Notes under the pieces: model-generated
Databases searched by the model: none
What the model saw: only the letters and a program-made list of their open reading frames with translations
Told to the model about the DNA's origin: nothing
Shown: positions 1 through 64,000 of the stretch, one piece after another
Numbering within the stretch: the stretch's first letter is position 1
How the letters are laid out: each line of letters opens with the position of its first letter
IMG/VR virus record: IMGVR_UViG_3300012933_000171
Coordinates: 1-64,000 of that record
Source: a virus
Lineage: Duplodnaviria > Caudoviricetes
Reading direction: 5' to 3' (one strand)
Length of the DNA: 64,000 nt
Program-made: the position numbers and the translations under genes

Positions 1-2348
1 AGAACGTTGACCCTAAGTATCAAATGAACCAAGCGTACATTGAGAAACTTAAAAAAGAGTCTGAAGGGTATCAGCAAACTATCAAAGAATTAGAAGCAAA
101 GCTGGCAGATTTGAAGCATCAAAAAGAAGTGTTGTCTGCACCTCCTAAGCCAAAGCCAACCTCAAAACCGGCAACTGCGGATGATAGTATCCCCACTGAA
201 ACAGTTGCAAAGAGAAATAGATTTAAAACACCCAGACGAACATACAACCCCTTAGGTAAATTTTCTAGCTATACCTATAGATTGACAATGTATATGATTT
301 CCCCTGCTACATTTTCTGCATACTTGGATACAGGTGTATGGGACAAAAGCGGTATGTATGTAGTTGCACAATCTGCGGGTGCAGACGGGTTACGTGCACC
401 TGGATTTGAATTCGATTATTTTATCGACAATTTAGAAATTGAAACATCACTAACACCCAAAGAATCGCAATTTAGTGGAGCTGTAACGGACAACTTTAAA
501 TTTGACATTTATGAACCCTACGGCATGACATTCTTGAAGAACCTAATAGAAGCCGCTGAAAAAGTAGGAAATAACCGCGCCCCTAGACCAACCGGTACTC
601 TGGGTCAGGCTGTTAGCCAACACTATCTTATGGTAATTAGATTCTATGGGTATGACGACAAAGGTAATTTAGTCTCATCATCGCAGTCAGCCCCGGGTAC
701 TATAAACAAAACAAATGATCCTGGATTGTTCGAACGGACATACCCGTTCACTATTCAACAAATGTCAACTAAGCTAGACAACAAGGTAACAAGATACCAA
801 ATCGCTGCTGTTCCGATCAATGAGAAGCTCGGCTTGAGTCAGTTTCATTCTGTTATTCAAGAAAACATTAATCTTTCAGGCGCAACTGTCAGTGATATAC
901 TAGTTAATGACCCGTCTAGTCTTATTCAAATTTTAAACAAAAAAGAAGAAGAACTTGTCAAAGCAAAGAAAAAAGATGTTGCAAACAAATACAACATTGT
1001 ATTTGAGGATAGGAGCGGCATTGGTGATGCGTTGTTAGTTGATAAGAATCATTATGTACCAAGTCAAGCACCATTGAATGGACTTCCTGGTGCAGTGAAC
1101 GTGAGAGAAGCAAACAAAGGCGGCGCATCGACTATTAGTAAAAGCAAACGAGCAATACAGATACCTGCAGGAACGAGAATCATGCAAGCAATCGAACAAG
1201 TTGTTAGTCAGAGTACATACATCACTGATTGTCTATCTGTTGTCAACAAAGAAGTATTAGAACCGGTAACTGATGGTGAGGATGTTAGTGTCACAAACCC
1301 AAAGCCCAAAGAGTTAGTATGGTTTACAATCGTGCCTCAAGTAAAGTATTTACCTGAATTTGATACTCGACTTAATTCTAATGCGTATGAAATAACTTTC
1401 TATATAACGAGCTACGAAATTCCCTTCATCAGAAGTGAATATTTCCCGAACAACACTGGATACGCAGGTCCTGCTAAGATATTCAACTACTGGTATACTG
1501 GGCAGAATGAAGGTATGATGTCATTTAATATGACATTCAATGCGCTGTACGATACTGTGGGTAGTTTGTACTCGACAGGTGAAGTTAAGAACAATAGCAG
1601 TGTACCTATGGTATTAACTACATCTATGGGTCAAGACACTGCTGGCAAATTGCCTGGAACATCAGAAGAAGTCTCATCACTAAAAGCATGGCTAATGTCA
1701 CCTGACGACCAGATAAAAGCTAACATAGTAATTTACGGGGATCCAGATTTTTTGATGACAGCATCATATGGTACGTTCGATGAAATGTCATCTACTAATA
1801 TTTCAGAAGAAGCACCAGTGAATCCAGTGAAAGGTGTTGTATATATTGAAGTTGACTTGAAAAGTGTACACGACTATGACGAGTCTGGTAAAATGACCCC
1901 ATTGGCTAATTATCAATTTGCAAAATTTAATGAAGAATTAGAAAAGCAATTACAAGGTCGAATGATTTATATGGTCAACATAGTTAAAAGTAAATTCAGC
2001 AAAGGTGTATTCACGCAAGAATTCAAAGAGTTGTGTGTACCACCGTCTAGTTGGATGAAGCCGAAAGTAACCCAAGATGCACAGACAAGAGAAAGTCCTA
2101 GCAAAGCTGCAGGGTCGATTACTAGCGGAAGATCCACGTCTACATTTGCTAAAACTGATCCTAGACGTTTAGATTTGCCTAAACCAACACACCATGACAA
2201 CGGCAAACCTATATTAGCACCTGCAACAGCAGAAGACGAAAACGCTAATAAAAAATTAGTCGGTAAAGGGTATTCAACCGCAGCACAAGTGTTTAACAAA
2301 GATGCGGTACAGCGTGACCCGGTAACACTATTACCGAAAAGAAAATAA
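1..2348 (+). CDS. Putative baseplate hub/tail-associated structural protein (probably 5'-truncated by the window)
   Basis: 774+ aa ORF with the frame open to the window edge. It lies directly upstream of gp5/gp25/gp6-like genes and has hub-like motifs (FDIYEPYG, I.GDPDFL, SKFSKG.FTQ). Confidence 0.55.
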   Translation, partial: NVDPKYQMNQAYIEKLKKESEGYQQTIKELEAKLADLKHQKEVLSAPPKPKPTSKPATADDSIPTETVAKRNRFKTPRRTYNPLGKFSSYTYRLTMYMISPATFSAYLDTGVWDKSGMYVVAQSAGADGLRAPGFEFDYFIDNLEIETSLTPKESQFSGAVTDNFKFDIYEPYGMTFLKNLIEAAEKVGNNRAPRPTGTLGQAVSQHYLMVIRFYGYDDKGNLVSSSQSAPGTINKTNDPGLFERTYPFTIQQMSTKLDNKVTRYQIAAVPINEKLGLSQFHSVIQENINLSGATVSDILVNDPSSLIQILNKKEEELVKAKKKDVANKYNIVFEDRSGIGDALLVDKNHYVPSQAPLNGLPGAVNVREANKGGASTISKSKRAIQIPAGTRIMQAIEQVVSQSTYITDCLSVVNKEVLEPVTDGEDVSVTNPKPKELVWFTIVPQVKYLPEFDTRLNSNAYEITFYITSYEIPFIRSEYFPNNTGYAGPAKIFNYWYTGQNEGMMSFNMTFNALYDTVGSLYSTGEVKNNSSVPMVLTTSMGQDTAGKLPGTSEEVSSLKAWLMSPDDQIKANIVIYGDPDFLMTASYGTFDEMSSTNISEEAPVNPVKGVVYIEVDLKSVHDYDESGKMTPLANYQFAKFNEELEKQLQGRMIYMVNIVKSKFSKGVFTQEFKELCVPPSSWMKPKVTQDAQTRESPSKAAGSITSGRSTSTFAKTDPRRLDLPKPTHHDNGKPILAPATAEDENANKKLVGKGYSTAAQVFNKDAVQRDPVTLLPKRK

Positions 2349-2362
2349 CAGGTAGAAACTAA

Positions 2363-5300
2363 ATGGAAGATAATTTACAACCTAAAGGTGCCCCTAGTAA
2401 CATGCAAGACGGCGGTGGCGGTCAGGCATTACTAAAGATGCCTGTGAAGGGCATTGTTAAAAACAATATCGACAGCACACGCTCTGGTAGAATTCAGGTT
2501 TTTATTAACAAATATAAAGGAACCAATCCCGACGACAAAAATAGTTGGGTAACAGTGAACTACCTAAGCCCGTTCTTTGGATATACCCCGAATACTGGAA
2601 GCAAAGATTCGAATGGTACTTACTCTGGTAACCCAAACAGCTATGGTTTCTGGGCTACACCTCCTGACATTGGCACAGAAGTATTGTGTGTATTTGAAAA
2701 CGGTGATCCTAACTTCGGGTACTACATTGGATCAATCCCTAAAACAGGGTTGAATCATATGGTTCCTGCTATCGGCTCGACTGATAATATTATCGCAAAC
2801 GGACCAGAATCAAAGAGCTACGGCGGCGCAACAAGATTACCTGTCTCGGAATTTAATAATGCAAACGGTAAACAGAGTGGCTCACCTGACTTATCAAATC
2901 AGCCTAGACCTATTCATAGTTATCAAGCAGCAATCTTAAACAAACAAGGTTTGTTGCGTGATCCTGATAGAGGCACGATTGGCTCAAGTAGTACACGTGA
3001 GACACCTAGTCGTGTGTTTGGTATGAGCACACCAGGACGCCCTATCTACGGAGGTGGATTTGATGATGCGTCAATTAAAGATGCTGTAAAAGATACGTCA
3101 GCACCTGATAGTAGTTTTAAAGTTACTGGTCGTTTAGGTGGACATTCATTTGTTATGGATGACGGGGATTTACAAGGTAGAGACCAGTTATTCAGATTAC
3201 GAACTTCATCCGGTCATATGATTATGATGAATGATAGCGCTGGCACATTGTTCATTATCCATTCAAACGGACAGAGTTATATCGAGTTAGGTAAAGAGGG
3301 TACAATCGATATGTATTCTACCAACTCAGTTAACATCAGGACAATGGGCGACTTAAACCTACACGCTGATAACAATATCAACATCAACGCAGTAAAAGAT
3401 TTGAACATTCGTGCTGAAAACATGAGATTTGAAAGTTCAAAAGAAACATCACAGCTTGTTGGTACTGATTTGAAACAACAAGTTAAAGCAAATCATTCTA
3501 TTAAAGTAGGCTCACAGTATGCAGTAAAAGCGGGCAGTAATGCTGGTATGACTGCTGGCGGCGATGCTTACGTAACTGGCGCAAAGGTGAATCTGAATAC
3601 TGGTAGTATGCCATTAAATCCTGCAGATGTTACACCATTGAAAGAAATAAAGCACAGCGACACATTGAACGACTCAGCCAAAGGGTATGCATCAGCACCG
3701 GGAAAACTATCTAGTATTGCAAGTAGAGCACCTGCACATGCTCCATGGGACGGCGCAGGCAAAGGTGTTGATGTTAAAGTCAACTTAGATGCAGCAGCAA
3801 ACTTCCCCTCACCTCCTGCCCCAGCAGTAGCGGCTGCGAACGCAACAGCACCGTCGGCACCTGATAACACAACAAGCCCTGCGTTGAGCGCATCTGTACC
3901 GTCATCCCCGGCAGCATCACCAACCTTAGATAAAGCAAGCACTACTGCAATGGTATCACAGATGGCTGTTAATGCTGCTACAGGACCTGCAGCCGATGCT
4001 GTCAAAGAAGGAGCAAAAGTAGTACAGACTGAATCAGGTACAACTGCGGCAATCGGTAAACTTGGCATGACACCTCAGCAAATGGAAGATGCAGGTAATT
4101 TGAAGCCGGGCGCATCAGCCGCAGTGTCAGCAGCTATTTCTAGTGGCAAGTCAATCGAGCAAGCACTCACGCCTAATATGTTTACCGGTAAGGATGGAGT
4201 TAACAATGCTTCAGACTTCTTAAAGAGTACTCCTGCTCAAGTGGGCGCGGCAACGTCATTGCTTGCCAAAGGTGAAAGCATGTTGAAGCAAACTGGATTG
4301 TTGTCAGGTAAAGAAAGCCCGACTCAATCAGGTGGATTGATTATGGCGGCAGCAACTAGTGGCATAAAAGCTACTATGGATTTTGTCAAAGGAGCTACCC
4401 CATCGAACTTTAGCTTCCCTAGTCTCCCTTCAGGCTTAGGATTGAGCGCAGATAAGATACCAAATCCATTAGGTGGTGATATCGGTAAGCAAATCGCAGG
4501 TGGTAACTTTGCTACTGGTTTAGCTGATAAAGCACTTTCTGGTTTAAGTGGGCTCGGGGACAAACTAAAAGATGGTTTGAATTCACTGAAAGATTCTGCG
4601 ACTTCCGCTTTCGAGTCAGTCACTGCTAAATTTAAAGATTTTAAAGCAGGTGAGCCAGTTAGCTTGTCAGCAGAGAAATTAAAAAATGAAGCAGCAGAAG
4701 CAAAATCAAGTGGTAGTTTGCTGGACTCAGTTAAAAACATGAATCCTATGGGAGCACTGAACAAAGCAACTGCGAGTTTAGGTGGAATTCTACCCAATGA
4801 TGTTAAGGGTGCATTAGATTCTGCGAAAGGTCTAATGGCATCAGCGTCAAAGTTGGGCGACTCTGCTTCATCGTTGATGTCAAAGGGCTCTGCAATGCTG
4901 TCATCTAGTGGCTCACCTACTGACGGGTTAGCAAATAGTCTAAAGAGTGGAAAGATGGAAGTTCCTGGTTTAGATTCAATCGGTTCTTCAATTAAGAACT
5001 TAGTTGGCTCAACGTCAAATAGCTCAATTAACGGTGCTATCGGTATGGCTAAAACTGCATTAGGTGGGAATAGTCTTGCAGGTAAAGCATTGTCTATGTT
5101 AGGACCTGATCCAGCAGCAAAACTCAAAGGTGCGATTGGATCATTGGGTACTGGTGGCGGCTTGGGCATTAAACTTCCTACTATATCTGAAGGTGGGTTT
5201 GACGCAGGGTCCATCGCAGCTAAGAGTAAAGCATTGCTAGGTGACCCTAAGATTCCTTCATTGAAGTTTGGTGATTCTGCACCACCAGTAGACACTGCTG

Positions 5301-5548
5301 CATTAGTTGAATTAAGTAAGCAGCGCAGAGCCGCAGCAGACAAAGTTAGCGAAACGCAAAAGGCATATGAAGCATCTCTTGAGTCTACTGGTAGTAGAAG
5401 TGACCCTGCAACTGTAGCCGCATTTGCAGCTTATAAGCAAGCATTGGCAGATGTAGATAACGTTGGTTCTTCGTCTTCAGCTCCAGTTCCGGTGTTCAAA
5501 TTATCCGAAACAATGAAGGCAGTTGAAGTGGGACCAGCATCAAGCTAA
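2363..5548 (+). CDS. gp5/VgrG-like baseplate central spike protein with long Ala/Ser/Gly-rich C-terminal extension
   Basis: N-terminal OB-fold signature (GIVKNNID..RSGRIQV...SYGFWATPPDIGTEVLCVF), beta-helix repeats (RTSSGHMIMMND; NLHADNNINI), immediately upstream of gp25. Confidence 0.75.
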   Translation: MEDNLQPKGAPSNMQDGGGGQALLKMPVKGIVKNNIDSTRSGRIQVFINKYKGTNPDDKNSWVTVNYLSPFFGYTPNTGSKDSNGTYSGNPNSYGFWATPPDIGTEVLCVFENGDPNFGYYIGSIPKTGLNHMVPAIGSTDNIIANGPESKSYGGATRLPVSEFNNANGKQSGSPDLSNQPRPIHSYQAAILNKQGLLRDPDRGTIGSSSTRETPSRVFGMSTPGRPIYGGGFDDASIKDAVKDTSAPDSSFKVTGRLGGHSFVMDDGDLQGRDQLFRLRTSSGHMIMMNDSAGTLFIIHSNGQSYIELGKEGTIDMYSTNSVNIRTMGDLNLHADNNININAVKDLNIRAENMRFESSKETSQLVGTDLKQQVKANHSIKVGSQYAVKAGSNAGMTAGGDAYVTGAKVNLNTGSMPLNPADVTPLKEIKHSDTLNDSAKGYASAPGKLSSIASRAPAHAPWDGAGKGVDVKVNLDAAANFPSPPAPAVAAANATAPSAPDNTTSPALSASVPSSPAASPTLDKASTTAMVSQMAVNAATGPAADAVKEGAKVVQTESGTTAAIGKLGMTPQQMEDAGNLKPGASAAVSAAISSGKSIEQALTPNMFTGKDGVNNASDFLKSTPAQVGAATSLLAKGESMLKQTGLLSGKESPTQSGGLIMAAATSGIKATMDFVKGATPSNFSFPSLPSGLGLSADKIPNPLGGDIGKQIAGGNFATGLADKALSGLSGLGDKLKDGLNSLKDSATSAFESVTAKFKDFKAGEPVSLSAEKLKNEAAEAKSSGSLLDSVKNMNPMGALNKATASLGGILPNDVKGALDSAKGLMASASKLGDSASSLMSKGSAMLSSSGSPTDGLANSLKSGKMEVPGLDSIGSSIKNLVGSTSNSSINGAIGMAKTALGGNSLAGKALSMLGPDPAAKLKGAIGSLGTGGGLGIKLPTISEGGFDAGSIAAKSKALLGDPKIPSLKFGDSAPPVDTAALVELSKQRRAAADKVSETQKAYEASLESTGSRSDPATVAAFAAYKQALADVDNVGSSSSAPVPVFKLSETMKAVEVGPASS

Positions 5549-5561
5549 GATAAATATTACT

Positions 5562-6011
5562 ATGGCAACATTCTTCGGTTTCAACACTCAAAAAGCAGAC
5601 GCAATTAAACCTGCACCACAGCCACAGGGTACGTCAGGGTTTATATCTACTGGGCCTGCTACAACTACTGGTAGAAAGTTTCGCTTAACTGACAGGGAAC
5701 TCGTCATTAGAGATTTCACTAATGCAATGAATATTCCACAGGGATCGAAACCCGGAAACCCAAGCTATGGTACAACAGTTTGGCAGTATATCTTTGAACC
5801 AAACGACACTACAACGTCTGCAAAAATCGAAGAAGAACTAATTAGACTTGCCTCACTTGACCCTCGATTATCTTTGCAACAAGTTAATCTATATGCAATT
5901 GACACTGGAATTGTAGTAGAAATGCAAATCACCGTGAGCCCGTTCAATGATGTGCAACTTCTCCAGGTTATATTCGACCAATCTACAGGATCGGCTACTG
6001 TAAGAAGCTAA
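5562..6011 (+). CDS. gp25: Baseplate wedge subunit, gp25-like
   Basis: GSKPGNPSYGT.VWQYIFEP...DPRL motif of the GPW/gp25 family. Start moved from 5523 to ATG 5562, which follows TAAATA and does not overlap the upstream gene. Confidence 0.85.
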   Translation: MATFFGFNTQKADAIKPAPQPQGTSGFISTGPATTTGRKFRLTDRELVIRDFTNAMNIPQGSKPGNPSYGTTVWQYIFEPNDTTTSAKIEEELIRLASLDPRLSLQQVNLYAIDTGIVVEMQITVSPFNDVQLLQVIFDQSTGSATVRS

Positions 6012-6060
6012 AAAATGCACTTTTTTGGTATGATAAATACTATAAAGAGAGCATACAACT

Positions 6061-9000
6061 ATGGCTAACAGTTCAAGACAAACATCTTTATTCGGCGTAA
6101 ACGATTGGAAATCAATCTATAAGAATTACAGTCAAGCTGACTTCCAAAGCTACGACTACGAAACTCTTAGAAAATCAATGGTTGATTTTCTACGTACAAA
6201 CTACCCTGAAACATTCAACGACTATGTTGAAAGTTCAGAATATGTTGCATTATTAGATGTTATCGCATTCATGGGACAAGGTCTTGCATTCCGCAACGAC
6301 TTAAACACACGTGAAAACTTCATCGACACAGCAGAGCGCCGTGACTCCGTCGTCAAACTAGCTAAACTTGTGGGCTACACCCCAAAGCGTAATTCTGCTA
6401 GTCAAGGCTTCTTGAAGATTACTGCTATCTCTACGACAGAACAAATTAAAGACGTTAACAACTTCTCGTTGAATAACGTTACTGTACTTTGGAACGACCC
6501 AGCTAACGTAAACTGGCAAGAGCAATTTAATGCTATCATTAACGCCGCACTTGTTGATGGTCAACGTGTAGGTCGTCCTGGAAATTCTGCTAATATTTTA
6601 GAAGTAAAAACAGATGAGTATTCAATAAGAATCCCGCAAAATTCTTCCCCTGTTGCACCATTTGGAGCAGTAGTAGATGGCAACAATATGACGTTTGAAT
6701 GTACAAGCATGACAAGTGTTGGCGCAGATAAACTGTATGAAATCTCTCCTGGGTCTAGCAACGTATTCAATTTATTGTATCGAAATGATAAGCTAGGGTA
6801 CAGTAGTTCTAACACAGGCTTTTTTGTTTATTTCAAACAAGGCTCACTACAGCAATTCCCTTTCTCGTTCGATGCACAACTTGAAAATCAAAACATAGAT
6901 ATCAACGTCCAAGGAATTAACAATGAAGATGTTTGGTTATATGAATATGATCCAATCACGCTATTACCTACTGAGTGGAAAAAAGTAGAAAGTGTGTTCA
7001 CGAGTCAATCGTCAAACTCATCAAAAAAATTATTCAGCGTAACATCTGGGTACAACGACCAGATTACATGTAACTTCGGTGACGGTGTGTTTGGAGAGAT
7101 TCCTGTCGGCAATTTTGCTTCATACATCAGAACAAGCAATGGATTGTCATATGTTATCGACCCAAGCGAAATGCAAGGAACAACGGTCACTCTTTCTTAC
7201 ATCAGTAAAAATAACAGAACTGAAAAAATAACATTGTCTTTAGAGTTGATGTTGCCAAACGCAACAGCGCAATCACGTGAAACGTTAACTGATATTAAGA
7301 TCCGTGCTCCGCAAAGATTCTACACACAAAATCGTATGGTTAACGGAGAAGATTATAACAACTTCCCGTTTACTATGTTCAACAGTATCGTAAAATCAAA
7401 GGCAATTAATCGTTCAAGCGTTGGCGTAAGTCGCAACTTTGACTTAGCTGACCCTACTGGCAAATATTCTAGTACGAACGACTTTGCGGAAGATGGCGGC
7501 TTGTATATGGATAGAAATGATGATTTCGTCACGTTCACTGCATCAACTACTAACGATATCATTAAATTCTTAACTCGTGATTTGTCGTCAGCTTTGGGCA
7601 GTTACCGTGCTTATCAATATTACTCTCAAGCGTACACTCGATATCAGATTAATACTGAGTCAGGTGATGGTACTATATATTGGAATCAAACTGTATTCAA
7701 TGCTGATTCTAGTACAGGTTATTTCTATAATGCAGGACAAGCACCTGTTTCGGTAGGCATCGTTGCTGGCAATAACATCAAATATCTGACTACCGGATCA
7801 ATGATTAAATTTGTAGCTCCGTCTGGTAAATACTTCACGAAGGGCAATAAGTTAGTCTCGGGCATCGCTGGACCGAGTGATGTAACTTATGTTTGGACTA
7901 GTGTTGCGAGTGTCGTGGGCGATGGTAGCAACAGTGGTGTTGGTAATTTGCCTACAGGAGACGGTCCAATCACCTTGACAAACTACATCCCTGATGGGGC
8001 AATACTTAGTACAGTTATACCGTCATTCACTAATGAGTTCGGATCATTGCTTACTCAAGAAATAGTTAATAACATTATCTTGTCTCAAGATTTTTCATTA
8101 GCATATGACAGCACACTCCTATCAACTCAGGAACGTTGGTCAGTTCAGCCTTACAATGCTACTAACTATTTTGTGAGATTCAGAGGCTTGGGGTATGGTA
8201 AATACATCGTATCTTATAAATCATTGTCATTCTACTTTGGTAGTGTGTCTGATATTAGATTTACATTTGAGCGTAACCGTTCTGTGTATGATCCAACTAC
8301 TGGTAAAGTAGCGCAAGATTCTGTGACTATCCTTAAGACAAATTCTCAATACGGTAATAACTATCCATTAGCAAATGAGATATCATTGAATGTGGTAGGG
8401 CAAACAACTGAGACAGATGGTTATGTTGACGACTTCAGTGTTGAAGTATCGTTGGGTGATATCACTGCAAACAATACATTTAAAAACCCTGACTTCTTTA
8501 CACAAGTTACTGGGTACCAGTTTAACACTCGCAATACATTGCATTTTACTTTCTTTAAAATCGTAACAGATGTCAATAAACTAACTCGTGTTGAGTTAGT
8601 TCCGTCATCTGCTATCGTATCTAATTACGGTACACAATCTGATATTGCAGTTGTTAAATACGAATTCCCTGTAGGACAAGTTTTCTACGCCGTGTTAGAA
8701 GATAAATTTTATCAGTCGATTCACGACACTACCGCAGCTAACATTGTTAACTTGGAATTATTATCGAACTACTCAGTAAAGATTGGTCGTCAGGGATTGT
8801 TCTTCCAGTATAAACATATTTCAGGTGAAACTCACCGTGTAGATCCGTCGACTTCAACAATCATTGATATGTACCTTGTGACTCAGGACTACCTAACACA
8901 GTATAACAACTGGTTACGTGATACTACAGGAACAATTGCTGAACCACTCAGACCAACTATTGCTGAACTATCTGACGCATACAACAAAGTCAATGATTAT

Positions 9001-9414
9001 AAAATGCTGACGGATAGCGTGATATTAAATAGTGTTAGATTCAAGCCACTTTTCGGTAGCAAAGCTGAAACTTCATTACGTGCCACAATCAAAGTAATTA
9101 AGTCAAGCACAACAACTGCTAGTGATAGTGAGATTAGATCCGCTATTATTACAGAAATGAATAACTACTTCAGCATTGATAACTGGGACTTCGGTGACAC
9201 ATTCTACTTTAGTGAATTGAGTGCATACCTACACTCGGCACTAGGAGATTTGATTAGTTCAGCAGTATTAGTGCCGAACGACCCTTCCTTATCATTTGGT
9301 GACCTCTATGAAATTAAGAGTGCACCGTATGAAATTTTTACTAGTGCAGCACAAGCTAGTGACATCGTTGTAATCTCTGCATTAACATCATCAGAGTTAC
9401 AAATTGCAGGTTAA
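6061..9414 (+). CDS. gp6: Baseplate wedge subunit, gp6-like
   Basis: DYETLRKSMVDFL...FNDYVESSE...ENFIDTAERRDSV.KLAKL.GY.PKR, FGDGVFGEIP and QNRMVNGEDY are gp6/baseplate-J-type motifs. Confidence 0.85.
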   Translation: MANSSRQTSLFGVNDWKSIYKNYSQADFQSYDYETLRKSMVDFLRTNYPETFNDYVESSEYVALLDVIAFMGQGLAFRNDLNTRENFIDTAERRDSVVKLAKLVGYTPKRNSASQGFLKITAISTTEQIKDVNNFSLNNVTVLWNDPANVNWQEQFNAIINAALVDGQRVGRPGNSANILEVKTDEYSIRIPQNSSPVAPFGAVVDGNNMTFECTSMTSVGADKLYEISPGSSNVFNLLYRNDKLGYSSSNTGFFVYFKQGSLQQFPFSFDAQLENQNIDINVQGINNEDVWLYEYDPITLLPTEWKKVESVFTSQSSNSSKKLFSVTSGYNDQITCNFGDGVFGEIPVGNFASYIRTSNGLSYVIDPSEMQGTTVTLSYISKNNRTEKITLSLELMLPNATAQSRETLTDIKIRAPQRFYTQNRMVNGEDYNNFPFTMFNSIVKSKAINRSSVGVSRNFDLADPTGKYSSTNDFAEDGGLYMDRNDDFVTFTASTTNDIIKFLTRDLSSALGSYRAYQYYSQAYTRYQINTESGDGTIYWNQTVFNADSSTGYFYNAGQAPVSVGIVAGNNIKYLTTGSMIKFVAPSGKYFTKGNKLVSGIAGPSDVTYVWTSVASVVGDGSNSGVGNLPTGDGPITLTNYIPDGAILSTVIPSFTNEFGSLLTQEIVNNIILSQDFSLAYDSTLLSTQERWSVQPYNATNYFVRFRGLGYGKYIVSYKSLSFYFGSVSDIRFTFERNRSVYDPTTGKVAQDSVTILKTNSQYGNNYPLANEISLNVVGQTTETDGYVDDFSVEVSLGDITANNTFKNPDFFTQVTGYQFNTRNTLHFTFFKIVTDVNKLTRVELVPSSAIVSNYGTQSDIAVVKYEFPVGQVFYAVLEDKFYQSIHDTTAANIVNLELLSNYSVKIGRQGLFFQYKHISGETHRVDPSTSTIIDMYLVTQDYLTQYNNWLRDTTGTIAEPLRPTIAELSDAYNKVNDYKMLTDSVILNSVRFKPLFGSKAETSLRATIKVIKSSTTTASDSEIRSAIITEMNNYFSIDNWDFGDTFYFSELSAYLHSALGDLISSAVLVPNDPSLSFGDLYEIKSAPYEIFTSAAQASDIVVISALTSSELQIAG

Positions 9415-9433
9415 AAAATAGGTAAATAAAGTA

Positions 9434-12400
9434 ATGACAAACAGAGTTAGAACACTTGATTTCTTACCAGAAATCTTTAGAACAAAATCAAATGAAGAAT
9501 TTCTTACTTCAACATTAGATACTTTGGTTCAGCCACCGCAGGTTCAAAAACTTCAAGGCTTCATTGGAAGTAAATTTGGTTACGGCGTGAATGCGTCGGA
9601 CAAGTATTTGAATGAGCCATCTACGCAACGTTCTGCCTATCAACTCAACCCGGCAGTAGTCTTTAAAAAGAAAGACACTAATGCTCCTTTAGATGTAATG
9701 ACATACACTGAATTGAACAATGCGTTACGTCTCGCCGGTAGTGTAGCTTCAGAATCAGATTTGTACTCAAATCAATTCTATTCATTTGATAGCTTCTGTG
9801 ACTTAGATAAGATGGTAAACTATAGCCAATACTACTGGCTACCTAGCGGACCTGAAGCAGTAACAGTCACAAATGTTTTGTTAAGTAAAACTGTTTCTTA
9901 TAACGTTACTGCAACACCTCTTGCTTTTTCTATAAGTGCAAAGAATGAGTTAATCGGTGACTACAACCCTGAACTGACTTTAGTTCGTGGTGGTACTTAT
10001 TATTTTAATGTTGACCAAGCTGCACCGTTCTACATTCAAATGACAAAGGGCACTAGTGGCTACTTTGAAAACAGACCCAACATCAGCACCCGTGACATTT
10101 TTGGTTTGCAAAATAACGGTGTTTCTACCGGCACAGTAAAATTTGAAGTGCCACTCATCGATGCACAGCAAGATTGGGAATTAAGCCGTGGTATTGATAT
10201 TGATTTAGCGACTACATTGAAATTCAGCGAAATTCATGCTCAACCTGCAGGCTCAGTATCAATTGACGGAGTTACTGACTTAGAAGGTAAGACTGTGCTG
10301 TTTTACGGTCACACTATCACTGCTACAGGCAATATTACTAAACTGTATGATACTGACACAGAAGAATACGATACGACAAGTTTTGATGAAACTGCGTCTT
10401 CACGTTTGTCAGCACATGCATTTAAAGTTGTATACGTCGGAGATAAGAACGACGGTCAATTCATTGAATTAATTGAAGCAGACACATTGCCAATCAACTC
10501 ATTGATGAAGATACAACACGGTGTTGAATACAACGGCAGAGATTTTGTCAAGAATGAATACGGTGAAATCATTTTAGTTCCGTTCGTGACTGCACCTTGC
10601 GATACGTACTACTACCAGTACGGCACTAACTCTGAAATCTACGGTGTTATTAGAATTGTTGAGAAAGAAGATAGTTCATTCATCAACGTTAATGATATCT
10701 TGGGAAAGAAAAACTATACCAGTATCAACGGTATTAAATTTACAAACGGCTTGAAAGTTGAGTTTGCAGGTAACATTTACCCTGAAGAGTATGCCGATGG
10801 TCAATACTATGTTGAAGGTGTAGGTTCTAGTATTAACTTAGTACCTATTTCTGAATTGATTGTGCCTGAGCGTTTTGCGTATGCAGAAAGTTCTGATTTT
10901 GATGGACAACCGTATGACGTGGGTCCTTTCAATGGAACAACTTTCTTGCCAATCGAAAAAGATTACATCACTATTTCTCGTAATAGCAAAAACAAAAATG
11001 CATGGTCACGTGGAAACCGCTGGTTCCATATTGACGTTTTAAAAACTACGTTAGAACATAACCCAGGTGCAAAACTTGTATCACGAGCATTGGGTAATGT
11101 TGAGATGATGGCTAAACGTCCAATCATTGAATTCTATCCTAATCTAAAGATGATGAATTCAGGTGACACTTCAGTTGATAACATCACTTATATTAACTTC
11201 ACTGAAACTGATGCGTTGAAAACAGTAGCAGGTTCTACTGACTTCTTACCTGATGGTACATTGAGTACGTTATTCAACGGCGCTCGTGTGCTGTTTGCCA
11301 ACGATAGCAACAAGGATGTCCGAACAACTGTCTATACAGTTTTCTACTCAGAAACAGTTAACTCAGCGCAGATTCCAGTAACTAACTTGAGTGCGTCTGT
11401 CATTAATGCTGATGGAAGTGCATCCTTAACTTTTAATATTACCCCACAAACTACAATAGTTCCAGCGAAGAAGTATTTGTCGCTAGTTAGTAGTACGAAT
11501 GGTTCATTCCAAGGTACGGTCCAAGTTGTCAGTTCGTCAGCATCTCAAATTACGTTACTGTATCCTACAATGCCGACTGGTAATTGGGATGCAACAGGCT
11601 CGACCTATCTAGTTACTAATTTAGAGTTAACACTAAATCCTACTGATTCAGTAAAACACATGGATCAAGTTACTGTAACTTCTGGTTCAAATGCAGGTAA
11701 GATTTATTATTTCAATGGCAGCTCATGGCTACCTTCACAGGATAAAGCATACATCAATCAATTCCCGTTGTTTGATATCGTTGACAAGAATGGTCATAGT
11801 TTTAGTGACATGGATTTCTACCCATCAACCTCATTCTCTGGAACAACATTATTTCAGTATAGCACAGGCACAGGATCTAATGACACTGAGCTGCGCTTCC
11901 CTGTCAAATACGACTTCATCCAAAACGTTGGGGATATTGAGTTTACAGTCTCATTGAATTCAGATACTTTCACTTATAATTTGAACGGTAAAGAAATCAA
12001 AGAGAATGTTAGAACCGGCTATGTTGTCAACGATGGCAACTATAATTTAGGATGGCAAACTGCGGTTGAAGAAAGTTTCCAATACCAAGTGTTTAACATG
12101 GTTTACACTGGGACGCCTTTCGAGCCGACATTTATTTGTGATATCCCAGTTAAATCGTCTTCTGAAACAGCATGGGCAACAACCGTTGTTTATGTTGACA
12201 ATGTCCGTCAATCAAACTCAGAGTTCACTGTAACTACTACTGGACAAACAACAGCTATTACACTTTCTACCTATCCAGAAGTTGGAACTAAAGTTGATAT
12301 TATGTTGTTAAGTGATTCGATTAGCCAACTCGGTTACTATCAAATCCCACTAAATTTAGACCACAATCCGTACAATGAGCAAATTGAAAAATTGACTTTA

Positions 12401-15400
12401 GGTGACCTACGTGGTCATTATAAGACAATGTTTAACAACGCACCGGGTTTAACGGGGCAAGCCTTCGGGGCAAACAATTCTAGAGATTTAGATAATCTGG
12501 TTCCTTATGGTACTCGAATCATTCAGAACAGTGCTCCTCTAACTCTACCGGCGGCATTTTTGCGTAATAACGGTTATAATTTCTTTGATGCGATGACGTT
12601 CAACAGCAATGAGTATGCAAAATACAAAGCATTGATTGTCAACACTTTAGAAAATAATGACTTTACGTACATCGACACAGCAAGCGGTCTTCTTGACGAA
12701 GTAATCGAAATCATCACAGAACCAAAGACAGTAAGTAACTCTTTCTTCTGGGGTGACATGCTGCCAGCGAAAAACAAAGCGTTGTCTAAAACATACACAT
12801 TCAAGTCAACACTAGATAATTCTGAATTTGATTTGTCTAAGATATATGATTTTGATAATGCAAACTATTCTAGTGTGTTAGTGTATTTGACAAGAACAGG
12901 CACTTCAGGTGTTGTAACTACTCAACTAACTCGCACAGTTGATTATGTTGTATCTACTGATGAAGCTAAATTAACAATTACTAAAGATTTGATCCCAGGT
13001 GATAAGATTCAAATCAATGAGTATCATCAAACATTCGGATCATTTGTACCAAGTACTCCAACTAAGTTGGGCTTGTACCCTGCATTTATTCCTGAAGTTG
13101 TATTAGATGCAAGTTATGTATCACCTACATGGTTCATCAAAGGTCATGATGGCTCATACAATCGCTTATACGGTTCATACAATGCTGGTATTTTGACAGA
13201 TGCACGTGATAGAGTGTTGTTTGAATTCGAACAACGAATTTTCAACAACTTGAAAGTGTTGAATAAAACTACCCCTATCAAATACGCTGATATCGTTCCT
13301 GGCTTTTTCAGAAACTCAACACACGAAACAAAAACATTTGCAAGTGCATACGAAACTCAATTTATGAATTGGGTTGGTTTGAATAGAATTGATTATGAAA
13401 CTCAAACATATGACCAATCAAATGATTGGACTTGGAACTATACTGGTTCTAAGTTAAAGTTAAATAATACTCCTATCACAATCGGTGGCTGGAGAGGTAT
13501 TTACTTGTGGTTGTACGATACCACTACACCTAACACAACACCGTGGGAAATGTTAGGATTGTCTATCAAGCCAACGTGGTGGGATAGTCATTACGGAGAA
13601 GCTCCGTATACATGTGATAACACACTCATGTGGCAAGATATTGCTAATGGTTACGTATGGAACAACGGTGACGACTACATTGTTGAAACTGCGGTACGTC
13701 CTGGGTTAATGTCAATTATTCCAGCAGACTCGTTGGGTCGTTTGGTTTCACCTTTCAGCAATTGCATCTCTAGTTACGATGTAGGAACATTCAAGCAAAC
13801 ATGGATGATGGGTGATGTTGGTCCTGCAGAATATGCGTATAGAAAATCTAGTGCTTGGGCATTTGATTTGATTCGTGTGACTGCATTGCAATCTCCTGCA
13901 AAATTCTTTAACTTGAACATTGACTTAGATTACTATCAATATAGTTCTACGTTTGACCAATATTTGACCAACGAACGTTATAGAATTTCTCCTCCTGAAA
14001 TCACAATTTACGGGACTGATGACACCACTGCTGCTCATAGTTACATCAATTGGATTGTTGACTATGTTAACCACAGCGGTTCAGTTGGTTCTGAAGATAT
14101 CAAGTCATTGTTTAGTAACACAGATGTGCGTTTGACTTATAACGTAGCTGGCTTTACTAATAAAGATATGATTAAATTCTTTACAGAAAATAGTTCAACA
14201 TCTTCTTCTAAAGCATCTTTAATTCCAGAAGATAGCTATAGTATTCTATTACACAGAAACCAAGCAGTTGATACTATCACTTACAGTTCAGTGATTGTAC
14301 AACGCACACAAACCGGGTATAAAGTTTACGGCAACAGACAATCAAGTGCTTTCTTCTTAGCGATGACACCTGTATCTGGTTCGTATGAAACATTATCAGT
14401 AAACGGTAAAAACATACAGTTGGCGAAAAAGTATTCGGCAGCTAAAGTAACGGTCCCTTATGGATATGAATTCAAGACGATTGAAAGTCTTTTAGAATTC
14501 ATCAAGGGCTACGGCAAGTATTTAGAATCACAAGGTATGACTTTCATTGATGTTGAGAATAGCATCGAATTGTCATGGGATCAGATGATTGCAGAAATAT
14601 TATACTGGATTCAAACAGGTTGGGACGTTGGCAGTACAGTTAACGTAAACCCTGCAGCAAACGTCTTGAGAATCAACACACCTAATGCAATTGTTGAACC
14701 ATTGACATTGACTAAGCAGAACTTTGTTCTAAATCAAAACTTGCTTCCAATCTCTTTATCTGATTTGTCAGTACACAGAAACGGAACCGAACTTACAATC
14801 AAAGCATTAAACGCAGGAGATGCATTAAGTTTCTTCTCCGGACACGTTGGCTCAATTGAGCATGTTGTTGTGTTTGATAATAAGACAGTTTTCGGAGACA
14901 CTATCGCTAATTTAACTACAGGCTTGCGTCAGCAACGTATGTATGTTAAGGGTACAAAGACCGCAGAATGGCAAGGTTATGTGAACAACGCAGGCTTTAT
15001 TATGTCGCTAGACTCTATCACTGATTGGGTTCCTAACGCAAAATACGTAAAGGGTCAAGTTGTAAAGTACAAGAATGATTATTGGATGGCTAATCAAACG
15101 GTCATCAACCCAACAAATAAATTTGACCTAACTGATTGGATCAAAACGTCATATGAAATGGTACGTCAACGCATGTTGCCGAACCAGTCATCTCGCTCAG
15201 TAGAATCAACATTGTTCTATGATATTAACAATGCTAACATGGCATTGGATTCTGATTTACTAGGCTTCTCGTTAGTTGGATTTAGACCACGTGATTATTT
15301 GGCAAGTGCAGACTTGTCGGAAGTTTCTCAGGTTAAGATGCACGTTGATACTATTGCTGTTAAAGGAACACCATTAACAGTAGCGGGCTTGAATAACGCA

Positions 15401-18400
15401 ACCATTAAAAATGAAACAGTTAGTTACTCTGTACACGAAAACTGGGCAATCAAGAACAGTGAATTCGGCGGGGTGAATAACCACAACTACGTGCAATTTG
15501 GACTTTCTGAAAGTAAACTTTCTAGCAACCCGTCTGTAGTTTCATTAGTCAATAACGTCCGTGTTCCAGACGTAAACCAAGAAGTTTCATTTGCAGATGT
15601 TACTAATTATGGTAGAACTCTAGCGAATGAATTTATTCTACCACAACGTGCTGTTGGAACAGACGACATTTTACGAAGTGCCGGTTACGTACACCTCGAT
15701 GATGTGATTGAAATGGGATACTCGATTGATAGTTTCAATGATGCTGCAATTGGTGCAATCTACAGAAACGATTATATTTGGGTAGCAAATAAAGATAACA
15801 AATGGGACGTGTTCACTCCTATCACAGTACCGTCTCAAGTAGTATCTGCGACCAATAATTTAAATGGCACTGTTACTATTACATTCGACAAACCTCACGG
15901 CATCCAGATTAATCAAGTAATCGGTTTGCAGAATTTTGATACAAGATTTGATGGTTACCATGTTGTAGCTGATGTTCCTGGACTTACTGCGTTGACAGTT
16001 TACAAGACAGTAGACTCTACTATTACTAGTGTTACTAGCACAGGTTTAGCTTTCTTGTTACAAAGCCACCGTGTCACTACACCAAGAGACATCCCGTATC
16101 TTCCATTGAATCACAGTGAATATGACCCTGCTAAAGTATGGGTAGACCAATCTAGTGACGGTGATTGGAAAGTATATAAGAAGGAACTAAACTACAAACA
16201 CACTCAAGTTAATGAAGGTTCAACTTCATCTAGCTTAGGTGATGCTGTTGCATATGTACCTGGTATCGGTTACTTTGCTGGAGATAAAACAGAAGGTGTA
16301 GTAACTGTTTATGCATCGTTAAAAGATGACGGAGTCTACTATCCAAAGAATACGTTATCATATCCAGGTACCAACTTTGGTTCTGTGATTAAACATGCTA
16401 ACAAGACTATTGTTATCTCTGCTCCTCATTCAACCATCAGTCAAATCTTTGTATACCGTGATGCAACTGATGAGGGTTTCTCTCAACCAGTATTAGAACA
16501 AACTATTGTTTGGGCAGGCGAAGCATCTGATATTGTCGGTAACTCTATCGCTATATCAGGCGACGGTAACCACATCTTTATGAATGCACAGTCAGGTGAC
16601 TACGATTCTGTATTCATGTACACATTAGATCCTTCATTGCTAAAAACAGGTTTAGGTTTAGCAGTTGCTTCTGATATCGTTGTCAATTCAAACTCATTTA
16701 CAGTTGCAGGTAATGCAACACAAACTGTAAAGGACGGTCAGCGTGTGACGTTCGCAACATCATTTGCTCAGTTGGCTGTATTGGCGGAAGAGTTTGTTCC
16801 TGATAGAAGTGATGCAGTCGACCGCATCCGCGAATCGTTTAAACTTGAAGGTAATCAAACTTCATTGTTGTCAAACGGAGATACTATTTCTTTCGGTGAC
16901 ACACATCTTAAAAATACATTGTTTACAGTGATATTGTCAAGTTATGTACCTTCCGAGAATAAGACAATGTTCTATATTGAGCAACAACCTGTGTTGATGG
17001 TTGGGTTAGAGAATGGTGTACCTACATACTTCCCTAATATCCCACTTGGCACAATGGTTTATAAAGTCTCATTCGATGATACTGCAACTTACACTGTTTC
17101 AACTAAATCATATAACAGCACAACTGATAAGACTACTTTCTACGTAATGAGTAAGTTTACTCATAGTATTCCTAGTGGTTCTCAGTTATATGTTGCAACA
17201 ATGAACTACGAGTTAGTTGAAATTTTAGCTAACCCAGTGTCATATGTAGCTGGCGACCAGCTAGGTGCTAGTATCGCAACTAACTATGATGGTACGAAGC
17301 TGTTCATCGGTGCTCCTAAGCACAACCAATCAGGTTCTCAAATTGCTACAGGACATATCTATGCGTTTGATAGACTAGCAGAATCATTTGAAGTACAAAG
17401 AGATGTACCAAAGTCAAGCACACACTTGGTAATTCTACCATGGTACCCTGGCATTTCTGCAATGGTTTATAAAAACGGCAAGAGACTGCGTACTAACCAA
17501 TACTTGATTATCCTGAATGCAATTTATTTCGGACCAATTGGGTTTGACGCAGGTGACATTATCACAGTCAAGGATTCTAAAGTAGTTCAAACAGGAACAT
17601 TTATCAACGGTGCTCCCGAAGACTTGCGCTCAGGTCAGTGGTTCGGTTATTCTATGGACTGTTCTAGTGACGGTACAGAATTGATTGTTGGAGCTCCATA
17701 TGCATTAACTTCTGACGGTTACGAGGGTGCAGTCTATCGATTCACAGATCCAGGCAAACGCTATGGTATGTTAGTTGGGTCGACTCCTGCATCATTGAAC
17801 GAACCCACATACATACTCTTGAACGGATATCGTGTGAATGCGTTTGGTATTTCTAATATCACTACGACTGTAACTCAAAACTCTACTTCAGTGACTATCG
17901 ATCCAAACGAAGCAAAACTATTACCTGAATCTGGCGTGATTAGATTTGTTAAGTTTGCAGGGGACTCATATGATATTGCATATAGTTCAGTCAATGACAC
18001 TACTGGCGTGATTACATTTAGCGTACCTTTCCCGTACAATGTAAGTTGCGCACCATCAACAAGTCAACTATACACACCATTAGGGGCAGCTACTAACATT
18101 GCTAACTGCATCAATAATTCAAATATTACAAACATATTTGCGTATGCAACTGAAGATAACAGATTAATTATTCGCTTGCGTGACATGTCGTTAGCACCTA
18201 GCATGAACAAATTAAATCTAAGTGTGTTTAACGGTAACTTCTGGACAATGTTAGGTATGATGCCTTATCCAATGTCGCAAACTATTGTTGCTCCACATAA
18301 AGAGCATCAAACACAGTTCGGTTTCGCAGTTAAGTATAATGAGGTGAATTCATTCGTAGTCGGTGCGCCGACAGCAACTAGATTTGCAGCTACACGTTTC

Positions 18401-21400
18401 GATTACACAGATGAAACTACTGCACATACTGATACTGCCTTCGATAATAATATGATAATCTGGGAGGATTCTTTCACTCGTGCTGGTGCAGTCTACATGT
18501 ACGACTACATCGATTCATATGAAGAGGCGTTAGATAACATGGGCAAATATGTCTACTCTCAACCATGTAATGACATAACTAGTGCGTATGGATCCCACCC
18601 GATGTATGGTGCTTCTGTTGATTTTACTAACAACAGAGTCATCATTGGCTCACCTGGTTTCGAATCTTTAGGTGGCAAAGTTACTATCTATAGAAATGAC
18701 ACTGGAACACCTAACTGGTCTGTACATCGCTCATCTGAACAAGTAGTTGATATTAACAAAATAAGCAAGATCCAATTGTTCAATAACTCAACTAATGTAA
18801 CTGAAGTCTCATTAGATTACTTTGATCCATTGCAAGGAAAATTACTAAGTGTTGTAGAATCGAACATCGATTTTGCCCGCTCTGTTGACCCTGCAGCATA
18901 TAACAATGGTAGCACTAATACTACGATTGCTTGGGGTAAAGACCACGTTGGTAAAATTTGGTTCAATACTGCGAACGTAAGATTCTATAATTACCATCAA
19001 GCTAATGATGTTGCCTACAATAGTAAACACTGGGGTGTTCCGTTCCCAGGCAGCTCAGTCGATGTATATACTTGGGTTGAGAGTAGCACTCCACCTAACG
19101 AATACACCGGTCCTGGCATAGTGTTAAACACTACACAATTTAGCGTGTCATTTACAACTGATTCGTCTGATGCATTGGTTGCAAAATACTATTTCTGGGT
19201 TAACGGTACTAACATGCTTAGTTCAAAATTAGGCAAGACGTTGACCGACTCTGCAATCGCAACGTATATCAAATACCCACAAGAGTCTGGTGTACCTTTC
19301 GTTGCTCCATTACGCACTAATGTGTTTGGATTGTATAACTCATTAGATTTTATTCGAGGTGATGATACATTCATACACGTTGGTTTCAGTACGACCGACA
19401 GAGATGTTCGAGGTCACACTGAATTTAAGTTGATTAGTACAAATACAACTGAGTTCTTACCAGGATTACCTGATTTCAAGAAAGGTGTTTCAGAGCCTTA
19501 CGGTCTATACGCAAAATATGTTGACAGCTTTGCAGGTGAAGACGCTGCCGGTGCAACAGTACCTGATGCATCTTTACCAAAACTGATGCAAGTCGGCGTA
19601 AGCGTAAGACCAAGACAAAGCATGTTTGTCAATCGCTTGCTGGCGCTAAAGAACTTGGTTGAGTACACTAATAAAATTATCATCCAATTCCCAGTAGCAG
19701 AAACAGCTTCGGCTACATTCTTGCACTTCGCTACAGAAACTATCGACACTACAAAATATTGGGATTACTCATATTGGTGGGCAACGGGTTACTCTGAAAA
19801 GAATAGACCTAAGTTTGAAGTTGAGTCGGTTGATATTTTGAAAACTATCGAACCAGTTGAGAATTTAATTGTGTCAGTCTCTAAGAATTCTAACGGAAAC
19901 AGAGAAGTCTATGTAGTTCAGAATTCTGAATGGGTTCGTATTGGTTTAGAGAATGGAACTTATCAATTCTTATCTACTGTGTACGACTACGCACCAGAGG
20001 GTATTGGTTTCGGTAATGGTTTCTATGACTTAGAACTATACGACAACAACACTGCACAGGAGACTAGATATATTGTACGTGCAATCAATGAACAGCTATT
20101 TGTAGGTGACTTAGAAATCCACCGTAACAAGAGTTTGACATTGATGTTTGAATTCATTCAAAGTGAGAACATTGAATCTCATAACTATCTACCATGGTTG
20201 AATAAGACAAAGTTTGCTGATGTTAACTACACAGTTCGCACGTTGAAACAAACTCCTAAGTATATAGCAGACGAGACTTCTTTAATCGAAGGGTATGTTA
20301 ACGAAATTAAACCGTTCAGCGTTGTTCTTAAAGAGTTTGTTGAAACATATAAAGTATCTGATGTAGTCAACGGTACAGCTACGGACTTTGATTTGCCGTC
20401 ATACTACGACTTTGAAGCAGGTAAATTTGTATCTCCTCAAGTTGTGTTCGGTGTATCTGCAAACGCAGAACAAAAAACAATCAACGACTCTGTTTGGGGA
20501 GACTATAGATACTTTGACTGGATTAGCAATTTAGGAATGGGCGTTAAGGGTGGAGAGGCTCAGCACATCACAAACTTGACTCAGTACATTAACGAGACCA
20601 TGATTGATGTTTATGTCGAAAATGCGTACACACTTCCTTATCAAGGTATCATGTACTTGGGCGCAGAACAAATCGGTTATACCAGTATCGACAGACAGCT
20701 TGGCAAGTTAACTGGAGTTTCTCGTGGTGTCAATAATACACCTCGTTCAGTACATCATGTAGGCACACCTATCTTTATGTATACACCTGATGTGTTTGTT
20801 TTAAACCCTGGTAAAAACTATCAACTCCCTCCAAAGATTACAGCGGTGATTGACACTACTGTTTACCCAGCCCCACGAAGCGAAGCATTATTCGAAGCCG
20901 TGATGCAAGCTGATAAAGTAGTAGCAGTAAAAGTAATTCAACCAGGTGAAGGTTATGTAACTACTCCTGAATTGATTGTCGAACCTAGCGCAACATTCAC
21001 GTTTGATAATTTTAGCACTGATACTCTTGGCGCTGATAATCTAATTGATGTTGCCAATAGTAAGTTAGTCACAACAGTTAATGTAACTGCTGATATTAGT
21101 TCATATGATGTTGTAAAAGTTGAATCGGTCACTGACGGTGAGCCAGTAATTGCCGATGGGTTCTATTATGTAAAAGTATCAGAGAGCAGTGGAAGTTATG
21201 TACTTACATTCTTTGAAACATACAAAGATGCAAAAACTGATTCTAAAGGAATTCAGTTCAACAATACAGTAAAAACAGCTGGCTATGTACTGAACGTACA
21301 TGTCACTGCACAACTAGTACCTACAATGAGAACTACTGGTGTTCGTGATTTGAAAACAACTATCAAATTTGACAGAGTTAGTTATTCAAGTAAAGTTAAA

Positions 21401-24400
21401 GAATGGCAACCAGGTTTATTCTGGTCAGCTCCTTACTCTAGTTTAGGTAACGATTCTTCTTCATCTGAAGAAAGTAGTTCTACAACAATCTTATCAAGCT
21501 CACAAGGTGTAGTGTTACCAATTAATGGTCTGCGTAATGATAACGGCTTTGCAGTCGTAGGATTTGACTACGCATACAGTAACATTAGCCCTGGGCAAAT
21601 TGATAACGCAATGCTGCAATTCTACAAAGTTACTCCTAGTTATACTCCATCGATTGTTGATGGAACAAACGGACGTGCTGAGATTCAAATCTTTAGACCA
21701 AAATTCGGTAACAACAAGTTATCAGAAGTGTACACTATTAAAGTAGTATCTCCGGGAACTATCTACACTAACGACTATGTAATTAGAATTAGTGGCTCAG
21801 AACTAGGTGGACAAGATGGTGTAAATGATGCGACTATTCTAATCAAGTATGCTGATGAAAACACTGGTGCGATTATAATTGCAACTGTATCAGGCAGAGC
21901 AGCCGGCACATTTGATGAATTCTATGTTAAGCCAGTTAATAGCACAGAAGTTAACGTATACTCAGACCCGGCAATGATCCGTAGAGTACCATTCACATCA
22001 TTCATTTGGAATGGTGCGTTGAATCTAACACAGGACTTCGGTGACGTAGGCAATGATTATGCTTACTTACCTGAACCAGTGTCTCACGATATCTTCTCGC
22101 AGCACGAGACTGTCTCGATAGTAACATATGCCGGAGTAATTTGGGCATGTAAGGAGAGTAATTTTGATGAGGTGTTTGACCCATCTAAGTGGACTCCGTT
22201 GACAACTGCCGACGTGTCAATGACAGCGTTGGAACGTATTGACGGATTCTATCAGCCAACAATTGGTATGGTTCCGAAAGACCATCAGCAATTATTAAAA
22301 GGCATTACTTATCCAAACACTGTGTACTTTGGTAACAAGTTTGCACCTGAAGACGTTGTTGAAGAAGATGTAATCTTGACTGATAACTTGTTCACAAATA
22401 GCGAAGCTGATGTTAAGGGTGTAGTCTTTAACGGTACAAATTATGTCGCAGTCGCTACATGTGACGGACTAACGTTCGTGTTGACACAAACTGAGGTTGG
22501 CACATGGAAATCAACTAGAATTTCTCTACAAGAATTGCCAGTGACAAGTTTCTCTTATTCCGATGAAAAGTACGTAATCACTCTTGATGATGATACTAAT
22601 CCACTATTGGTTAGTTTTGATGGAGCTCGTTGGATCAGCTTAGGTGATAGAACTACTTACGATTCGTTAGATTTTGATGATGGTTCATATGATGACTCTA
22701 CTTTACAAATTAGTTTAGGTGGCATTTTGAATTCCGCAACAGTGGATGGTGAGTTCATCACTGTCGGAAGTAAAATTGATGTATCATCTGGATGCTTAGT
22801 CTGGACAACTACTCACTCAGTCGGTGATGCAATTAGAACATTTAATACTCTCAGAGATGTGGTATTCTTAGACACTGAGCAATATAAAGGATATGTTGCT
22901 GTAGGATCTAGAATAATTGTGACTGATGGAGTCGATACTCCTGCACCAACACTCGGTACTGCTGCATTAGTCTTGACTAGTGTTGACGCAAAGACATGGT
23001 CAGTGGTAAATTCAGTGAATACTATGTTTGTTCCGGTAGCAGCAACAGCAACACCTGAAGGATTGGTAGCAGTAGGCGAATCTGGTAAGATAATGTTCAG
23101 CGGAAATGCAGTAACATGGATTGAAGCATTTATCGACGGTGACGATATCAATGAATCTATCATTGACGTTGCTTACGGAAATGGAATGTTAATTGCAATC
23201 ACTGCGTCTGGCATCATTTTAACGTCAGATGATGGTTTGACATGGGTACAACAGTCAGTTACCGTCAATGAAACATTGTTCTCGATTGTATTCATTAATA
23301 GCAATTTTGTAATTTCTGGACAAAACGGAACATTGCGAGTTAGCTCTAACGGTTCAACTTGGACAAACATCTTGACTCAAACTTTATCTGACACTACTTA
23401 TGTAGTTAAGGGCAACGACTTCTTGTTTGGTTATGGACCAGAAGAAATGGTTGCTGGTATTATTTCAGATAAAGTCAACATGACTGTTACATCAGCGCCC
23501 GGTGCATATTGGAACAGAGACGGATCTGAACAGATTTGGTACTATGCGTCTGGATTTAGTATGATCCAAGTCAAGCGTGAAATCAACGAAACTCTAACAG
23601 CATCTTTCGCGGAAACTGTAGCCAACGGTGCAGGTGCAGCGGTATTCATTATAAATGAAGATGGTACCATGACTCGTTTGTATGAAAACTTCTCAACAGT
23701 AGCAACCCCGTACACTTACACAATCAACTGGAATTCTAAAACTGTTACAGTTAACAGTGAAGATTTGATAGGGAAAACTGTGTTATTAGAACTTTATGAA
23801 TTTGGTAATGCGACAGAGAGACAACGTGAAAGCACTGAGACTATGCCGTTGTTCGATGACGTTAATACCGGACATAGCTCTATTAACACCGGACTACCAA
23901 TGTTGTATGGTAAAGACCTTACTCCAGTCGTTCTTGCACAAAAGCAAGGCGAAGTTTTAACACGCTTAGAGTTTGGGGTAGACTTCACAACGTATGAAGG
24001 TGACAACAATTCGTTAATCTTGTCACTGAATGAAACATACGATTCGGAAACAGATTACATTGTATATTCTATTGTACGTACTGGTAAATCTTCGGACAAC
24101 ATTGATGAGCATTATGTCTCATTGCCAGAAACCCAGTTGTTCACTGAAGGTGGTACTGAGTTTGTTATTTCATTAGGAGTGACAGCTCTACCTATCCCTA
24201 ACTTTAGAAATTCAATTCCAAGTGCAATCGTTGAAGTCGACGGTGTTCGTTTAAGATTCTTAAACGACTACTTAATAGATGAAAACAGTTTCACACTAAC
24301 TTTATTGAACGAAGTTCAGGAAGGACAAACTGTAGCAGTAACTATGTTTAATGGTATTACTCGTCAATATATGTCTACTGCTAGTGAAGTGTCAACTGAC

Positions 24401-25285
24401 AATTACTCAACATACTCGATAACAGTACCGAGTCCAGATACGTTGGTACCGAGCCCAATGTCTCCGATTGTATACAGCAACGGTCAACGTGCTTGGGTGA
24501 CGGTTGATGGTCTTCGCATCGACCCTGCGTTAATTACATTTGGGGATGACAACTTGATGACTATCGACTATCCTGTACAAGAAGGTCAAGTTGTAATGGC
24601 AACTGCTATGGTATCGTCAGCTTCACCAAATCAGCAAACATATCGCATCGAGATTGACAAGAACAACAATAAAGTTATTCGCCGTATGAATATGGAAGAC
24701 ACAACATGGTTGGTTAAAGAAATCAACGATGTTGACACAGAAATCCATGTTCAAGATGCTGAGTACTTGATTGAGAAGTCAAATACACAATCAATTGTAG
24801 AACAGAATGCCGATGGTACACTATATGCATTTGTTAACGGCTTCTTCACTGATGTGTCAGGCGTGTCAATCTATGATATAACTAAAGACGTTCAGGTTCC
24901 TTACGATTTCACAGCATTGAGAATGATTACTGGTCGTCCTGCAGTAGTGTTTGACGATTTTGTTGAAGTTGGTGATGAATTGACCTTGACAATTTACCGC
25001 GGTGATACTATCGAAGTCAACGGTGAAAAGATTCATTTTGCAGAAGTTGACTTAGAAAATAACGTATTGCTTGGAATCACAAGAGGTTCGTATGGAACAC
25101 AGATTCAATCATATCACCCTGTCAATAGCAGAGTAATCAGTTTAAGTAGCGCAAAGGTAATGGACCCAGCGTACTATGACAGAGTTTGGACAGATACTAC
25201 AGTGTTCCAATATCATACGTTCGAGATTCCGTTGCAGTTGAGTCAGACTGAACCTGCGAAGTTCTTGCAAATGAACAATATTTGA
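9434..25285 (+). CDS. Giant (5283 aa) virion structural protein: baseplate wedge (gp7-like position) fused to fibre/adhesin domains
   Basis: Uninterrupted 15.8 kb ORF after gp6. N-terminal 'LDFLPEIFRT', FG-GAP-like repeats and Asp-box repeats. Confidence 0.7.
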   Translation: MTNRVRTLDFLPEIFRTKSNEEFLTSTLDTLVQPPQVQKLQGFIGSKFGYGVNASDKYLNEPSTQRSAYQLNPAVVFKKKDTNAPLDVMTYTELNNALRLAGSVASESDLYSNQFYSFDSFCDLDKMVNYSQYYWLPSGPEAVTVTNVLLSKTVSYNVTATPLAFSISAKNELIGDYNPELTLVRGGTYYFNVDQAAPFYIQMTKGTSGYFENRPNISTRDIFGLQNNGVSTGTVKFEVPLIDAQQDWELSRGIDIDLATTLKFSEIHAQPAGSVSIDGVTDLEGKTVLFYGHTITATGNITKLYDTDTEEYDTTSFDETASSRLSAHAFKVVYVGDKNDGQFIELIEADTLPINSLMKIQHGVEYNGRDFVKNEYGEIILVPFVTAPCDTYYYQYGTNSEIYGVIRIVEKEDSSFINVNDILGKKNYTSINGIKFTNGLKVEFAGNIYPEEYADGQYYVEGVGSSINLVPISELIVPERFAYAESSDFDGQPYDVGPFNGTTFLPIEKDYITISRNSKNKNAWSRGNRWFHIDVLKTTLEHNPGAKLVSRALGNVEMMAKRPIIEFYPNLKMMNSGDTSVDNITYINFTETDALKTVAGSTDFLPDGTLSTLFNGARVLFANDSNKDVRTTVYTVFYSETVNSAQIPVTNLSASVINADGSASLTFNITPQTTIVPAKKYLSLVSSTNGSFQGTVQVVSSSASQITLLYPTMPTGNWDATGSTYLVTNLELTLNPTDSVKHMDQVTVTSGSNAGKIYYFNGSSWLPSQDKAYINQFPLFDIVDKNGHSFSDMDFYPSTSFSGTTLFQYSTGTGSNDTELRFPVKYDFIQNVGDIEFTVSLNSDTFTYNLNGKEIKENVRTGYVVNDGNYNLGWQTAVEESFQYQVFNMVYTGTPFEPTFICDIPVKSSSETAWATTVVYVDNVRQSNSEFTVTTTGQTTAITLSTYPEVGTKVDIMLLSDSISQLGYYQIPLNLDHNPYNEQIEKLTLGDLRGHYKTMFNNAPGLTGQAFGANNSRDLDNLVPYGTRIIQNSAPLTLPAAFLRNNGYNFFDAMTFNSNEYAKYKALIVNTLENNDFTYIDTASGLLDEVIEIITEPKTVSNSFFWGDMLPAKNKALSKTYTFKSTLDNSEFDLSKIYDFDNANYSSVLVYLTRTGTSGVVTTQLTRTVDYVVSTDEAKLTITKDLIPGDKIQINEYHQTFGSFVPSTPTKLGLYPAFIPEVVLDASYVSPTWFIKGHDGSYNRLYGSYNAGILTDARDRVLFEFEQRIFNNLKVLNKTTPIKYADIVPGFFRNSTHETKTFASAYETQFMNWVGLNRIDYETQTYDQSNDWTWNYTGSKLKLNNTPITIGGWRGIYLWLYDTTTPNTTPWEMLGLSIKPTWWDSHYGEAPYTCDNTLMWQDIANGYVWNNGDDYIVETAVRPGLMSIIPADSLGRLVSPFSNCISSYDVGTFKQTWMMGDVGPAEYAYRKSSAWAFDLIRVTALQSPAKFFNLNIDLDYYQYSSTFDQYLTNERYRISPPEITIYGTDDTTAAHSYINWIVDYVNHSGSVGSEDIKSLFSNTDVRLTYNVAGFTNKDMIKFFTENSSTSSSKASLIPEDSYSILLHRNQAVDTITYSSVIVQRTQTGYKVYGNRQSSAFFLAMTPVSGSYETLSVNGKNIQLAKKYSAAKVTVPYGYEFKTIESLLEFIKGYGKYLESQGMTFIDVENSIELSWDQMIAEILYWIQTGWDVGSTVNVNPAANVLRINTPNAIVEPLTLTKQNFVLNQNLLPISLSDLSVHRNGTELTIKALNAGDALSFFSGHVGSIEHVVVFDNKTVFGDTIANLTTGLRQQRMYVKGTKTAEWQGYVNNAGFIMSLDSITDWVPNAKYVKGQVVKYKNDYWMANQTVINPTNKFDLTDWIKTSYEMVRQRMLPNQSSRSVESTLFYDINNANMALDSDLLGFSLVGFRPRDYLASADLSEVSQVKMHVDTIAVKGTPLTVAGLNNATIKNETVSYSVHENWAIKNSEFGGVNNHNYVQFGLSESKLSSNPSVVSLVNNVRVPDVNQEVSFADVTNYGRTLANEFILPQRAVGTDDILRSAGYVHLDDVIEMGYSIDSFNDAAIGAIYRNDYIWVANKDNKWDVFTPITVPSQVVSATNNLNGTVTITFDKPHGIQINQVIGLQNFDTRFDGYHVVADVPGLTALTVYKTVDSTITSVTSTGLAFLLQSHRVTTPRDIPYLPLNHSEYDPAKVWVDQSSDGDWKVYKKELNYKHTQVNEGSTSSSLGDAVAYVPGIGYFAGDKTEGVVTVYASLKDDGVYYPKNTLSYPGTNFGSVIKHANKTIVISAPHSTISQIFVYRDATDEGFSQPVLEQTIVWAGEASDIVGNSIAISGDGNHIFMNAQSGDYDSVFMYTLDPSLLKTGLGLAVASDIVVNSNSFTVAGNATQTVKDGQRVTFATSFAQLAVLAEEFVPDRSDAVDRIRESFKLEGNQTSLLSNGDTISFGDTHLKNTLFTVILSSYVPSENKTMFYIEQQPVLMVGLENGVPTYFPNIPLGTMVYKVSFDDTATYTVSTKSYNSTTDKTTFYVMSKFTHSIPSGSQLYVATMNYELVEILANPVSYVAGDQLGASIATNYDGTKLFIGAPKHNQSGSQIATGHIYAFDRLAESFEVQRDVPKSSTHLVILPWYPGISAMVYKNGKRLRTNQYLIILNAIYFGPIGFDAGDIITVKDSKVVQTGTFINGAPEDLRSGQWFGYSMDCSSDGTELIVGAPYALTSDGYEGAVYRFTDPGKRYGMLVGSTPASLNEPTYILLNGYRVNAFGISNITTTVTQNSTSVTIDPNEAKLLPESGVIRFVKFAGDSYDIAYSSVNDTTGVITFSVPFPYNVSCAPSTSQLYTPLGAATNIANCINNSNITNIFAYATEDNRLIIRLRDMSLAPSMNKLNLSVFNGNFWTMLGMMPYPMSQTIVAPHKEHQTQFGFAVKYNEVNSFVVGAPTATRFAATRFDYTDETTAHTDTAFDNNMIIWEDSFTRAGAVYMYDYIDSYEEALDNMGKYVYSQPCNDITSAYGSHPMYGASVDFTNNRVIIGSPGFESLGGKVTIYRNDTGTPNWSVHRSSEQVVDINKISKIQLFNNSTNVTEVSLDYFDPLQGKLLSVVESNIDFARSVDPAAYNNGSTNTTIAWGKDHVGKIWFNTANVRFYNYHQANDVAYNSKHWGVPFPGSSVDVYTWVESSTPPNEYTGPGIVLNTTQFSVSFTTDSSDALVAKYYFWVNGTNMLSSKLGKTLTDSAIATYIKYPQESGVPFVAPLRTNVFGLYNSLDFIRGDDTFIHVGFSTTDRDVRGHTEFKLISTNTTEFLPGLPDFKKGVSEPYGLYAKYVDSFAGEDAAGATVPDASLPKLMQVGVSVRPRQSMFVNRLLALKNLVEYTNKIIIQFPVAETASATFLHFATETIDTTKYWDYSYWWATGYSEKNRPKFEVESVDILKTIEPVENLIVSVSKNSNGNREVYVVQNSEWVRIGLENGTYQFLSTVYDYAPEGIGFGNGFYDLELYDNNTAQETRYIVRAINEQLFVGDLEIHRNKSLTLMFEFIQSENIESHNYLPWLNKTKFADVNYTVRTLKQTPKYIADETSLIEGYVNEIKPFSVVLKEFVETYKVSDVVNGTATDFDLPSYYDFEAGKFVSPQVVFGVSANAEQKTINDSVWGDYRYFDWISNLGMGVKGGEAQHITNLTQYINETMIDVYVENAYTLPYQGIMYLGAEQIGYTSIDRQLGKLTGVSRGVNNTPRSVHHVGTPIFMYTPDVFVLNPGKNYQLPPKITAVIDTTVYPAPRSEALFEAVMQADKVVAVKVIQPGEGYVTTPELIVEPSATFTFDNFSTDTLGADNLIDVANSKLVTTVNVTADISSYDVVKVESVTDGEPVIADGFYYVKVSESSGSYVLTFFETYKDAKTDSKGIQFNNTVKTAGYVLNVHVTAQLVPTMRTTGVRDLKTTIKFDRVSYSSKVKEWQPGLFWSAPYSSLGNDSSSSEESSSTTILSSSQGVVLPINGLRNDNGFAVVGFDYAYSNISPGQIDNAMLQFYKVTPSYTPSIVDGTNGRAEIQIFRPKFGNNKLSEVYTIKVVSPGTIYTNDYVIRISGSELGGQDGVNDATILIKYADENTGAIIIATVSGRAAGTFDEFYVKPVNSTEVNVYSDPAMIRRVPFTSFIWNGALNLTQDFGDVGNDYAYLPEPVSHDIFSQHETVSIVTYAGVIWACKESNFDEVFDPSKWTPLTTADVSMTALERIDGFYQPTIGMVPKDHQQLLKGITYPNTVYFGNKFAPEDVVEEDVILTDNLFTNSEADVKGVVFNGTNYVAVATCDGLTFVLTQTEVGTWKSTRISLQELPVTSFSYSDEKYVITLDDDTNPLLVSFDGARWISLGDRTTYDSLDFDDGSYDDSTLQISLGGILNSATVDGEFITVGSKIDVSSGCLVWTTTHSVGDAIRTFNTLRDVVFLDTEQYKGYVAVGSRIIVTDGVDTPAPTLGTAALVLTSVDAKTWSVVNSVNTMFVPVAATATPEGLVAVGESGKIMFSGNAVTWIEAFIDGDDINESIIDVAYGNGMLIAITASGIILTSDDGLTWVQQSVTVNETLFSIVFINSNFVISGQNGTLRVSSNGSTWTNILTQTLSDTTYVVKGNDFLFGYGPEEMVAGIISDKVNMTVTSAPGAYWNRDGSEQIWYYASGFSMIQVKREINETLTASFAETVANGAGAAVFIINEDGTMTRLYENFSTVATPYTYTINWNSKTVTVNSEDLIGKTVLLELYEFGNATERQRESTETMPLFDDVNTGHSSINTGLPMLYGKDLTPVVLAQKQGEVLTRLEFGVDFTTYEGDNNSLILSLNETYDSETDYIVYSIVRTGKSSDNIDEHYVSLPETQLFTEGGTEFVISLGVTALPIPNFRNSIPSAIVEVDGVRLRFLNDYLIDENSFTLTLLNEVQEGQTVAVTMFNGITRQYMSTASEVSTDNYSTYSITVPSPDTLVPSPMSPIVYSNGQRAWVTVDGLRIDPALITFGDDNLMTIDYPVQEGQVVMATAMVSSASPNQQTYRIEIDKNNNKVIRRMNMEDTTWLVKEINDVDTEIHVQDAEYLIEKSNTQSIVEQNADGTLYAFVNGFFTDVSGVSIYDITKDVQVPYDFTALRMITGRPAVVFDDFVEVGDELTLTIYRGDTIEVNGEKIHFAEVDLENNVLLGITRGSYGTQIQSYHPVNSRVISLSSAKVMDPAYYDRVWTDTTVFQYHTFEIPLQLSQTEPAKFLQMNNI

Positions 25286-25301
25286 GAGATAAATATAGTT
25301 T

Positions 25302-25451
25302 ATGAGTGATAAACCCGAAGACAAAGAACCCCAAGAAAAAGTTGAACAGTCCAAAGTAGATGAGTTCAACGGGGTTTTCTTTAGTACAAGTGTGAAAATA
25401 CACGACCCTAACACGGAAGAAGTGTTAGTACAATTACGAGGCGACATTTAA
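25302..25451 (+). CDS. Small 49-aa protein (not in ORF track), similar to the N-terminus of the next gene
   Basis: MSDKPEDKEPQEKVEQSKVDEFNGVFFSTSVKIHDPNTEEVLVQLRGDI*. ATG is 6 nt after TAAATA and the stop abuts ATG 25452. Confidence 0.7.
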   Translation: MSDKPEDKEPQEKVEQSKVDEFNGVFFSTSVKIHDPNTEEVLVQLRGDI

Positions 25452-26072
25452 ATGGCACAAGTTTTAATCCCTATGCAAATCGAGGGCTTTTTGAAGATTT
25501 TTGACCCAACTACTGGGGAAGTTTTAGTGGATAAGAAAAACGCTATTCACTATGAGAATATGAGTATTGCGTTAGCTAATGCTTTGAGCAATCGCGGTAC
25601 AGGGGCAATCTACAAGATGGCTTTCGGTAACGGTGGTTCAAGCATTGACCAAACTGGTGTTATTACGTATTTGCCACCGAACGTTACTGGTGCAAGTGCA
25701 ACTTTATATAATCAAACGTTTGCAAAAGTGGTTGATGATACTAACATTTCCAATACGAATCCATCACGTAACAAAATGTCTATTAGTCACCCATTGGGGA
25801 AAGTCTACTCTGATATTGTTGTCTCTTGCTTACTAGACTACAGCGAACCAGCTGGTCAAATGGCATTCGACAACGGCACGGAAACCCAAACTCCATACGT
25901 TTTTGATGAATTGGGCTTGGTGAGTTTCGACGGTATTAACGAAAGCGGGGATGAATTGACAAAAATGCTAACCCATGTCATTTTTCATCCGGTACAAAAG
26001 TCACTAAACAGACAGATTCAGATTGATTATACAGTCAGAATCCAATCATTGACAAACTTGATTACAGGTTAA
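25452..26072 (+). CDS. Virion structural protein (baseplate/tail associated)
   Basis: 206 aa with KKNAIH, FDELGL and THVIFHPVQKSLNR..QIDYTVRI motifs, inside the structural operon. Confidence 0.6.
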   Translation: MAQVLIPMQIEGFLKIFDPTTGEVLVDKKNAIHYENMSIALANALSNRGTGAIYKMAFGNGGSSIDQTGVITYLPPNVTGASATLYNQTFAKVVDDTNISNTNPSRNKMSISHPLGKVYSDIVVSCLLDYSEPAGQMAFDNGTETQTPYVFDELGLVSFDGINESGDELTKMLTHVIFHPVQKSLNRQIQIDYTVRIQSLTNLITG

Positions 26073-26102
26073 AGATAAATATAATAATAACGGAGCATTT
26101 TC

Positions 26103-27335
26103 ATGGCATATACGATTCTAAGAACTAATAATTCTACTCTAGTAACGATTCAGGATGGAGTTCTTGAAACTCAGAGAACTACATTGGGCTTACCAGGACG
26201 TAACTACGCAGGTTACGGCAACGTCCTAAACACTAACTTTGTTCATTTGCTAGAAAACTTTGCAAATGACACCCCTCCTGCTCACCCATTGAAGGGTCAG
26301 TTGTGGTATGATACAAGTGACAACAAACTTAAAGTTTGTCCAGCTGACGGTACAACAGTTACTTCTGATTGGGTGGTTTTAACATCATCAAATGCAGTGG
26401 GTGACTCTTTCCTAGGTAACTTAGAAGTAACTAACTCTATTGTTGCAAACACTATCACAGCAAATATTGATGTTCTAGTAGGTCGTGATGTTATTGCTCA
26501 AGGTAACGGTATTTTCAACACACGAGTATACTCCGCGCTTGCAAACGTCGGTACTGCTAACATAGGTACAACTGAGACTCGTGTAATTACTACAGGTGGT
26601 GCAACAACAGGTGGCACATTTACTGGGGCTTGGACTGTTGTAGGTCCTTCTACTGGTAATGCTTTCAATATTACAAGCGGCAATATCTCATTGGGTACAA
26701 CACAATCAGTTCGTTGTGACAATTACTTGAATACTGATGGTTCTCCTTGGGTTCCGTCAGGTACATATACTAACGCTAACGTTGCTGAATATCTATCAGG
26801 TACTAACGTATCCGTAACTAAGTTTACTGGTAACATTTTCCCTCACACAGTTCAAACTGGAAACATTACTACTGGTGCTGAAGGCACACGTGGTAACATT
26901 ACAGGTAACTGGGTACTTCAAGGTACATCACGTTTGACAGCTACTTACTCTGCTGACATTGCAGAACGTTATGCTGCTGACGGTGTTTACACTGTTGGTA
27001 CAGTAGTTGAATTGGGTGGTGATTATGAAGTTACATTAGCTAAAGCTGAGTTGAGTTCAGAAGTATTCGGCGTTGTGTCTAACACATACGCATACTTGTT
27101 GAACGGTGGCGCAGGTACTGATGAAACTCACCCACCAATCGCATTGTCTGGACGTGTATCTGTTCGTGTCGTCGGGCAAGTTAAGAAGGGTCAACGTTTA
27201 GTCTCTGCTGGTAACGGTCTTGCCCGTGCTGGTAAAGACGAAGAATTGACAAGTTTTAATGTAATCGGTCGTTCTCTAGTAAATAAGACAGATGACGGTG
27301 AAGGCATCATTGAAGCCGCTGTCAAGATTAATTAA
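26103..27335 (+). CDS. Short tail fibre/baseplate protein with C-terminal 'ADIAERY' chaperone-like domain
   Basis: N-terminal GRNYAGYG..LNTNF.HLLENFA...P..P..GQLWYD. C-terminal ADIAERY...GTVV..GG..E...PIALSGRV.V.V.G. Confidence 0.65.
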   Translation: MAYTILRTNNSTLVTIQDGVLETQRTTLGLPGRNYAGYGNVLNTNFVHLLENFANDTPPAHPLKGQLWYDTSDNKLKVCPADGTTVTSDWVVLTSSNAVGDSFLGNLEVTNSIVANTITANIDVLVGRDVIAQGNGIFNTRVYSALANVGTANIGTTETRVITTGGATTGGTFTGAWTVVGPSTGNAFNITSGNISLGTTQSVRCDNYLNTDGSPWVPSGTYTNANVAEYLSGTNVSVTKFTGNIFPHTVQTGNITTGAEGTRGNITGNWVLQGTSRLTATYSADIAERYAADGVYTVGTVVELGGDYEVTLAKAELSSEVFGVVSNTYAYLLNGGAGTDETHPPIALSGRVSVRVVGQVKKGQRLVSAGNGLARAGKDEELTSFNVIGRSLVNKTDDGEGIIEAAVKIN

Positions 27336-27344
27336 GAGGATAAC

Positions 27345-28262
27345 ATGACATATCAACAATATGGATTAATTCAAGCGGAAGATTACAATAGTTTGGTAGG
27401 AACTCTAAACGCAGTTTGGGGTTCTGGTTCTGGAAATTCTGGCTACGGACAAACTAGTCTTCCAGTAGTTGCTGCTGGTGGAAAAGTGGGAGCTACAGAA
27501 TGGGCAGACTTAGTAAACAAAATCAGCTCGATTGCCTCGCATCAGAATTCTACAATCACTGCGGTCACTGCACCAGCAGCTGGGGATTCAGTTAAATTCG
27601 TGAATGCTATCAATACGAATTTGGCAACTATCACTACAAACAGATTGAATGCTTCCGCGCAAGCAACGTCAGTCACTACATCAAAGGCAACAACTACAAC
27701 GTTCTTAGATAAAGTAACATACACAACTACAGTTACATTTACATCTGGAGCTGCTGCACGTTATTTCTTTAATGCAGGCGGACAACTAGCTATTACATGT
27801 TCACATGGTTCAAATCTATCTTCCGGCATCGATAAAGTGTTCTATGATTTATGTCGTGCATTTGGTACAGTTACGTTGAGTGCTGGCACATCAACTATCG
27901 CTGGAACAAGTTTTACAGGAACAACAAAGACAGGTGGTTCTGGTTCAGTGGGTACTGACTTTACTATCAGTACTAATACTGGATATCATGCGTTAACAAC
28001 AACTTCAGTTGAAATATTCAAACAATCTGCTGTGGGTGCATTGTCAAAATATGTTACATCTTTCATTAATGTAACTGCAAAAGTTGACGTAACCGGCGGT
28101 ATAATTACATTCGTAACTACAATTGATGAAAACTGGTCACAGGGTGTTGGCTTAACTGTATCTACTGGGACTACGATGAACTTGACTGTCAAGCCACCGT
28201 CAACAACGTATGTAACTTCTAATGCTTGGGGCACCCCAACTGTATTGACGAACTACGCTTAA
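27345..28262 (+). CDS. Virion structural protein
   Basis: Thr/Ser/Gly-rich 305 aa protein with GYGQT and ARYFFNAGG motifs. GAGGA RBS. Confidence 0.6.
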   Translation: MTYQQYGLIQAEDYNSLVGTLNAVWGSGSGNSGYGQTSLPVVAAGGKVGATEWADLVNKISSIASHQNSTITAVTAPAAGDSVKFVNAINTNLATITTNRLNASAQATSVTTSKATTTTFLDKVTYTTTVTFTSGAAARYFFNAGGQLAITCSHGSNLSSGIDKVFYDLCRAFGTVTLSAGTSTIAGTSFTGTTKTGGSGSVGTDFTISTNTGYHALTTTSVEIFKQSAVGALSKYVTSFINVTAKVDVTGGIITFVTTIDENWSQGVGLTVSTGTTMNLTVKPPSTTYVTSNAWGTPTVLTNYA

Positions 28263-28315
28263 TAAAATATATTGGGCAACTGGTATTCATTTAAATATTC
28301 TACGGAGTATTTTAA

Positions 28316-28621
28316 ATGGATACCAAAACCATATTGAGCCAGGCTAAAGCTAGATTTAGTCACAACCAAAACAAAGAATATCTTAAAGCAAAGTATCAAG
28401 GTAAACTCATATTCGCCCAACAAGGTGGAATGTGGACAGCGTCCCCTGAGCTTTTAGCACAGTTAGCAAGTAGCCCTGCTAAGTCATTAGTATTGTTAGA
28501 TAACTATGAGAACCCTATCAAGGTAGACCGTTTCGATTTGTTAACGTTTGCTAACGATTTGTACGTTGCAGTCATGCACGAGTGGCACGAAGAATACAGT
28601 AAACTACAGTCATTGCGATGA
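28316..28621 (+). CDS. Hypothetical protein
   Basis: 101 aa ORF with GGAG RBS, translationally coupled to the next gene. Confidence 0.6.
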   Translation: MDTKTILSQAKARFSHNQNKEYLKAKYQGKLIFAQQGGMWTASPELLAQLASSPAKSLVLLDNYENPIKVDRFDLLTFANDLYVAVMHEWHEEYSKLQSLR

Positions 28622-29391
28622 GGGGAGTAATGTTCTTTGCCTTTAATAATCCTAAAGTAGATTATTACACAATGGCAGTTAAAGCAGCCGAACGAGTAAA
28701 ACACTTTCTAAACTTACCCGTTACTATTGTTACGGATATTCAGCCCGAGAACCCAGAGTTCAATATCATTAACGTAAGTGCTGAAACAAGTAACGAGAAA
28801 GACAGTAATCCATGGTATAACAAGGGTAGATACAGAGCATACGACTTAACACCCTACGATGAAACTATCTTATTAGACACAGACTATCTAGTAAACAGTG
28901 ACCAGTTATTGAAAGTCTTTGATATCTACGATGACTTTATGTGCCATGACAGTACATTCTTTCTAACTGAAGGGCATGATACTGAATACGTCAGTGACAG
29001 AAGTTTTAAGACATTATGGGCTACAGTTATTGTATTCAAAAAGACCGAGAGAGTTAAACATATCTTTCAGTGTTTAGAAATGGTTCAGAATAACTACAGT
29101 CACTATATTAACCTCTATCATATCAATAGCCCTATGTACCGTAATGACTATGGTATCACTATTGCTACACGCATTGTTGACGGGCACTATGACGAGAAAC
29201 GTAACTATATCCCGTGGACATTGAATCACGTAAACAGTTACGTGAAAGTATATCGCACAAATGATACTTCATTTAATACAGAGTATGTGTTATTAAATGA
29301 GACAGGAAAACGTGCTGAGTATATGAAAATCAAAGACATGGACTTTCACTGTATGAGCAAAGAAACATTTATGGAGTTAGTAGATGAGTAA
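28618..29391 (+). CDS. GT-A fold glycosyltransferase-like protein
   Basis: TPYDETILLDTD (DxD), RND motif, RGVMFFAFN N-terminus. Confidence 0.7.
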   Translation: MRGVMFFAFNNPKVDYYTMAVKAAERVKHFLNLPVTIVTDIQPENPEFNIINVSAETSNEKDSNPWYNKGRYRAYDLTPYDETILLDTDYLVNSDQLLKVFDIYDDFMCHDSTFFLTEGHDTEYVSDRSFKTLWATVIVFKKTERVKHIFQCLEMVQNNYSHYINLYHINSPMYRNDYGITIATRIVDGHYDEKRNYIPWTLNHVNSYVKVYRTNDTSFNTEYVLLNETGKRAEYMKIKDMDFHCMSKETFMELVDE

Positions 29392-30097
29392 GGGCTTTGT
29401 TATTATGGCTCAGAACTCAGACACTACAGACTATGTTAAGTGTGCTGAAACGTTGCGTGACAGTATTGAGCGACACATGCCCGACATTCCCGTGACAATT
29501 ATCACTGAGGGTAAGCCATCATTCAGTACAGATAGTGAGGTATACAATCTATCACCCTATGACGATACAATCAAATTAGAAGCTGACATGATTATGACTA
29601 AGAATGTTGACTACTGGTTCGATGTGTTATCACAAAAAGATATCGTAGTGTGTAATACAATCAGAGACTATAAGGGTAATATATCTAATGTGAAAGCGTA
29701 CAGAGAGTTCACCCGTGCCAACAATCTCCCAGACGTATATAACGCTATGACTTACTTTAAGAAAAGTAAATTCTCAGAGGATTTCTTTAACTTAACTAAG
29801 GAAATCTTTCAAAACTGGGAAGAATACAAGAAAATCTTAATCTGTGACACTGACGAAGAGGCTAGTACAGATTGGGTGTACTCTATTGCATGTCACATTA
29901 TGGGTACAGAGAATACAACTATGAACTACGATGACTTTTCTTTTGTCCATATGAAACAATTTATCAACAACTTAGCGACAGAAGACTGGACAAGTGAATT
30001 AGTCTATGAGTTCAACCCGTTACGTATTCAAACTATCCCGCAGCAGTACCCGTTTCACTACTATGTAAAAACGTTCGGAGACAAGTATTATGGTTGA
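29384..30097 (+). CDS. GT-A fold glycosyltransferase-like protein (paralog of upstream gene)
   Basis: SPYDDTIKLEADM, HMK and FHYYVK motifs. Overlaps the upstream gene. Confidence 0.65.
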   Translation: MSKGFVIMAQNSDTTDYVKCAETLRDSIERHMPDIPVTIITEGKPSFSTDSEVYNLSPYDDTIKLEADMIMTKNVDYWFDVLSQKDIVVCNTIRDYKGNISNVKAYREFTRANNLPDVYNAMTYFKKSKFSEDFFNLTKEIFQNWEEYKKILICDTDEEASTDWVYSIACHIMGTENTTMNYDDFSFVHMKQFINNLATEDWTSELVYEFNPLRIQTIPQQYPFHYYVKTFGDKYYG

Positions 30098-30374
30098 ATT
30101 TAGACTATATTATGATGACACAGGGAAAGTTTTATGTTATACTTGTGAGAATATTGAGGGTAATTATATCGTCATCGATGGTGACACTTACCATGAATGC
30201 AGACCTGATGTGTATGTAATTAATGGTGAGATTGTTAAAAAGAGTGAGATGACGGTGATTAGAAAACTAAAGCCCTCAACTAAAGGAATCACTTGTAGCA
30301 GTGATGACATATCAATGATTACAAGTGAAGGTATAACATGGGATTTAACCGTAAATGAATTCAGACATAATTGA
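30090..30374 (+). CDS. Hypothetical protein
   Basis: 94 aa ORF coupled to both neighbours. Confidence 0.6.
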   Translation: MVEFRLYYDDTGKVLCYTCENIEGNYIVIDGDTYHECRPDVYVINGEIVKKSEMTVIRKLKPSTKGITCSSDDISMITSEGITWDLTVNEFRHN

Positions 30375-31302
30375 AGTACAGGACTTAGATTGCATTTATC
30401 TAAGCTATGACGAACCACAGAAAGAAGAATTCTGGGTTAAGATTAAGAACATGGTGCCGTGGGCACGTAGAGTAGATGGGGTCAAGGGTAGTGATGCAGC
30501 ACACAAAGCCGCTGCAGAGGAATCAGACACAGAACGATTTATTCTAATCGACGGAGATAACTTACCCGACTTTAACTTCTTTGACTTGACTTTAGACTTC
30601 ACGGGCAAAGACGAATCATATAAGCAAGCACAGTTTCGCTGGAGAGCACGTAACAATATCAACGGGTTAGTGTATGGCAACGGTGGTATGTCCAGCTGGA
30701 CAAAAGACTATGTGATGAACATGAAGACACATGAGGCTAGTGATGGTAACAACACTACCACCGTTGACTTCTGCTTAGACTATAACAACAGTTTATACTG
30801 GAGTATGCACGATTGCTATAGCACAACATACCCTAACTACACACCCTTTCAAGCATGGCGTGCAGGCTTCAGAGAGGGTGTAAAGATGTGCTTAGTAGAT
30901 GGGCTAACTCCCAGTATCAATGAGTTCAAACGTTCGGTATCTGGTCGCAACTTTGACAATCTTACTATCTGGCACAACGTAGGCGCAGACGTAGAGAATG
31001 GAATCTGGGCTATCTACGGAGCTAGACTTGGCACTTACATGACAATGCTACATGACTTTGACCCTAAGCAAGTTCAATGGTTCGATAATCTAACTACTAT
31101 TTGGGAAGACTATAAGGACAGAGACCCTCATTATTCATCTAAGTTCTTTGGAGAAGCCTTAAGCGATAAACTTGACTTGCCAATGTGTACACTCTCAGCA
31201 GAGCAAAGTAAATTCTTTAAACGTCATGCAAATAAAGACAAAAAGAATTTAGGACCATTGGTCAAAGAGATAGATATCATACGACAACAAGAAGGCTGGT
31301 AA
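30355..31302 (+). CDS. Glycosyltransferase-like protein
   Basis: IYLSYDEP...RVDGVKGSDAAHKAAA...FILIDGDN (DxD)...AWRAGFREGVKM. Confidence 0.6.
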   Translation: MNSDIIEVQDLDCIYLSYDEPQKEEFWVKIKNMVPWARRVDGVKGSDAAHKAAAEESDTERFILIDGDNLPDFNFFDLTLDFTGKDESYKQAQFRWRARNNINGLVYGNGGMSSWTKDYVMNMKTHEASDGNNTTTVDFCLDYNNSLYWSMHDCYSTTYPNYTPFQAWRAGFREGVKMCLVDGLTPSINEFKRSVSGRNFDNLTIWHNVGADVENGIWAIYGARLGTYMTMLHDFDPKQVQWFDNLTTIWEDYKDRDPHYSSKFFGEALSDKLDLPMCTLSAEQSKFFKRHANKDKKNLGPLVKEIDIIRQQEGW

Positions 31303-32696
31303 TGGATTATAACACACACTTAACTAAAGTAAAACAAGAGCTAGATGAAGTAAGTCCTAGCTTCTGTGTTGCTAAATGGAAGCAAGTTACGATGCACTTG
31401 CAAAACGGACACACGCATTCATGTCATCATCCCACAACGCATTTTGTTTCTGTTGACGAGATTAAAAAGAATCCAACAGCATTACATAATAGTCAATTCA
31501 AAAAAGAACAACGTAAGTTAATGCTTGAGGGCGAACGTCCTAGCGAATGCGACTATTGCTGGCGTGTAGAAGACAATGCGAAAGACAGTTTCAGTGATAG
31601 AATTCACAAGTCAGCAGACGATTCGTGGGCACGTCCATATATCAATGATATATTAACTAAGCCTTGGGATGATAACACAGACCCATCGTATGTAGAAGTC
31701 TCATTCGGTAACGTGTGTAACTTCAAGTGTAGCTATTGCTCACCCCACATCTCAAGTCAATGGATGGAAGAAATTGAACGATTTGGTCCCTACCCTACAA
31801 AGCATAACTTCAACAACTTGACTTGGATCAAGCAACAGAATCAGATGCCTATTCCAAACAATCAGGACAATCCCTATGTTGATGCGTTCTGGGAATGGTT
31901 CCCTACTATGTACAAAGAATTAAAGTACTTTAGAATCACGGGCGGCGAACCATTATTGAATAAGAATACGTTCAAGGTCTTAGACTATATTATTGCTAAC
32001 CCTAACCCTAATTTAGAAGTGGCAATCAATACGAATATGAATCCACCTAAAGAACTATTTGACAAGTTCTTAGAGAAGGCTAAGATTATTATTGACGGTA
32101 AGTTACTAAAGAACTTTAAACTATTTACCTCAGCAGAGGCACATGGTAAACAGTCTGAGTATATTCGATTTGGTATGGATTATGACTTGTGGCTTGAGAA
32201 CATCCATAAGACTTATCAAACAATCCCTTCAATGCAGTTTACTATTATGAGCACCTACAACGTACTTAGTTCAACTACATATACACAATTCTTGCAGGAT
32301 GTTCTGGCAATCAAACAAAAGTACGGTACTCCAACGTATAACCCTATGCTATTAGATATTCCTTACTTGCGCTACCCTGAGCATCAGTCAGTCTTTATTA
32401 TGGATGAAGAGCAATTGAATATGCTAAAAGAGCAAGTAACATTCATGTACAAGAACTTAGAGAACAAAGACTGGCCTGATACAATTAATCGCGGGTTCTT
32501 TGTTAATGAAGCTGAGAAGCTAAAAAGAATTTATACAATGGTAGAGCATAGTATTAAAAACCCCACAGAATACACAGAGCAGAACCGTAAAGACTTTGCT
32601 ATCTTTGTGTTAGAACATGATAAACGTAGAGGAACTAACTTCGCTGAGACATTCCCTGAACTATCAGACTTTTTGAGAAAGTGTAAAGACTTATGA
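31302..32696 (+). CDS. Radical SAM protein with N-terminal twitch/SPASM-like region
   Basis: CNFKCSYC (CxxxCxxC), TGGEPLL, and extra Cys motifs (FCVAKW, SCHH, ECDYCW). Confidence 0.85.
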   Translation: MDYNTHLTKVKQELDEVSPSFCVAKWKQVTMHLQNGHTHSCHHPTTHFVSVDEIKKNPTALHNSQFKKEQRKLMLEGERPSECDYCWRVEDNAKDSFSDRIHKSADDSWARPYINDILTKPWDDNTDPSYVEVSFGNVCNFKCSYCSPHISSQWMEEIERFGPYPTKHNFNNLTWIKQQNQMPIPNNQDNPYVDAFWEWFPTMYKELKYFRITGGEPLLNKNTFKVLDYIIANPNPNLEVAINTNMNPPKELFDKFLEKAKIIIDGKLLKNFKLFTSAEAHGKQSEYIRFGMDYDLWLENIHKTYQTIPSMQFTIMSTYNVLSSTTYTQFLQDVLAIKQKYGTPTYNPMLLDIPYLRYPEHQSVFIMDEEQLNMLKEQVTFMYKNLENKDWPDTINRGFFVNEAEKLKRIYTMVEHSIKNPTEYTEQNRKDFAIFVLEHDKRRGTNFAETFPELSDFLRKCKDL

Positions 32697-34123
32697 AATA
32701 TAGAATTCCCTTCTTTTACGATTATGTATTCCCTAGTTTCGTGATGCCAAACGCATTGGTTACCGAAATGGGTTTAATTGATTTCCTCCACTCACTACAC
32801 TCTACGAAAATTGCAAAGAATACAAGTTTTTTTGACCAAACTGAGGGTTATAAAGACCAGACTCCGGTGGTAGCACTATTTGGTGATGCGTTTGGCTCTT
32901 GGCCTAACAGTCTTTCTAGTTCTAATTTATACAGCCCTTGTTATGAAAGGTATATGGATGCAGTACTTGACTCTGTTTATTTTGGTAAAAAGAAGTATGG
33001 TGAAGTTGAATTCAATCGATATGTCTATTTGATTAACGTTACTCCGCATTTAGATATGTTTACGGGGGTAGCTCCTATCGGCAGTAAGATGAACGGCGAG
33101 TACTTCTGGAAGCATATGTCAGCCGAAGCATTACATGATGCCCAACAGGGAACTGCTATTATCTTATTAGATTACGGGCAAGAAAACTTTGTCGAAAGAC
33201 AAACTTATGTTAACTTGCATAAAGGATTAGAAAATTCAGGAATCCATAAGTCTAATGTTATTTTAGCACTCAACAGTTTCAATGCAAAAGAAATATACGA
33301 GTCTTGGTTTACCCCTGAAGAACGATTGATTGAAGTGTTTAACTGGCCATTCGTTACTATGCATACAGTTGAGGAGTTTTGCAACAATCCCCATATTAGA
33401 GTTAGTCCCGAAGATTTTCAAGCGTCACGGAACACATTAAGAGACAACCATTATCTATTTAAAATTCGCAGAGCAAGAACACATCGTCAAGCATTGCTAT
33501 TTAAATTAGCTTCAGATGACTTATTACAATACGGAGATTGGTCATGTCTGTCACCAATCGAATTTGACCAACGTGAATATATAGGTCTAACTCAAAGATA
33601 TTATTTTGAATTCGATGATGACAAAGTTAAAAATTTAATATCCAATACCCCTAAAACACTAAAGCACGAGAGTAATCTAGATTATACTCAAATCAGTGCA
33701 TGGACTGATACTAACCCTGATGCTCATATTTCATCATATTTTTATATTTGCACAGAGACATTCACGCACGGTGAGCATAAGTCACTGACAGAGAAGGTTT
33801 TTAAGCCTATTGCTAACTTCCAACCATTCTTGTTCATGGCTTATCCGGGCGCACTAAAAATGCTACAATCCTTAGGGTTCAAAACGTTCAGCCCCTTTAT
33901 TGACGAATCATATGATGATGAACTTGATGAAGGGAAACGTTTGAATATGATATACCGAGAGATAGTTAGACTATCTAGTATGAGTAAAGAAGAAATTCAT
34001 GCATGGTATTGGTCTATGGAAGCTATTCTAATATACAATCAAAAGCACTTATTAAGTCTTAGAGATAATGAAGAATTAGCTAGTAGCTTGATAAAATATC
34101 TACATGCAAGGGTGACTCAATAA
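32693..34123 (+). CDS. Glycosyltransferase-like protein (GT-B-type C-terminus)
   Basis: ICTET...LTEKVFKPI.NFQPF...LGFKTFSPFIDESYD. Paralog of 35287-36675. Confidence 0.55.
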   Translation: MKYRIPFFYDYVFPSFVMPNALVTEMGLIDFLHSLHSTKIAKNTSFFDQTEGYKDQTPVVALFGDAFGSWPNSLSSSNLYSPCYERYMDAVLDSVYFGKKKYGEVEFNRYVYLINVTPHLDMFTGVAPIGSKMNGEYFWKHMSAEALHDAQQGTAIILLDYGQENFVERQTYVNLHKGLENSGIHKSNVILALNSFNAKEIYESWFTPEERLIEVFNWPFVTMHTVEEFCNNPHIRVSPEDFQASRNTLRDNHYLFKIRRARTHRQALLFKLASDDLLQYGDWSCLSPIEFDQREYIGLTQRYYFEFDDDKVKNLISNTPKTLKHESNLDYTQISAWTDTNPDAHISSYFYICTETFTHGEHKSLTEKVFKPIANFQPFLFMAYPGALKMLQSLGFKTFSPFIDESYDDELDEGKRLNMIYREIVRLSSMSKEEIHAWYWSMEAILIYNQKHLLSLRDNEELASSLIKYLHARVTQ

Positions 34124-34133
34124 ATATTCTGCT

Positions 34134-34679
34134 ATGAATTACAAAAATAACAGTTGGGATCATTTTGCTGTTTCATATTTGAACACATTTGGTACAGACG
34201 TTCCGGTATATTCCCCCTCAATATACCGTGAATATCGTGGGGAAATCTTTACAACATATCATACAGACAAACACCCAGTTTCACAGGTTATACCGTCAAG
34301 AGCCAATGTACACGGAAGGTTCTCGAAGTCGTATCAGAACGTCCTAAGGGGCTTACACTATGATACCAAGACTTGGAAACTAGTTCAAGCAGTAGTAGGG
34401 GACATTTACTTAGTTGTACTTGACGTTAGAGAAGATAGCAAAACGTTAGGTAAATGGGAATCATATATTATCACGGAAAAGACACGTGACCAAGTATTAA
34501 TTCCCCCGGGTTTTGCTAACGGGCACTATGCTCTTACTGACTGTATCTTCCACTATAACTTATTCTACGAGGGCGACTACGTAGACGAGAATCAGCAGGG
34601 CGTTATTAAGTATAATGACACACGATTCAACATCGAATGGCCTACAGATAAACCAACATTACAAAGACGAGACAGATGA
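34134..34679 (+). CDS. rmlC: dTDP-4-dehydrorhamnose 3,5-epimerase family (cupin)
   Basis: S..NVLRGLH...KLV..V.G.I..VVLD.R.DS.T.GKW...Q.LIPPGFANG...I.WP. Confidence 0.85.
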   Translation: MNYKNNSWDHFAVSYLNTFGTDVPVYSPSIYREYRGEIFTTYHTDKHPVSQVIPSRANVHGRFSKSYQNVLRGLHYDTKTWKLVQAVVGDIYLVVLDVREDSKTLGKWESYIITEKTRDQVLIPPGFANGHYALTDCIFHYNLFYEGDYVDENQQGVIKYNDTRFNIEWPTDKPTLQRRDR

Positions 34680-35302
34680 TTAACTTAGAACAATACCCTA
34701 TCGTGCGTGACGCACAATATACCAAAGACGACTTGATTAATTTTGAGAATTTAATCGTAAGTCACTGGGAAAATGCTAAAATTAGAGGCCCAGTGCATCT
34801 ATCTAGTAATAATGAAGAACAACTGATTGAGATATTCAAAAGAATTAAAACAACTGATTGGGTGTTTAGTAATTGGCGCAGTCATTACCATGCTTTATTA
34901 AAGGGAATGGATCCTAGCTATATTGAGAATGAGATTCTTAACGGTAAGTCTATCAGCGTTTGTAACATTGATGAAAAGTTCTATAGCTCTGCTATTGTCG
35001 GCGGTACTCTATCGATTGCTTTAGGAGTTGCTCAAGCTATTAAAAGTAACGGTCTGCCAGATAAAGTATGGTGCTTTGTGGGAGACATGAGTTTTGAGTC
35101 AGGAATCTTCTATGAAGTACACAAGTATGCACGTAACTTTGACTTACCGTTATACTTTATAGTCGAGGATAATGATGTTTCTACATACACACCCACTGTT
35201 GCAACATGGGAAAAGAAACGAGAAATCCCCTCAGACGTTATTCACTATTCTTACAAAAGTAAATATCCTCACTATGGTTCAGGAAAATGGATCGCATTTT
35301 AA
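34676..35302 (+). CDS. ThDP-dependent enzyme, E1-alpha-like diphosphate-binding subunit (minimal)
   Basis: GPVHLS..NEE, WRSHYHALLKG, SAIVGG and the GD-x(~26)-EDN ThDP motif. Confidence 0.8.
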   Translation: MINLEQYPIVRDAQYTKDDLINFENLIVSHWENAKIRGPVHLSSNNEEQLIEIFKRIKTTDWVFSNWRSHYHALLKGMDPSYIENEILNGKSISVCNIDEKFYSSAIVGGTLSIALGVAQAIKSNGLPDKVWCFVGDMSFESGIFYEVHKYARNFDLPLYFIVEDNDVSTYTPTVATWEKKREIPSDVIHYSYKSKYPHYGSGKWIAF

Positions 35303-36675
35303 AATTAGTATATGATAACTGGACTACTGATGGGTTCCCATTACCCAACGGTCGCCATCCACTCATTAACAAACTATTGCGTCAAGATATCAAAGAAAAT
35401 CACAGAGAGTCTTGGTCACATGCACAAAACTATCTTAGTGAAAAGATAGAAGGAAACGCTTTTCTTTATGACCACTCTAATTTCTGGAGTTACTTTAAAA
35501 GATTTAATAACAAAACAGAGATTGTAAGCCCTAATCAAGTCACTGATGACAATTCAGTGTATGTATGGCCTATCGAAGTTCGCACTGGTTTACATGATAC
35601 ACCAAAGAGTCACACTTTAGTTATTAATGGAAAAACAGATAGATATTCACTAAAGGATACTATTAGTCCTGAGTTACTAAAACTAATGAAGTTGGGTAAA
35701 GTTAAGATAGCAATCAACTATGCACACGACCCGGCTAACAACATGAGAGATATCAAGGAAATCGAAGACTATTTTTCTAATTTAGGTATCTTGGGATCCA
35801 ATATCTTTCTTATTCCTGGAAACGATTGTTCCCGTGAGTACAAGTTAGCAAACCCTAAGGCTAAACTACATATCACCGCAACTAAATTATTAATGTGCCA
35901 GCAGCTTGCAGCAGAAATACAGTCATTTCCGTGTGTGACCTCTTTGGGATATGTATCAGATATTGTACGAGAGAGTGACTTAGACCAATCAGTAATAAGA
36001 CCTAAACGATTTTTGTGTTTTAATAGAACCATGCGCCCACATCGTTACATATTGGGTTATATGGCATTAAAATTAAATCTGTTAGATAATAGTATCTTTA
36101 GCTTTTTGAATAAGTTTGATTATAATGTCGAGTCAGTTCTTAATGAACTTGAAACCTTTGAGTTCAGTGATAGTAATGACTTTTCTAAGGCTCTACATGA
36201 TTTGATTCCATACGAATTAGATACTCAGCATTTATCACAAAATGAACGTCAAGGATTTAACTCAGCTAACAGTAAACAATCTTGGTTCAAAGACACTTAT
36301 CTTCATATAACTAGTGAGACTAGGTTTATAGAAGGTGAGACACCGTTTGTATCAGAAAAGACTTGGAAACCAATTGCCAATCTTCAACCCTTTGTTATGG
36401 TTGGGAATCATCATACTCTTAGTTATTTAAAAGAGTTAGGGTTCAAAACATTCAGTCCGTTTATTGATGAATCATATGACGAAATCACGGACTATAAACT
36501 TCGCATGAAGCATATCTATAGTGAAATCGAACGATTAAACAATATGCCAATACAAGAGCTACATGATTGGTATTACTCTATTAAAGATGTTCTATTACAC
36601 AATCAACAATTATTAATGACTATGAGTTCATTGAACCCATACGAAGAAACATTCACATACTTAAAAGGAAATTAA
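35287..36675 (+). CDS. Glycosyltransferase-like protein
   Basis: FLCFNR..RPHR, ITSET, SEKTWKPI..LQPF, LGFKTFSPFIDESYD. Confidence 0.55.
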   Translation: MDRILKLVYDNWTTDGFPLPNGRHPLINKLLRQDIKENHRESWSHAQNYLSEKIEGNAFLYDHSNFWSYFKRFNNKTEIVSPNQVTDDNSVYVWPIEVRTGLHDTPKSHTLVINGKTDRYSLKDTISPELLKLMKLGKVKIAINYAHDPANNMRDIKEIEDYFSNLGILGSNIFLIPGNDCSREYKLANPKAKLHITATKLLMCQQLAAEIQSFPCVTSLGYVSDIVRESDLDQSVIRPKRFLCFNRTMRPHRYILGYMALKLNLLDNSIFSFLNKFDYNVESVLNELETFEFSDSNDFSKALHDLIPYELDTQHLSQNERQGFNSANSKQSWFKDTYLHITSETRFIEGETPFVSEKTWKPIANLQPFVMVGNHHTLSYLKELGFKTFSPFIDESYDEITDYKLRMKHIYSEIERLNNMPIQELHDWYYSIKDVLLHNQQLLMTMSSLNPYEETFTYLKGN

Positions 36676-37659
36676 ATGGAATTCAAAAACAAAACAGTAG
36701 TAATTACTGGCGCTAATGGTTTAGTGGGTCTACCTACTGTAAAGAAGTGTTTAGCTGAGGGTGCATCTAAAGTGTACGCAGTAGACATTAAGATTGGTAA
36801 TGAGTTACTAGCACTTCAGAATGATAATCCTAACTTGGTTATCGTTAATAAAGACTTAACTTACTTAACTAACTGCGAAGATTTGTTTGCAGGGGAGAAG
36901 ATTAACATTGTACTCCATATTGCGGGTATTAAGGGTTCCCCCGCACGTAGTTCTAAGCAACCGTGCGATTATCTATTCCCCATGCTTATGTTTAATACAA
37001 ACATGATTAAGGCAGCGTTTGATGCCAAAGTTGATTGGTTTGTATATCTATCTAGTGTTGGAGTATATCAGCCAGCAGAATTAATGCGTGAAGACGATGT
37101 ATGGGTCACAACTCCTAGTAAGAACGATTGGTATCCTGGCTGGACAAAACGTATGGGTGAAGCTACACTAGAATCATTGACTGTACAGTACGGTTGGGAT
37201 AACTGGACAGTAATTCGTCCTAGCAATATCTACGGTACAAACGATAACTTTGCAGAAGATGCAACCGTTATTAGTACGAATATCTGGAAACTATACAATG
37301 TGCCCGGAGATGATATTGTATGCTGGGGTAACGGTTCTGCACGTAGAGACTTTGTATTCGGTGATGACGTTGCCCAAGCTACTATTGACGTAGTTAAGAA
37401 AGAAGTCAAAGACATTATTAACTACGGATGTGGAGAAGCAGTATCTATTAAAGAAACAATTGAAACAATTGTGGAAACATTTAAAGAAATATCCGGAAAA
37501 CAGTTGACAATTGTATGGGATGAGAGTAAAATGAACGGAGATCCTGTTCGCTGTTTAGATGGAACTCGCCAAGCAAAGTATGGCATTGTCCCTCAAACTA
37601 CTCTTAAAGAGGGTATCAAGCGTTCAATGATTGCATACAAAGAAAGACTTGGCAAATGA
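36676..37659 (+). CDS. NAD-dependent epimerase/reductase (extended SDR, GDP-fucose-synthase-like)
   Basis: ITGANGLVG Rossmann motif, RPSNIYG, WGNGSARRDF. Confidence 0.85.
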   Translation: MEFKNKTVVITGANGLVGLPTVKKCLAEGASKVYAVDIKIGNELLALQNDNPNLVIVNKDLTYLTNCEDLFAGEKINIVLHIAGIKGSPARSSKQPCDYLFPMLMFNTNMIKAAFDAKVDWFVYLSSVGVYQPAELMREDDVWVTTPSKNDWYPGWTKRMGEATLESLTVQYGWDNWTVIRPSNIYGTNDNFAEDATVISTNIWKLYNVPGDDIVCWGNGSARRDFVFGDDVAQATIDVVKKEVKDIINYGCGEAVSIKETIETIVETFKEISGKQLTIVWDESKMNGDPVRCLDGTRQAKYGIVPQTTLKEGIKRSMIAYKERLGK

Positions 37660-38648
37660 AAAAGACAGACAGAATATTAGTAACAGGTGCAAGTGGATTT
37701 ATTGGATCCAACATATTGCGTGTGTTATATCAGCAAGGTTTTACGAACCTAGTAGCAAATTCAATGACTCGTGACTTGCGAAACGATTTTCCCGGTTGTG
37801 AAACTATTAAACTAGTTAAGGGTGATTTAAACAGTGAGGCATTTTGCAAGAGCCTCACTGAGGGCATCGATGTTGTAATTCATGGTGCAGCTAACACAAG
37901 CAATGCACTAGATACTAAGTTTAATCCATTACTACATGTCACTCCTAACGTGACAATGAACACTATTTTAATGGAACAATCTTGGATTAATAAAGTACGC
38001 AAGTTTATCTTTATTAGTACAGCTAACGTTAACGGAGACTTGGGTGAAGTTTATGCTGTAGAAGATCCAAACTTTATGAATATGCCCCTAGTTCCTGTAT
38101 ATAAAGCAGTTGGGGCTATGAAAAGATTTGGAGAAATGATGTGCGATTTCTTTAGTAATCAAATTCATGACCCAATGCAGTGTATTATTATTCGTCCTAG
38201 CAATGCGTTCGGACCTAATGACAAGTATGACTTTGAAAAATGTCACGTTACCCCTGCAAATATTCGCAAAGTGGCAGACGGATTAAACCCCATCCCAGTA
38301 TGGGGTGACGGTACTGAGATTCGTGACGTACTACATGCTGACGATATGGCTGGTGGCATTGTCTATGTTGCAGAACACGTTGACAAATACGATATCTATA
38401 ACGTTAGTTACGGAGAAGGTTTCAGTGTGAATCAATTGCTTGAGTGGATGAAAGAAGCAGATAATAACACTAACCCAATTGAATACGTGAATAACAGAGC
38501 GCCCATGATTCCTGTTCGATTAGTTTCTAATGAGAAATTAAAACAATTGGGCTGGAAGCCAAAGCGTGAGATTAAAGAAGCATTGAAAGATACTATTGAA
38601 TGGTATCGCTCACACAAAGACCAATTTGATCCTAATTCTAAGCCATGA
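37656..38648 (+). CDS. NAD-dependent epimerase/reductase (extended SDR)
   Basis: VTGASGFIG, RPSNAFGP.D, CHV.PA.IRK, WGDGTEIRD. Confidence 0.85.
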   Translation: MKKTDRILVTGASGFIGSNILRVLYQQGFTNLVANSMTRDLRNDFPGCETIKLVKGDLNSEAFCKSLTEGIDVVIHGAANTSNALDTKFNPLLHVTPNVTMNTILMEQSWINKVRKFIFISTANVNGDLGEVYAVEDPNFMNMPLVPVYKAVGAMKRFGEMMCDFFSNQIHDPMQCIIIRPSNAFGPNDKYDFEKCHVTPANIRKVADGLNPIPVWGDGTEIRDVLHADDMAGGIVYVAEHVDKYDIYNVSYGEGFSVNQLLEWMKEADNNTNPIEYVNNRAPMIPVRLVSNEKLKQLGWKPKREIKEALKDTIEWYRSHKDQFDPNSKP

Positions 38649-39583
38649 GTAAAGTTTTAATTACCGGGGGAGCAGGATATCTTGGCTCCACACTAGCAGA
38701 ATATCTATTAATTAATGGATACGAAGTCACAATATTAGACAATCTAATGTACAAGCAATTGTCAGTACTACACTTGTTCAAACGTGATAAGTTTAAGTTC
38801 ATTAAGGGTGACGTTAGAAACACTACAATGTTGCAGAAACTAGTAGAACAGCATGACGTTATTATCCCCTTAGCAGCTATTGTGGGTATGCCCGCGTGTA
38901 GAGATAACCCTCAACTAGCAATTGACGTTAACTATATTCACATTAAGAACATTGTAGACGTATTACGTGATGACCAGAAACTAATCATCCCTAATACTAA
39001 TAGTCAATATGGCTCTAGCCCGGATATCATCACAGAAGAATCACCATTTAAACCATTGAGTTTATATGCTGAAACCAAGTGCAACGCAGAAGCATGTGTG
39101 CTACAAAAGGGTAACGGCGTTGTATTACGTTTAGCTACTGTATTCGGAGTAAGCCCAAGAATGCGTCAAGACTTACTGGTAAACGACTTTACTTACAAAG
39201 CAGTGACAGATGGTTATCTAGTTTTATTTGAGGGTCACTTCAAGCGTAACTATATACATGTACAGGATATTGCTAGAACCTTTCAGTTCATCATTGAAAA
39301 CTATGAACAGTGTAGAGGTGAAGTATATAATGTGGGACTATCTAGTGCTAACTTGAGCAAACTTGAGTTAGCTCAGACGATTAAGAAGTATATTCCAAAA
39401 TTAGTTATTAAAGAGGATGAATTTAATAAAGACTTTGACCAGCGTAATTATATTGTCTCTAACGAGAAATTAGAGAGTTTGGGATGGAGTCCTAGATTTG
39501 ATATTGATTATGGGGTCAAGCAACTAATTGAAAGCTATCAGTTAATCACAACAGTAAACAACACAAATTTCACAAACCTATGA
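38645..39583 (+). CDS. NAD-dependent epimerase/dehydratase
   Basis: ITGGAGYLG, YAETK (YxxxK), RLATVFGVSPRMR.DLLVNDF. Confidence 0.88.
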   Translation: MSKVLITGGAGYLGSTLAEYLLINGYEVTILDNLMYKQLSVLHLFKRDKFKFIKGDVRNTTMLQKLVEQHDVIIPLAAIVGMPACRDNPQLAIDVNYIHIKNIVDVLRDDQKLIIPNTNSQYGSSPDIITEESPFKPLSLYAETKCNAEACVLQKGNGVVLRLATVFGVSPRMRQDLLVNDFTYKAVTDGYLVLFEGHFKRNYIHVQDIARTFQFIIENYEQCRGEVYNVGLSSANLSKLELAQTIKKYIPKLVIKEDEFNKDFDQRNYIVSNEKLESLGWSPRFDIDYGVKQLIESYQLITTVNNTNFTNL

Positions 39584-40041
39584 GCAAAAACAAACAACCA
39601 AAACAACGTAGATACATTCAGACATTGAGCGAATTGATTGACCGTCTTTCAATCGTTCAATTAAAAGAAGTGTTTATTTCAGAGCATAAAGAGATGTATG
39701 CACAGGAGATTAGCGATATCGTACATGATATTCAGATTATCCTAGACGAATCTGACGCAGTATTAGATGCTGAAACTATCCGTGCTATTATTGTATGCTC
39801 ACAGATGAACTTACATATCTGGCACAACGAGAGTAATTACCGTCGTGGTATCAAAGATGGAAACAACTTAGAACTAACACACGGATTGAACGGTATTCGT
39901 AATACTAGTAAGAACATTATCCAAGAAGTTATTGGTGGGCGTAAAGATTATAAAGTAGACTGCTTAGCCGCAGACTTTAAAGACTGGGAAATCAGTTGGA
40001 ATCGTGACGTATCTAAAGATAACAAGCCATCAACACCATGA
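39580..40041 (+). CDS. Helical hypothetical protein of glycan clusters (DUF4254-like)
   Basis: TLSELIDRLSIVQLKE...N..IW..E...R...N..R pattern. Confidence 0.5.
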   Translation: MSKNKQPKQRRYIQTLSELIDRLSIVQLKEVFISEHKEMYAQEISDIVHDIQIILDESDAVLDAETIRAIIVCSQMNLHIWHNESNYRRGIKDGNNLELTHGLNGIRNTSKNIIQEVIGGRKDYKVDCLAADFKDWEISWNRDVSKDNKPSTP

Positions 40042-40577
40042 CTAAACCACAAACTACCCTGTACAAGGACGAATTGACACGAGCAATGACGTTCTTGGGA
40101 CAACAAGATAACACAATCTTTATTGGACAACAGATTGTCTATGCAGGAAACCCTATGAGTACTACACTTACTGAGGTTTCTAAAGACAAGATGATTGAAT
40201 TACCCGTCATGGAAGAAACACAAATGGGTATGAGTCTGGGATTAGCAATGGTGGGTAAGACTGTTATTAGCTTTTACCCACGTTGGGACTTTATTATCTC
40301 AGCAACTAATCAAATGGTTAATCACTTAGACAAGTATGAATCAATGACTGGTAAACAAGCTAATGTCATTGTTCGTTTGGGTAAAGGTTCTGACACCCCG
40401 TTAGATCCGGGCGTACAACACAAGAATAGTTATTTGGATGAGTTTAAGTCTATGTGTAAGAACATTACATTCCATGACTTACAAACGTCCGAAAACATTT
40501 ACGAAACTTATATTAATGCGTATAATCAAGGTGGAGTTCACGTTATTGTAGAATATCCACAAAAGTATTTTGAATAA
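40038..40577 (+). CDS. ThDP-dependent enzyme, E1-beta-like pyrimidine-binding subunit (lacks C-terminal domain)
   Basis: IELPVMEETQMGMSLGLA, YPRWDF...A.NQ.VNHLDK, G.QH, V.IVEY. Confidence 0.8.
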   Translation: MTKPQTTLYKDELTRAMTFLGQQDNTIFIGQQIVYAGNPMSTTLTEVSKDKMIELPVMEETQMGMSLGLAMVGKTVISFYPRWDFIISATNQMVNHLDKYESMTGKQANVIVRLGKGSDTPLDPGVQHKNSYLDEFKSMCKNITFHDLQTSENIYETYINAYNQGGVHVIVEYPQKYFE

Positions 40578-40681
40578 TGTTTAAAAAACTATACGATTTA
40601 ACAATCGGGAAATTGATAAAAGAGTACCGATATCGTAAACGCTTGAAAGAGTTACGGGGACGAGATCCCTTTATCTATTAA
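40577..40681 (+). CDS. Small basic 34-aa protein ending DPFIY (not in ORF track)
   Basis: MFKKLYDLTIGKLIKEYRYRKRLKELRGRDPFIY*. TAATG overlap upstream, ends 1 nt before the carbamoyltransferase. Confidence 0.75.
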   Translation: MFKKLYDLTIGKLIKEYRYRKRLKELRGRDPFIY

Positions 40682-40682
40682 T

Positions 40683-42173
40683 ATGAATTATATTGGTATC
40701 AGTTGCGGGTTTCACGATGCCGCAATATCCGTCGTCAGTGACAAGGGTGAAGTACTATTTGCTGACCATTCAGAACGTCATAGTAAAATCAAGCACGACA
40801 AAGAGTTGTGTGAAGGTTTAATACAAGAAGCATTGAAACACGCAGGTAGTGACTATGAACTTCACTTCTATGAAAGACCAGTAAAGAAGTTCTTGCGTAG
40901 ACTACGTGCAGGGGAGAAACCCTCACTATCTTCAATGTTCACTTGTATGAATATTGGATTAAAGAATACCAAACTGTTACGTAACGGTAAGTATCGTACT
41001 CTACACACGCATGACCATCACAAGACTCATGCGGCATCAGGGTTTCAAACTAGCCCCTACGATGATGCAACTGTAGTAGTGATTGATAGTATCGGAGAGT
41101 TTGAAACTATCACTATATGGGATGCTACATACGTTAATGGCATCGCACAGTATAAGAAGATATATAGTCAGACATATCCTGATTCAATTGGATTGTTCTA
41201 TAGTGCTATGACTAAACGTGTAGGACTCAAGCCCCTAGATGAAGAATATATCTTAATGGGTATGAGTGCTTATGGCAACCCAACACATGCATCCAAAATG
41301 TATAGCGACTTTATCGAAGATGCAGTAGAATTAAAGTTTAGAGAGAACTTGCATGTTGGTGTACCTGATGATTATCTAGAGGGTGCCGATATTATGGATA
41401 TTGCTAATTCTAGTCAACTGGTAGTTGAGCATTTGATTGACAAAGTAATATTAAAAGCTAGACTATTAGGTAAGAGCAAGAACCTAGTATATAGTGGTGG
41501 AGTAGCATTAAATTGTCTTGCTAACAGAAACTTAGGGAAATACTTTGAACAAATATGGATTATGCCTAATCCCGGTGATGCTGGGAGTAGCCTTGGCGCT
41601 GCCTGTCTGGCTTATGGGGGTAAAGTTAACTGGAACAATAGTTATCTTGGGTTTGATATTCATGGTGATTATCCTGTTGATGACTTACTTAATGAGTTGC
41701 TTACTACACAAATTGTGGGAGTGGCTTCCGGGCGAGCCGAATTCGGACCTAGGAGTCTTGGAAACCGCTCGTTACTTGCTGACCCCAGAAGAAAAGAAAT
41801 CAAGGAAAAAGTAAATGACATTAAACGTAGACAACAATATAGACCCTTTGCGCCAGTTATTCTGGAAGAGTTGGTTCATCAGCATTTTATCATGCCTAGT
41901 AATTGGGATAACAGTCGGTATATGCAAGTCGTCAGTACTTGCAGGCATCCTGACTTATTTCCTGCTATCGTTCATCATGACGGGACTAGTCGTGTCCAAA
42001 CTGTCCCGAACGACGGATCGGGAATAAGAAAACTCTTAGAAGCATGGTATAAAGAAACGGGCTGTCCTATGTTACTTAACACAAGTTTGAACATTAGAGG
42101 TGAGCCAATGGTTAACGATAGATATGATGCAGATAGATTTGAAACTATGTACGGAGTGAAAGTTTGTAGCTAA
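40683..42173 (+). CDS. O-carbamoyltransferase (NodU/CmcH family)
   Basis: GIS..FHDAA, HHKTHAASG, GGVALNC, PGDAGSSLG, EFGPRSLGNRSLLADP, RPFAP, LNTSLN..GEPMV. Confidence 0.92.
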   Translation: MNYIGISCGFHDAAISVVSDKGEVLFADHSERHSKIKHDKELCEGLIQEALKHAGSDYELHFYERPVKKFLRRLRAGEKPSLSSMFTCMNIGLKNTKLLRNGKYRTLHTHDHHKTHAASGFQTSPYDDATVVVIDSIGEFETITIWDATYVNGIAQYKKIYSQTYPDSIGLFYSAMTKRVGLKPLDEEYILMGMSAYGNPTHASKMYSDFIEDAVELKFRENLHVGVPDDYLEGADIMDIANSSQLVVEHLIDKVILKARLLGKSKNLVYSGGVALNCLANRNLGKYFEQIWIMPNPGDAGSSLGAACLAYGGKVNWNNSYLGFDIHGDYPVDDLLNELLTTQIVGVASGRAEFGPRSLGNRSLLADPRRKEIKEKVNDIKRRQQYRPFAPVILEELVHQHFIMPSNWDNSRYMQVVSTCRHPDLFPAIVHHDGTSRVQTVPNDGSGIRKLLEAWYKETGCPMLLNTSLNIRGEPMVNDRYDADRFETMYGVKVCS

Positions 42174-43909
42174 TGGATATTCAACGTAGAATAGAATTAT
42201 TTAAACAAGGTTATTGGGAAGTTCCTGATAACCTTGATACCACTCACTTCGATTTTAATTGGAGACCTGATCCTTATGATAGACCCTATATCCACCAATT
42301 TGGTACTCAATGGCAAAAGACCGGAGGTCCACGATTCATTATTCCAGAGAATGAAGGAATCAAGTATCAATCACATCAACACGCTATTAGACTGGCTCAG
42401 CCAAACGAGCGCAACTGGCGCCCCCTTAAAGCGAATGTTAGCATGGATTATAGTTGGCATCCTGATGATACCGAGCCTCCCTTTATATATGTTTTTGGAA
42501 ATCAGTGGTATGATGTTCACACTATGCCTACGATTCAGTACCGTGTTAAAGGTGCTACTGAGAAAAAGTATATCACGGACATCAGAGCAAAATTGGACCC
42601 ATGTATGGACAGATGGGAGTCGCCGGACGATATTGGAGACTTTGACTACAGCTGGGAACCGCATCCTGATGAACCACCATTCATCTGGCAGTTCGGCACT
42701 CAATGGCAAAAGAACGGCGGTCCCAAGTATAAGGCTGAAAATGCGACCGTAGTGAAATACTCAGATGTCCAACGTGCAACTAAACTACCCAATAAAGATA
42801 ATCGCAATTGGAGAATAATCGAACCCATTGATATAGAGAGTTTTGATTTTTCTTGGCATCCTGATGATACAGAAGAACCATACAGATATATCTTTGGTAA
42901 CGAGTATCATTCAAGTAAGATTATGCCAACAGTAATGTATAAAGTTTCCGGAGCAAGTTCTGTGAAACACATTACAGACATTAACGCAAAACTCTTAGTC
43001 GATAAAGTATCATTTGTAGATTCTATCTATGATGCAGTTATGGAACATCGATTTGATACAGGATATGTACATTTTCAGAATAGCCAGCATCCAACAGACT
43101 ACAAGATGTTTATCCCTAACTATGAGAATGAAAAACAATATATTCACATCATAGACAACAACGCAGCAATCGTTCCAAAAGGAATCAAACATACTTTATA
43201 TGACAAGTTGACAGATTATCCTTATATTAAGCATGATTGCAGTACATATGAAAAGCCACTAGACATTATCTTCTTTAGTAACGGAGAAACTTGTGCAGAA
43301 GAAAACTATCAACGTTTAGTTGATATGAACTTACCTAATCGTTTAGTAAGAGTTGATGGAGTTAACGGTCGTGTAGCTAGTCAACATGCCGCAGCGAATA
43401 GCAGCGAAACACCGTGGTACTTCTTAGTCAATGCAAAGTTAAGAGTTGACGAATCATTTGACTTTAGTTGGCAACCCGACATTATGAAGTCACGTAGACA
43501 TTATATCTTTAGAGCAAAGAATCCTATCAACGGATTAGTCTATGGACATATGGCTATGGTCGCTAACAATAAGAAACTTACACTAGAGACTACGGGTAAT
43601 GGACTTGACTTTACAATGGAAAGAGCCCATGAAGTTGTAGATATATTGTCTGGCGAAGCTGTGTTTAACAGTGAATGGGATATATGGCGCACTAGCTTTA
43701 GAGAATGTATTAAGCTGTGTAACGCAACCGACGAACAATCTAAAGAACGTTTACATATATGGACAACTGTTGCTTCTGGTCCGTTTGCCCAAAGTTGTTT
43801 ACAGGGTGCTAAGGATGCAGTAGAATACTATGAATCAGTCAACGGAGACTTTGAAAAACTCAAATTATCCTATGATTGGGCATGGTTAAGAGAGAAATTC
43901 AATAAATAA
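42173..43909 (+). CDS. Repeat-containing glycosyltransferase-like protein
   Basis: Four D(F/Y)xW.P.....P(Y/F)I..FG.(Q/E) repeats, followed by a C-terminal domain paralogous to 30355-31302. Confidence 0.55.
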   Translation: MDIQRRIELFKQGYWEVPDNLDTTHFDFNWRPDPYDRPYIHQFGTQWQKTGGPRFIIPENEGIKYQSHQHAIRLAQPNERNWRPLKANVSMDYSWHPDDTEPPFIYVFGNQWYDVHTMPTIQYRVKGATEKKYITDIRAKLDPCMDRWESPDDIGDFDYSWEPHPDEPPFIWQFGTQWQKNGGPKYKAENATVVKYSDVQRATKLPNKDNRNWRIIEPIDIESFDFSWHPDDTEEPYRYIFGNEYHSSKIMPTVMYKVSGASSVKHITDINAKLLVDKVSFVDSIYDAVMEHRFDTGYVHFQNSQHPTDYKMFIPNYENEKQYIHIIDNNAAIVPKGIKHTLYDKLTDYPYIKHDCSTYEKPLDIIFFSNGETCAEENYQRLVDMNLPNRLVRVDGVNGRVASQHAAANSSETPWYFLVNAKLRVDESFDFSWQPDIMKSRRHYIFRAKNPINGLVYGHMAMVANNKKLTLETTGNGLDFTMERAHEVVDILSGEAVFNSEWDIWRTSFRECIKLCNATDEQSKERLHIWTTVASGPFAQSCLQGAKDAVEYYESVNGDFEKLKLSYDWAWLREKFNK

Positions 43910-43913
43910 GTAC

Positions 43914-44009
43914 ATGACGTACTTATTTTGGATAGTCATCGCAGGATTAGTTGGTGGAGCCATCTATTGGATAATGGATTGGAAGAAGCAATTTCCTGAC
44001 GGTGAATGA
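43914..44009 (+). CDS. 31-aa single-pass membrane peptide (not in ORF track)
   Basis: MTYLFWIVIAGLVGGAIYWIMDWKKQFPDGE*. ATG is 5 nt after TAAATA (43903). Confidence 0.55.
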   Translation: MTYLFWIVIAGLVGGAIYWIMDWKKQFPDGE

Positions 44010-44011
44010 TT

Positions 44012-44390
44012 ATTGCTGTATGAAGCGGATAGAAAAGTGTTCTGGACGCGGGTTCGACTCCCGCCAGGTCCACCATAAAGCATACTAGTCGGCGACTAAG
44101 CGTATTGCACGGTCTCTTCGGAGTGAAAGGGTCAGTGGTTCGATTCCACATAGTGTGTTTTATAATGGGCCTGTCATGGTTTCGACAGGGCAACAAGTAA
44201 GTAAGTGGACAGCACGGGAATGTGAAACCCGTAGGATTGGGGGTAAGAGTACAGTAATGTCATGTCAATATGATATCAGTATTTCCCGGTCGCAGAAGCA
44301 AAAAACTTAAATGCAAATGACGAAAGTTACGCATTGGCCGCTTGATAAAAGCGTCCTGGGGTAAGACATACCTCGCAACAGAAACTCAGA
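44012..44390 (+). ncRNA. ssrA: Two-piece (circularly permuted) tmRNA. Acceptor piece ~44012-44075, intervening segment 44076-44166, coding piece from 44167, tag (A)ANDESYALAA*
   Basis: GACGCGGGTTCGACTCCCGCCAGGTCCACCA (T-arm + CCA) precedes GGGCCTG...GGTTTCGAC. GGGCCTG pairs with CAGGTCC including G3:U70. TGCTGT pairs with ACAGCA (P2). Tag ORF at 44313-44345. Confidence 0.93.
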
Positions 44391-44416
44391 AAAGGCTCTT
44401 CGGAGCCTTTTTCTTT
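44389..44416 (+). terminator. Rho-independent terminator after tmRNA
   Basis: AAAAGGCTC-TTCG-GAGCCTTTTTCTTT, a cUUCGg hairpin with a U tract. Confidence 0.9.
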
Positions 44417-44462
44417 GTCAACGTAATGTAAGGCAAAGGCGTTGTATATATAAGGAGCTTAT

Positions 44463-44597
44463 ATGCAACTAACTAAACCCAAAGAACATTCCGACGACAA
44501 GCCTAGCAAGTACGAGACAATTTTTCTAATTAGAACTTGCTCACGAGGTTGCCCTAATTGCGACAAGAAACGCATAGGAACATGTCAGTGTAAGTAA
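44463..44597 (+). CDS. 44-aa Cys-rich protein (not in ORF track)
   Basis: AAGGAG RBS. MQLTKPKEHSDDKPSKYETIFLIRTCSRGCPNCDKKRIGTCQCK*. Confidence 0.55.
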   Translation: MQLTKPKEHSDDKPSKYETIFLIRTCSRGCPNCDKKRIGTCQCK

Positions 44598-44606
44598 CCT
44601 TTTTTG

Positions 44607-44634
44607 TTGCACTAGTCCTAGAATAATATATACT
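44607..44634 (+). promoter_or_regulatory. Sigma70-like promoter (leaderless transcript)
   Basis: TTGCAC-16 nt-TATACT with ATG 6 nt downstream. Confidence 0.5.
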
Positions 44635-44640
44635 AGCACT

Positions 44641-44949
44641 ATGAGTAACGAAACAGCTAAATTTATCAACAGCCAACGCCGTCACAAAACGGACGTTCAC
44701 ATTGCTAGACAAGTGAAGATTGCCAGACAAAGTTTGTCACATGACACTTCTAAAGTTGCTAGACAACCACACCGTTTAGCAAAACGACATGCTATGGATT
44801 GCGGTAATCCAAAGTGCTATCTATGTGGTAACCCACGCAAAACTCACAAAGACAAATTAACAGCGCAAGAAAAACGTTTGTACCAAGATGTAGATAAGAC
44901 TACTGATAGACATTCAAACGGACTTCCGTCAACAGACATTGATGAATAA
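44641..44949 (+). CDS. Basic hypothetical protein with CxxxxCxxC motif
   Basis: HRLAKRHAMDCGNPKCYLCGNPRK. Confidence 0.7.
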   Translation: MSNETAKFINSQRRHKTDVHIARQVKIARQSLSHDTSKVARQPHRLAKRHAMDCGNPKCYLCGNPRKTHKDKLTAQEKRLYQDVDKTTDRHSNGLPSTDIDE

Positions 44950-44952
44950 TTT

Positions 44953-44975
44953 AGGGCACATAGGTGCCCTTTTTT
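44953..44975 (+). terminator. Rho-independent terminator
   Basis: AGGGCAC-ATAG-GTGCCCT followed by a T run. Confidence 0.8.
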
Positions 44976-44976
44976 G

Positions 44977-45005
44977 TTGCATAACCTAATATATACGTAT
45001 ATAAT
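44977..45005 (+). promoter_or_regulatory. Sigma70-like promoter
   Basis: TTGCAT-17 nt-TATAAT. Confidence 0.6.
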
Positions 45006-45074
45006 GTATCTCATAGAGCACTAAGTAAATGTTCTGAGTGCTCTACTCAAGTGCTCTAGTATAGAAAGAAGGAA

Positions 45075-45440
45075 ATGTCAAATTTAGGTTGTTTTACTTG
45101 TTTAAGTTGTGGAAAAGTTAATCCTATCAAAGGTCACTCATACACTAACAAGTACTGTAATAATAGTTGCCAACAAGAACACCAACGCAGAAACAAGGCG
45201 TTTGAGAATGTTCAGAAATGGAAAGAATCAGCTACGCCACAAGCGTGGGCAAAGATTCCCGAGTGGGTAAGACAGTACTTGATTAATCAAAGAGAACATC
45301 GTTGCCAGGAATGTGATAACACACATCATAACGGTCTAGCTATCCCATTAGATGTAATCTATAAAGATGGTGACAGTTACAACAACAAAGAAGATAATCT
45401 AATGTTGATATGCCCTAATTGCAAGTCACAAAGAAAATAA
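45075..45440 (+). CDS. HNH-endonuclease-like zinc-binding protein (catalytic His apparently lost)
   Basis: CLSC..KYCNNSC, then CQEC...LDVIYKDGDSYNN..DNL.LICPNC. The usual 'HHIDG' reads 'IYKDG'. Confidence 0.6.
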   Translation: MSNLGCFTCLSCGKVNPIKGHSYTNKYCNNSCQQEHQRRNKAFENVQKWKESATPQAWAKIPEWVRQYLINQREHRCQECDNTHHNGLAIPLDVIYKDGDSYNNKEDNLMLICPNCKSQRK

Positions 45441-45464
45441 TTCATTAACATAAAGGAAATTAAA

Positions 45465-46010
45465 ATGAAAACAATCGGCGATAAAATCACAAGTTTTGCA
45501 GTCACAGGCGTTAAGCCAGGCGCACTCACACCAGATGGCGCATTCGAAACAATTACTGAAAAGAGTTTTGAAGGCAAGTGGAAAGTAATTGTTTACTACC
45601 CAAAGGACTTCACATTCGTGTGCCCAACTGAAATCGTAGCATACGACAAATTGAATGGCGACTTCGCAGACCGCGATGCTGTTCTAATGATTGGCTCTAC
45701 TGATAATGAATTCTGTAAGTTGGCATGGCGTAATGCACATGAAGACTTGAAGAAGACTAACTCATGGTCATTCGCAGACGTGGCACGTGATGAGAACAGC
45801 TTGGCAGAACAATTGGGTATCTTCTATGGTCCAGCAGGTGCGGCACTTCGTGCAACATTCATCGTTGACCCAGACAACATCATCCAACACGTTACAGTCA
45901 ACAACTTGGACGTTGGTCGTAACCCAGACGAAGCATTGCGTGTACTTGACGCATTGCAAACTGGCGAGTTGTGCCCATGCTCACGCCCAATCGGTGGAGA
46001 AACATTGTAA
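45465..46010 (+). CDS. ahpC: Alkyl hydroperoxide reductase C (2-Cys peroxiredoxin)
   Basis: YPKDFTFVCPTE, RATFIVDP, VGRNPDE.LRVLDALQTGELCPC. Confidence 0.95.
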   Translation: MKTIGDKITSFAVTGVKPGALTPDGAFETITEKSFEGKWKVIVYYPKDFTFVCPTEIVAYDKLNGDFADRDAVLMIGSTDNEFCKLAWRNAHEDLKKTNSWSFADVARDENSLAEQLGIFYGPAGAALRATFIVDPDNIIQHVTVNNLDVGRNPDEALRVLDALQTGELCPCSRPIGGETL

Positions 46011-46528
46011 TGACTGCTTGGGTAGACGCACTTAAAGAGTCTAGTATTCCTGACTATGCTAAGGATACTAAACTAAACATTGACGCTGTAATTAAGCGTA
46101 GTACTCTACCTGTTGAAGAAGCGGAAGCTGTTGCCCTCGCGGCAGCTTTTGCTACTGGCAACAGTAAGTTGTGGACTTGGATGGAAAGTCAAATTGAAAA
46201 CAAGACTGAAACACAAGCCGCATTAACAGCAGGTGCATTGATGGCACAAAACAACATGTGGTATCCATTTGTTGAAATGGCTGACGATGAGAACTTGAAG
46301 GGCTTGCCCGCACAACTTCGCATGAACGCTATCACAACAAGCGGTGGCACAACTAAAGAACGATTTGAAGCATATTCATTGGCTGCAAGTATCGTTGGTA
46401 AGTGTCACTTCTGTGTGAAAGCACACTACGAAGGATTGAAGAAGATGGGCTACACTGTAGAACAACTTCGTGATATCGGTCGCATTGCAAGTGTCATTAA
46501 TTCAGTAGCAAAAGTGGTAGCAAACTAA
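46010..46528 (+). CDS. ahpD: Alkyl hydroperoxide reductase D
   Basis: PDYAKD.KLN, MAQNN.WY, SLAAS.VGKCHFCVKAH. Start set at ATG 46010 (TAATG overlap). Confidence 0.92.
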   Translation: MTAWVDALKESSIPDYAKDTKLNIDAVIKRSTLPVEEAEAVALAAAFATGNSKLWTWMESQIENKTETQAALTAGALMAQNNMWYPFVEMADDENLKGLPAQLRMNAITTSGGTTKERFEAYSLAASIVGKCHFCVKAHYEGLKKMGYTVEQLRDIGRIASVINSVAKVVAN

Positions 46529-46529
46529 A

Positions 46530-46922
46530 ATGGCAAACATGGCAGAGTACTTTGAAAAGAATCGTTATCATGGCTCATATGAGTTCGGTGAACGAGTTTT
46601 CGGTTATTACAATAAGATTCCTTTCATTGGCTCTGTCGGTAGTGACAGTGTAAGGAGTATGGATGAAGGTCCTATCATCACTGTCACACTTGATTTGCCC
46701 ATTAGTGTTGATGGACAATCAAAAAATGTTATAATTGTAAAACACAAAGACATTAAATCTTTGTTGAGAGATTACGATGCGTCGGGAGTTCCAAAGGCCG
46801 GAGCGACTGATTCTAAACCAGTAGGTAGTGGGTTCAATTCCCATCCGACGCACCAAGAACAACCAAAGTCTAATAGTAAATCACTGTTAGAAAACTTAAA
46901 GAAACTTAAAGGTAAAAAATAA
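46530..46922 (+). CDS. Hypothetical protein whose 3' part overlaps a tRNA gene
   Basis: 130 aa ORF coupled to both neighbours. Codons ~84-109 coincide with a tRNA cloverleaf. Confidence 0.65.
   Translation: MANMAEYFEKNRYHGSYEFGERVFGYYNKIPFIGSVGSDSVRSMDEGPIITVTLDLPISVDGQSKNVIIVKHKDIKSLLRDYDASGVPKAGATDSKPVGSGFNSHPTHQEQPKSNSKSLLENLKKLKGKK
46708..46735 (+). promoter_or_regulatory. Candidate intragenic extended -10 promoter for the tRNA
   Basis: TTGATG-16 nt-TATAAT with TGn, ending ~43 nt upstream of the tRNA 5' end. Confidence 0.45.
46779..46855 (+). tRNA. tRNA with CUA anticodon (putative amber suppressor)
   Basis: Acceptor GCGTCGG/CCGACGC + A + encoded CCA. D arm GTTC(C)..GG..(G)GAGC. Anticodon arm ACTGA-TTCTAAA-CCAGT (CTA at 46813-46815). 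T arm GTGGG-TTCAATT-CCCAT. Confidence 0.78.
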
Positions 46923-47167
46923 TGGATATGGATAATGCGGCAGTTTTCTTAGCCGGTACAATCTTATATGCTATTGGTTTGATTGTGATTCTAGCAGCCA
47001 CTATCTTCGCAAACAACTTGATTCACAAATATTGGAAATCATTTGGCTGGTCATGGTTCCCTGCATTCTTGCAACACGATGCACCGAGATTCATGTCACC
47101 GGAAGAAGCTGCAAAGATTGACCCATCGGTAGATCCAATCAGCGGTGAAAAGCATAAACCAAAATGA
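46922..47167 (+). CDS. Small membrane protein
   Basis: N-terminal hydrophobic helix (AAVFLAGTILYAIGLIVILAATIF). Confidence 0.7.
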   Translation: MDMDNAAVFLAGTILYAIGLIVILAATIFANNLIHKYWKSFGWSWFPAFLQHDAPRFMSPEEAAKIDPSVDPISGEKHKPK

Positions 47168-47188
47168 TTTGTACGGGGCACATGCCCC

Positions 47189-47196
47189 TATAAATA
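47189..47196 (+). promoter_or_regulatory. T4-type late promoter TATAAATA
   Basis: Exact TATAAATA, preceded by a GGGGCA-CA-TGCCCC inverted repeat and followed by AAGGAG and ATG 47224. Confidence 0.65.
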
Positions 47197-47223
47197 CAAT
47201 GTCATAACTTAAGGAGAACCAAA

Positions 47224-47799
47224 ATGACACAACAATAGATTGAATACGCATGTAAAGATGTAGTGTTCCACTTTAACAAGGCACACTTACAAGACGAGAC
47301 CATTCCAATGTGGGTCTTAAAATCACATGGAGAAACCTTTTATGTTAATCATGTGGAATGCAATGTTCCGTGGAGTACGAAAGAGACCCCTGATAACCCA
47401 AGTACAAAAGGTAGCATCAAAGTCAAGAATGTATTATTGACGATTGATCCAGACAACAACGCAAACTTAACCAAGCTAACTGTTTTTGATAAAGTACGAT
47501 TACGCAACCAGAAGATGGGCATTACTCGTATTATGTTCTTGCCTAACTCTGACATTCACACTGCATTATTAGAAGACAAACTAAAGCATGGACCAATGAA
47601 ACGAATTACTGCACCTTGTACTACAGCATACATTGTGTGTGACTTGCTTGATAAAGCAGAGGCTACATTCGCTACATTGAAGTATGACACTTTCAGAGTA
47701 CTACAACCTAACGATAGCTACTACCAACGATATGACGAAGACAAAGACCACATCAGTCCTGACTACTCGGATAAAGACACCCCGTATGAGTACAGTTAA
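47224..47799 (+). CDS. Hypothetical protein with in-frame TAG at codon 5 (readthrough candidate or nonsense allele)
   Basis: AAGGAG (47211-47216)-7 nt-ATG ACA CAA CAA TAG ATT GAA TAC GCA TGT..., in frame with the 178-aa ORF called from GTG 47263, which lacks a clear SD. Confidence 0.65.
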
Positions 47800-47995
47800 C
47801 CTATTTGTTAAGGGTAATGACTTTAACGAAGTCTTTAAACATGTCACTATGAGCGGGGTAAAGTATTACCCTGTTCGTAGATGGAGTACGCTAGTACCAG
47901 TCTATACGTTCGGGTACAAAATTGAATTGGAAAAGGATCATCCGGTCGTTACCCTTTTGTTGCTCAAATATGACCTAAAAGTTTTAGATTACTAA
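47786..47995 (+). CDS. Hypothetical protein (69 aa)
   Basis: ATG 47786 gives a short overlap with the upstream stop, more plausible than the track's start at 47684. Confidence 0.5.
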   Translation: MSTVNLFVKGNDFNEVFKHVTMSGVKYYPVRRWSTLVPVYTFGYKIELEKDHPVVTLLLLKYDLKVLDY

Positions 47996-48090
47996 GGCTT
48001 GTGTTATAATAAATACATTGCTAGATAGGCTAGCAGTTCTAACACTCTTTAAACAACATGACCTTAGAGTGTGGTCAGTAAAAGGAAATT

Positions 48091-48894
48091 ATGATGTACG
48101 CAAACAAGCTCGTGGCGAGCCTAAAAGCCAATGGTAAAATTCTCCGCGAATTTAAAGACAATGTTTATATTCCCTTCGGCAGCGAATATAGCTTCTTACT
48201 AAAAAACCTCAACACAAAACGAGCATTAGTCAATGTATTCATTGACGGTGAAGACATGACACCCGGTGGTCTTGTTATCAATGCAGGTCAAGAGATTGAC
48301 TTGGAACGCTCAATCAAAAACGGCAATCTACGTGAAGGCAACAAGTTCAAGTTCATTGAACGTACCGGTGCAGTAGAGAAGCATCGCGGTATCAAACTAG
48401 AAGATGGATTGATTCGTATTGAGTTTCAGTTTGAATTGAATCACCCAATGCAATCGTTCTTTGACAACAATGCTAATAATTGGTCAAAGAGTACTATGCG
48501 TGGATTCAGTGATATCACTTACGCAGCACCACAGGGCACTGGTTCAGCATGGTATGCTACTACAAATGCTACTGACGCTCGTTGGATTGGTGCTAGTGGA
48601 TCAACTTCTATGAACATTTCTGCACAAGCACAATCAATGCCAGCTAACGATGTTGGTATCACTGTAGCAGGTAGCAAGAGCACACAGTCATTCACTACAA
48701 CTACAATGGGTGTGATGGAAGCCGAGAAGCATTCTATCATCTTTATGTTGTTGGGCGAGACCGAAGACAACAAGCCTGTGTTAGAACCAGTCAACGTCAA
48801 GATGAAGCCAAAGTGTACTAGTTGTGGTAAGCAAAACAAAGCAACTGCAAAGTATTGCTCGGAATGTGGAACACATTTAGAACTATTTGCTTAA
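48091..48894 (+). CDS. Hypothetical protein with C-terminal double zinc ribbon
   Basis: C-terminal CTSCG...KYCSECG. AAGGA RBS. Confidence 0.75.
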   Translation: MMYANKLVASLKANGKILREFKDNVYIPFGSEYSFLLKNLNTKRALVNVFIDGEDMTPGGLVINAGQEIDLERSIKNGNLREGNKFKFIERTGAVEKHRGIKLEDGLIRIEFQFELNHPMQSFFDNNANNWSKSTMRGFSDITYAAPQGTGSAWYATTNATDARWIGASGSTSMNISAQAQSMPANDVGITVAGSKSTQSFTTTTMGVMEAEKHSIIFMLLGETEDNKPVLEPVNVKMKPKCTSCGKQNKATAKYCSECGTHLELFA

Positions 48895-48923
48895 TTGACT
48901 TTTACCCTAAGTTGTGATATACT
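48895..48923 (+). promoter_or_regulatory. Sigma70-like promoter with embedded 10-bp inverted repeat
   Basis: TTGACT-17 nt-TATACT. TACCCTAAGT...ACTTAGGGTA palindrome spans the spacer to the start codon. Confidence 0.7.
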
Positions 48924-48929
48924 TAGGGT

Positions 48930-49184
48930 ATGCAAATACAAACTTCTCTTGACTGGCAAGCTGTTCACGCTGAATTAAGAACTCAGATTGGACAGCTTCC
49001 TTATAATCCCGATTTGCGTAGAATGTTGAACAACATTAGTAACATGGTGTCTGAGTTAAGTCAAGCAGAAGTTGAATCAAGGCGTATCAATAAGCCAGAG
49101 TACAATAAACTAAAGGTCGATAGTATTAATAAAGCTATCGACCACTTAGAGAAACTTTTGCTTATCGCAAAGTTAATGAGTTAA
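48930..49184 (+). CDS. Hypothetical helical protein
   Basis: 84 aa ORF, ATG 6 nt after the -10 box. Confidence 0.65.
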   Translation: MQIQTSLDWQAVHAELRTQIGQLPYNPDLRRMLNNISNMVSELSQAEVESRRINKPEYNKLKVDSINKAIDHLEKLLLIAKLMS

Positions 49185-49411
49185 CTTATAATTACTTTGC
49201 GAACTGTTGGTGCAGAGAACGGAGTTACTACTGTTGTCTCAATATAGGATATTAAGTTATTAGGTGGAGTAGATACCACCTTAGTCACTACAGTAAGCGG
49301 CTGCAAGTTAATATCAGTAGCAGGTGACTTGTCACTGATAATTATTTTATTTACTACTTGTGTAGCTGTATAACTTGCATCCAATGCAGTTCCGCATGTT
49401 ATTGTTGCCAT
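49181..49411 (-). CDS. Small protein of paralog array (MATIT...)
   Basis: 76 aa, coupled to 49414-50610, same N-terminus as 51820-52020. Confidence 0.6.
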   Translation of the reverse strand: MATITCGTALDASYTATQVVNKIIISDKSPATDINLQPLTVVTKVVSTPPNNLISYIETTVVTPFSAPTVRKVIIS

Positions 49412-49413
49412 AG

Positions 49414-50610
49414 TTATTTCTTAGGTACACCTAATCCTATTCTATATGATGCTGAAATTGCGATTGAGTTTATCGGCCAAAGTGAATATGTTATTCCATC
49501 AACTGTATACTCATCTCCCGGAGTGTAGTCACCGTTGAAAAGAAACACACCGGATCTATCAGAAATGCTACCACCCATTGCAAGATAATAGTCATGTATC
49601 CACCCTAGTGGGTAATGTAAATAAGTTGTACCGGTTAATGTTTTATTTGGTACTTTTTCATTGACGGTATTGCTTAGTAATTTGTTAAAAACGATTGCGT
49701 AATCAGAACCATCTTGAACAGTACTATTATATAGACCCGCTCTGCCGTCACATGACGATATACCACTAACTGTGTGAGCTACTTGAACATTATTAGTTAT
49801 AGGCCAAGAAAAAACATTTGAGCTATTTTGATTGACGATAAAGTTTAAAACTTTAAACGGAACTACGCTACTAGAATTAGTAGCAACGAATCCTGGATTC
49901 TTATTAGCAGCAAAGTCGGTAGAGTCTAGAGAACTATTAGCTGAATCTCTTGCGGGGTTAGGGTAGATAACCGGAAACACCCCATTATCCATTGTGTTGA
50001 TATAATCATATCTAGTATATTGACTGATGATATACGGACCTAATGCTGATGTACCTGAACCCCAACCAGTTGGGGAAAGTGCCGTGTTATACGACCATAC
50101 TATGCAGTCATTTGTAATATACGCCCACACAGAATATACGTCAGTATCAGCGTGTGCATTTGCATTTGTATCTGAAGTTCCTGAAGTCGAAAGTATGCTT
50201 AACCCTGAAGCTGAAAAATCAGTTAGGGATAACTGAGTTGATGACATAGTACCACCGGTTAATGCAGTACCTACACTAAATCCAGCCATAGAACTCCCTG
50301 TAGTAATATGACCTACTTGTGCATAAAACGGTGTGCTAGGGCTATCATACACTGAAAATTGAAATGTGCTTTTCCACACATCATCACTCATCGAAAAATG
50401 CGAAGTAACGTTGGAGTCTGCGGCAGTCCTGACAATCTCACTAGTTGCTGTTTCAAGATTTGCAGTCAACGCCGAGTTGTAATTTGCACTTGTTGCTCTT
50501 GCCATTAATGAAGTAATGTCAGTGACACTTGGAGTATTCACGATATCAGTTATGATTCTCCAAAATGTTTGCATTGGCTTCGCTGATGTGTAATTTAATT
50601 TTATAAACAT
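49414..50610 (-). CDS. ~400-aa Ser/Thr-rich putative virion protein, paralog 4
   Basis: MFIKLNY...GGSIS..SGVFLFNGDYTPGDE...YRIGLGVPKK. Confidence 0.65.
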   Translation of the reverse strand: MFIKLNYTSAKPMQTFWRIITDIVNTPSVTDITSLMARATSANYNSALTANLETATSEIVRTAADSNVTSHFSMSDDVWKSTFQFSVYDSPSTPFYAQVGHITTGSSMAGFSVGTALTGGTMSSTQLSLTDFSASGLSILSTSGTSDTNANAHADTDVYSVWAYITNDCIVWSYNTALSPTGWGSGTSALGPYIISQYTRYDYINTMDNGVFPVIYPNPARDSANSSLDSTDFAANKNPGFVATNSSSVVPFKVLNFIVNQNSSNVFSWPITNNVQVAHTVSGISSCDGRAGLYNSTVQDGSDYAIVFNKLLSNTVNEKVPNKTLTGTTYLHYPLGWIHDYYLAMGGSISDRSGVFLFNGDYTPGDEYTVDGITYSLWPINSIAISASYRIGLGVPKK

Positions 50611-50612
50611 AG

Positions 50613-51803
50613 TTATTCCTTAGGGACCGCAATACCTAAACGATAAGTTGTAGGGTCAAAACCGAATGGCATGATAATAAAGGTCCTGTTACCGTCGGTG
50701 ATTTCATCTCCTGGAGTATAATCGCCGTTGAATAAGTAAATATCGCTTACCGCAGAGATATCACCTCCCATAATATTAAACATTGAGTTTTTAAATGTTA
50801 TTGGATAGAGTGCATAACCTTTGTTCAACAAATTTGGATGGGGAACTCGATGTTGAGTAGTAGTTGATGCAAATGCTCCAGTTGAAGTACTACTAGATGA
50901 GGTACTCAATACGCTACTAAATAATGCCCTGGCACAAGAATTTCTAGGCCCGATGCCTATGGTTGCACGAACTCCGGATGTTACTGCCCAAGGACCAGTG
51001 CTAGTTGATGGGCCCGAGTTAGTAATTGCATGTGCCATTCTGAATGGAGTTTGATTCAGTGTTGTACTGATAGGGTTACATACGTTGTTAAATATTGCGA
51101 CATCATTGAATAAATTCCTAGACACACCGTATGTAGTGACCGCAGGGAACATACCATTATCAAGGGTGTTCCAATAATCGTAGGGTTTATATTGTGCCAT
51201 CATATGAGGACCAGACCAAGTTGATACGTTATACGCAGTTGGAAAGCCTGATGCAGTTGCAGTACCTAATGACATCCAAACCATAACGCAATTGTTATTC
51301 ACATATGCGAAAAACGAATTAAAAGTATCAGCGGTTGATGCAATTCCCAGAAATCCAATTTCATCAGTCATTGATAGCCCAGTACCTGTCGCTGTCGTGT
51401 TCGACCATCCCGTAGCAGTAAACCCGTACTGTGCGCTTGCCATTGTACCACCGGTTAATGTTTTGCCACTAGTAAAATTTGATGCGGAAGTATTTTGAAA
51501 TCGAAGATAATGTTTTACTGCATTGTTTGTGTAAGCACCCATTTCAATCGTCAGGTTAGCACTATATGCAGTTGAAGTTTTTGCAATGTGGGCTTTGATA
51601 TTTGATGTGTCGTTTGTGCGATATAATTCACATGCTGGTAAATTGATTAAGTTTAAAATCTCACTATTGGTACTTATTGCAGCTCTCAGCCCAGCAGAAT
51701 CTGTTATAGATGGCGATGATAGAATGTGAGCTAGTATTCTGTGACCGACGTAACCGCCCGCAGCAGCATTTGGTGAACTCTTGTATACTATTTTTAAAAA
51801 CAT
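50613..51803 (-). CDS. ~400-aa putative virion protein, paralog 3
   Basis: MFLKIVY...GGDIS..SDIYLFNGDYTPGDE...YRLGIAVPKE. Confidence 0.65.
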   Translation of the reverse strand: MFLKIVYKSSPNAAAGGYVGHRILAHILSSPSITDSAGLRAAISTNSEILNLINLPACELYRTNDTSNIKAHIAKTSTAYSANLTIEMGAYTNNAVKHYLRFQNTSASNFTSGKTLTGGTMASAQYGFTATGWSNTTATGTGLSMTDEIGFLGIASTADTFNSFFAYVNNNCVMVWMSLGTATASGFPTAYNVSTWSGPHMMAQYKPYDYWNTLDNGMFPAVTTYGVSRNLFNDVAIFNNVCNPISTTLNQTPFRMAHAITNSGPSTSTGPWAVTSGVRATIGIGPRNSCARALFSSVLSTSSSSTSTGAFASTTTQHRVPHPNLLNKGYALYPITFKNSMFNIMGGDISAVSDIYLFNGDYTPGDEITDGNRTFIIMPFGFDPTTYRLGIAVPKE

Positions 51804-51819
51804 ATTGTATTTATCCTTT

Positions 51820-52020
51820 TCATCCCCAGGCTCTATTGCGCTTCAACACATCGCTCGGTGGCACGGTCGATATTACTGCTAGTTTAACTGCTAGCGGAGG
51901 ATTTTTTGTATTAACTGAAGCAGTCAATGATGAGGTTGCAGTGGGGTAAATTTCTTTAATTTTCTGAATACCCTGCACGATGTCAGGACCTGCATTCACT
52001 ACAGTTGTGATAGTAGCCAT
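51820..52020 (-). CDS. Small protein of paralog array (MATIT...)
   Basis: 66 aa, starts 1 nt after the upstream stop. Confidence 0.6.
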   Translation of the reverse strand: MATITTVVNAGPDIVQGIQKIKEIYPTATSSLTASVNTKNPPLAVKLAVISTVPPSDVLKRNRAWG

Positions 52021-52021
52021 A

Positions 52022-53248
52022 TTATTCTTTCGGAATAGCTAATGCTATGTTGTTTGTATATCCTGCCCAAGTTGGTATTAACACATAAGTGGTAGACCCA
52101 ATAGATAATTCATCACCGGGTGAATACGGTCCATTGTATAGGTATATGTTAGAAATTTCACTAATGCTACCACCAAAGCAGTTGTATACACTCATTTCCC
52201 AACCCAAATCGTATAAAGCATAAACCGGAGTTGTGATAGTATCATCAGGTACTTTCATCACTGAGCTAGTTCCAAGGACTAGTGGCCAAGATGTAGCGTA
52301 ATTCGCTACACTAGAAAGTGCATTCCCGAGCGGGCGTTGTGCAGCACTATACCCATCAACGGTCAATGCAACGTTTTGTATAGAGTACGTAGTGGGAACA
52401 TCAGTTGAGGTACTAGGAGTGTTGTTTATTAGATTTAGTACACGTAAAGCAGAAGTAGTTATATCTGCTCCCGTATACAATGGATTTCCATAACCGCTAT
52501 TCCCGAAGTCACCTGAATTAGAACCAAAGTTGCATCCTAGACCAACACCAAGACCGCGTGGCGAAGAAAATACTACTGGTAAAATGTTTGCCGGGGTGTT
52601 TAATATATCATCACGTGTGTATTGACTAAAGATGAACGGACCATTAAAGACCGAACTATTACTATAAGTCGTCGGCCAACCATTTGCTGCTACTGTCTCG
52701 TTAACTGCAAACATCATTGAATTGTCGTTGATGTGCATATACAATGTTTTGACTTTAGTAAGTCCGGTTCCACCGTGGACTGATAACACCGGAGAACTAG
52801 TACCACCATACCCAAGCGCAGATCCTTGTGCAGTAGAAGCAGTCGCTAGTGTACTTAAAGGAATGCTTGCGTTAGCCATTGTCCCAGAGGTTAACGCAGT
52901 GTAAACGACTATATAGCAGTAATCACTAGTTGTAGTGGTATTGTAAAATCTATAATAGATTTTTTTACTAGGATCATCGAATATACTTTGTTCAATAGTG
53001 AAACTATATACACCGGTGGATGGGCTAGTTGAACTAATATGAGCTTTCGTAGTCGATAGAGTATTAGTCCTCACGATTTCACTTGAAGCATCATTCAATG
53101 CAGAGAGAAGCGATGTAGCGTAGGTACCGGTGGCACGTGAGCGTAGAGTGCTTATGCTAGTAATAGAGCCAGTGTTAATAATGTCTGTTACTACTCGAAG
53201 AACAGACAGAAACGTTTGACCTGTTGTAAAATTTAATTTTATATACAT
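52022..53248 (-). CDS. ~400-aa putative virion protein, paralog 2
   Basis: Start set at MYIKLNF (53248) by alignment with paralogs. C-terminus GGSIS...YNGPYSPGDE...ALAIPKE. Confidence 0.65.
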   Translation of the reverse strand: MYIKLNFTTGQTFLSVLRVVTDIINTGSITSISTLRSRATGTYATSLLSALNDASSEIVRTNTLSTTKAHISSTSPSTGVYSFTIEQSIFDDPSKKIYYRFYNTTTTSDYCYIVVYTALTSGTMANASIPLSTLATASTAQGSALGYGGTSSPVLSVHGGTGLTKVKTLYMHINDNSMMFAVNETVAANGWPTTYSNSSVFNGPFIFSQYTRDDILNTPANILPVVFSSPRGLGVGLGCNFGSNSGDFGNSGYGNPLYTGADITTSALRVLNLINNTPSTSTDVPTTYSIQNVALTVDGYSAAQRPLGNALSSVANYATSWPLVLGTSSVMKVPDDTITTPVYALYDLGWEMSVYNCFGGSISEISNIYLYNGPYSPGDELSIGSTTYVLIPTWAGYTNNIALAIPKE

Positions 53249-53250
53249 TG

Positions 53251-54474
53251 TTATTCTTTCGGTACAGCCCAAGCAACACGGTAACTTACACCTTCATTAC
53301 CTGTCATCGGCATTAGCATGTATTTTTTCCCGTCGTTGTAAATTTCATCACCCGGAGCGAAATCACCGTGAAACAAAAATATACCAGATTGGTCTGTTAT
53401 GTTTCCACCACGGCTCCCGTTACGCCTGAATGATATTGGATAAAGAGGAAATACTTTCTTCGACATATCACTTGAAAATATTCTAGCTTGTTTAGTAGTT
53501 GAAAACGGCGAGCCGTTCGCTACATACCCGGCAGCAGCATCGACTGAATTTACTGTACTTAACGGCACAACGTCACCGTATCTACTTAAAATTCCTAATG
53601 CTGTTTTTTTATTATATTCAATAGTCCAGGATACAGCAGTCGCACTAGGTACTCCTGAAATAGTATTGTACATATAAAACAAACACTCTTCGGGAGTACT
53701 TGACAGTGTATTATTAGGGGTAGTGATGTCACTCTCTCTAAAAAACGAACCAATTGTTCTATTCGGGTTAGCGTACACAACTGGTAATATCCCGTTCGAA
53801 CTGGTATTCCAATAATCTCTAGGAGAGTACTGGGAAATTATTAACGGGCCTTGATAATTTGGGGTAGCGAGTGAGCTTGTAAATCCGTTTCTACTTCCAG
53901 AGTTATTGCAACATGATATCACAAACGTAGTAGGTGTTATGTACGCCCAGACAGTGTTGTATAAAGTTAGTGTGCTAAAGTTTTTAACTTCTGTCGGGAA
54001 CCCAGCGTCATTTACTAGAGCTAAATCAGTTCCATTAGCGTTATAATCATATGTAGGTGCTGTTACGTCCCAACTCGATGATGCAATGCTATTGTCAATC
54101 GTAGTGCCTACTCGAAATGTTGAAACAGTGTCTTTACCTGGATTACTTAATTGGGTGTAGTATAATGATTCAGAGTTATATACCTTTTGTTGAATGGTAA
54201 ATTTATACCCGTGACCAAGAGTTGCATAATAATCACTTGATACAATTCCGGGTTTTGAAATGTGTGCAACGGTGTTATCAGTGGTAGCAGTCCTTATAAT
54301 TTCAGAGTATGCTGCGTCAAAATTATTAGTTAGGTCAGTGTGATAATTTGCAGTGTTCATTCGTGTTAGCAAATGAGACACGGAAGTGATGTTGGTGTTG
54401 TTGATTATATCAGCTAGTACCCGTAGGAAATTCGAAAGCGGTCTACTAGTGGTGTATTGTAATTTTACAAACAT
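53251..54474 (-). CDS. ~400-aa putative virion protein, paralog 1
   Basis: MFVKLQY...GGNIT..SGIFLFHGDFAPGDE...YRVAWAVPKE. Confidence 0.65.
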   Translation of the reverse strand: MFVKLQYTTSRPLSNFLRVLADIINNTNITSVSHLLTRMNTANYHTDLTNNFDAAYSEIIRTATTDNTVAHISKPGIVSSDYYATLGHGYKFTIQQKVYNSESLYYTQLSNPGKDTVSTFRVGTTIDNSIASSSWDVTAPTYDYNANGTDLALVNDAGFPTEVKNFSTLTLYNTVWAYITPTTFVISCCNNSGSRNGFTSSLATPNYQGPLIISQYSPRDYWNTSSNGILPVVYANPNRTIGSFFRESDITTPNNTLSSTPEECLFYMYNTISGVPSATAVSWTIEYNKKTALGILSRYGDVVPLSTVNSVDAAAGYVANGSPFSTTKQARIFSSDMSKKVFPLYPISFRRNGSRGGNITDQSGIFLFHGDFAPGDEIYNDGKKYMLMPMTGNEGVSYRVAWAVPKE

Positions 54475-54477
54475 AGT

Positions 54478-54771
54478 TTACTCAGTCGGTGTAGGCTCAA
54501 CAGATGATTCTTCTGGAACATCAGTAATCAACGACACAGTTGTTCCCTCAATGAACGAAGTAGTTTTTGCAACATAGATGAATGTCAATGTTCGTCCTCG
54601 AAAGAAATTAAATGATTTTTCTTCATCACTGTCAGCAAACACTACATTAGAAAACATCAAGTTTGCAAACTCTTGGTCAGATGATGCAGTTAGAGTTGTA
54701 AAGTAAAAATCATAATTCCAAGGATCTTGGATATTGAAATTTATTATTGAAAGCATCTCATTGTATGTCAT
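54478..54771 (-). CDS. Hypothetical acidic protein
   Basis: 97 aa, AAGGA RBS, lies between the tail fibre and the paralog array. Confidence 0.55.
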   Translation of the reverse strand: MTYNEMLSIINFNIQDPWNYDFYFTTLTASSDQEFANLMFSNVVFADSDEEKSFNFFRGRTLTFIYVAKTTSFIEGTTVSLITDVPEESSVEPTPTE

Positions 54772-54780
54772 TATTATTCC

Positions 54781-57700
54781 TTAAATTTTTGAAAATAGTA
54801 GAACCACATGCAAGTCAGATGCACTGGTGCCTGCACTTGTGATATCTACGGTTAGATAATCATCTTCTAATAAAGTACTGTTCGGAGTTGTCTTAACTAA
54901 TAACTCTCCGGCAGCAATTGTTACAGTCGTAACCACGGTTGAATTATTCTTCACTACGCTAATCGTAGTAGCAGACGATCCAGCGTTCTGCAAGTAGCAC
55001 GACACTTTAGATAACGACCCGCTAATCGGGACATAGACTCGGTCTTCACCGAGACTGTAAGTTAATGGACCTGACCAGTAGTATGTTTTTGATTGATAAA
55101 CCTCAGGCATTACTGTAATAAAACTAAATGTTCCGTCACCGTTAGCTGATAGAAGTTGCCCAGTAGTGCCGTCTTCGATTCCTAAATCAAGTAATGTAGT
55201 TGCCCCAGAGCCACCACCTCCACCTGAAGACTGGGCAACCCAAGATAAGTTTCCAGTTCCATCAGTCGATAGAACTTGACCAGTTAAGCCACCGGATATC
55301 TTTACATTCGAATTGGCTCCTAGTGTAGTGATGCCGTTGACTGTAAGTGCTGTTAAGGTACCCAATGATGTAACAGAAGGTTGTGACGAACTTGTGACTG
55401 TCGATGCAACAATGTTTAAATTATCGATGTATGTTTTAGTAACTCTATTATCAATAGCAGTATTTGCACGTGCTACTGTGTAGTATAAGTTGGCGCCTTC
55501 AGATAAATTAGTTGTTGATTTAGTTCCTAGCCACGTTGTTGCAGTACTAGCAAAGTCAGCCGTAGCAAGTTTTGCCCCAATCAAAGATGTCATTGATGTA
55601 GCAAAGTTAGGATCATCTCCCAATGCAGCAGCTAATTCATTTAATGTGTTTAATGTAGTGGGTGCAGCATCTACTAGGTTGCTGATTTGAGTACCTACAT
55701 AACTCTGAGTTGCATAACTGGTTAGTGCAGATGCCTGTAGTGCTGTATCAGCTTTTGCACCTTGCGCCGCAGTAGCATAAGCAGTAGAATTAGTTGCCGC
55801 CGCAGTGCCTAATGTTGGCTTATCAGTTAAATCGTTATACGATGTTACACCACCTCCGCCCAACAAGCTAGTAGTGTCAGTCAAGTCACTGATATCTGCT
55901 GGGATAGTTGGCTTGTCGGTTAAATTATTATACGATGTAACTCCACTACTTAATAAATTCGTAGTGTCTGTCAAGTCACTAATGTCTGCTGGAATAGATG
56001 GTTTGTTAGTTAAGTCAGAATAGCTGCCGCTAAAAGTACTATAACTTGATAAGTCAGGTGGAGTGAAAGCAAACACACCAGTCGTGTTATCGTATGCAAG
56101 ATTAGCAACACCTGATGGCTGAACCGATACGCTCAAGTCAGTTAGCTGAATGCCAGTTGCTACGGTACTGAATGTCAACACACCTGCACCGTCTGTGGTC
56201 AATACTTGTCCAGTTGTGCCGTCAGTTATTCCTAAATCAAATACTGAAGTAGGAATTGATGGCTTATCAGATAATTCGTTGTATGAACTAATTAACAAGT
56301 TGGTAGTGTCAGTTAACTCACTAACGTCATACGGGATAAATGGCTTATCAGTTAAATCAATATACGAAGTTACACCACCGCCTCCGCTAGTCCCGGAAGT
56401 AGCATCAGTACCGTTAACCCAGTTAGTCCCATCATATTTTAGAACTTGTCCAGTCGTCAATGTACCTGAGTTAATAACAACACCAGTTAACTCAGTTAAA
56501 GCTGATACACCTAATAAATTAGTCGTGTCAGTTAAGTCACTAATGTCTGCTGGAATAGATGGCTTGTTAGTTAAATCAGCGTAACTACCACTGAACAAAG
56601 ATGGCTTACCTGTTAAGTTTGCATACGTGCCGTCAAATAATGTAGGCTTGTTAGTTAAATCAGTGTAACTTCCACTCGTAGCAACAGTTGATAGAGTTGG
56701 CTTGCCAGTAATGTTAGCGTATGTAAATGCGTTTGCATTTAACTTGTTAGCTAGTGTATTCGTGACAGTCGTAGAAAAGTTAGCATCATCACCTAATGCA
56801 GCCGCTAACTCGTTCAATGTGTTTAATGTAGTAGGAGCTGCATCAACTAGATTGCTAATTTGCGTGTTGACATAAGTTTGTGTAGCGTACCCGGTTAAAT
56901 CTGTAACTACACCGGTTAATAAACTACCGTCACCTGCAAACTTAGTTGCAGACAATGTACCTGTTGTCTTGTTAAATGTAAATGCTGAATTACCGGCAGT
57001 TGTGCCGTTATCATTAAATTGAACTTGAGTGTTTGTTCCTGCAGGGGCAGATGAACCTACACTAATACCAGTAAGTTGACTACCGTCACCTATGAATTTT
57101 GTCGCAGTTACGTTACCAGCAACTGTCAAATCTATTAGCGTACCAACACTAGTGATATTAGGCTGTGCATTCATAAACACAGTGCCAGCCATATGTGAAC
57201 TTGGAACTTCACCGTATATATTTGCAGCACGAATGTTACCTATTTGATAACCGTCACCCTTTAAGAATGATGCTTGCAACACTCCAGTAGAAGAATTAAA
57301 TGTGAAGTTTGGACTAGCACCCAAATCACCGTTGTTATTGTATTGAACTTGCGTGTTACTTCCAGCGGTAGTTAAACCTCTAGCAAGATAGGTAGTAACT
57401 TCAATTATTTCACCACTAAACGGAGGCTCAGAGAAAGTTAGTACATCACCGCTAATGTCAAATGCAGAGCGTTGCTGTGTGATACCGTCAATGTTGACGT
57501 ATACGAAGTCTCTACTATCAGGTGTAGTAGATAAAGTGAAATCTATTTCAGTGCCGTCGCCGGTGAATGTATCTTGGGTGATACCAGTGAAGCCAGAAAC
57601 AACAACTTGCTCGCCGCCTGCACCACCGTCAGCCCAAGATAAGTTACCTGTCCCGTCAGTGGATAATACTTGTCCCGCTGAACCGCCTGTAATTGTGATG

Positions 57701-57822
57701 TTTGCGGCAGAACCTAAATTTGTCTCACCGTTAACAGCTAGATTGCCAGTAATGTTGGCATCGGCAAACGTAAATGTTGCACTAGTGTTTACGCTTTTTG
57801 GTTCTAATTTTGTAAATGCCAT
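54781..57822 (-). CDS. Long tail fibre protein with internal repeats
   Basis: GQVLSTDGTGNLSW motifs, two ISNLVDAAPTTLNTLNELAAALGDD blocks, many SY.DLT.KP repeats. Confidence 0.8.
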   Translation of the reverse strand: MAFTKLEPKSVNTSATFTFADANITGNLAVNGETNLGSAANITITGGSAGQVLSTDGTGNLSWADGGAGGEQVVVSGFTGITQDTFTGDGTEIDFTLSTTPDSRDFVYVNIDGITQQRSAFDISGDVLTFSEPPFSGEIIEVTTYLARGLTTAGSNTQVQYNNNGDLGASPNFTFNSSTGVLQASFLKGDGYQIGNIRAANIYGEVPSSHMAGTVFMNAQPNITSVGTLIDLTVAGNVTATKFIGDGSQLTGISVGSSAPAGTNTQVQFNDNGTTAGNSAFTFNKTTGTLSATKFAGDGSLLTGVVTDLTGYATQTYVNTQISNLVDAAPTTLNTLNELAAALGDDANFSTTVTNTLANKLNANAFTYANITGKPTLSTVATSGSYTDLTNKPTLFDGTYANLTGKPSLFSGSYADLTNKPSIPADISDLTDTTNLLGVSALTELTGVVINSGTLTTGQVLKYDGTNWVNGTDATSGTSGGGGVTSYIDLTDKPFIPYDVSELTDTTNLLISSYNELSDKPSIPTSVFDLGITDGTTGQVLTTDGAGVLTFSTVATGIQLTDLSVSVQPSGVANLAYDNTTGVFAFTPPDLSSYSTFSGSYSDLTNKPSIPADISDLTDTTNLLSSGVTSYNNLTDKPTIPADISDLTDTTSLLGGGGVTSYNDLTDKPTLGTAAATNSTAYATAAQGAKADTALQASALTSYATQSYVGTQISNLVDAAPTTLNTLNELAAALGDDPNFATSMTSLIGAKLATADFASTATTWLGTKSTTNLSEGANLYYTVARANTAIDNRVTKTYIDNLNIVASTVTSSSQPSVTSLGTLTALTVNGITTLGANSNVKISGGLTGQVLSTDGTGNLSWVAQSSGGGGGSGATTLLDLGIEDGTTGQLLSANGDGTFSFITVMPEVYQSKTYYWSGPLTYSLGEDRVYVPISGSLSKVSCYLQNAGSSATTISVVKNNSTVVTTVTIAAGELLVKTTPNSTLLEDDYLTVDITSAGTSASDLHVVLLFSKI
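55810..56720 (-). repeat. Coding tandem repeats SY.DLT(N/D)KP(S/T)IP.DISDLTDTT.LL
   Basis: About nine Y..L..KP units. DNA such as AAGTCACTAATGTCTGCTGGAATAGATGG recurs (~55973 and ~56534). Confidence 0.8.
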
Positions 57823-57880
57823 TCTATATTCCCGATTATTTAGTATTTAGTCAAAAAATAACCAAACACTAGACGGGAAT

Positions 57881-59059
57881 TTAGATAAACCAAGTAATGA
57901 TACTGTATCTAGTACCGTTAGTGACGGGTAATATTTCATGAGGATACATGAAGTTGCTAGGGAACAAGACTACTGAGCCTTTTTTGGTCTTTAGCTTTAG
58001 GTCTCTATTCCAAAAAGCCCATTCCCCGCCCTCATAATCATCGTTGAGTGCAAATGAGCAGGAAACTGCTCTAGGCTGTGCTTTGTAGCTATCAGTGTGT
58101 TGTTTGTAGAACTGTCCAGTTTGATACCTAAGCAACTCGTAACCGGAATCAGACTCAATTCTTGCTTCAGGGAACTTCTCGTTGTAGCGTTTAATCGCTT
58201 CAGCGGCACCCTTAAACAATTCATTGTCTAATAGACGCCTTGTATAATTACTACCTATCACTTCGTTTCGTGAGATAGGAATAGCATCAACATTTCGGAT
58301 ATCTCTATCAAGTATACCCTCACCTACATAGGTGGGAATCCATTCACCATCGGGAGCATACTCTTTCAGGATAGCATCACATAACTCATCAGGGATGACA
58401 TTATCAAACACTTGAATGTAATCTTGTAATGTCTTTGCGTATGCTGTGGGTTTTTCTTGGATAGTCTCTATGTCAGATATCACAGGTGTATTGTCCATAA
58501 ACAACTTTGGTTCTTCGGGTTTAAATCTATCTCTATCAAAGAATGCCCAGTTGTTATCTCCTCTGCTCCTTACATAGTGCAAAAAGACCTGAACATATTC
58601 CTCACCTTCAAATCTATCTCGCCAGTGGTCGGCGATGTTGCCTCGATACATCATTGCATCACCTGAAGCTAAATCTAGTTGAACTTCCTCACCGTTAGGC
58701 TTTTGAATATAGATTGGCCAGTCATTGTCACTACGAAGATGAAGGGTAAGACTAATCTCACATGCTTCTCTGTCACGGTGTCGCTCTAGTGTTGCACCTT
58801 TTTTATATACTCTTGCGTAAGTGTAAGTAGGCAATACAGTCTCACCCAAGAACCTACTGACTTCAGGAGTTTTTTCACATAGTAATTCTAGAAAATCAAT
58901 GTAGTTATAAACTGAGTGTGATTCTGGAATCTGACTATCACCATCTAAGTCATTTTCTGCACAACACTTGATGAACTTTTTAGCTAACTCATTAGCACGT
59001 TCTGTGCTAATGAAATTGGGGATATGGATGTAATTATTTTCTTTAATAATTTCATTCAT
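57881..59059 (-). CDS. Tandem (two-domain) 2OG-Fe(II) oxygenase, prolyl-hydroxylase-like
   Basis: Domain 1: HRDR...HWR...QVFLHYV. Domain 2: HTD...YEGGE...FPSNFMYPHEI.PV..GTRYSI.TW. Confidence 0.85.
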   Translation of the reverse strand: MNEIIKENNYIHIPNFISTERANELAKKFIKCCAENDLDGDSQIPESHSVYNYIDFLELLCEKTPEVSRFLGETVLPTYTYARVYKKGATLERHRDREACEISLTLHLRSDNDWPIYIQKPNGEEVQLDLASGDAMMYRGNIADHWRDRFEGEEYVQVFLHYVRSRGDNNWAFFDRDRFKPEEPKLFMDNTPVISDIETIQEKPTAYAKTLQDYIQVFDNVIPDELCDAILKEYAPDGEWIPTYVGEGILDRDIRNVDAIPISRNEVIGSNYTRRLLDNELFKGAAEAIKRYNEKFPEARIESDSGYELLRYQTGQFYKQHTDSYKAQPRAVSCSFALNDDYEGGEWAFWNRDLKLKTKKGSVVLFPSNFMYPHEILPVTNGTRYSIITWFI

Positions 59060-59402
59060 TCGATTCATCCTTGGGCGTAACGTCTTTGACTTCCTCGATT
59101 TGAGTTAACTTGCGTTCCAGTGCTTTGGTATCATTTGTCGCTACTGCAAGAAATAATTCTTGAGATGCTTGCGTTGACTTAACCATTTCATTTCTGAAAC
59201 TTTCAACTGCTGCACCTGTTTGACGTTGCATCCCTGAGTTCTCGATTAGCAACATTGGAAGATATGAAACAGTGCAGTTCCAATCATCAATTTGTTTTCC
59301 TGTGTTGATATCGTATCCTGCAATCTTTACGAACCAAGCACAGTCTAGTCCGATGCATTCTTTTTTAAGTAGTGGGCAAAGATTCTTTCTCTTTAGTTCC
59401 AT
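59052..59402 (-). CDS. Cys-containing hypothetical protein of tail-fibre modules
   Basis: CPLLKKECIGLDCAWF...W.C...LP.LLIENS..QRQTGAAVESFRNEMVK. Confidence 0.7.
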   Translation of the reverse strand: MELKRKNLCPLLKKECIGLDCAWFVKIAGYDINTGKQIDDWNCTVSYLPMLLIENSGMQRQTGAAVESFRNEMVKSTQASQELFLAVATNDTKALERKLTQIEEVKDVTPKDESNE

Positions 59403-59454
59403 ATAAACCTCTCTATTCAGTTATTTACTGAGTACGAGGCTTGCCCATATAATT

Positions 59455-59712
59455 TTAGACGTTGGGGTCAGCTTGGTATGCTTCTTCCCATTTTGCAATG
59501 CACTTGATTGCCCACTCGGGAAGTTCAGATATATCCTCATTAGATACAAATGGACTTCGATATTCAATGTGCCCTGCATTGTTTAACCATTGCAGTGCGT
59601 GAACGTCTTCGGGAATGCCGCACTGTGAAAAATCTAACGGCAAGTAAGTGTCTAAGTCTAAGTATACTGCCCCATCGTCAACGATGATGCTAACTCTGTT
59701 ACTTTCTATCAT
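59455..59712 (-). CDS. Putative tail-fibre assembly-like small protein
   Basis: IP.DVHALQW....GHIEY motif, downstream of the collar proteins. Confidence 0.5.
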   Translation of the reverse strand: MIESNRVSIIVDDGAVYLDLDTYLPLDFSQCGIPEDVHALQWLNNAGHIEYRSPFVSNEDISELPEWAIKCIAKWEEAYQADPNV

Positions 59713-59713
59713 A

Positions 59714-60190
59714 TTATTCCTTAGATGCTAGAATGAAATCTATGTATTTTACAGCGAAGCCGGTGGGATTACCTACTACTGTCCCTGATCCTACTTGAAT
59801 TCCGTGACTGTGTACCCCGGTGCCAGTGCTCACCCCGGACGTTGTTATACCCATTCCAGTAACTAAATATTGTCCTGCTAGTGGGTTCGCTGGGTATGAA
59901 ATCATAATAGCGCCGTTAAACCTAACAGTTGTGTAACTATAAGTGTGTTGGTGCGCCGGTAAATCTGCCACTGCAGGCGCAACTGAACCATTAACGTCTG
60001 TTATAGTTCCATCCCATGTAGAATCAACTAATGCGGTAGTAGCAGGGTTTAGTCCGCGAAGTGTCCCGCCGGTAATCCCCGAAGTGACACATAATGTGTA
60101 ATCATCTTGGCTAGCTGTATCTTTAACCCATCCAGTCGGGGCTATAGTTTGATTGAAAAATGTCTTAGTGGTTCTGACAAACGCTCCCAT
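59714..60190 (-). CDS. Tail-collar/short-fibre-like protein, paralog C
   Basis: FFNQTIAPTGWVK...HQH...HSH...FAVKYIDFILASK. Confidence 0.65.
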   Translation of the reverse strand: MGAFVRTTKTFFNQTIAPTGWVKDTASQDDYTLCVTSGITGGTLRGLNPATTALVDSTWDGTITDVNGSVAPAVADLPAHQHTYSYTTVRFNGAIMISYPANPLAGQYLVTGMGITTSGVSTGTGVHSHGIQVGSGTVVGNPTGFAVKYIDFILASKE

Positions 60191-60191
60191 A

Positions 60192-60704
60192 TTAATTCCT
60201 TTGACCTAATATTACATCAACATAGTTGATAGCAAAGTCTCTAGTTGCTCCGGTAACCGGACCGTTTAATGATGCGGGTGTTGAGATAGAGTGAGTATGA
60301 CCCTGTCCGCCACCTGCCGGGTTAGTACTTGCACCAGTTGGTCCAAACGTTGGTCCAGGCCAAGTATAAAGACTCTGTGTTGGCGCAGGCAACGTGGGCG
60401 GCTTCGAATAAGTAGGTCCAGCCGCCCTAGATGCAGGTCCTGATGAGAGTCTTGCACTAGAATTATGTGAATGCCCAGCGGCACTAGAAATTGAATTATC
60501 AGATGCTATTGTAAGACTTCTAGTTCCTGATGCAGTTTTACTAACAAATGCAGAACTAAAGGGAGTTGAACCACCTGAACCAACTGTACCTGTCGTTACA
60601 CGAAGGATGCAGTCGTCAACACCTGAAGTTATTTGAGTCCAACCTACAGGCACAGTCGCCATAAAAAATTTTGTAATTGATGTACTTGGTATAGATGGTT
60701 GCAT
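60192..60704 (-). CDS. Tail-collar/short-fibre-like protein, paralog B
   Basis: FFMATVPVGWT...LRV..G..GSGG...HSH...HTH...FAINYVDVI. Confidence 0.65.
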   Translation of the reverse strand: MQPSIPSTSITKFFMATVPVGWTQITSGVDDCILRVTTGTVGSGGSTPFSSAFVSKTASGTRSLTIASDNSISSAAGHSHNSSARLSSGPASRAAGPTYSKPPTLPAPTQSLYTWPGPTFGPTGASTNPAGGGQGHTHSISTPASLNGPVTGATRDFAINYVDVILGQRN

Positions 60705-60705
60705 A

Positions 60706-61269
60706 TTAATGATACTTTGCTATGAGTACGTCTTTGTATTTGATGTTGAAATTGAACGGACTGCTGTATGTGATTGAAGTAACTGATCCTGAAGTATGAG
60801 CATGTCCACCGCCAGAACCCGCCATGCCACCGGCTGCTGCCGGATAGGCATTAACTGGGTTCACGATTCCAGTGAACGGGGAACCAGGGCCCGAACCAGG
60901 CCATCCCGTTGTGTAACCTGATAAACTCGCTCCACCGCTTGCACCCGATGAATGAGAATGGGTTCCCATTTGCGCCACACTGAGAGTTGCGGTTTGCGCC
61001 GTTACAGGCCAATCACCGCTCTCAGGTGAATATAATTCTGAACTTGTACTCATTACTGTAGAAAACGGTTGATTAGACGAAGTAGCAACACCACCGGTGC
61101 CACTTACTACTCTTAAAGCGTAATCATTATAAGTTGTGTTTTTAATCCAACCAGCAGGTGCTGCAGGCTGTGCGAAAATCATTGATGCCCCGATGTATTC
61201 GGGCTCAAGGCTTGACGCCACAATTGATGATAAGCCTACAAATCCTTGTATAGAGTTAATACGTCCCAT
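60706..61269 (-). CDS. Tail-collar/short-fibre-like protein, paralog A
   Basis: FAQPAAPAGWIK...ALRVVSG.GG...HSH...HAH...FNIKYKDVLIA. Confidence 0.65.
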   Translation of the reverse strand: MGRINSIQGFVGLSSIVASSLEPEYIGASMIFAQPAAPAGWIKNTTYNDYALRVVSGTGGVATSSNQPFSTVMSTSSELYSPESGDWPVTAQTATLSVAQMGTHSHSSGASGGASLSGYTTGWPGSGPGSPFTGIVNPVNAYPAAAGGMAGSGGGHAHTSGSVTSITYSSPFNFNIKYKDVLIAKYH

Positions 61270-61278
61270 AGTTTATAT

Positions 61279-63264
61279 TTATAGGAAAAATGATGAAGAC
61301 CCTAAAATTTGCACCCAAGCACTACCGGCTCTCAATAATGCAAACGAGAATACATCTATACCGTTTGATGTACCAGAAGGAGCACTCCCCGATGACCACT
61401 TGAGTGTTTGTGTTACCCCATCGATTTGAATTGTGCTAGGTACATAAGGAGTAGCACCTTGAACTGCGATGATAGTCACGACAATTGACCTACCGTCAGT
61501 TGTTGGCACGTTTGTAAAGTTTGCAGTCCAGTTTGCACCTGATGTTACACTACTGTGATAAAAAGATGCTCCAGTCAACAAATTGTATGTTGCACTAGTG
61601 CTTGACAATGCACCTGAAGCAACTAAAATTTCAGTAGATTGCTGTGAAGTCAACCACCCACTAAATGAAGCGTTAGTGTTTGCATTGATGTTTGCAACGT
61701 TAGCGTTACCCGACACAGAAACAGAAGTTAATATACCCACTGATGTGATGTTAGGTTGCGCCGCTGTTGAGACTGTACTAGCATAACCATCAATGCTAGA
61801 GATGCCAGTTAATGCCTGTGTGCCACTTGCACGATTTAGAGTAATACCTGTAGTACCAATATAATGTGTGCTGTTACCCAAGATACTTGATGGGATAGTA
61901 CCCGATGAAATATTACTTGCATTTAATGCAGATAGCAACGAGCCGTTACCACTGATATAAGAAGCACTTACTAAGTTACCACCTGAGATTTGCGATGCTG
62001 TACCACTCATTGTGATGTTGCCGTTGGCGGCGAATGTCAAACCAGTGAATGAAGTGCTGACTGAGGTGATGTTAGGCTGAAGTGCTGTTGTTAGCGTACC
62101 CTCTAAGTAAGTCGCCTTTGTTAGATTGCCGCCGTCTATGTTACCGGCGATGACGTTTCCAGTGAATGTACCCGCACCTACTACATCCAATTCAACAGTT
62201 GGTGCTGCTTTCTTTACACCAATTCGTCTGTTAATTAAATCGACCGTCATAGTTGGGGTACCCGAGAACCATGGTGAGAAATTGATAACATTGGCAGAAC
62301 CGTTCACACCGTTGCCTGCTTGGATGTAAGTTGAGCCACCTGACTCAACTAATCTCATTCTAGTCCCGCCTGTTGCTAAGTTACCTAAAACAACCTCACC
62401 GTTGATGTTGGCTCCTGTCAACGTACCAACACTAGTGATGTTAGGTTGAGCTGATGAAGATACAGTAGGTGCATAACCGTCGATGCTAGTAATCCCTGTC
62501 AATGATTGAGCACCACTTGCTCTGTTTAACGTAATGCCTGTAGTGCCTATGTAATGTGTACTGTTACCCAAGATACTTGATGGGATAGTTCCGGTCGCAA
62601 TGTTGCTTGCGTTTACGTTAGAAACTAAACCACCGTCAACACTAATTCGGTGAGTAGAAACAAAAGCATTTGATGTGCCGTTGTACGTGAAGTTAGCACC
62701 GGCGCCGTTAATAGTGATACCCGCGCCATCTGCCTGAATACTGGTTGTTGCGTTTTTTGCTAGAACTAGAGAGGAATCAGCTATCTCTAATACAGTTGAA
62801 TTAATTATAGTAGATGTACCACTGACAGATAAGTTACCTGTGAGATACAAGTTACCACCAACTGTGGCGTCATTTGTGACTGCTAAACTTGTTAAAGTAC
62901 CTAAACTCGTGATTTGTGGCTGACTTGCAGTTAACACGGTGCCAGTGACGCTACCCACAACAGGACCAGTGTGAGTACCAGCAGTGTTACCGGTGATGTT
63001 TGCTACTACTGTGTCGGTTGTAAGAGTTTGTGTTGATTTGTTGAATGTTAAGTTTGCACTAGCATCAAAATTGTTATTTGTATTAAACTGCACTTGGGAT
63101 GATGCCCCAGCCGCTTGTTGCAAGTCCCATGCTACCCCGTTTGCATAGAGCAAGTTGTTAGTTTTAACATTCCCTGCATCGACATTGCCCTGAACAGCAA
63201 CATTTGCCATGCTGAATGGGTCAAGGATGTTTATACTTGTGGGTTTAATTCTAGTTAGTGCCAT
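61279..63264 (-). CDS. Tail fibre protein with internal duplication
   Basis: QP.ITS(L/V)GTLT repeats, NASNI..GTIPSSILGNSTHYIGTTGITLNRASG present twice, C-terminal W..G.APS.T..GIDVFSF. Confidence 0.75.
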   Translation of the reverse strand: MALTRIKPTSINILDPFSMANVAVQGNVDAGNVKTNNLLYANGVAWDLQQAAGASSQVQFNTNNNFDASANLTFNKSTQTLTTDTVVANITGNTAGTHTGPVVGSVTGTVLTASQPQITSLGTLTSLAVTNDATVGGNLYLTGNLSVSGTSTIINSTVLEIADSSLVLAKNATTSIQADGAGITINGAGANFTYNGTSNAFVSTHRISVDGGLVSNVNASNIATGTIPSSILGNSTHYIGTTGITLNRASGAQSLTGITSIDGYAPTVSSSAQPNITSVGTLTGANINGEVVLGNLATGGTRMRLVESGGSTYIQAGNGVNGSANVINFSPWFSGTPTMTVDLINRRIGVKKAAPTVELDVVGAGTFTGNVIAGNIDGGNLTKATYLEGTLTTALQPNITSVSTSFTGLTFAANGNITMSGTASQISGGNLVSASYISGNGSLLSALNASNISSGTIPSSILGNSTHYIGTTGITLNRASGTQALTGISSIDGYASTVSTAAQPNITSVGILTSVSVSGNANVANINANTNASFSGWLTSQQSTEILVASGALSSTSATYNLLTGASFYHSSVTSGANWTANFTNVPTTDGRSIVVTIIAVQGATPYVPSTIQIDGVTQTLKWSSGSAPSGTSNGIDVFSFALLRAGSAWVQILGSSSFFL

Positions 63265-63303
63265 TGGGTTTTCCTGTAATACTTAGTATTTAGCTTTTTG
63301 GGC

Positions 63304-63332
63304 TTGACAATAAATCCAAATCCTGATATACT
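63304..63332 (+). promoter_or_regulatory. Early sigma70 promoter (leaderless transcript)
   Basis: TTGACA-17 nt-TATACT, ATG 6 nt downstream, no SD. Confidence 0.8.
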
Positions 63333-63338
63333 ACGTAC

Positions 63339-63797
63339 ATGGAAATCAAAATTGTTTCACGTTCTAATGCTCGTAAACTTACGATTGACTTAGCCACTAA
63401 GTTCTTGCGTAAGGAGCTTAAATTAGAACGTAGTACTTACGTACTAACTATCCATACTATGTCAGGATTGCGTAAGCATGAGGGGTATAATGGTGTAGTT
63501 GCCCAGACAAACGACCGTGAAATCACTATGATGCTTGACAGTCGTTTGGGTGAGGCTGACTTAATTCAATGCGTTTCACATGAAATGGTTCACGTGAAGC
63601 AAATTGCGAAAGGTCAACTTACTATTGATACCCGAAATAACCAACTTTGGTTAGGACAACGTGTCAATAAAGTTTACCATGAACGCCCCTGGGAACAGGA
63701 AGCCTTCAGCCGTGAGCGTTTGTTAGCCGCCCGAGCCCTTAACTTTTGCGAAAAAGAATTGGGCAAGATGGTTAAGAAACTATCAAAAAATGTTTGA
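63339..63797 (+). CDS. HExxH zinc-metallopeptidase-like phage protein
   Basis: SHEMVHVKQ...Y.ERPWEQEA. Confidence 0.7.
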   Translation: MEIKIVSRSNARKLTIDLATKFLRKELKLERSTYVLTIHTMSGLRKHEGYNGVVAQTNDREITMMLDSRLGEADLIQCVSHEMVHVKQIAKGQLTIDTRNNQLWLGQRVNKVYHERPWEQEAFSRERLLAARALNFCEKELGKMVKKLSKNV

Positions 63798-63822
63798 CAA
63801 ATAATCCAATCTGTCATATAAT
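63794..63822 (+). promoter_or_regulatory. Early sigma70 promoter (perfect consensus)
   Basis: TTGACA-17 nt-TATAAT. Confidence 0.85.
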
Positions 63823-63866
63823 ACAAGTTCTTTCAGTAAATCAACGTCATTAACAGGAGTTAATAA

Positions 63867-64000
63867 ATGGCAAAAACTAGTTCTAGTGCAGTGAGCGACA
63901 ATCACACAATCACAGCTATTCAAGCTACCAAGTCTTTGAAGCAAGCTATGAAAGCAAAACGTCCCGTATTCTTGTGGGGCCCTCCCGGTATCGGTAAGTC
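63867..64000 (+). CDS. AAA+/MoxR-like ATPase, 5' fragment (not in ORF track)
   Basis: AGGAG RBS. MAKTSSSAVSDNHT...KRPVFLWGPPGIGK (Walker A) runs off the window end. Confidence 0.8.
   Translation, partial: MAKTSSSAVSDNHTITAIQATKSLKQAMKAKRPVFLWGPPGIGK

Follow-up and report, generated by a model that had tools for sequence, protein, structure and literature searches.

A complete tRNA gene with the amber anticodon CUA lies inside, and in the same direction as, a 130-codon open reading frame of a jumbo-phage-like genome, and the bases of the tRNA appear to be read a second time as codons: we put at roughly 70% the probability that both products, the tRNA and the full-length protein, are made from the same DNA. 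The case rests on two overlapping selective signatures carried by one DNA stretch, the cloverleaf being kept as an RNA structure and the peptide encoded beyond it being kept as protein. The window, i.e. the whole stretch of DNA that was analysed, covers the first 64 kb of one virus record of 77,907 bp. A sequence-only reading of this window had noted that the ORF runs straight through a cloverleaf and is joined to the next gene by a TAATG overlap; the coordinates of the ORF (46530..46922), of the tRNA (46779..46855) and of the overlap (46920..46924) all hold. The features of the locus are as follows.

45971..46528, plus strand: ahpD/CMD-like gene, the upstream neighbour, which follows an ahpC-like gene
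46530..46922, plus strand: ORF of 130 aa whose translation ends ...KHKDIKSLLRDYDASGVPKAGATDSKPVGSGFNSHPTHQEQPKSNSKSLLENLKKLKGKK; it reads through the tRNA and comprises a predicted beta-barrel core, a linker and a C-terminal helix
46530..46778, plus strand: core coding part of the ORF, residues 1-83; most homologues end near residue 81
46708..46735, plus strand: sigma-70-like promoter candidate TTGATG-16-TGTTATAAT, inside the coding sequence and ending 43 nt before the tRNA
46779..46855, plus strand: 77-nt tRNA gene of amber suppressor type, with CUA as anticodon and CCA encoded (ARAGORN, Rfam)
46779..46855, plus strand: the same bases as codons 84-109 of the ORF, codon 109 being completed by base 46856
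46813..46815, plus strand: anticodon CTA, in a 7-nt loop with U33 (ARAGORN; conserved in 22/22)
46856..46880, plus strand: variable basic linker codons (..QEQPKSNSK) after the tRNA
46881..46919, plus strand: conserved C-terminal tail SLLENLKKLKGKK, a predicted helix (basic, amphipathic)
46920..46924, plus strand: TAATG stop/start overlap between the 130-aa ORF and the next gene, also found in L001-L003 and L005 (same or adjacent in L001-L005)
46922..47167, plus strand: downstream ORF of 81 aa with a hydrophobic N-terminal stretch; homologous start in L001-L003

The source of the window is probably an uncultured freshwater jumbo myophage. The contig carries genes of T4-like myophage type (those for the hub and the wedge of the baseplate and for tail fibres, together with a 5283-aa ORF and a sugar-modification cluster), its baseplate wedge protein shares ~35% identity with that of Rak2-like jumbo phages of ~350 kb (Serratia phage BF, Erwinia phage pEa_SNUABM_47), and one relative with the same locus is 353 kb long and rated 99% complete; the window is therefore probably about one fifth of a jumbo phage genome. 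A search of 50,697 GenBank phage records returned no match for 2.5 kb of the locus DNA, for the tRNA or for the protein. Across the whole contig ARAGORN detects two RNA genes, a permuted tmRNA (43983..44436) and the tRNA studied here, which lie 2.3 kb apart with the tmRNA upstream; the same tmRNA is found beside the gene in relatives devoid of the tRNA. The stop codon of the ahpD-like gene lies 1 nt before the ATG at 46530, which places the genes in one operon context, and the 81-aa ORF, which begins at the TAATG overlap, would be translationally coupled to the 130-aa ORF. Note that an integration-site remnant was considered and rejected: the tRNA is complete, the PHROG matches contain no integrase and the phage has the appearance of a lytic jumbo myophage.

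The tRNA itself is well formed. Rfam model RF00005 matches it with 45.3 bits, against a gathering score of 29, over model positions 1-71 of 71 (E 2e-06), and its minimum-energy fold, taken alone, is the cloverleaf (-27.3 kcal/mol, z -2.97, none of 200 shuffles being as good); the cloverleaf is also the minimum-energy fold within 46742..46925, inside the transcript predicted to start at ~46742. For comparison we used 22 distinct CUA tRNAs, window copy included, taken from IMG/VR and metagenome relatives, and counted pairing in the acceptor, anticodon and T stems (17 pairs), the D stem being left out because the alignment is uncertain there. Across the 22 tRNAs, 92.8% of the stem cells are paired, versus 35-41% when the partners are slid; both sides have changed in 11 of the 17 pairs, and none of 500 shuffles reached the covariation score. 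By contrast with these varying stems, the loop bases T-C-T-A-A-A (T34-A39) and the CCA end are invariant in 22/22 tRNAs, and the T-loop is conserved among the members of the family. The covariance-model scoring proposed in the sequence-only reading thus gave 45.3 bits against 29, with compensatory changes in relatives, which is not what a pseudogene would give.

Some positions depart from the consensus. The G at position 8, the possible 5-bp D stem and the A31-C39 mismatch to which the same reading had drawn attention are all present in the sequence. More specifically, position 8 is a G in the window and a T in only 5 of the 22 members, the A31-C39 mismatch is a family trait (31-39 is unpaired in 20/22), and the possible fifth D-stem pair of the window copy, C14-G21, is absent in L001 and L090 and hence not conserved. 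Apart from 31-39, the 17 tested pairs are all paired in the window tRNA; its T loop has an A where 21/22 members have a G, and it differs from the L003 copy at two positions only. The copies of the relatives score 43-62 bits, within the range of the other tRNAs of the same phages. Judged by score, G8 and the open 31-39 position are departures from the consensus and not a failure to qualify as a tRNA, and the pairing and covariation data indicate that this is a conserved, slightly unusual tRNA family under structural selection, not a pseudogene. The absence of U8 and the 31-39 mismatch nevertheless mean that efficient decoding is not assured.

The hallmarks of tRNA-Pyl are a very short D loop without G18G19, a 3-nt variable loop, a 6-bp anticodon stem and the presence of pyl genes nearby. 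The label 'Pyl' given by ARAGORN reflects the CUA anticodon only: the D loop of the window tRNA has GG, its variable loop is 5 nt long and its anticodon stem has five positions (the last one unpaired), so that tRNA-Pyl was rejected and the molecule is built like any ordinary tRNA of class I. The PHROG matches obtained for 49 ORFs include no aminoacyl-tRNA synthetase family. When window-type suppressors were compared with the 72 distinct tRNAs of the arrays carried by two relatives (G002 and G003), the best identity to a non-suppressor was 0.69-0.74, with tRNAs of mixed types (Met, Val, Phe, Leu); all four suppressor queries had a short-arm tRNA with anticodon UAA among their best matches, with margins of 0.01-0.03.

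The tRNA gene lies sense and in frame in the linker-coding part, so that its 77 bases are also read as ~26 linker residues (ASGVPKAGATDSKPVGSGFNSHPTHQ); one peptide from the linker or tail of the 130-aa ORF is AGATDSKPVGSGFNSHPTHQEQPK. In the ORF frame the loop TCTAAA is read as Ser-Lys, which leaves the TAA of the loop out of frame. One frame of the three is open across the window tRNA, as read from the sequence, and this single frame is the one used by the ORF in the window and in the other 14 distinct relatives with frame-1 nesting; no ATG, GTG or TTG is found among the 25 codons of this frame that lie wholly within the tRNA (46779..46853). The frame-1 nested tRNAs are 74 or 77 nt long, i.e. 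one codon apart, and the loop TAA is out of frame in both, whereas that frame is closed by a stop in 5/5 distinct free-standing copies, whose lengths are 75, 76 and 77 nt.

Pfam and PHROG contain no family for the 130-aa ORF. AlphaFold, run on a 23-sequence alignment, places beta strands at residues 22-71 (mean pLDDT of 70-90 per 10-residue block over residues 11-80) and a helix at residues 116-127, with pLDDT values below 50 for residues 81-114, among which are the tRNA-coded ones. According to this model, residues ~20-78 of the protein form a small beta-barrel core, to which a short C-terminal helix is joined by a flexible linker. A Foldseek search of the PDB with the core fold gave no match at E <=0.001, VIA-align returned weak generic small-barrel matches (Tudor/SH3/CAP-Gly-like, Z <=6.2), and the matches for the core in the protein atlas are unnamed viral clusters only.

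Relatives of the ORF were collected as 109 IMG/VR matches (80 kept), at least 437 metagenome matches (80 kept) and 89 database clusters. The core family is a protein of ~81 aa ending in ...IIVKHKDIKxLxEY, and 47 of the 89 clusters have a length of 77-84 aa, stopping where the tRNA begins; the expectation, drawn from the window alone, that homologues would stop near this point was therefore borne out, as most end at ...KHKDIKxLxEY, at ~81 aa. In one locus (L054), the gene ends with a TAA placed 1 nt before the tRNA. Of the 89 clusters, 23 show the peptide signature that translation of the tRNA gives (SK..SGF.S..HQ), and 21 of these 23 read-through clusters, which overall are down to 51-52% identical with the query, reach the tail motif LL(E/D)(N/R)LK.LKGKK. 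Among 15 distinct DNA versions of the tail, each Leu is kept while being encoded by four to six different codons (CTA/CTC/CTT/CTG/TTA/TTG). The pN/pS ratio of the tail in frame is 0.26 in the clade of the window (clade i) and 0.24 in a second clade (clade ii), versus 0.82-9.4 out of frame, values that come from small samples (3 and 6 sequences) and from pairwise sums that count shared history repeatedly; the corresponding ratios for the core are 0.54 (clade i) and 0.23 (clade ii). The last tail codons (AAA GGT AAA AAA) may be conserved also as the ribosome-binding site of the next gene. From this pattern of substitutions we infer that translating ribosomes cross the tRNA and that the tail is of importance to the phage.

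The tail also exists without the tRNA, in P0022 (120 aa) and in L154/L155 (126 aa), where a covariance model of the tRNA family has no match. L154 and the tRNA-bearing L089 share 122 of 150 aligned bases and are nearly identical over the tail. A covariance model of the 22 suppressors, applied to 25 tRNA-less loci with E values up to 10, detected no suppressor-tRNA remnant, its matches being other tRNAs and the tRNA-like part of tmRNAs only; a resemblance of L007/L009 to the tRNA, first seen by eye, was unsupported. Of the 19 sequencing runs listed, mostly freshwater metatranscriptomes, four were examined and consist of assembled contigs (no ends, strand or level). A 197-nt contig covers 46698..46891, and its library is probably one of DNA; being assembled only, the contig shows no transcript, end or strand. 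A 3135-nt contig of a relative, likewise assembled only, extends across the gene and has 186 different letters where the tRNA and the tail would be; it too shows no transcript, end or strand.

We placed these arrangements on a neighbour-joining tree of 110 distinct core sequences (76-column alignment, no support values). The tRNA is linked to the gene in 21 of the 110 distinct loci: it is nested in the frame of the window in 15, nested in another frame in one (L108; peptide EPLKL..AGSIPAKR), preceded by a stop immediately before it in one, and located upstream, ending 8-11 nt before the ATG of the gene, in four. The remaining loci have either a long tail and no tRNA (7 of 110) or a short protein and no tRNA (82 of 110). 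The nested forms fall into at least four to five separate clades, the number of independent origins being approximate because the tree is unsupported. The second nested frame is used in lineage L108/L160, and the upstream copies (L012, L018, L077, L105) sit in an intergenic gap, outside any coding region. G002 and G003 have 29 and 48 tRNA matches, respectively, in large arrays, and the CUA tRNA is not part of them; lying outside the arrays and always at one gene, it is tied to that gene in several arrangements. The nesting may have arisen by insertion of the tRNA into a linker that already existed, or else by loss of a stop and later recruitment of the tail.

The promoter candidate upstream of the tRNA consists of TTGATG (46708..46713), a 16-nt spacer and TATAAT (46730..46735) preceded by TG. 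The sequence-only reading, which had placed a promoter of this type ~43 nt before the tRNA within the coding sequence, was right about its presence, and the site co-occurs with a downstream tRNA: TTGA-N17-19-TAnAAT is found in 16/16 distinct loci with a downstream tRNA versus 26/92 others (Fisher 3e-8, a test that ignores phylogeny). A scan for such promoters shows no overall enrichment on the contig (8 sites versus 11.4 +/- 3.9 for shuffled sequence). There are just two occurrences of the combined motif TTGAnn-N-TGnTAnAAT in the 77.9-kb contig, and the identical extended -10 element TGTTATAAT is also found in two intergenic gaps upstream of genes. Both hexamers coincide with codons that are conserved (K-I/V-D and V-I-I-V). 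On these data, the tRNA is likely to be served by a promoter inside the coding sequence.

These data can be assembled into the following scheme. An operon transcript (ahpC-ahpD-ORF-next gene) would be translated through the tRNA sequence to give the full-length protein, and ribosomes would pass at TAATG to the gene that follows. The tRNA would be made mainly from the internal sigma-70-like promoter, with a start near 46742, and would be matured by RNase P and 3' trimming. Were the tRNA cut out of an operon transcript, a stop-less message for the core domain would be left, so that each RNA molecule would yield either the tRNA or the full protein, as in Mukai's selB/selC model. We are less confident of the internal promoter, of this mutual exclusion and of any part played in UAG read-through than of the making of the two products.

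Regarding the role of the tRNA, suppression of UAG is the most likely one. None of the 70 contig ORFs of at least 60 aa ends in TAG (50 TAA, 20 TGA), while one of 85 does when ORFs of at least 30 aa are considered; off-frame TAG is common on the contig (1070 occurrences). With a crude ORF caller on which all these counts rest, TAG ends 70 of 771 ORFs in the loci of relatives without the tRNA and 10 of 188 in the loci of tRNA-bearing relatives, some of the latter being spurious antisense ORFs. As no ORF on the contig ends in TAG at the 60-aa threshold, the phage would not suffer from its own suppressor. A search of 78 kb, out of a genome of probably ~350 kb, gave no in-frame TAG target. Recoding of TAG (code 15) was rejected for the contig, where coding density under code 11 is 96.6% and reading TAG as sense neither lengthens nor merges genes. 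The capsid-protein matches of relatives G002 and G003, the two with full-length matches, contain no internal stops; a fragmentary capsid-family match in G001 was discarded, as it is a run of small ORFs under any code. Depleted TAG together with a suppressor and no recoded genes matches the intermediate stage of the path proposed by Borges et al. (bioRxiv 10.1101/2021.08.26.457843), in which stop depletion is followed by suppressor acquisition and then by recoding. The suppressor may have its targets in the host or in the three quarters of the genome that the contig does not cover.

The sequence-only reading had left two alternatives, dual-use DNA or a decaying tRNA absorbed by C-terminal extension, and the combination of structural selection on the tRNA with coding selection on the tail speaks for the former. 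That a decaying pseudogene was absorbed into the extension is highly improbable and is rejected at the window locus, even though extended ORFs without a detectable tRNA do occur (L154/L155, L007/L009, P0022), some of them keeping the tail (L154/L155, P0022), and though the window copy has G8 and the T-loop A found against a G in 21/22: the score is well above the Rfam cut-off, every tested pair is formed except 31-39, which is open throughout the family, and two positions alone separate the window copy from L003. Could the element instead be a tRNA-like processing signal, at which RNase P cleavage uncouples the downstream genes, the CUA being incidental? The lack of U8 in 17/22 members, the 31-39 mismatch in 20/22, the absence of a TAG target in 78 kb and the position of the element, always beside or inside one gene and outside the tRNA arrays, would fit such a signal. 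A signal of this kind, however, would hardly require seven loop bases (U33, CUA, A37 and A38 included) to be invariant in 22/22 while the stems vary, nor the conservation of the CCA end and of the T-loop; furthermore, the upstream copies (L012, L018, L077, L105) lie outside any mRNA coding region, and TAG is absent as a stop on the contig (ORFs >=60 aa). We therefore regard this explanation as quite improbable.

A somewhat stronger challenge, although still unlikely in our view, is that an ordinary tRNA gene happens to be crossed by an accidental open frame, the real protein being the ~83-aa core and the extension being functionless or rarely made. Most homologues are indeed 77-84 aa long (47/89 clusters) and end at the tRNA start, the gene of L054 stops with TAA 1 nt ahead of the tRNA, it is not unlikely that one of the three frames across a tRNA is open, and the end of the tail overlaps the ribosome-binding site and the start of the next gene, which could explain part of its conservation. 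An accidental frame does not account, however, for a tail pN/pS of 0.24-0.26 in frame versus 0.8-9.4 out of frame, for the synonymous turnover of the Leu codons, for a tail reached in 21/23 read-through clusters at identities down to 51-52%, or for its persistence without the tRNA (P0022, L154). The production of both the tRNA and the full-length protein thus remains our preferred reading.

In a more speculative version of this dual use, which we think improbable, the barrel protein and the amber-suppressor tRNA would form one functional module acting as a switch. Early operon transcripts would be translated through the tRNA to give the full protein; later on, the internal promoter and RNase P would dominate, yielding suppressor tRNA and rendering the operon messages stop-less, and these messages would be cleared by the phage's own tmRNA, whose proximity is suggestive only. 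As TAG stops have been purged from the phage's own genes, UAG read-through could be switched on without self-harm, and this might serve to derail host proteins or to pave the way for TAG recoding. If the protein acts on termination or on the tRNA, as it may, this would explain why one tRNA is tied to one gene in four arrangements.

Use of the same bases for a tRNA and for a protein is rare, and the present locus is a phage case with independent selection signatures on both readings, in which the suppressor nature of the tRNA links dual coding to changes of stop-codon meaning in phages. Natural controls exist, namely the gene without the tRNA, the tRNA just after the stop and the tRNA upstream of the gene. 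On the practical side, annotation pipelines that drop ORFs overlapping tRNAs would truncate or lose the 130-aa gene.

How does this arrangement compare with known systems? In the thrU-tyrU-glyT-thrT-tufB operon of E. coli, tRNAs and a protein message are carried by one transcript and separated by RNases, but there the tRNAs lie outside the coding region and no base is read twice. Suppressor tRNAs are known from stop-codon-recoded phages (crAss-like, Lak and others; Borges et al., bioRxiv 10.1101/2021.08.26.457843), with which our phage shares a CUA tRNA, a low GC content and few or no TAG stops; it differs from them in that no in-frame TAG was found, and their suppressors are not described as nested in ORFs in the passages compared here. 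The mitochondrial tRNA-Lys located in cox1 of Armadillidium vulgare (Doublet et al. 2015, as cited in PMC8124441) resembles the present case in being fully within the coding region and in direct orientation. That tRNA, however, is a truncated one of 60 nt in an organelle genome under size pressure, whereas ours is full-sized and belongs to a genome of ~350 kb, as estimated from relatives.

The closest parallel is the tRNA-Sec gene selC nested in the selB ORF of Alphaproteobacteria, a bioinformatic prediction (Mukai, Int J Mol Sci 2021, PMC8124441) for which tRNA processing and synthesis of the full-length protein were modelled as alternatives for each transcript. So far, this is the one previous report of a whole tRNA gene within a bacterial-type ORF, according both to the paper's own claim and to our search of the literature on nested or embedded tRNA genes, which returned selC-in-selB only and no phage case, subscription journals being largely outside its reach. 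As far as the passages on selC describe it, the two systems have in common a whole tRNA gene that lies within a protein ORF in the sense direction, an ORF stop that overlaps the start of the next ORF, tRNA lengths that keep the frame, and relatives in which a stop precedes the tRNA (here L054) or in which a remnant or nothing is left of it (here the tail without tRNA of L154/L155 and P0022). They differ in several respects. Here the host of the arrangement is a phage, the tRNA is of amber-suppressor type, and the protein has no known tie to the tRNA, unlike SelB, which binds tRNA-Sec. Moreover, the phage tRNA lies in a mid-protein linker, and a coding signature was measured for the tail that comes after it, a feature unreported in those passages of PMC8124441. 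Finally, the phage family has a conserved promoter-like site in the coding sequence, makes use of a second frame (L108/L160) and, in other lineages, carries the same tRNA immediately upstream of the gene.

Codons 84–108 of the small barrel gene (window 46779..46853), which are also tRNA sequence and encode most of the linker between the β-barrel core and the C-terminal helix, differ among relatives in a way that leans synonymous in the ORF frame: pN/pS is 0.26–0.43 in this frame versus 0.78–4.0 in the other frames, all of these values being based on small numbers. This in-frame synonymous bias hints that the linker peptide may be under constraint as well. One lineage of relatives reads its tRNA of the same family (anticodon CUA) in a different ORF frame:

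L108:2728-2801, CUA tRNA read through by the homologous ORF
L160:225-298, CUA tRNA read through by the homologous ORF

The peptide read from the tRNA in that other frame is EPLKL..AGSIPAKRTK, and the homologous ORF stops 14–20 nt past the tRNA 3′ end. On the whole contig carrying the window (G000:C1:1-77907), TAG serves as stop in none of the 70 ORFs of at least 60 aa, and out-of-frame TAG is frequent.

The extended −10 element found near the nested tRNA, TGTTATAAT, recurs at two other places:

window 48002..48010, + strand, extended −10 in an intergenic gap, immediately upstream of a gene
contig 65267..65275, + strand, extended −10 in an intergenic gap, immediately upstream of a gene

Both gaps rank among the few sizeable intergenic gaps of the contig, and these two copies are probably genuine promoters of the phage.

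The remainder of the window, up to the small barrel gene, includes the following features:

9434..25285, + strand, one 5283-aa ORF with baseplate genes on one side and small structural genes on the other
31302..43909, + strand, sugar-/nucleotide-sugar-modifying gene cluster
43966..44436, + strand, permuted (two-piece) tmRNA of betaproteobacterial type (Rfam beta_tmRNA, 116.9 bits)
45075..45440, HNH endonuclease-like ORF preceding the next pair
45465..46528, + strand, ahpC-like peroxiredoxin gene (Pfam PF00578, 3.1e-23) and ahpD/CMD-like gene (PF02627, 4.8e-11), directly upstream of the small barrel gene

The sugar cluster comprises a radical SAM gene, a dTDP-4-dehydrorhamnose epimerase-like gene, three nucleotide-sugar epimerases and one carbamoyltransferase. 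The phage-encoded tmRNA specifies the tag peptide ANDESYALAA, and relatives L001, L008, L066 and L072 carry the same element 1.0–2.3 kb ahead of their small barrel gene; the betaproteobacterial type of the tmRNA hints at a betaproteobacterial host.

Two relatives' genomes, G002 and G003, carry large tRNA arrays (loci L171–L200), with 29 and 48 Rfam matches, respectively:

G002, tRNA array at about 167-178 kb
G003, tRNA array at about 118-135 kb

Among the tRNAs in these arrays is one of 78 nt whose anticodon is UAA and whose variable arm is short; it has the acceptor end GCGC...GCGC-A in common with the suppressors, that is, the CUA tRNAs. A tRNA combining a Leu anticodon with a short arm is unusual in bacteria-type systems.
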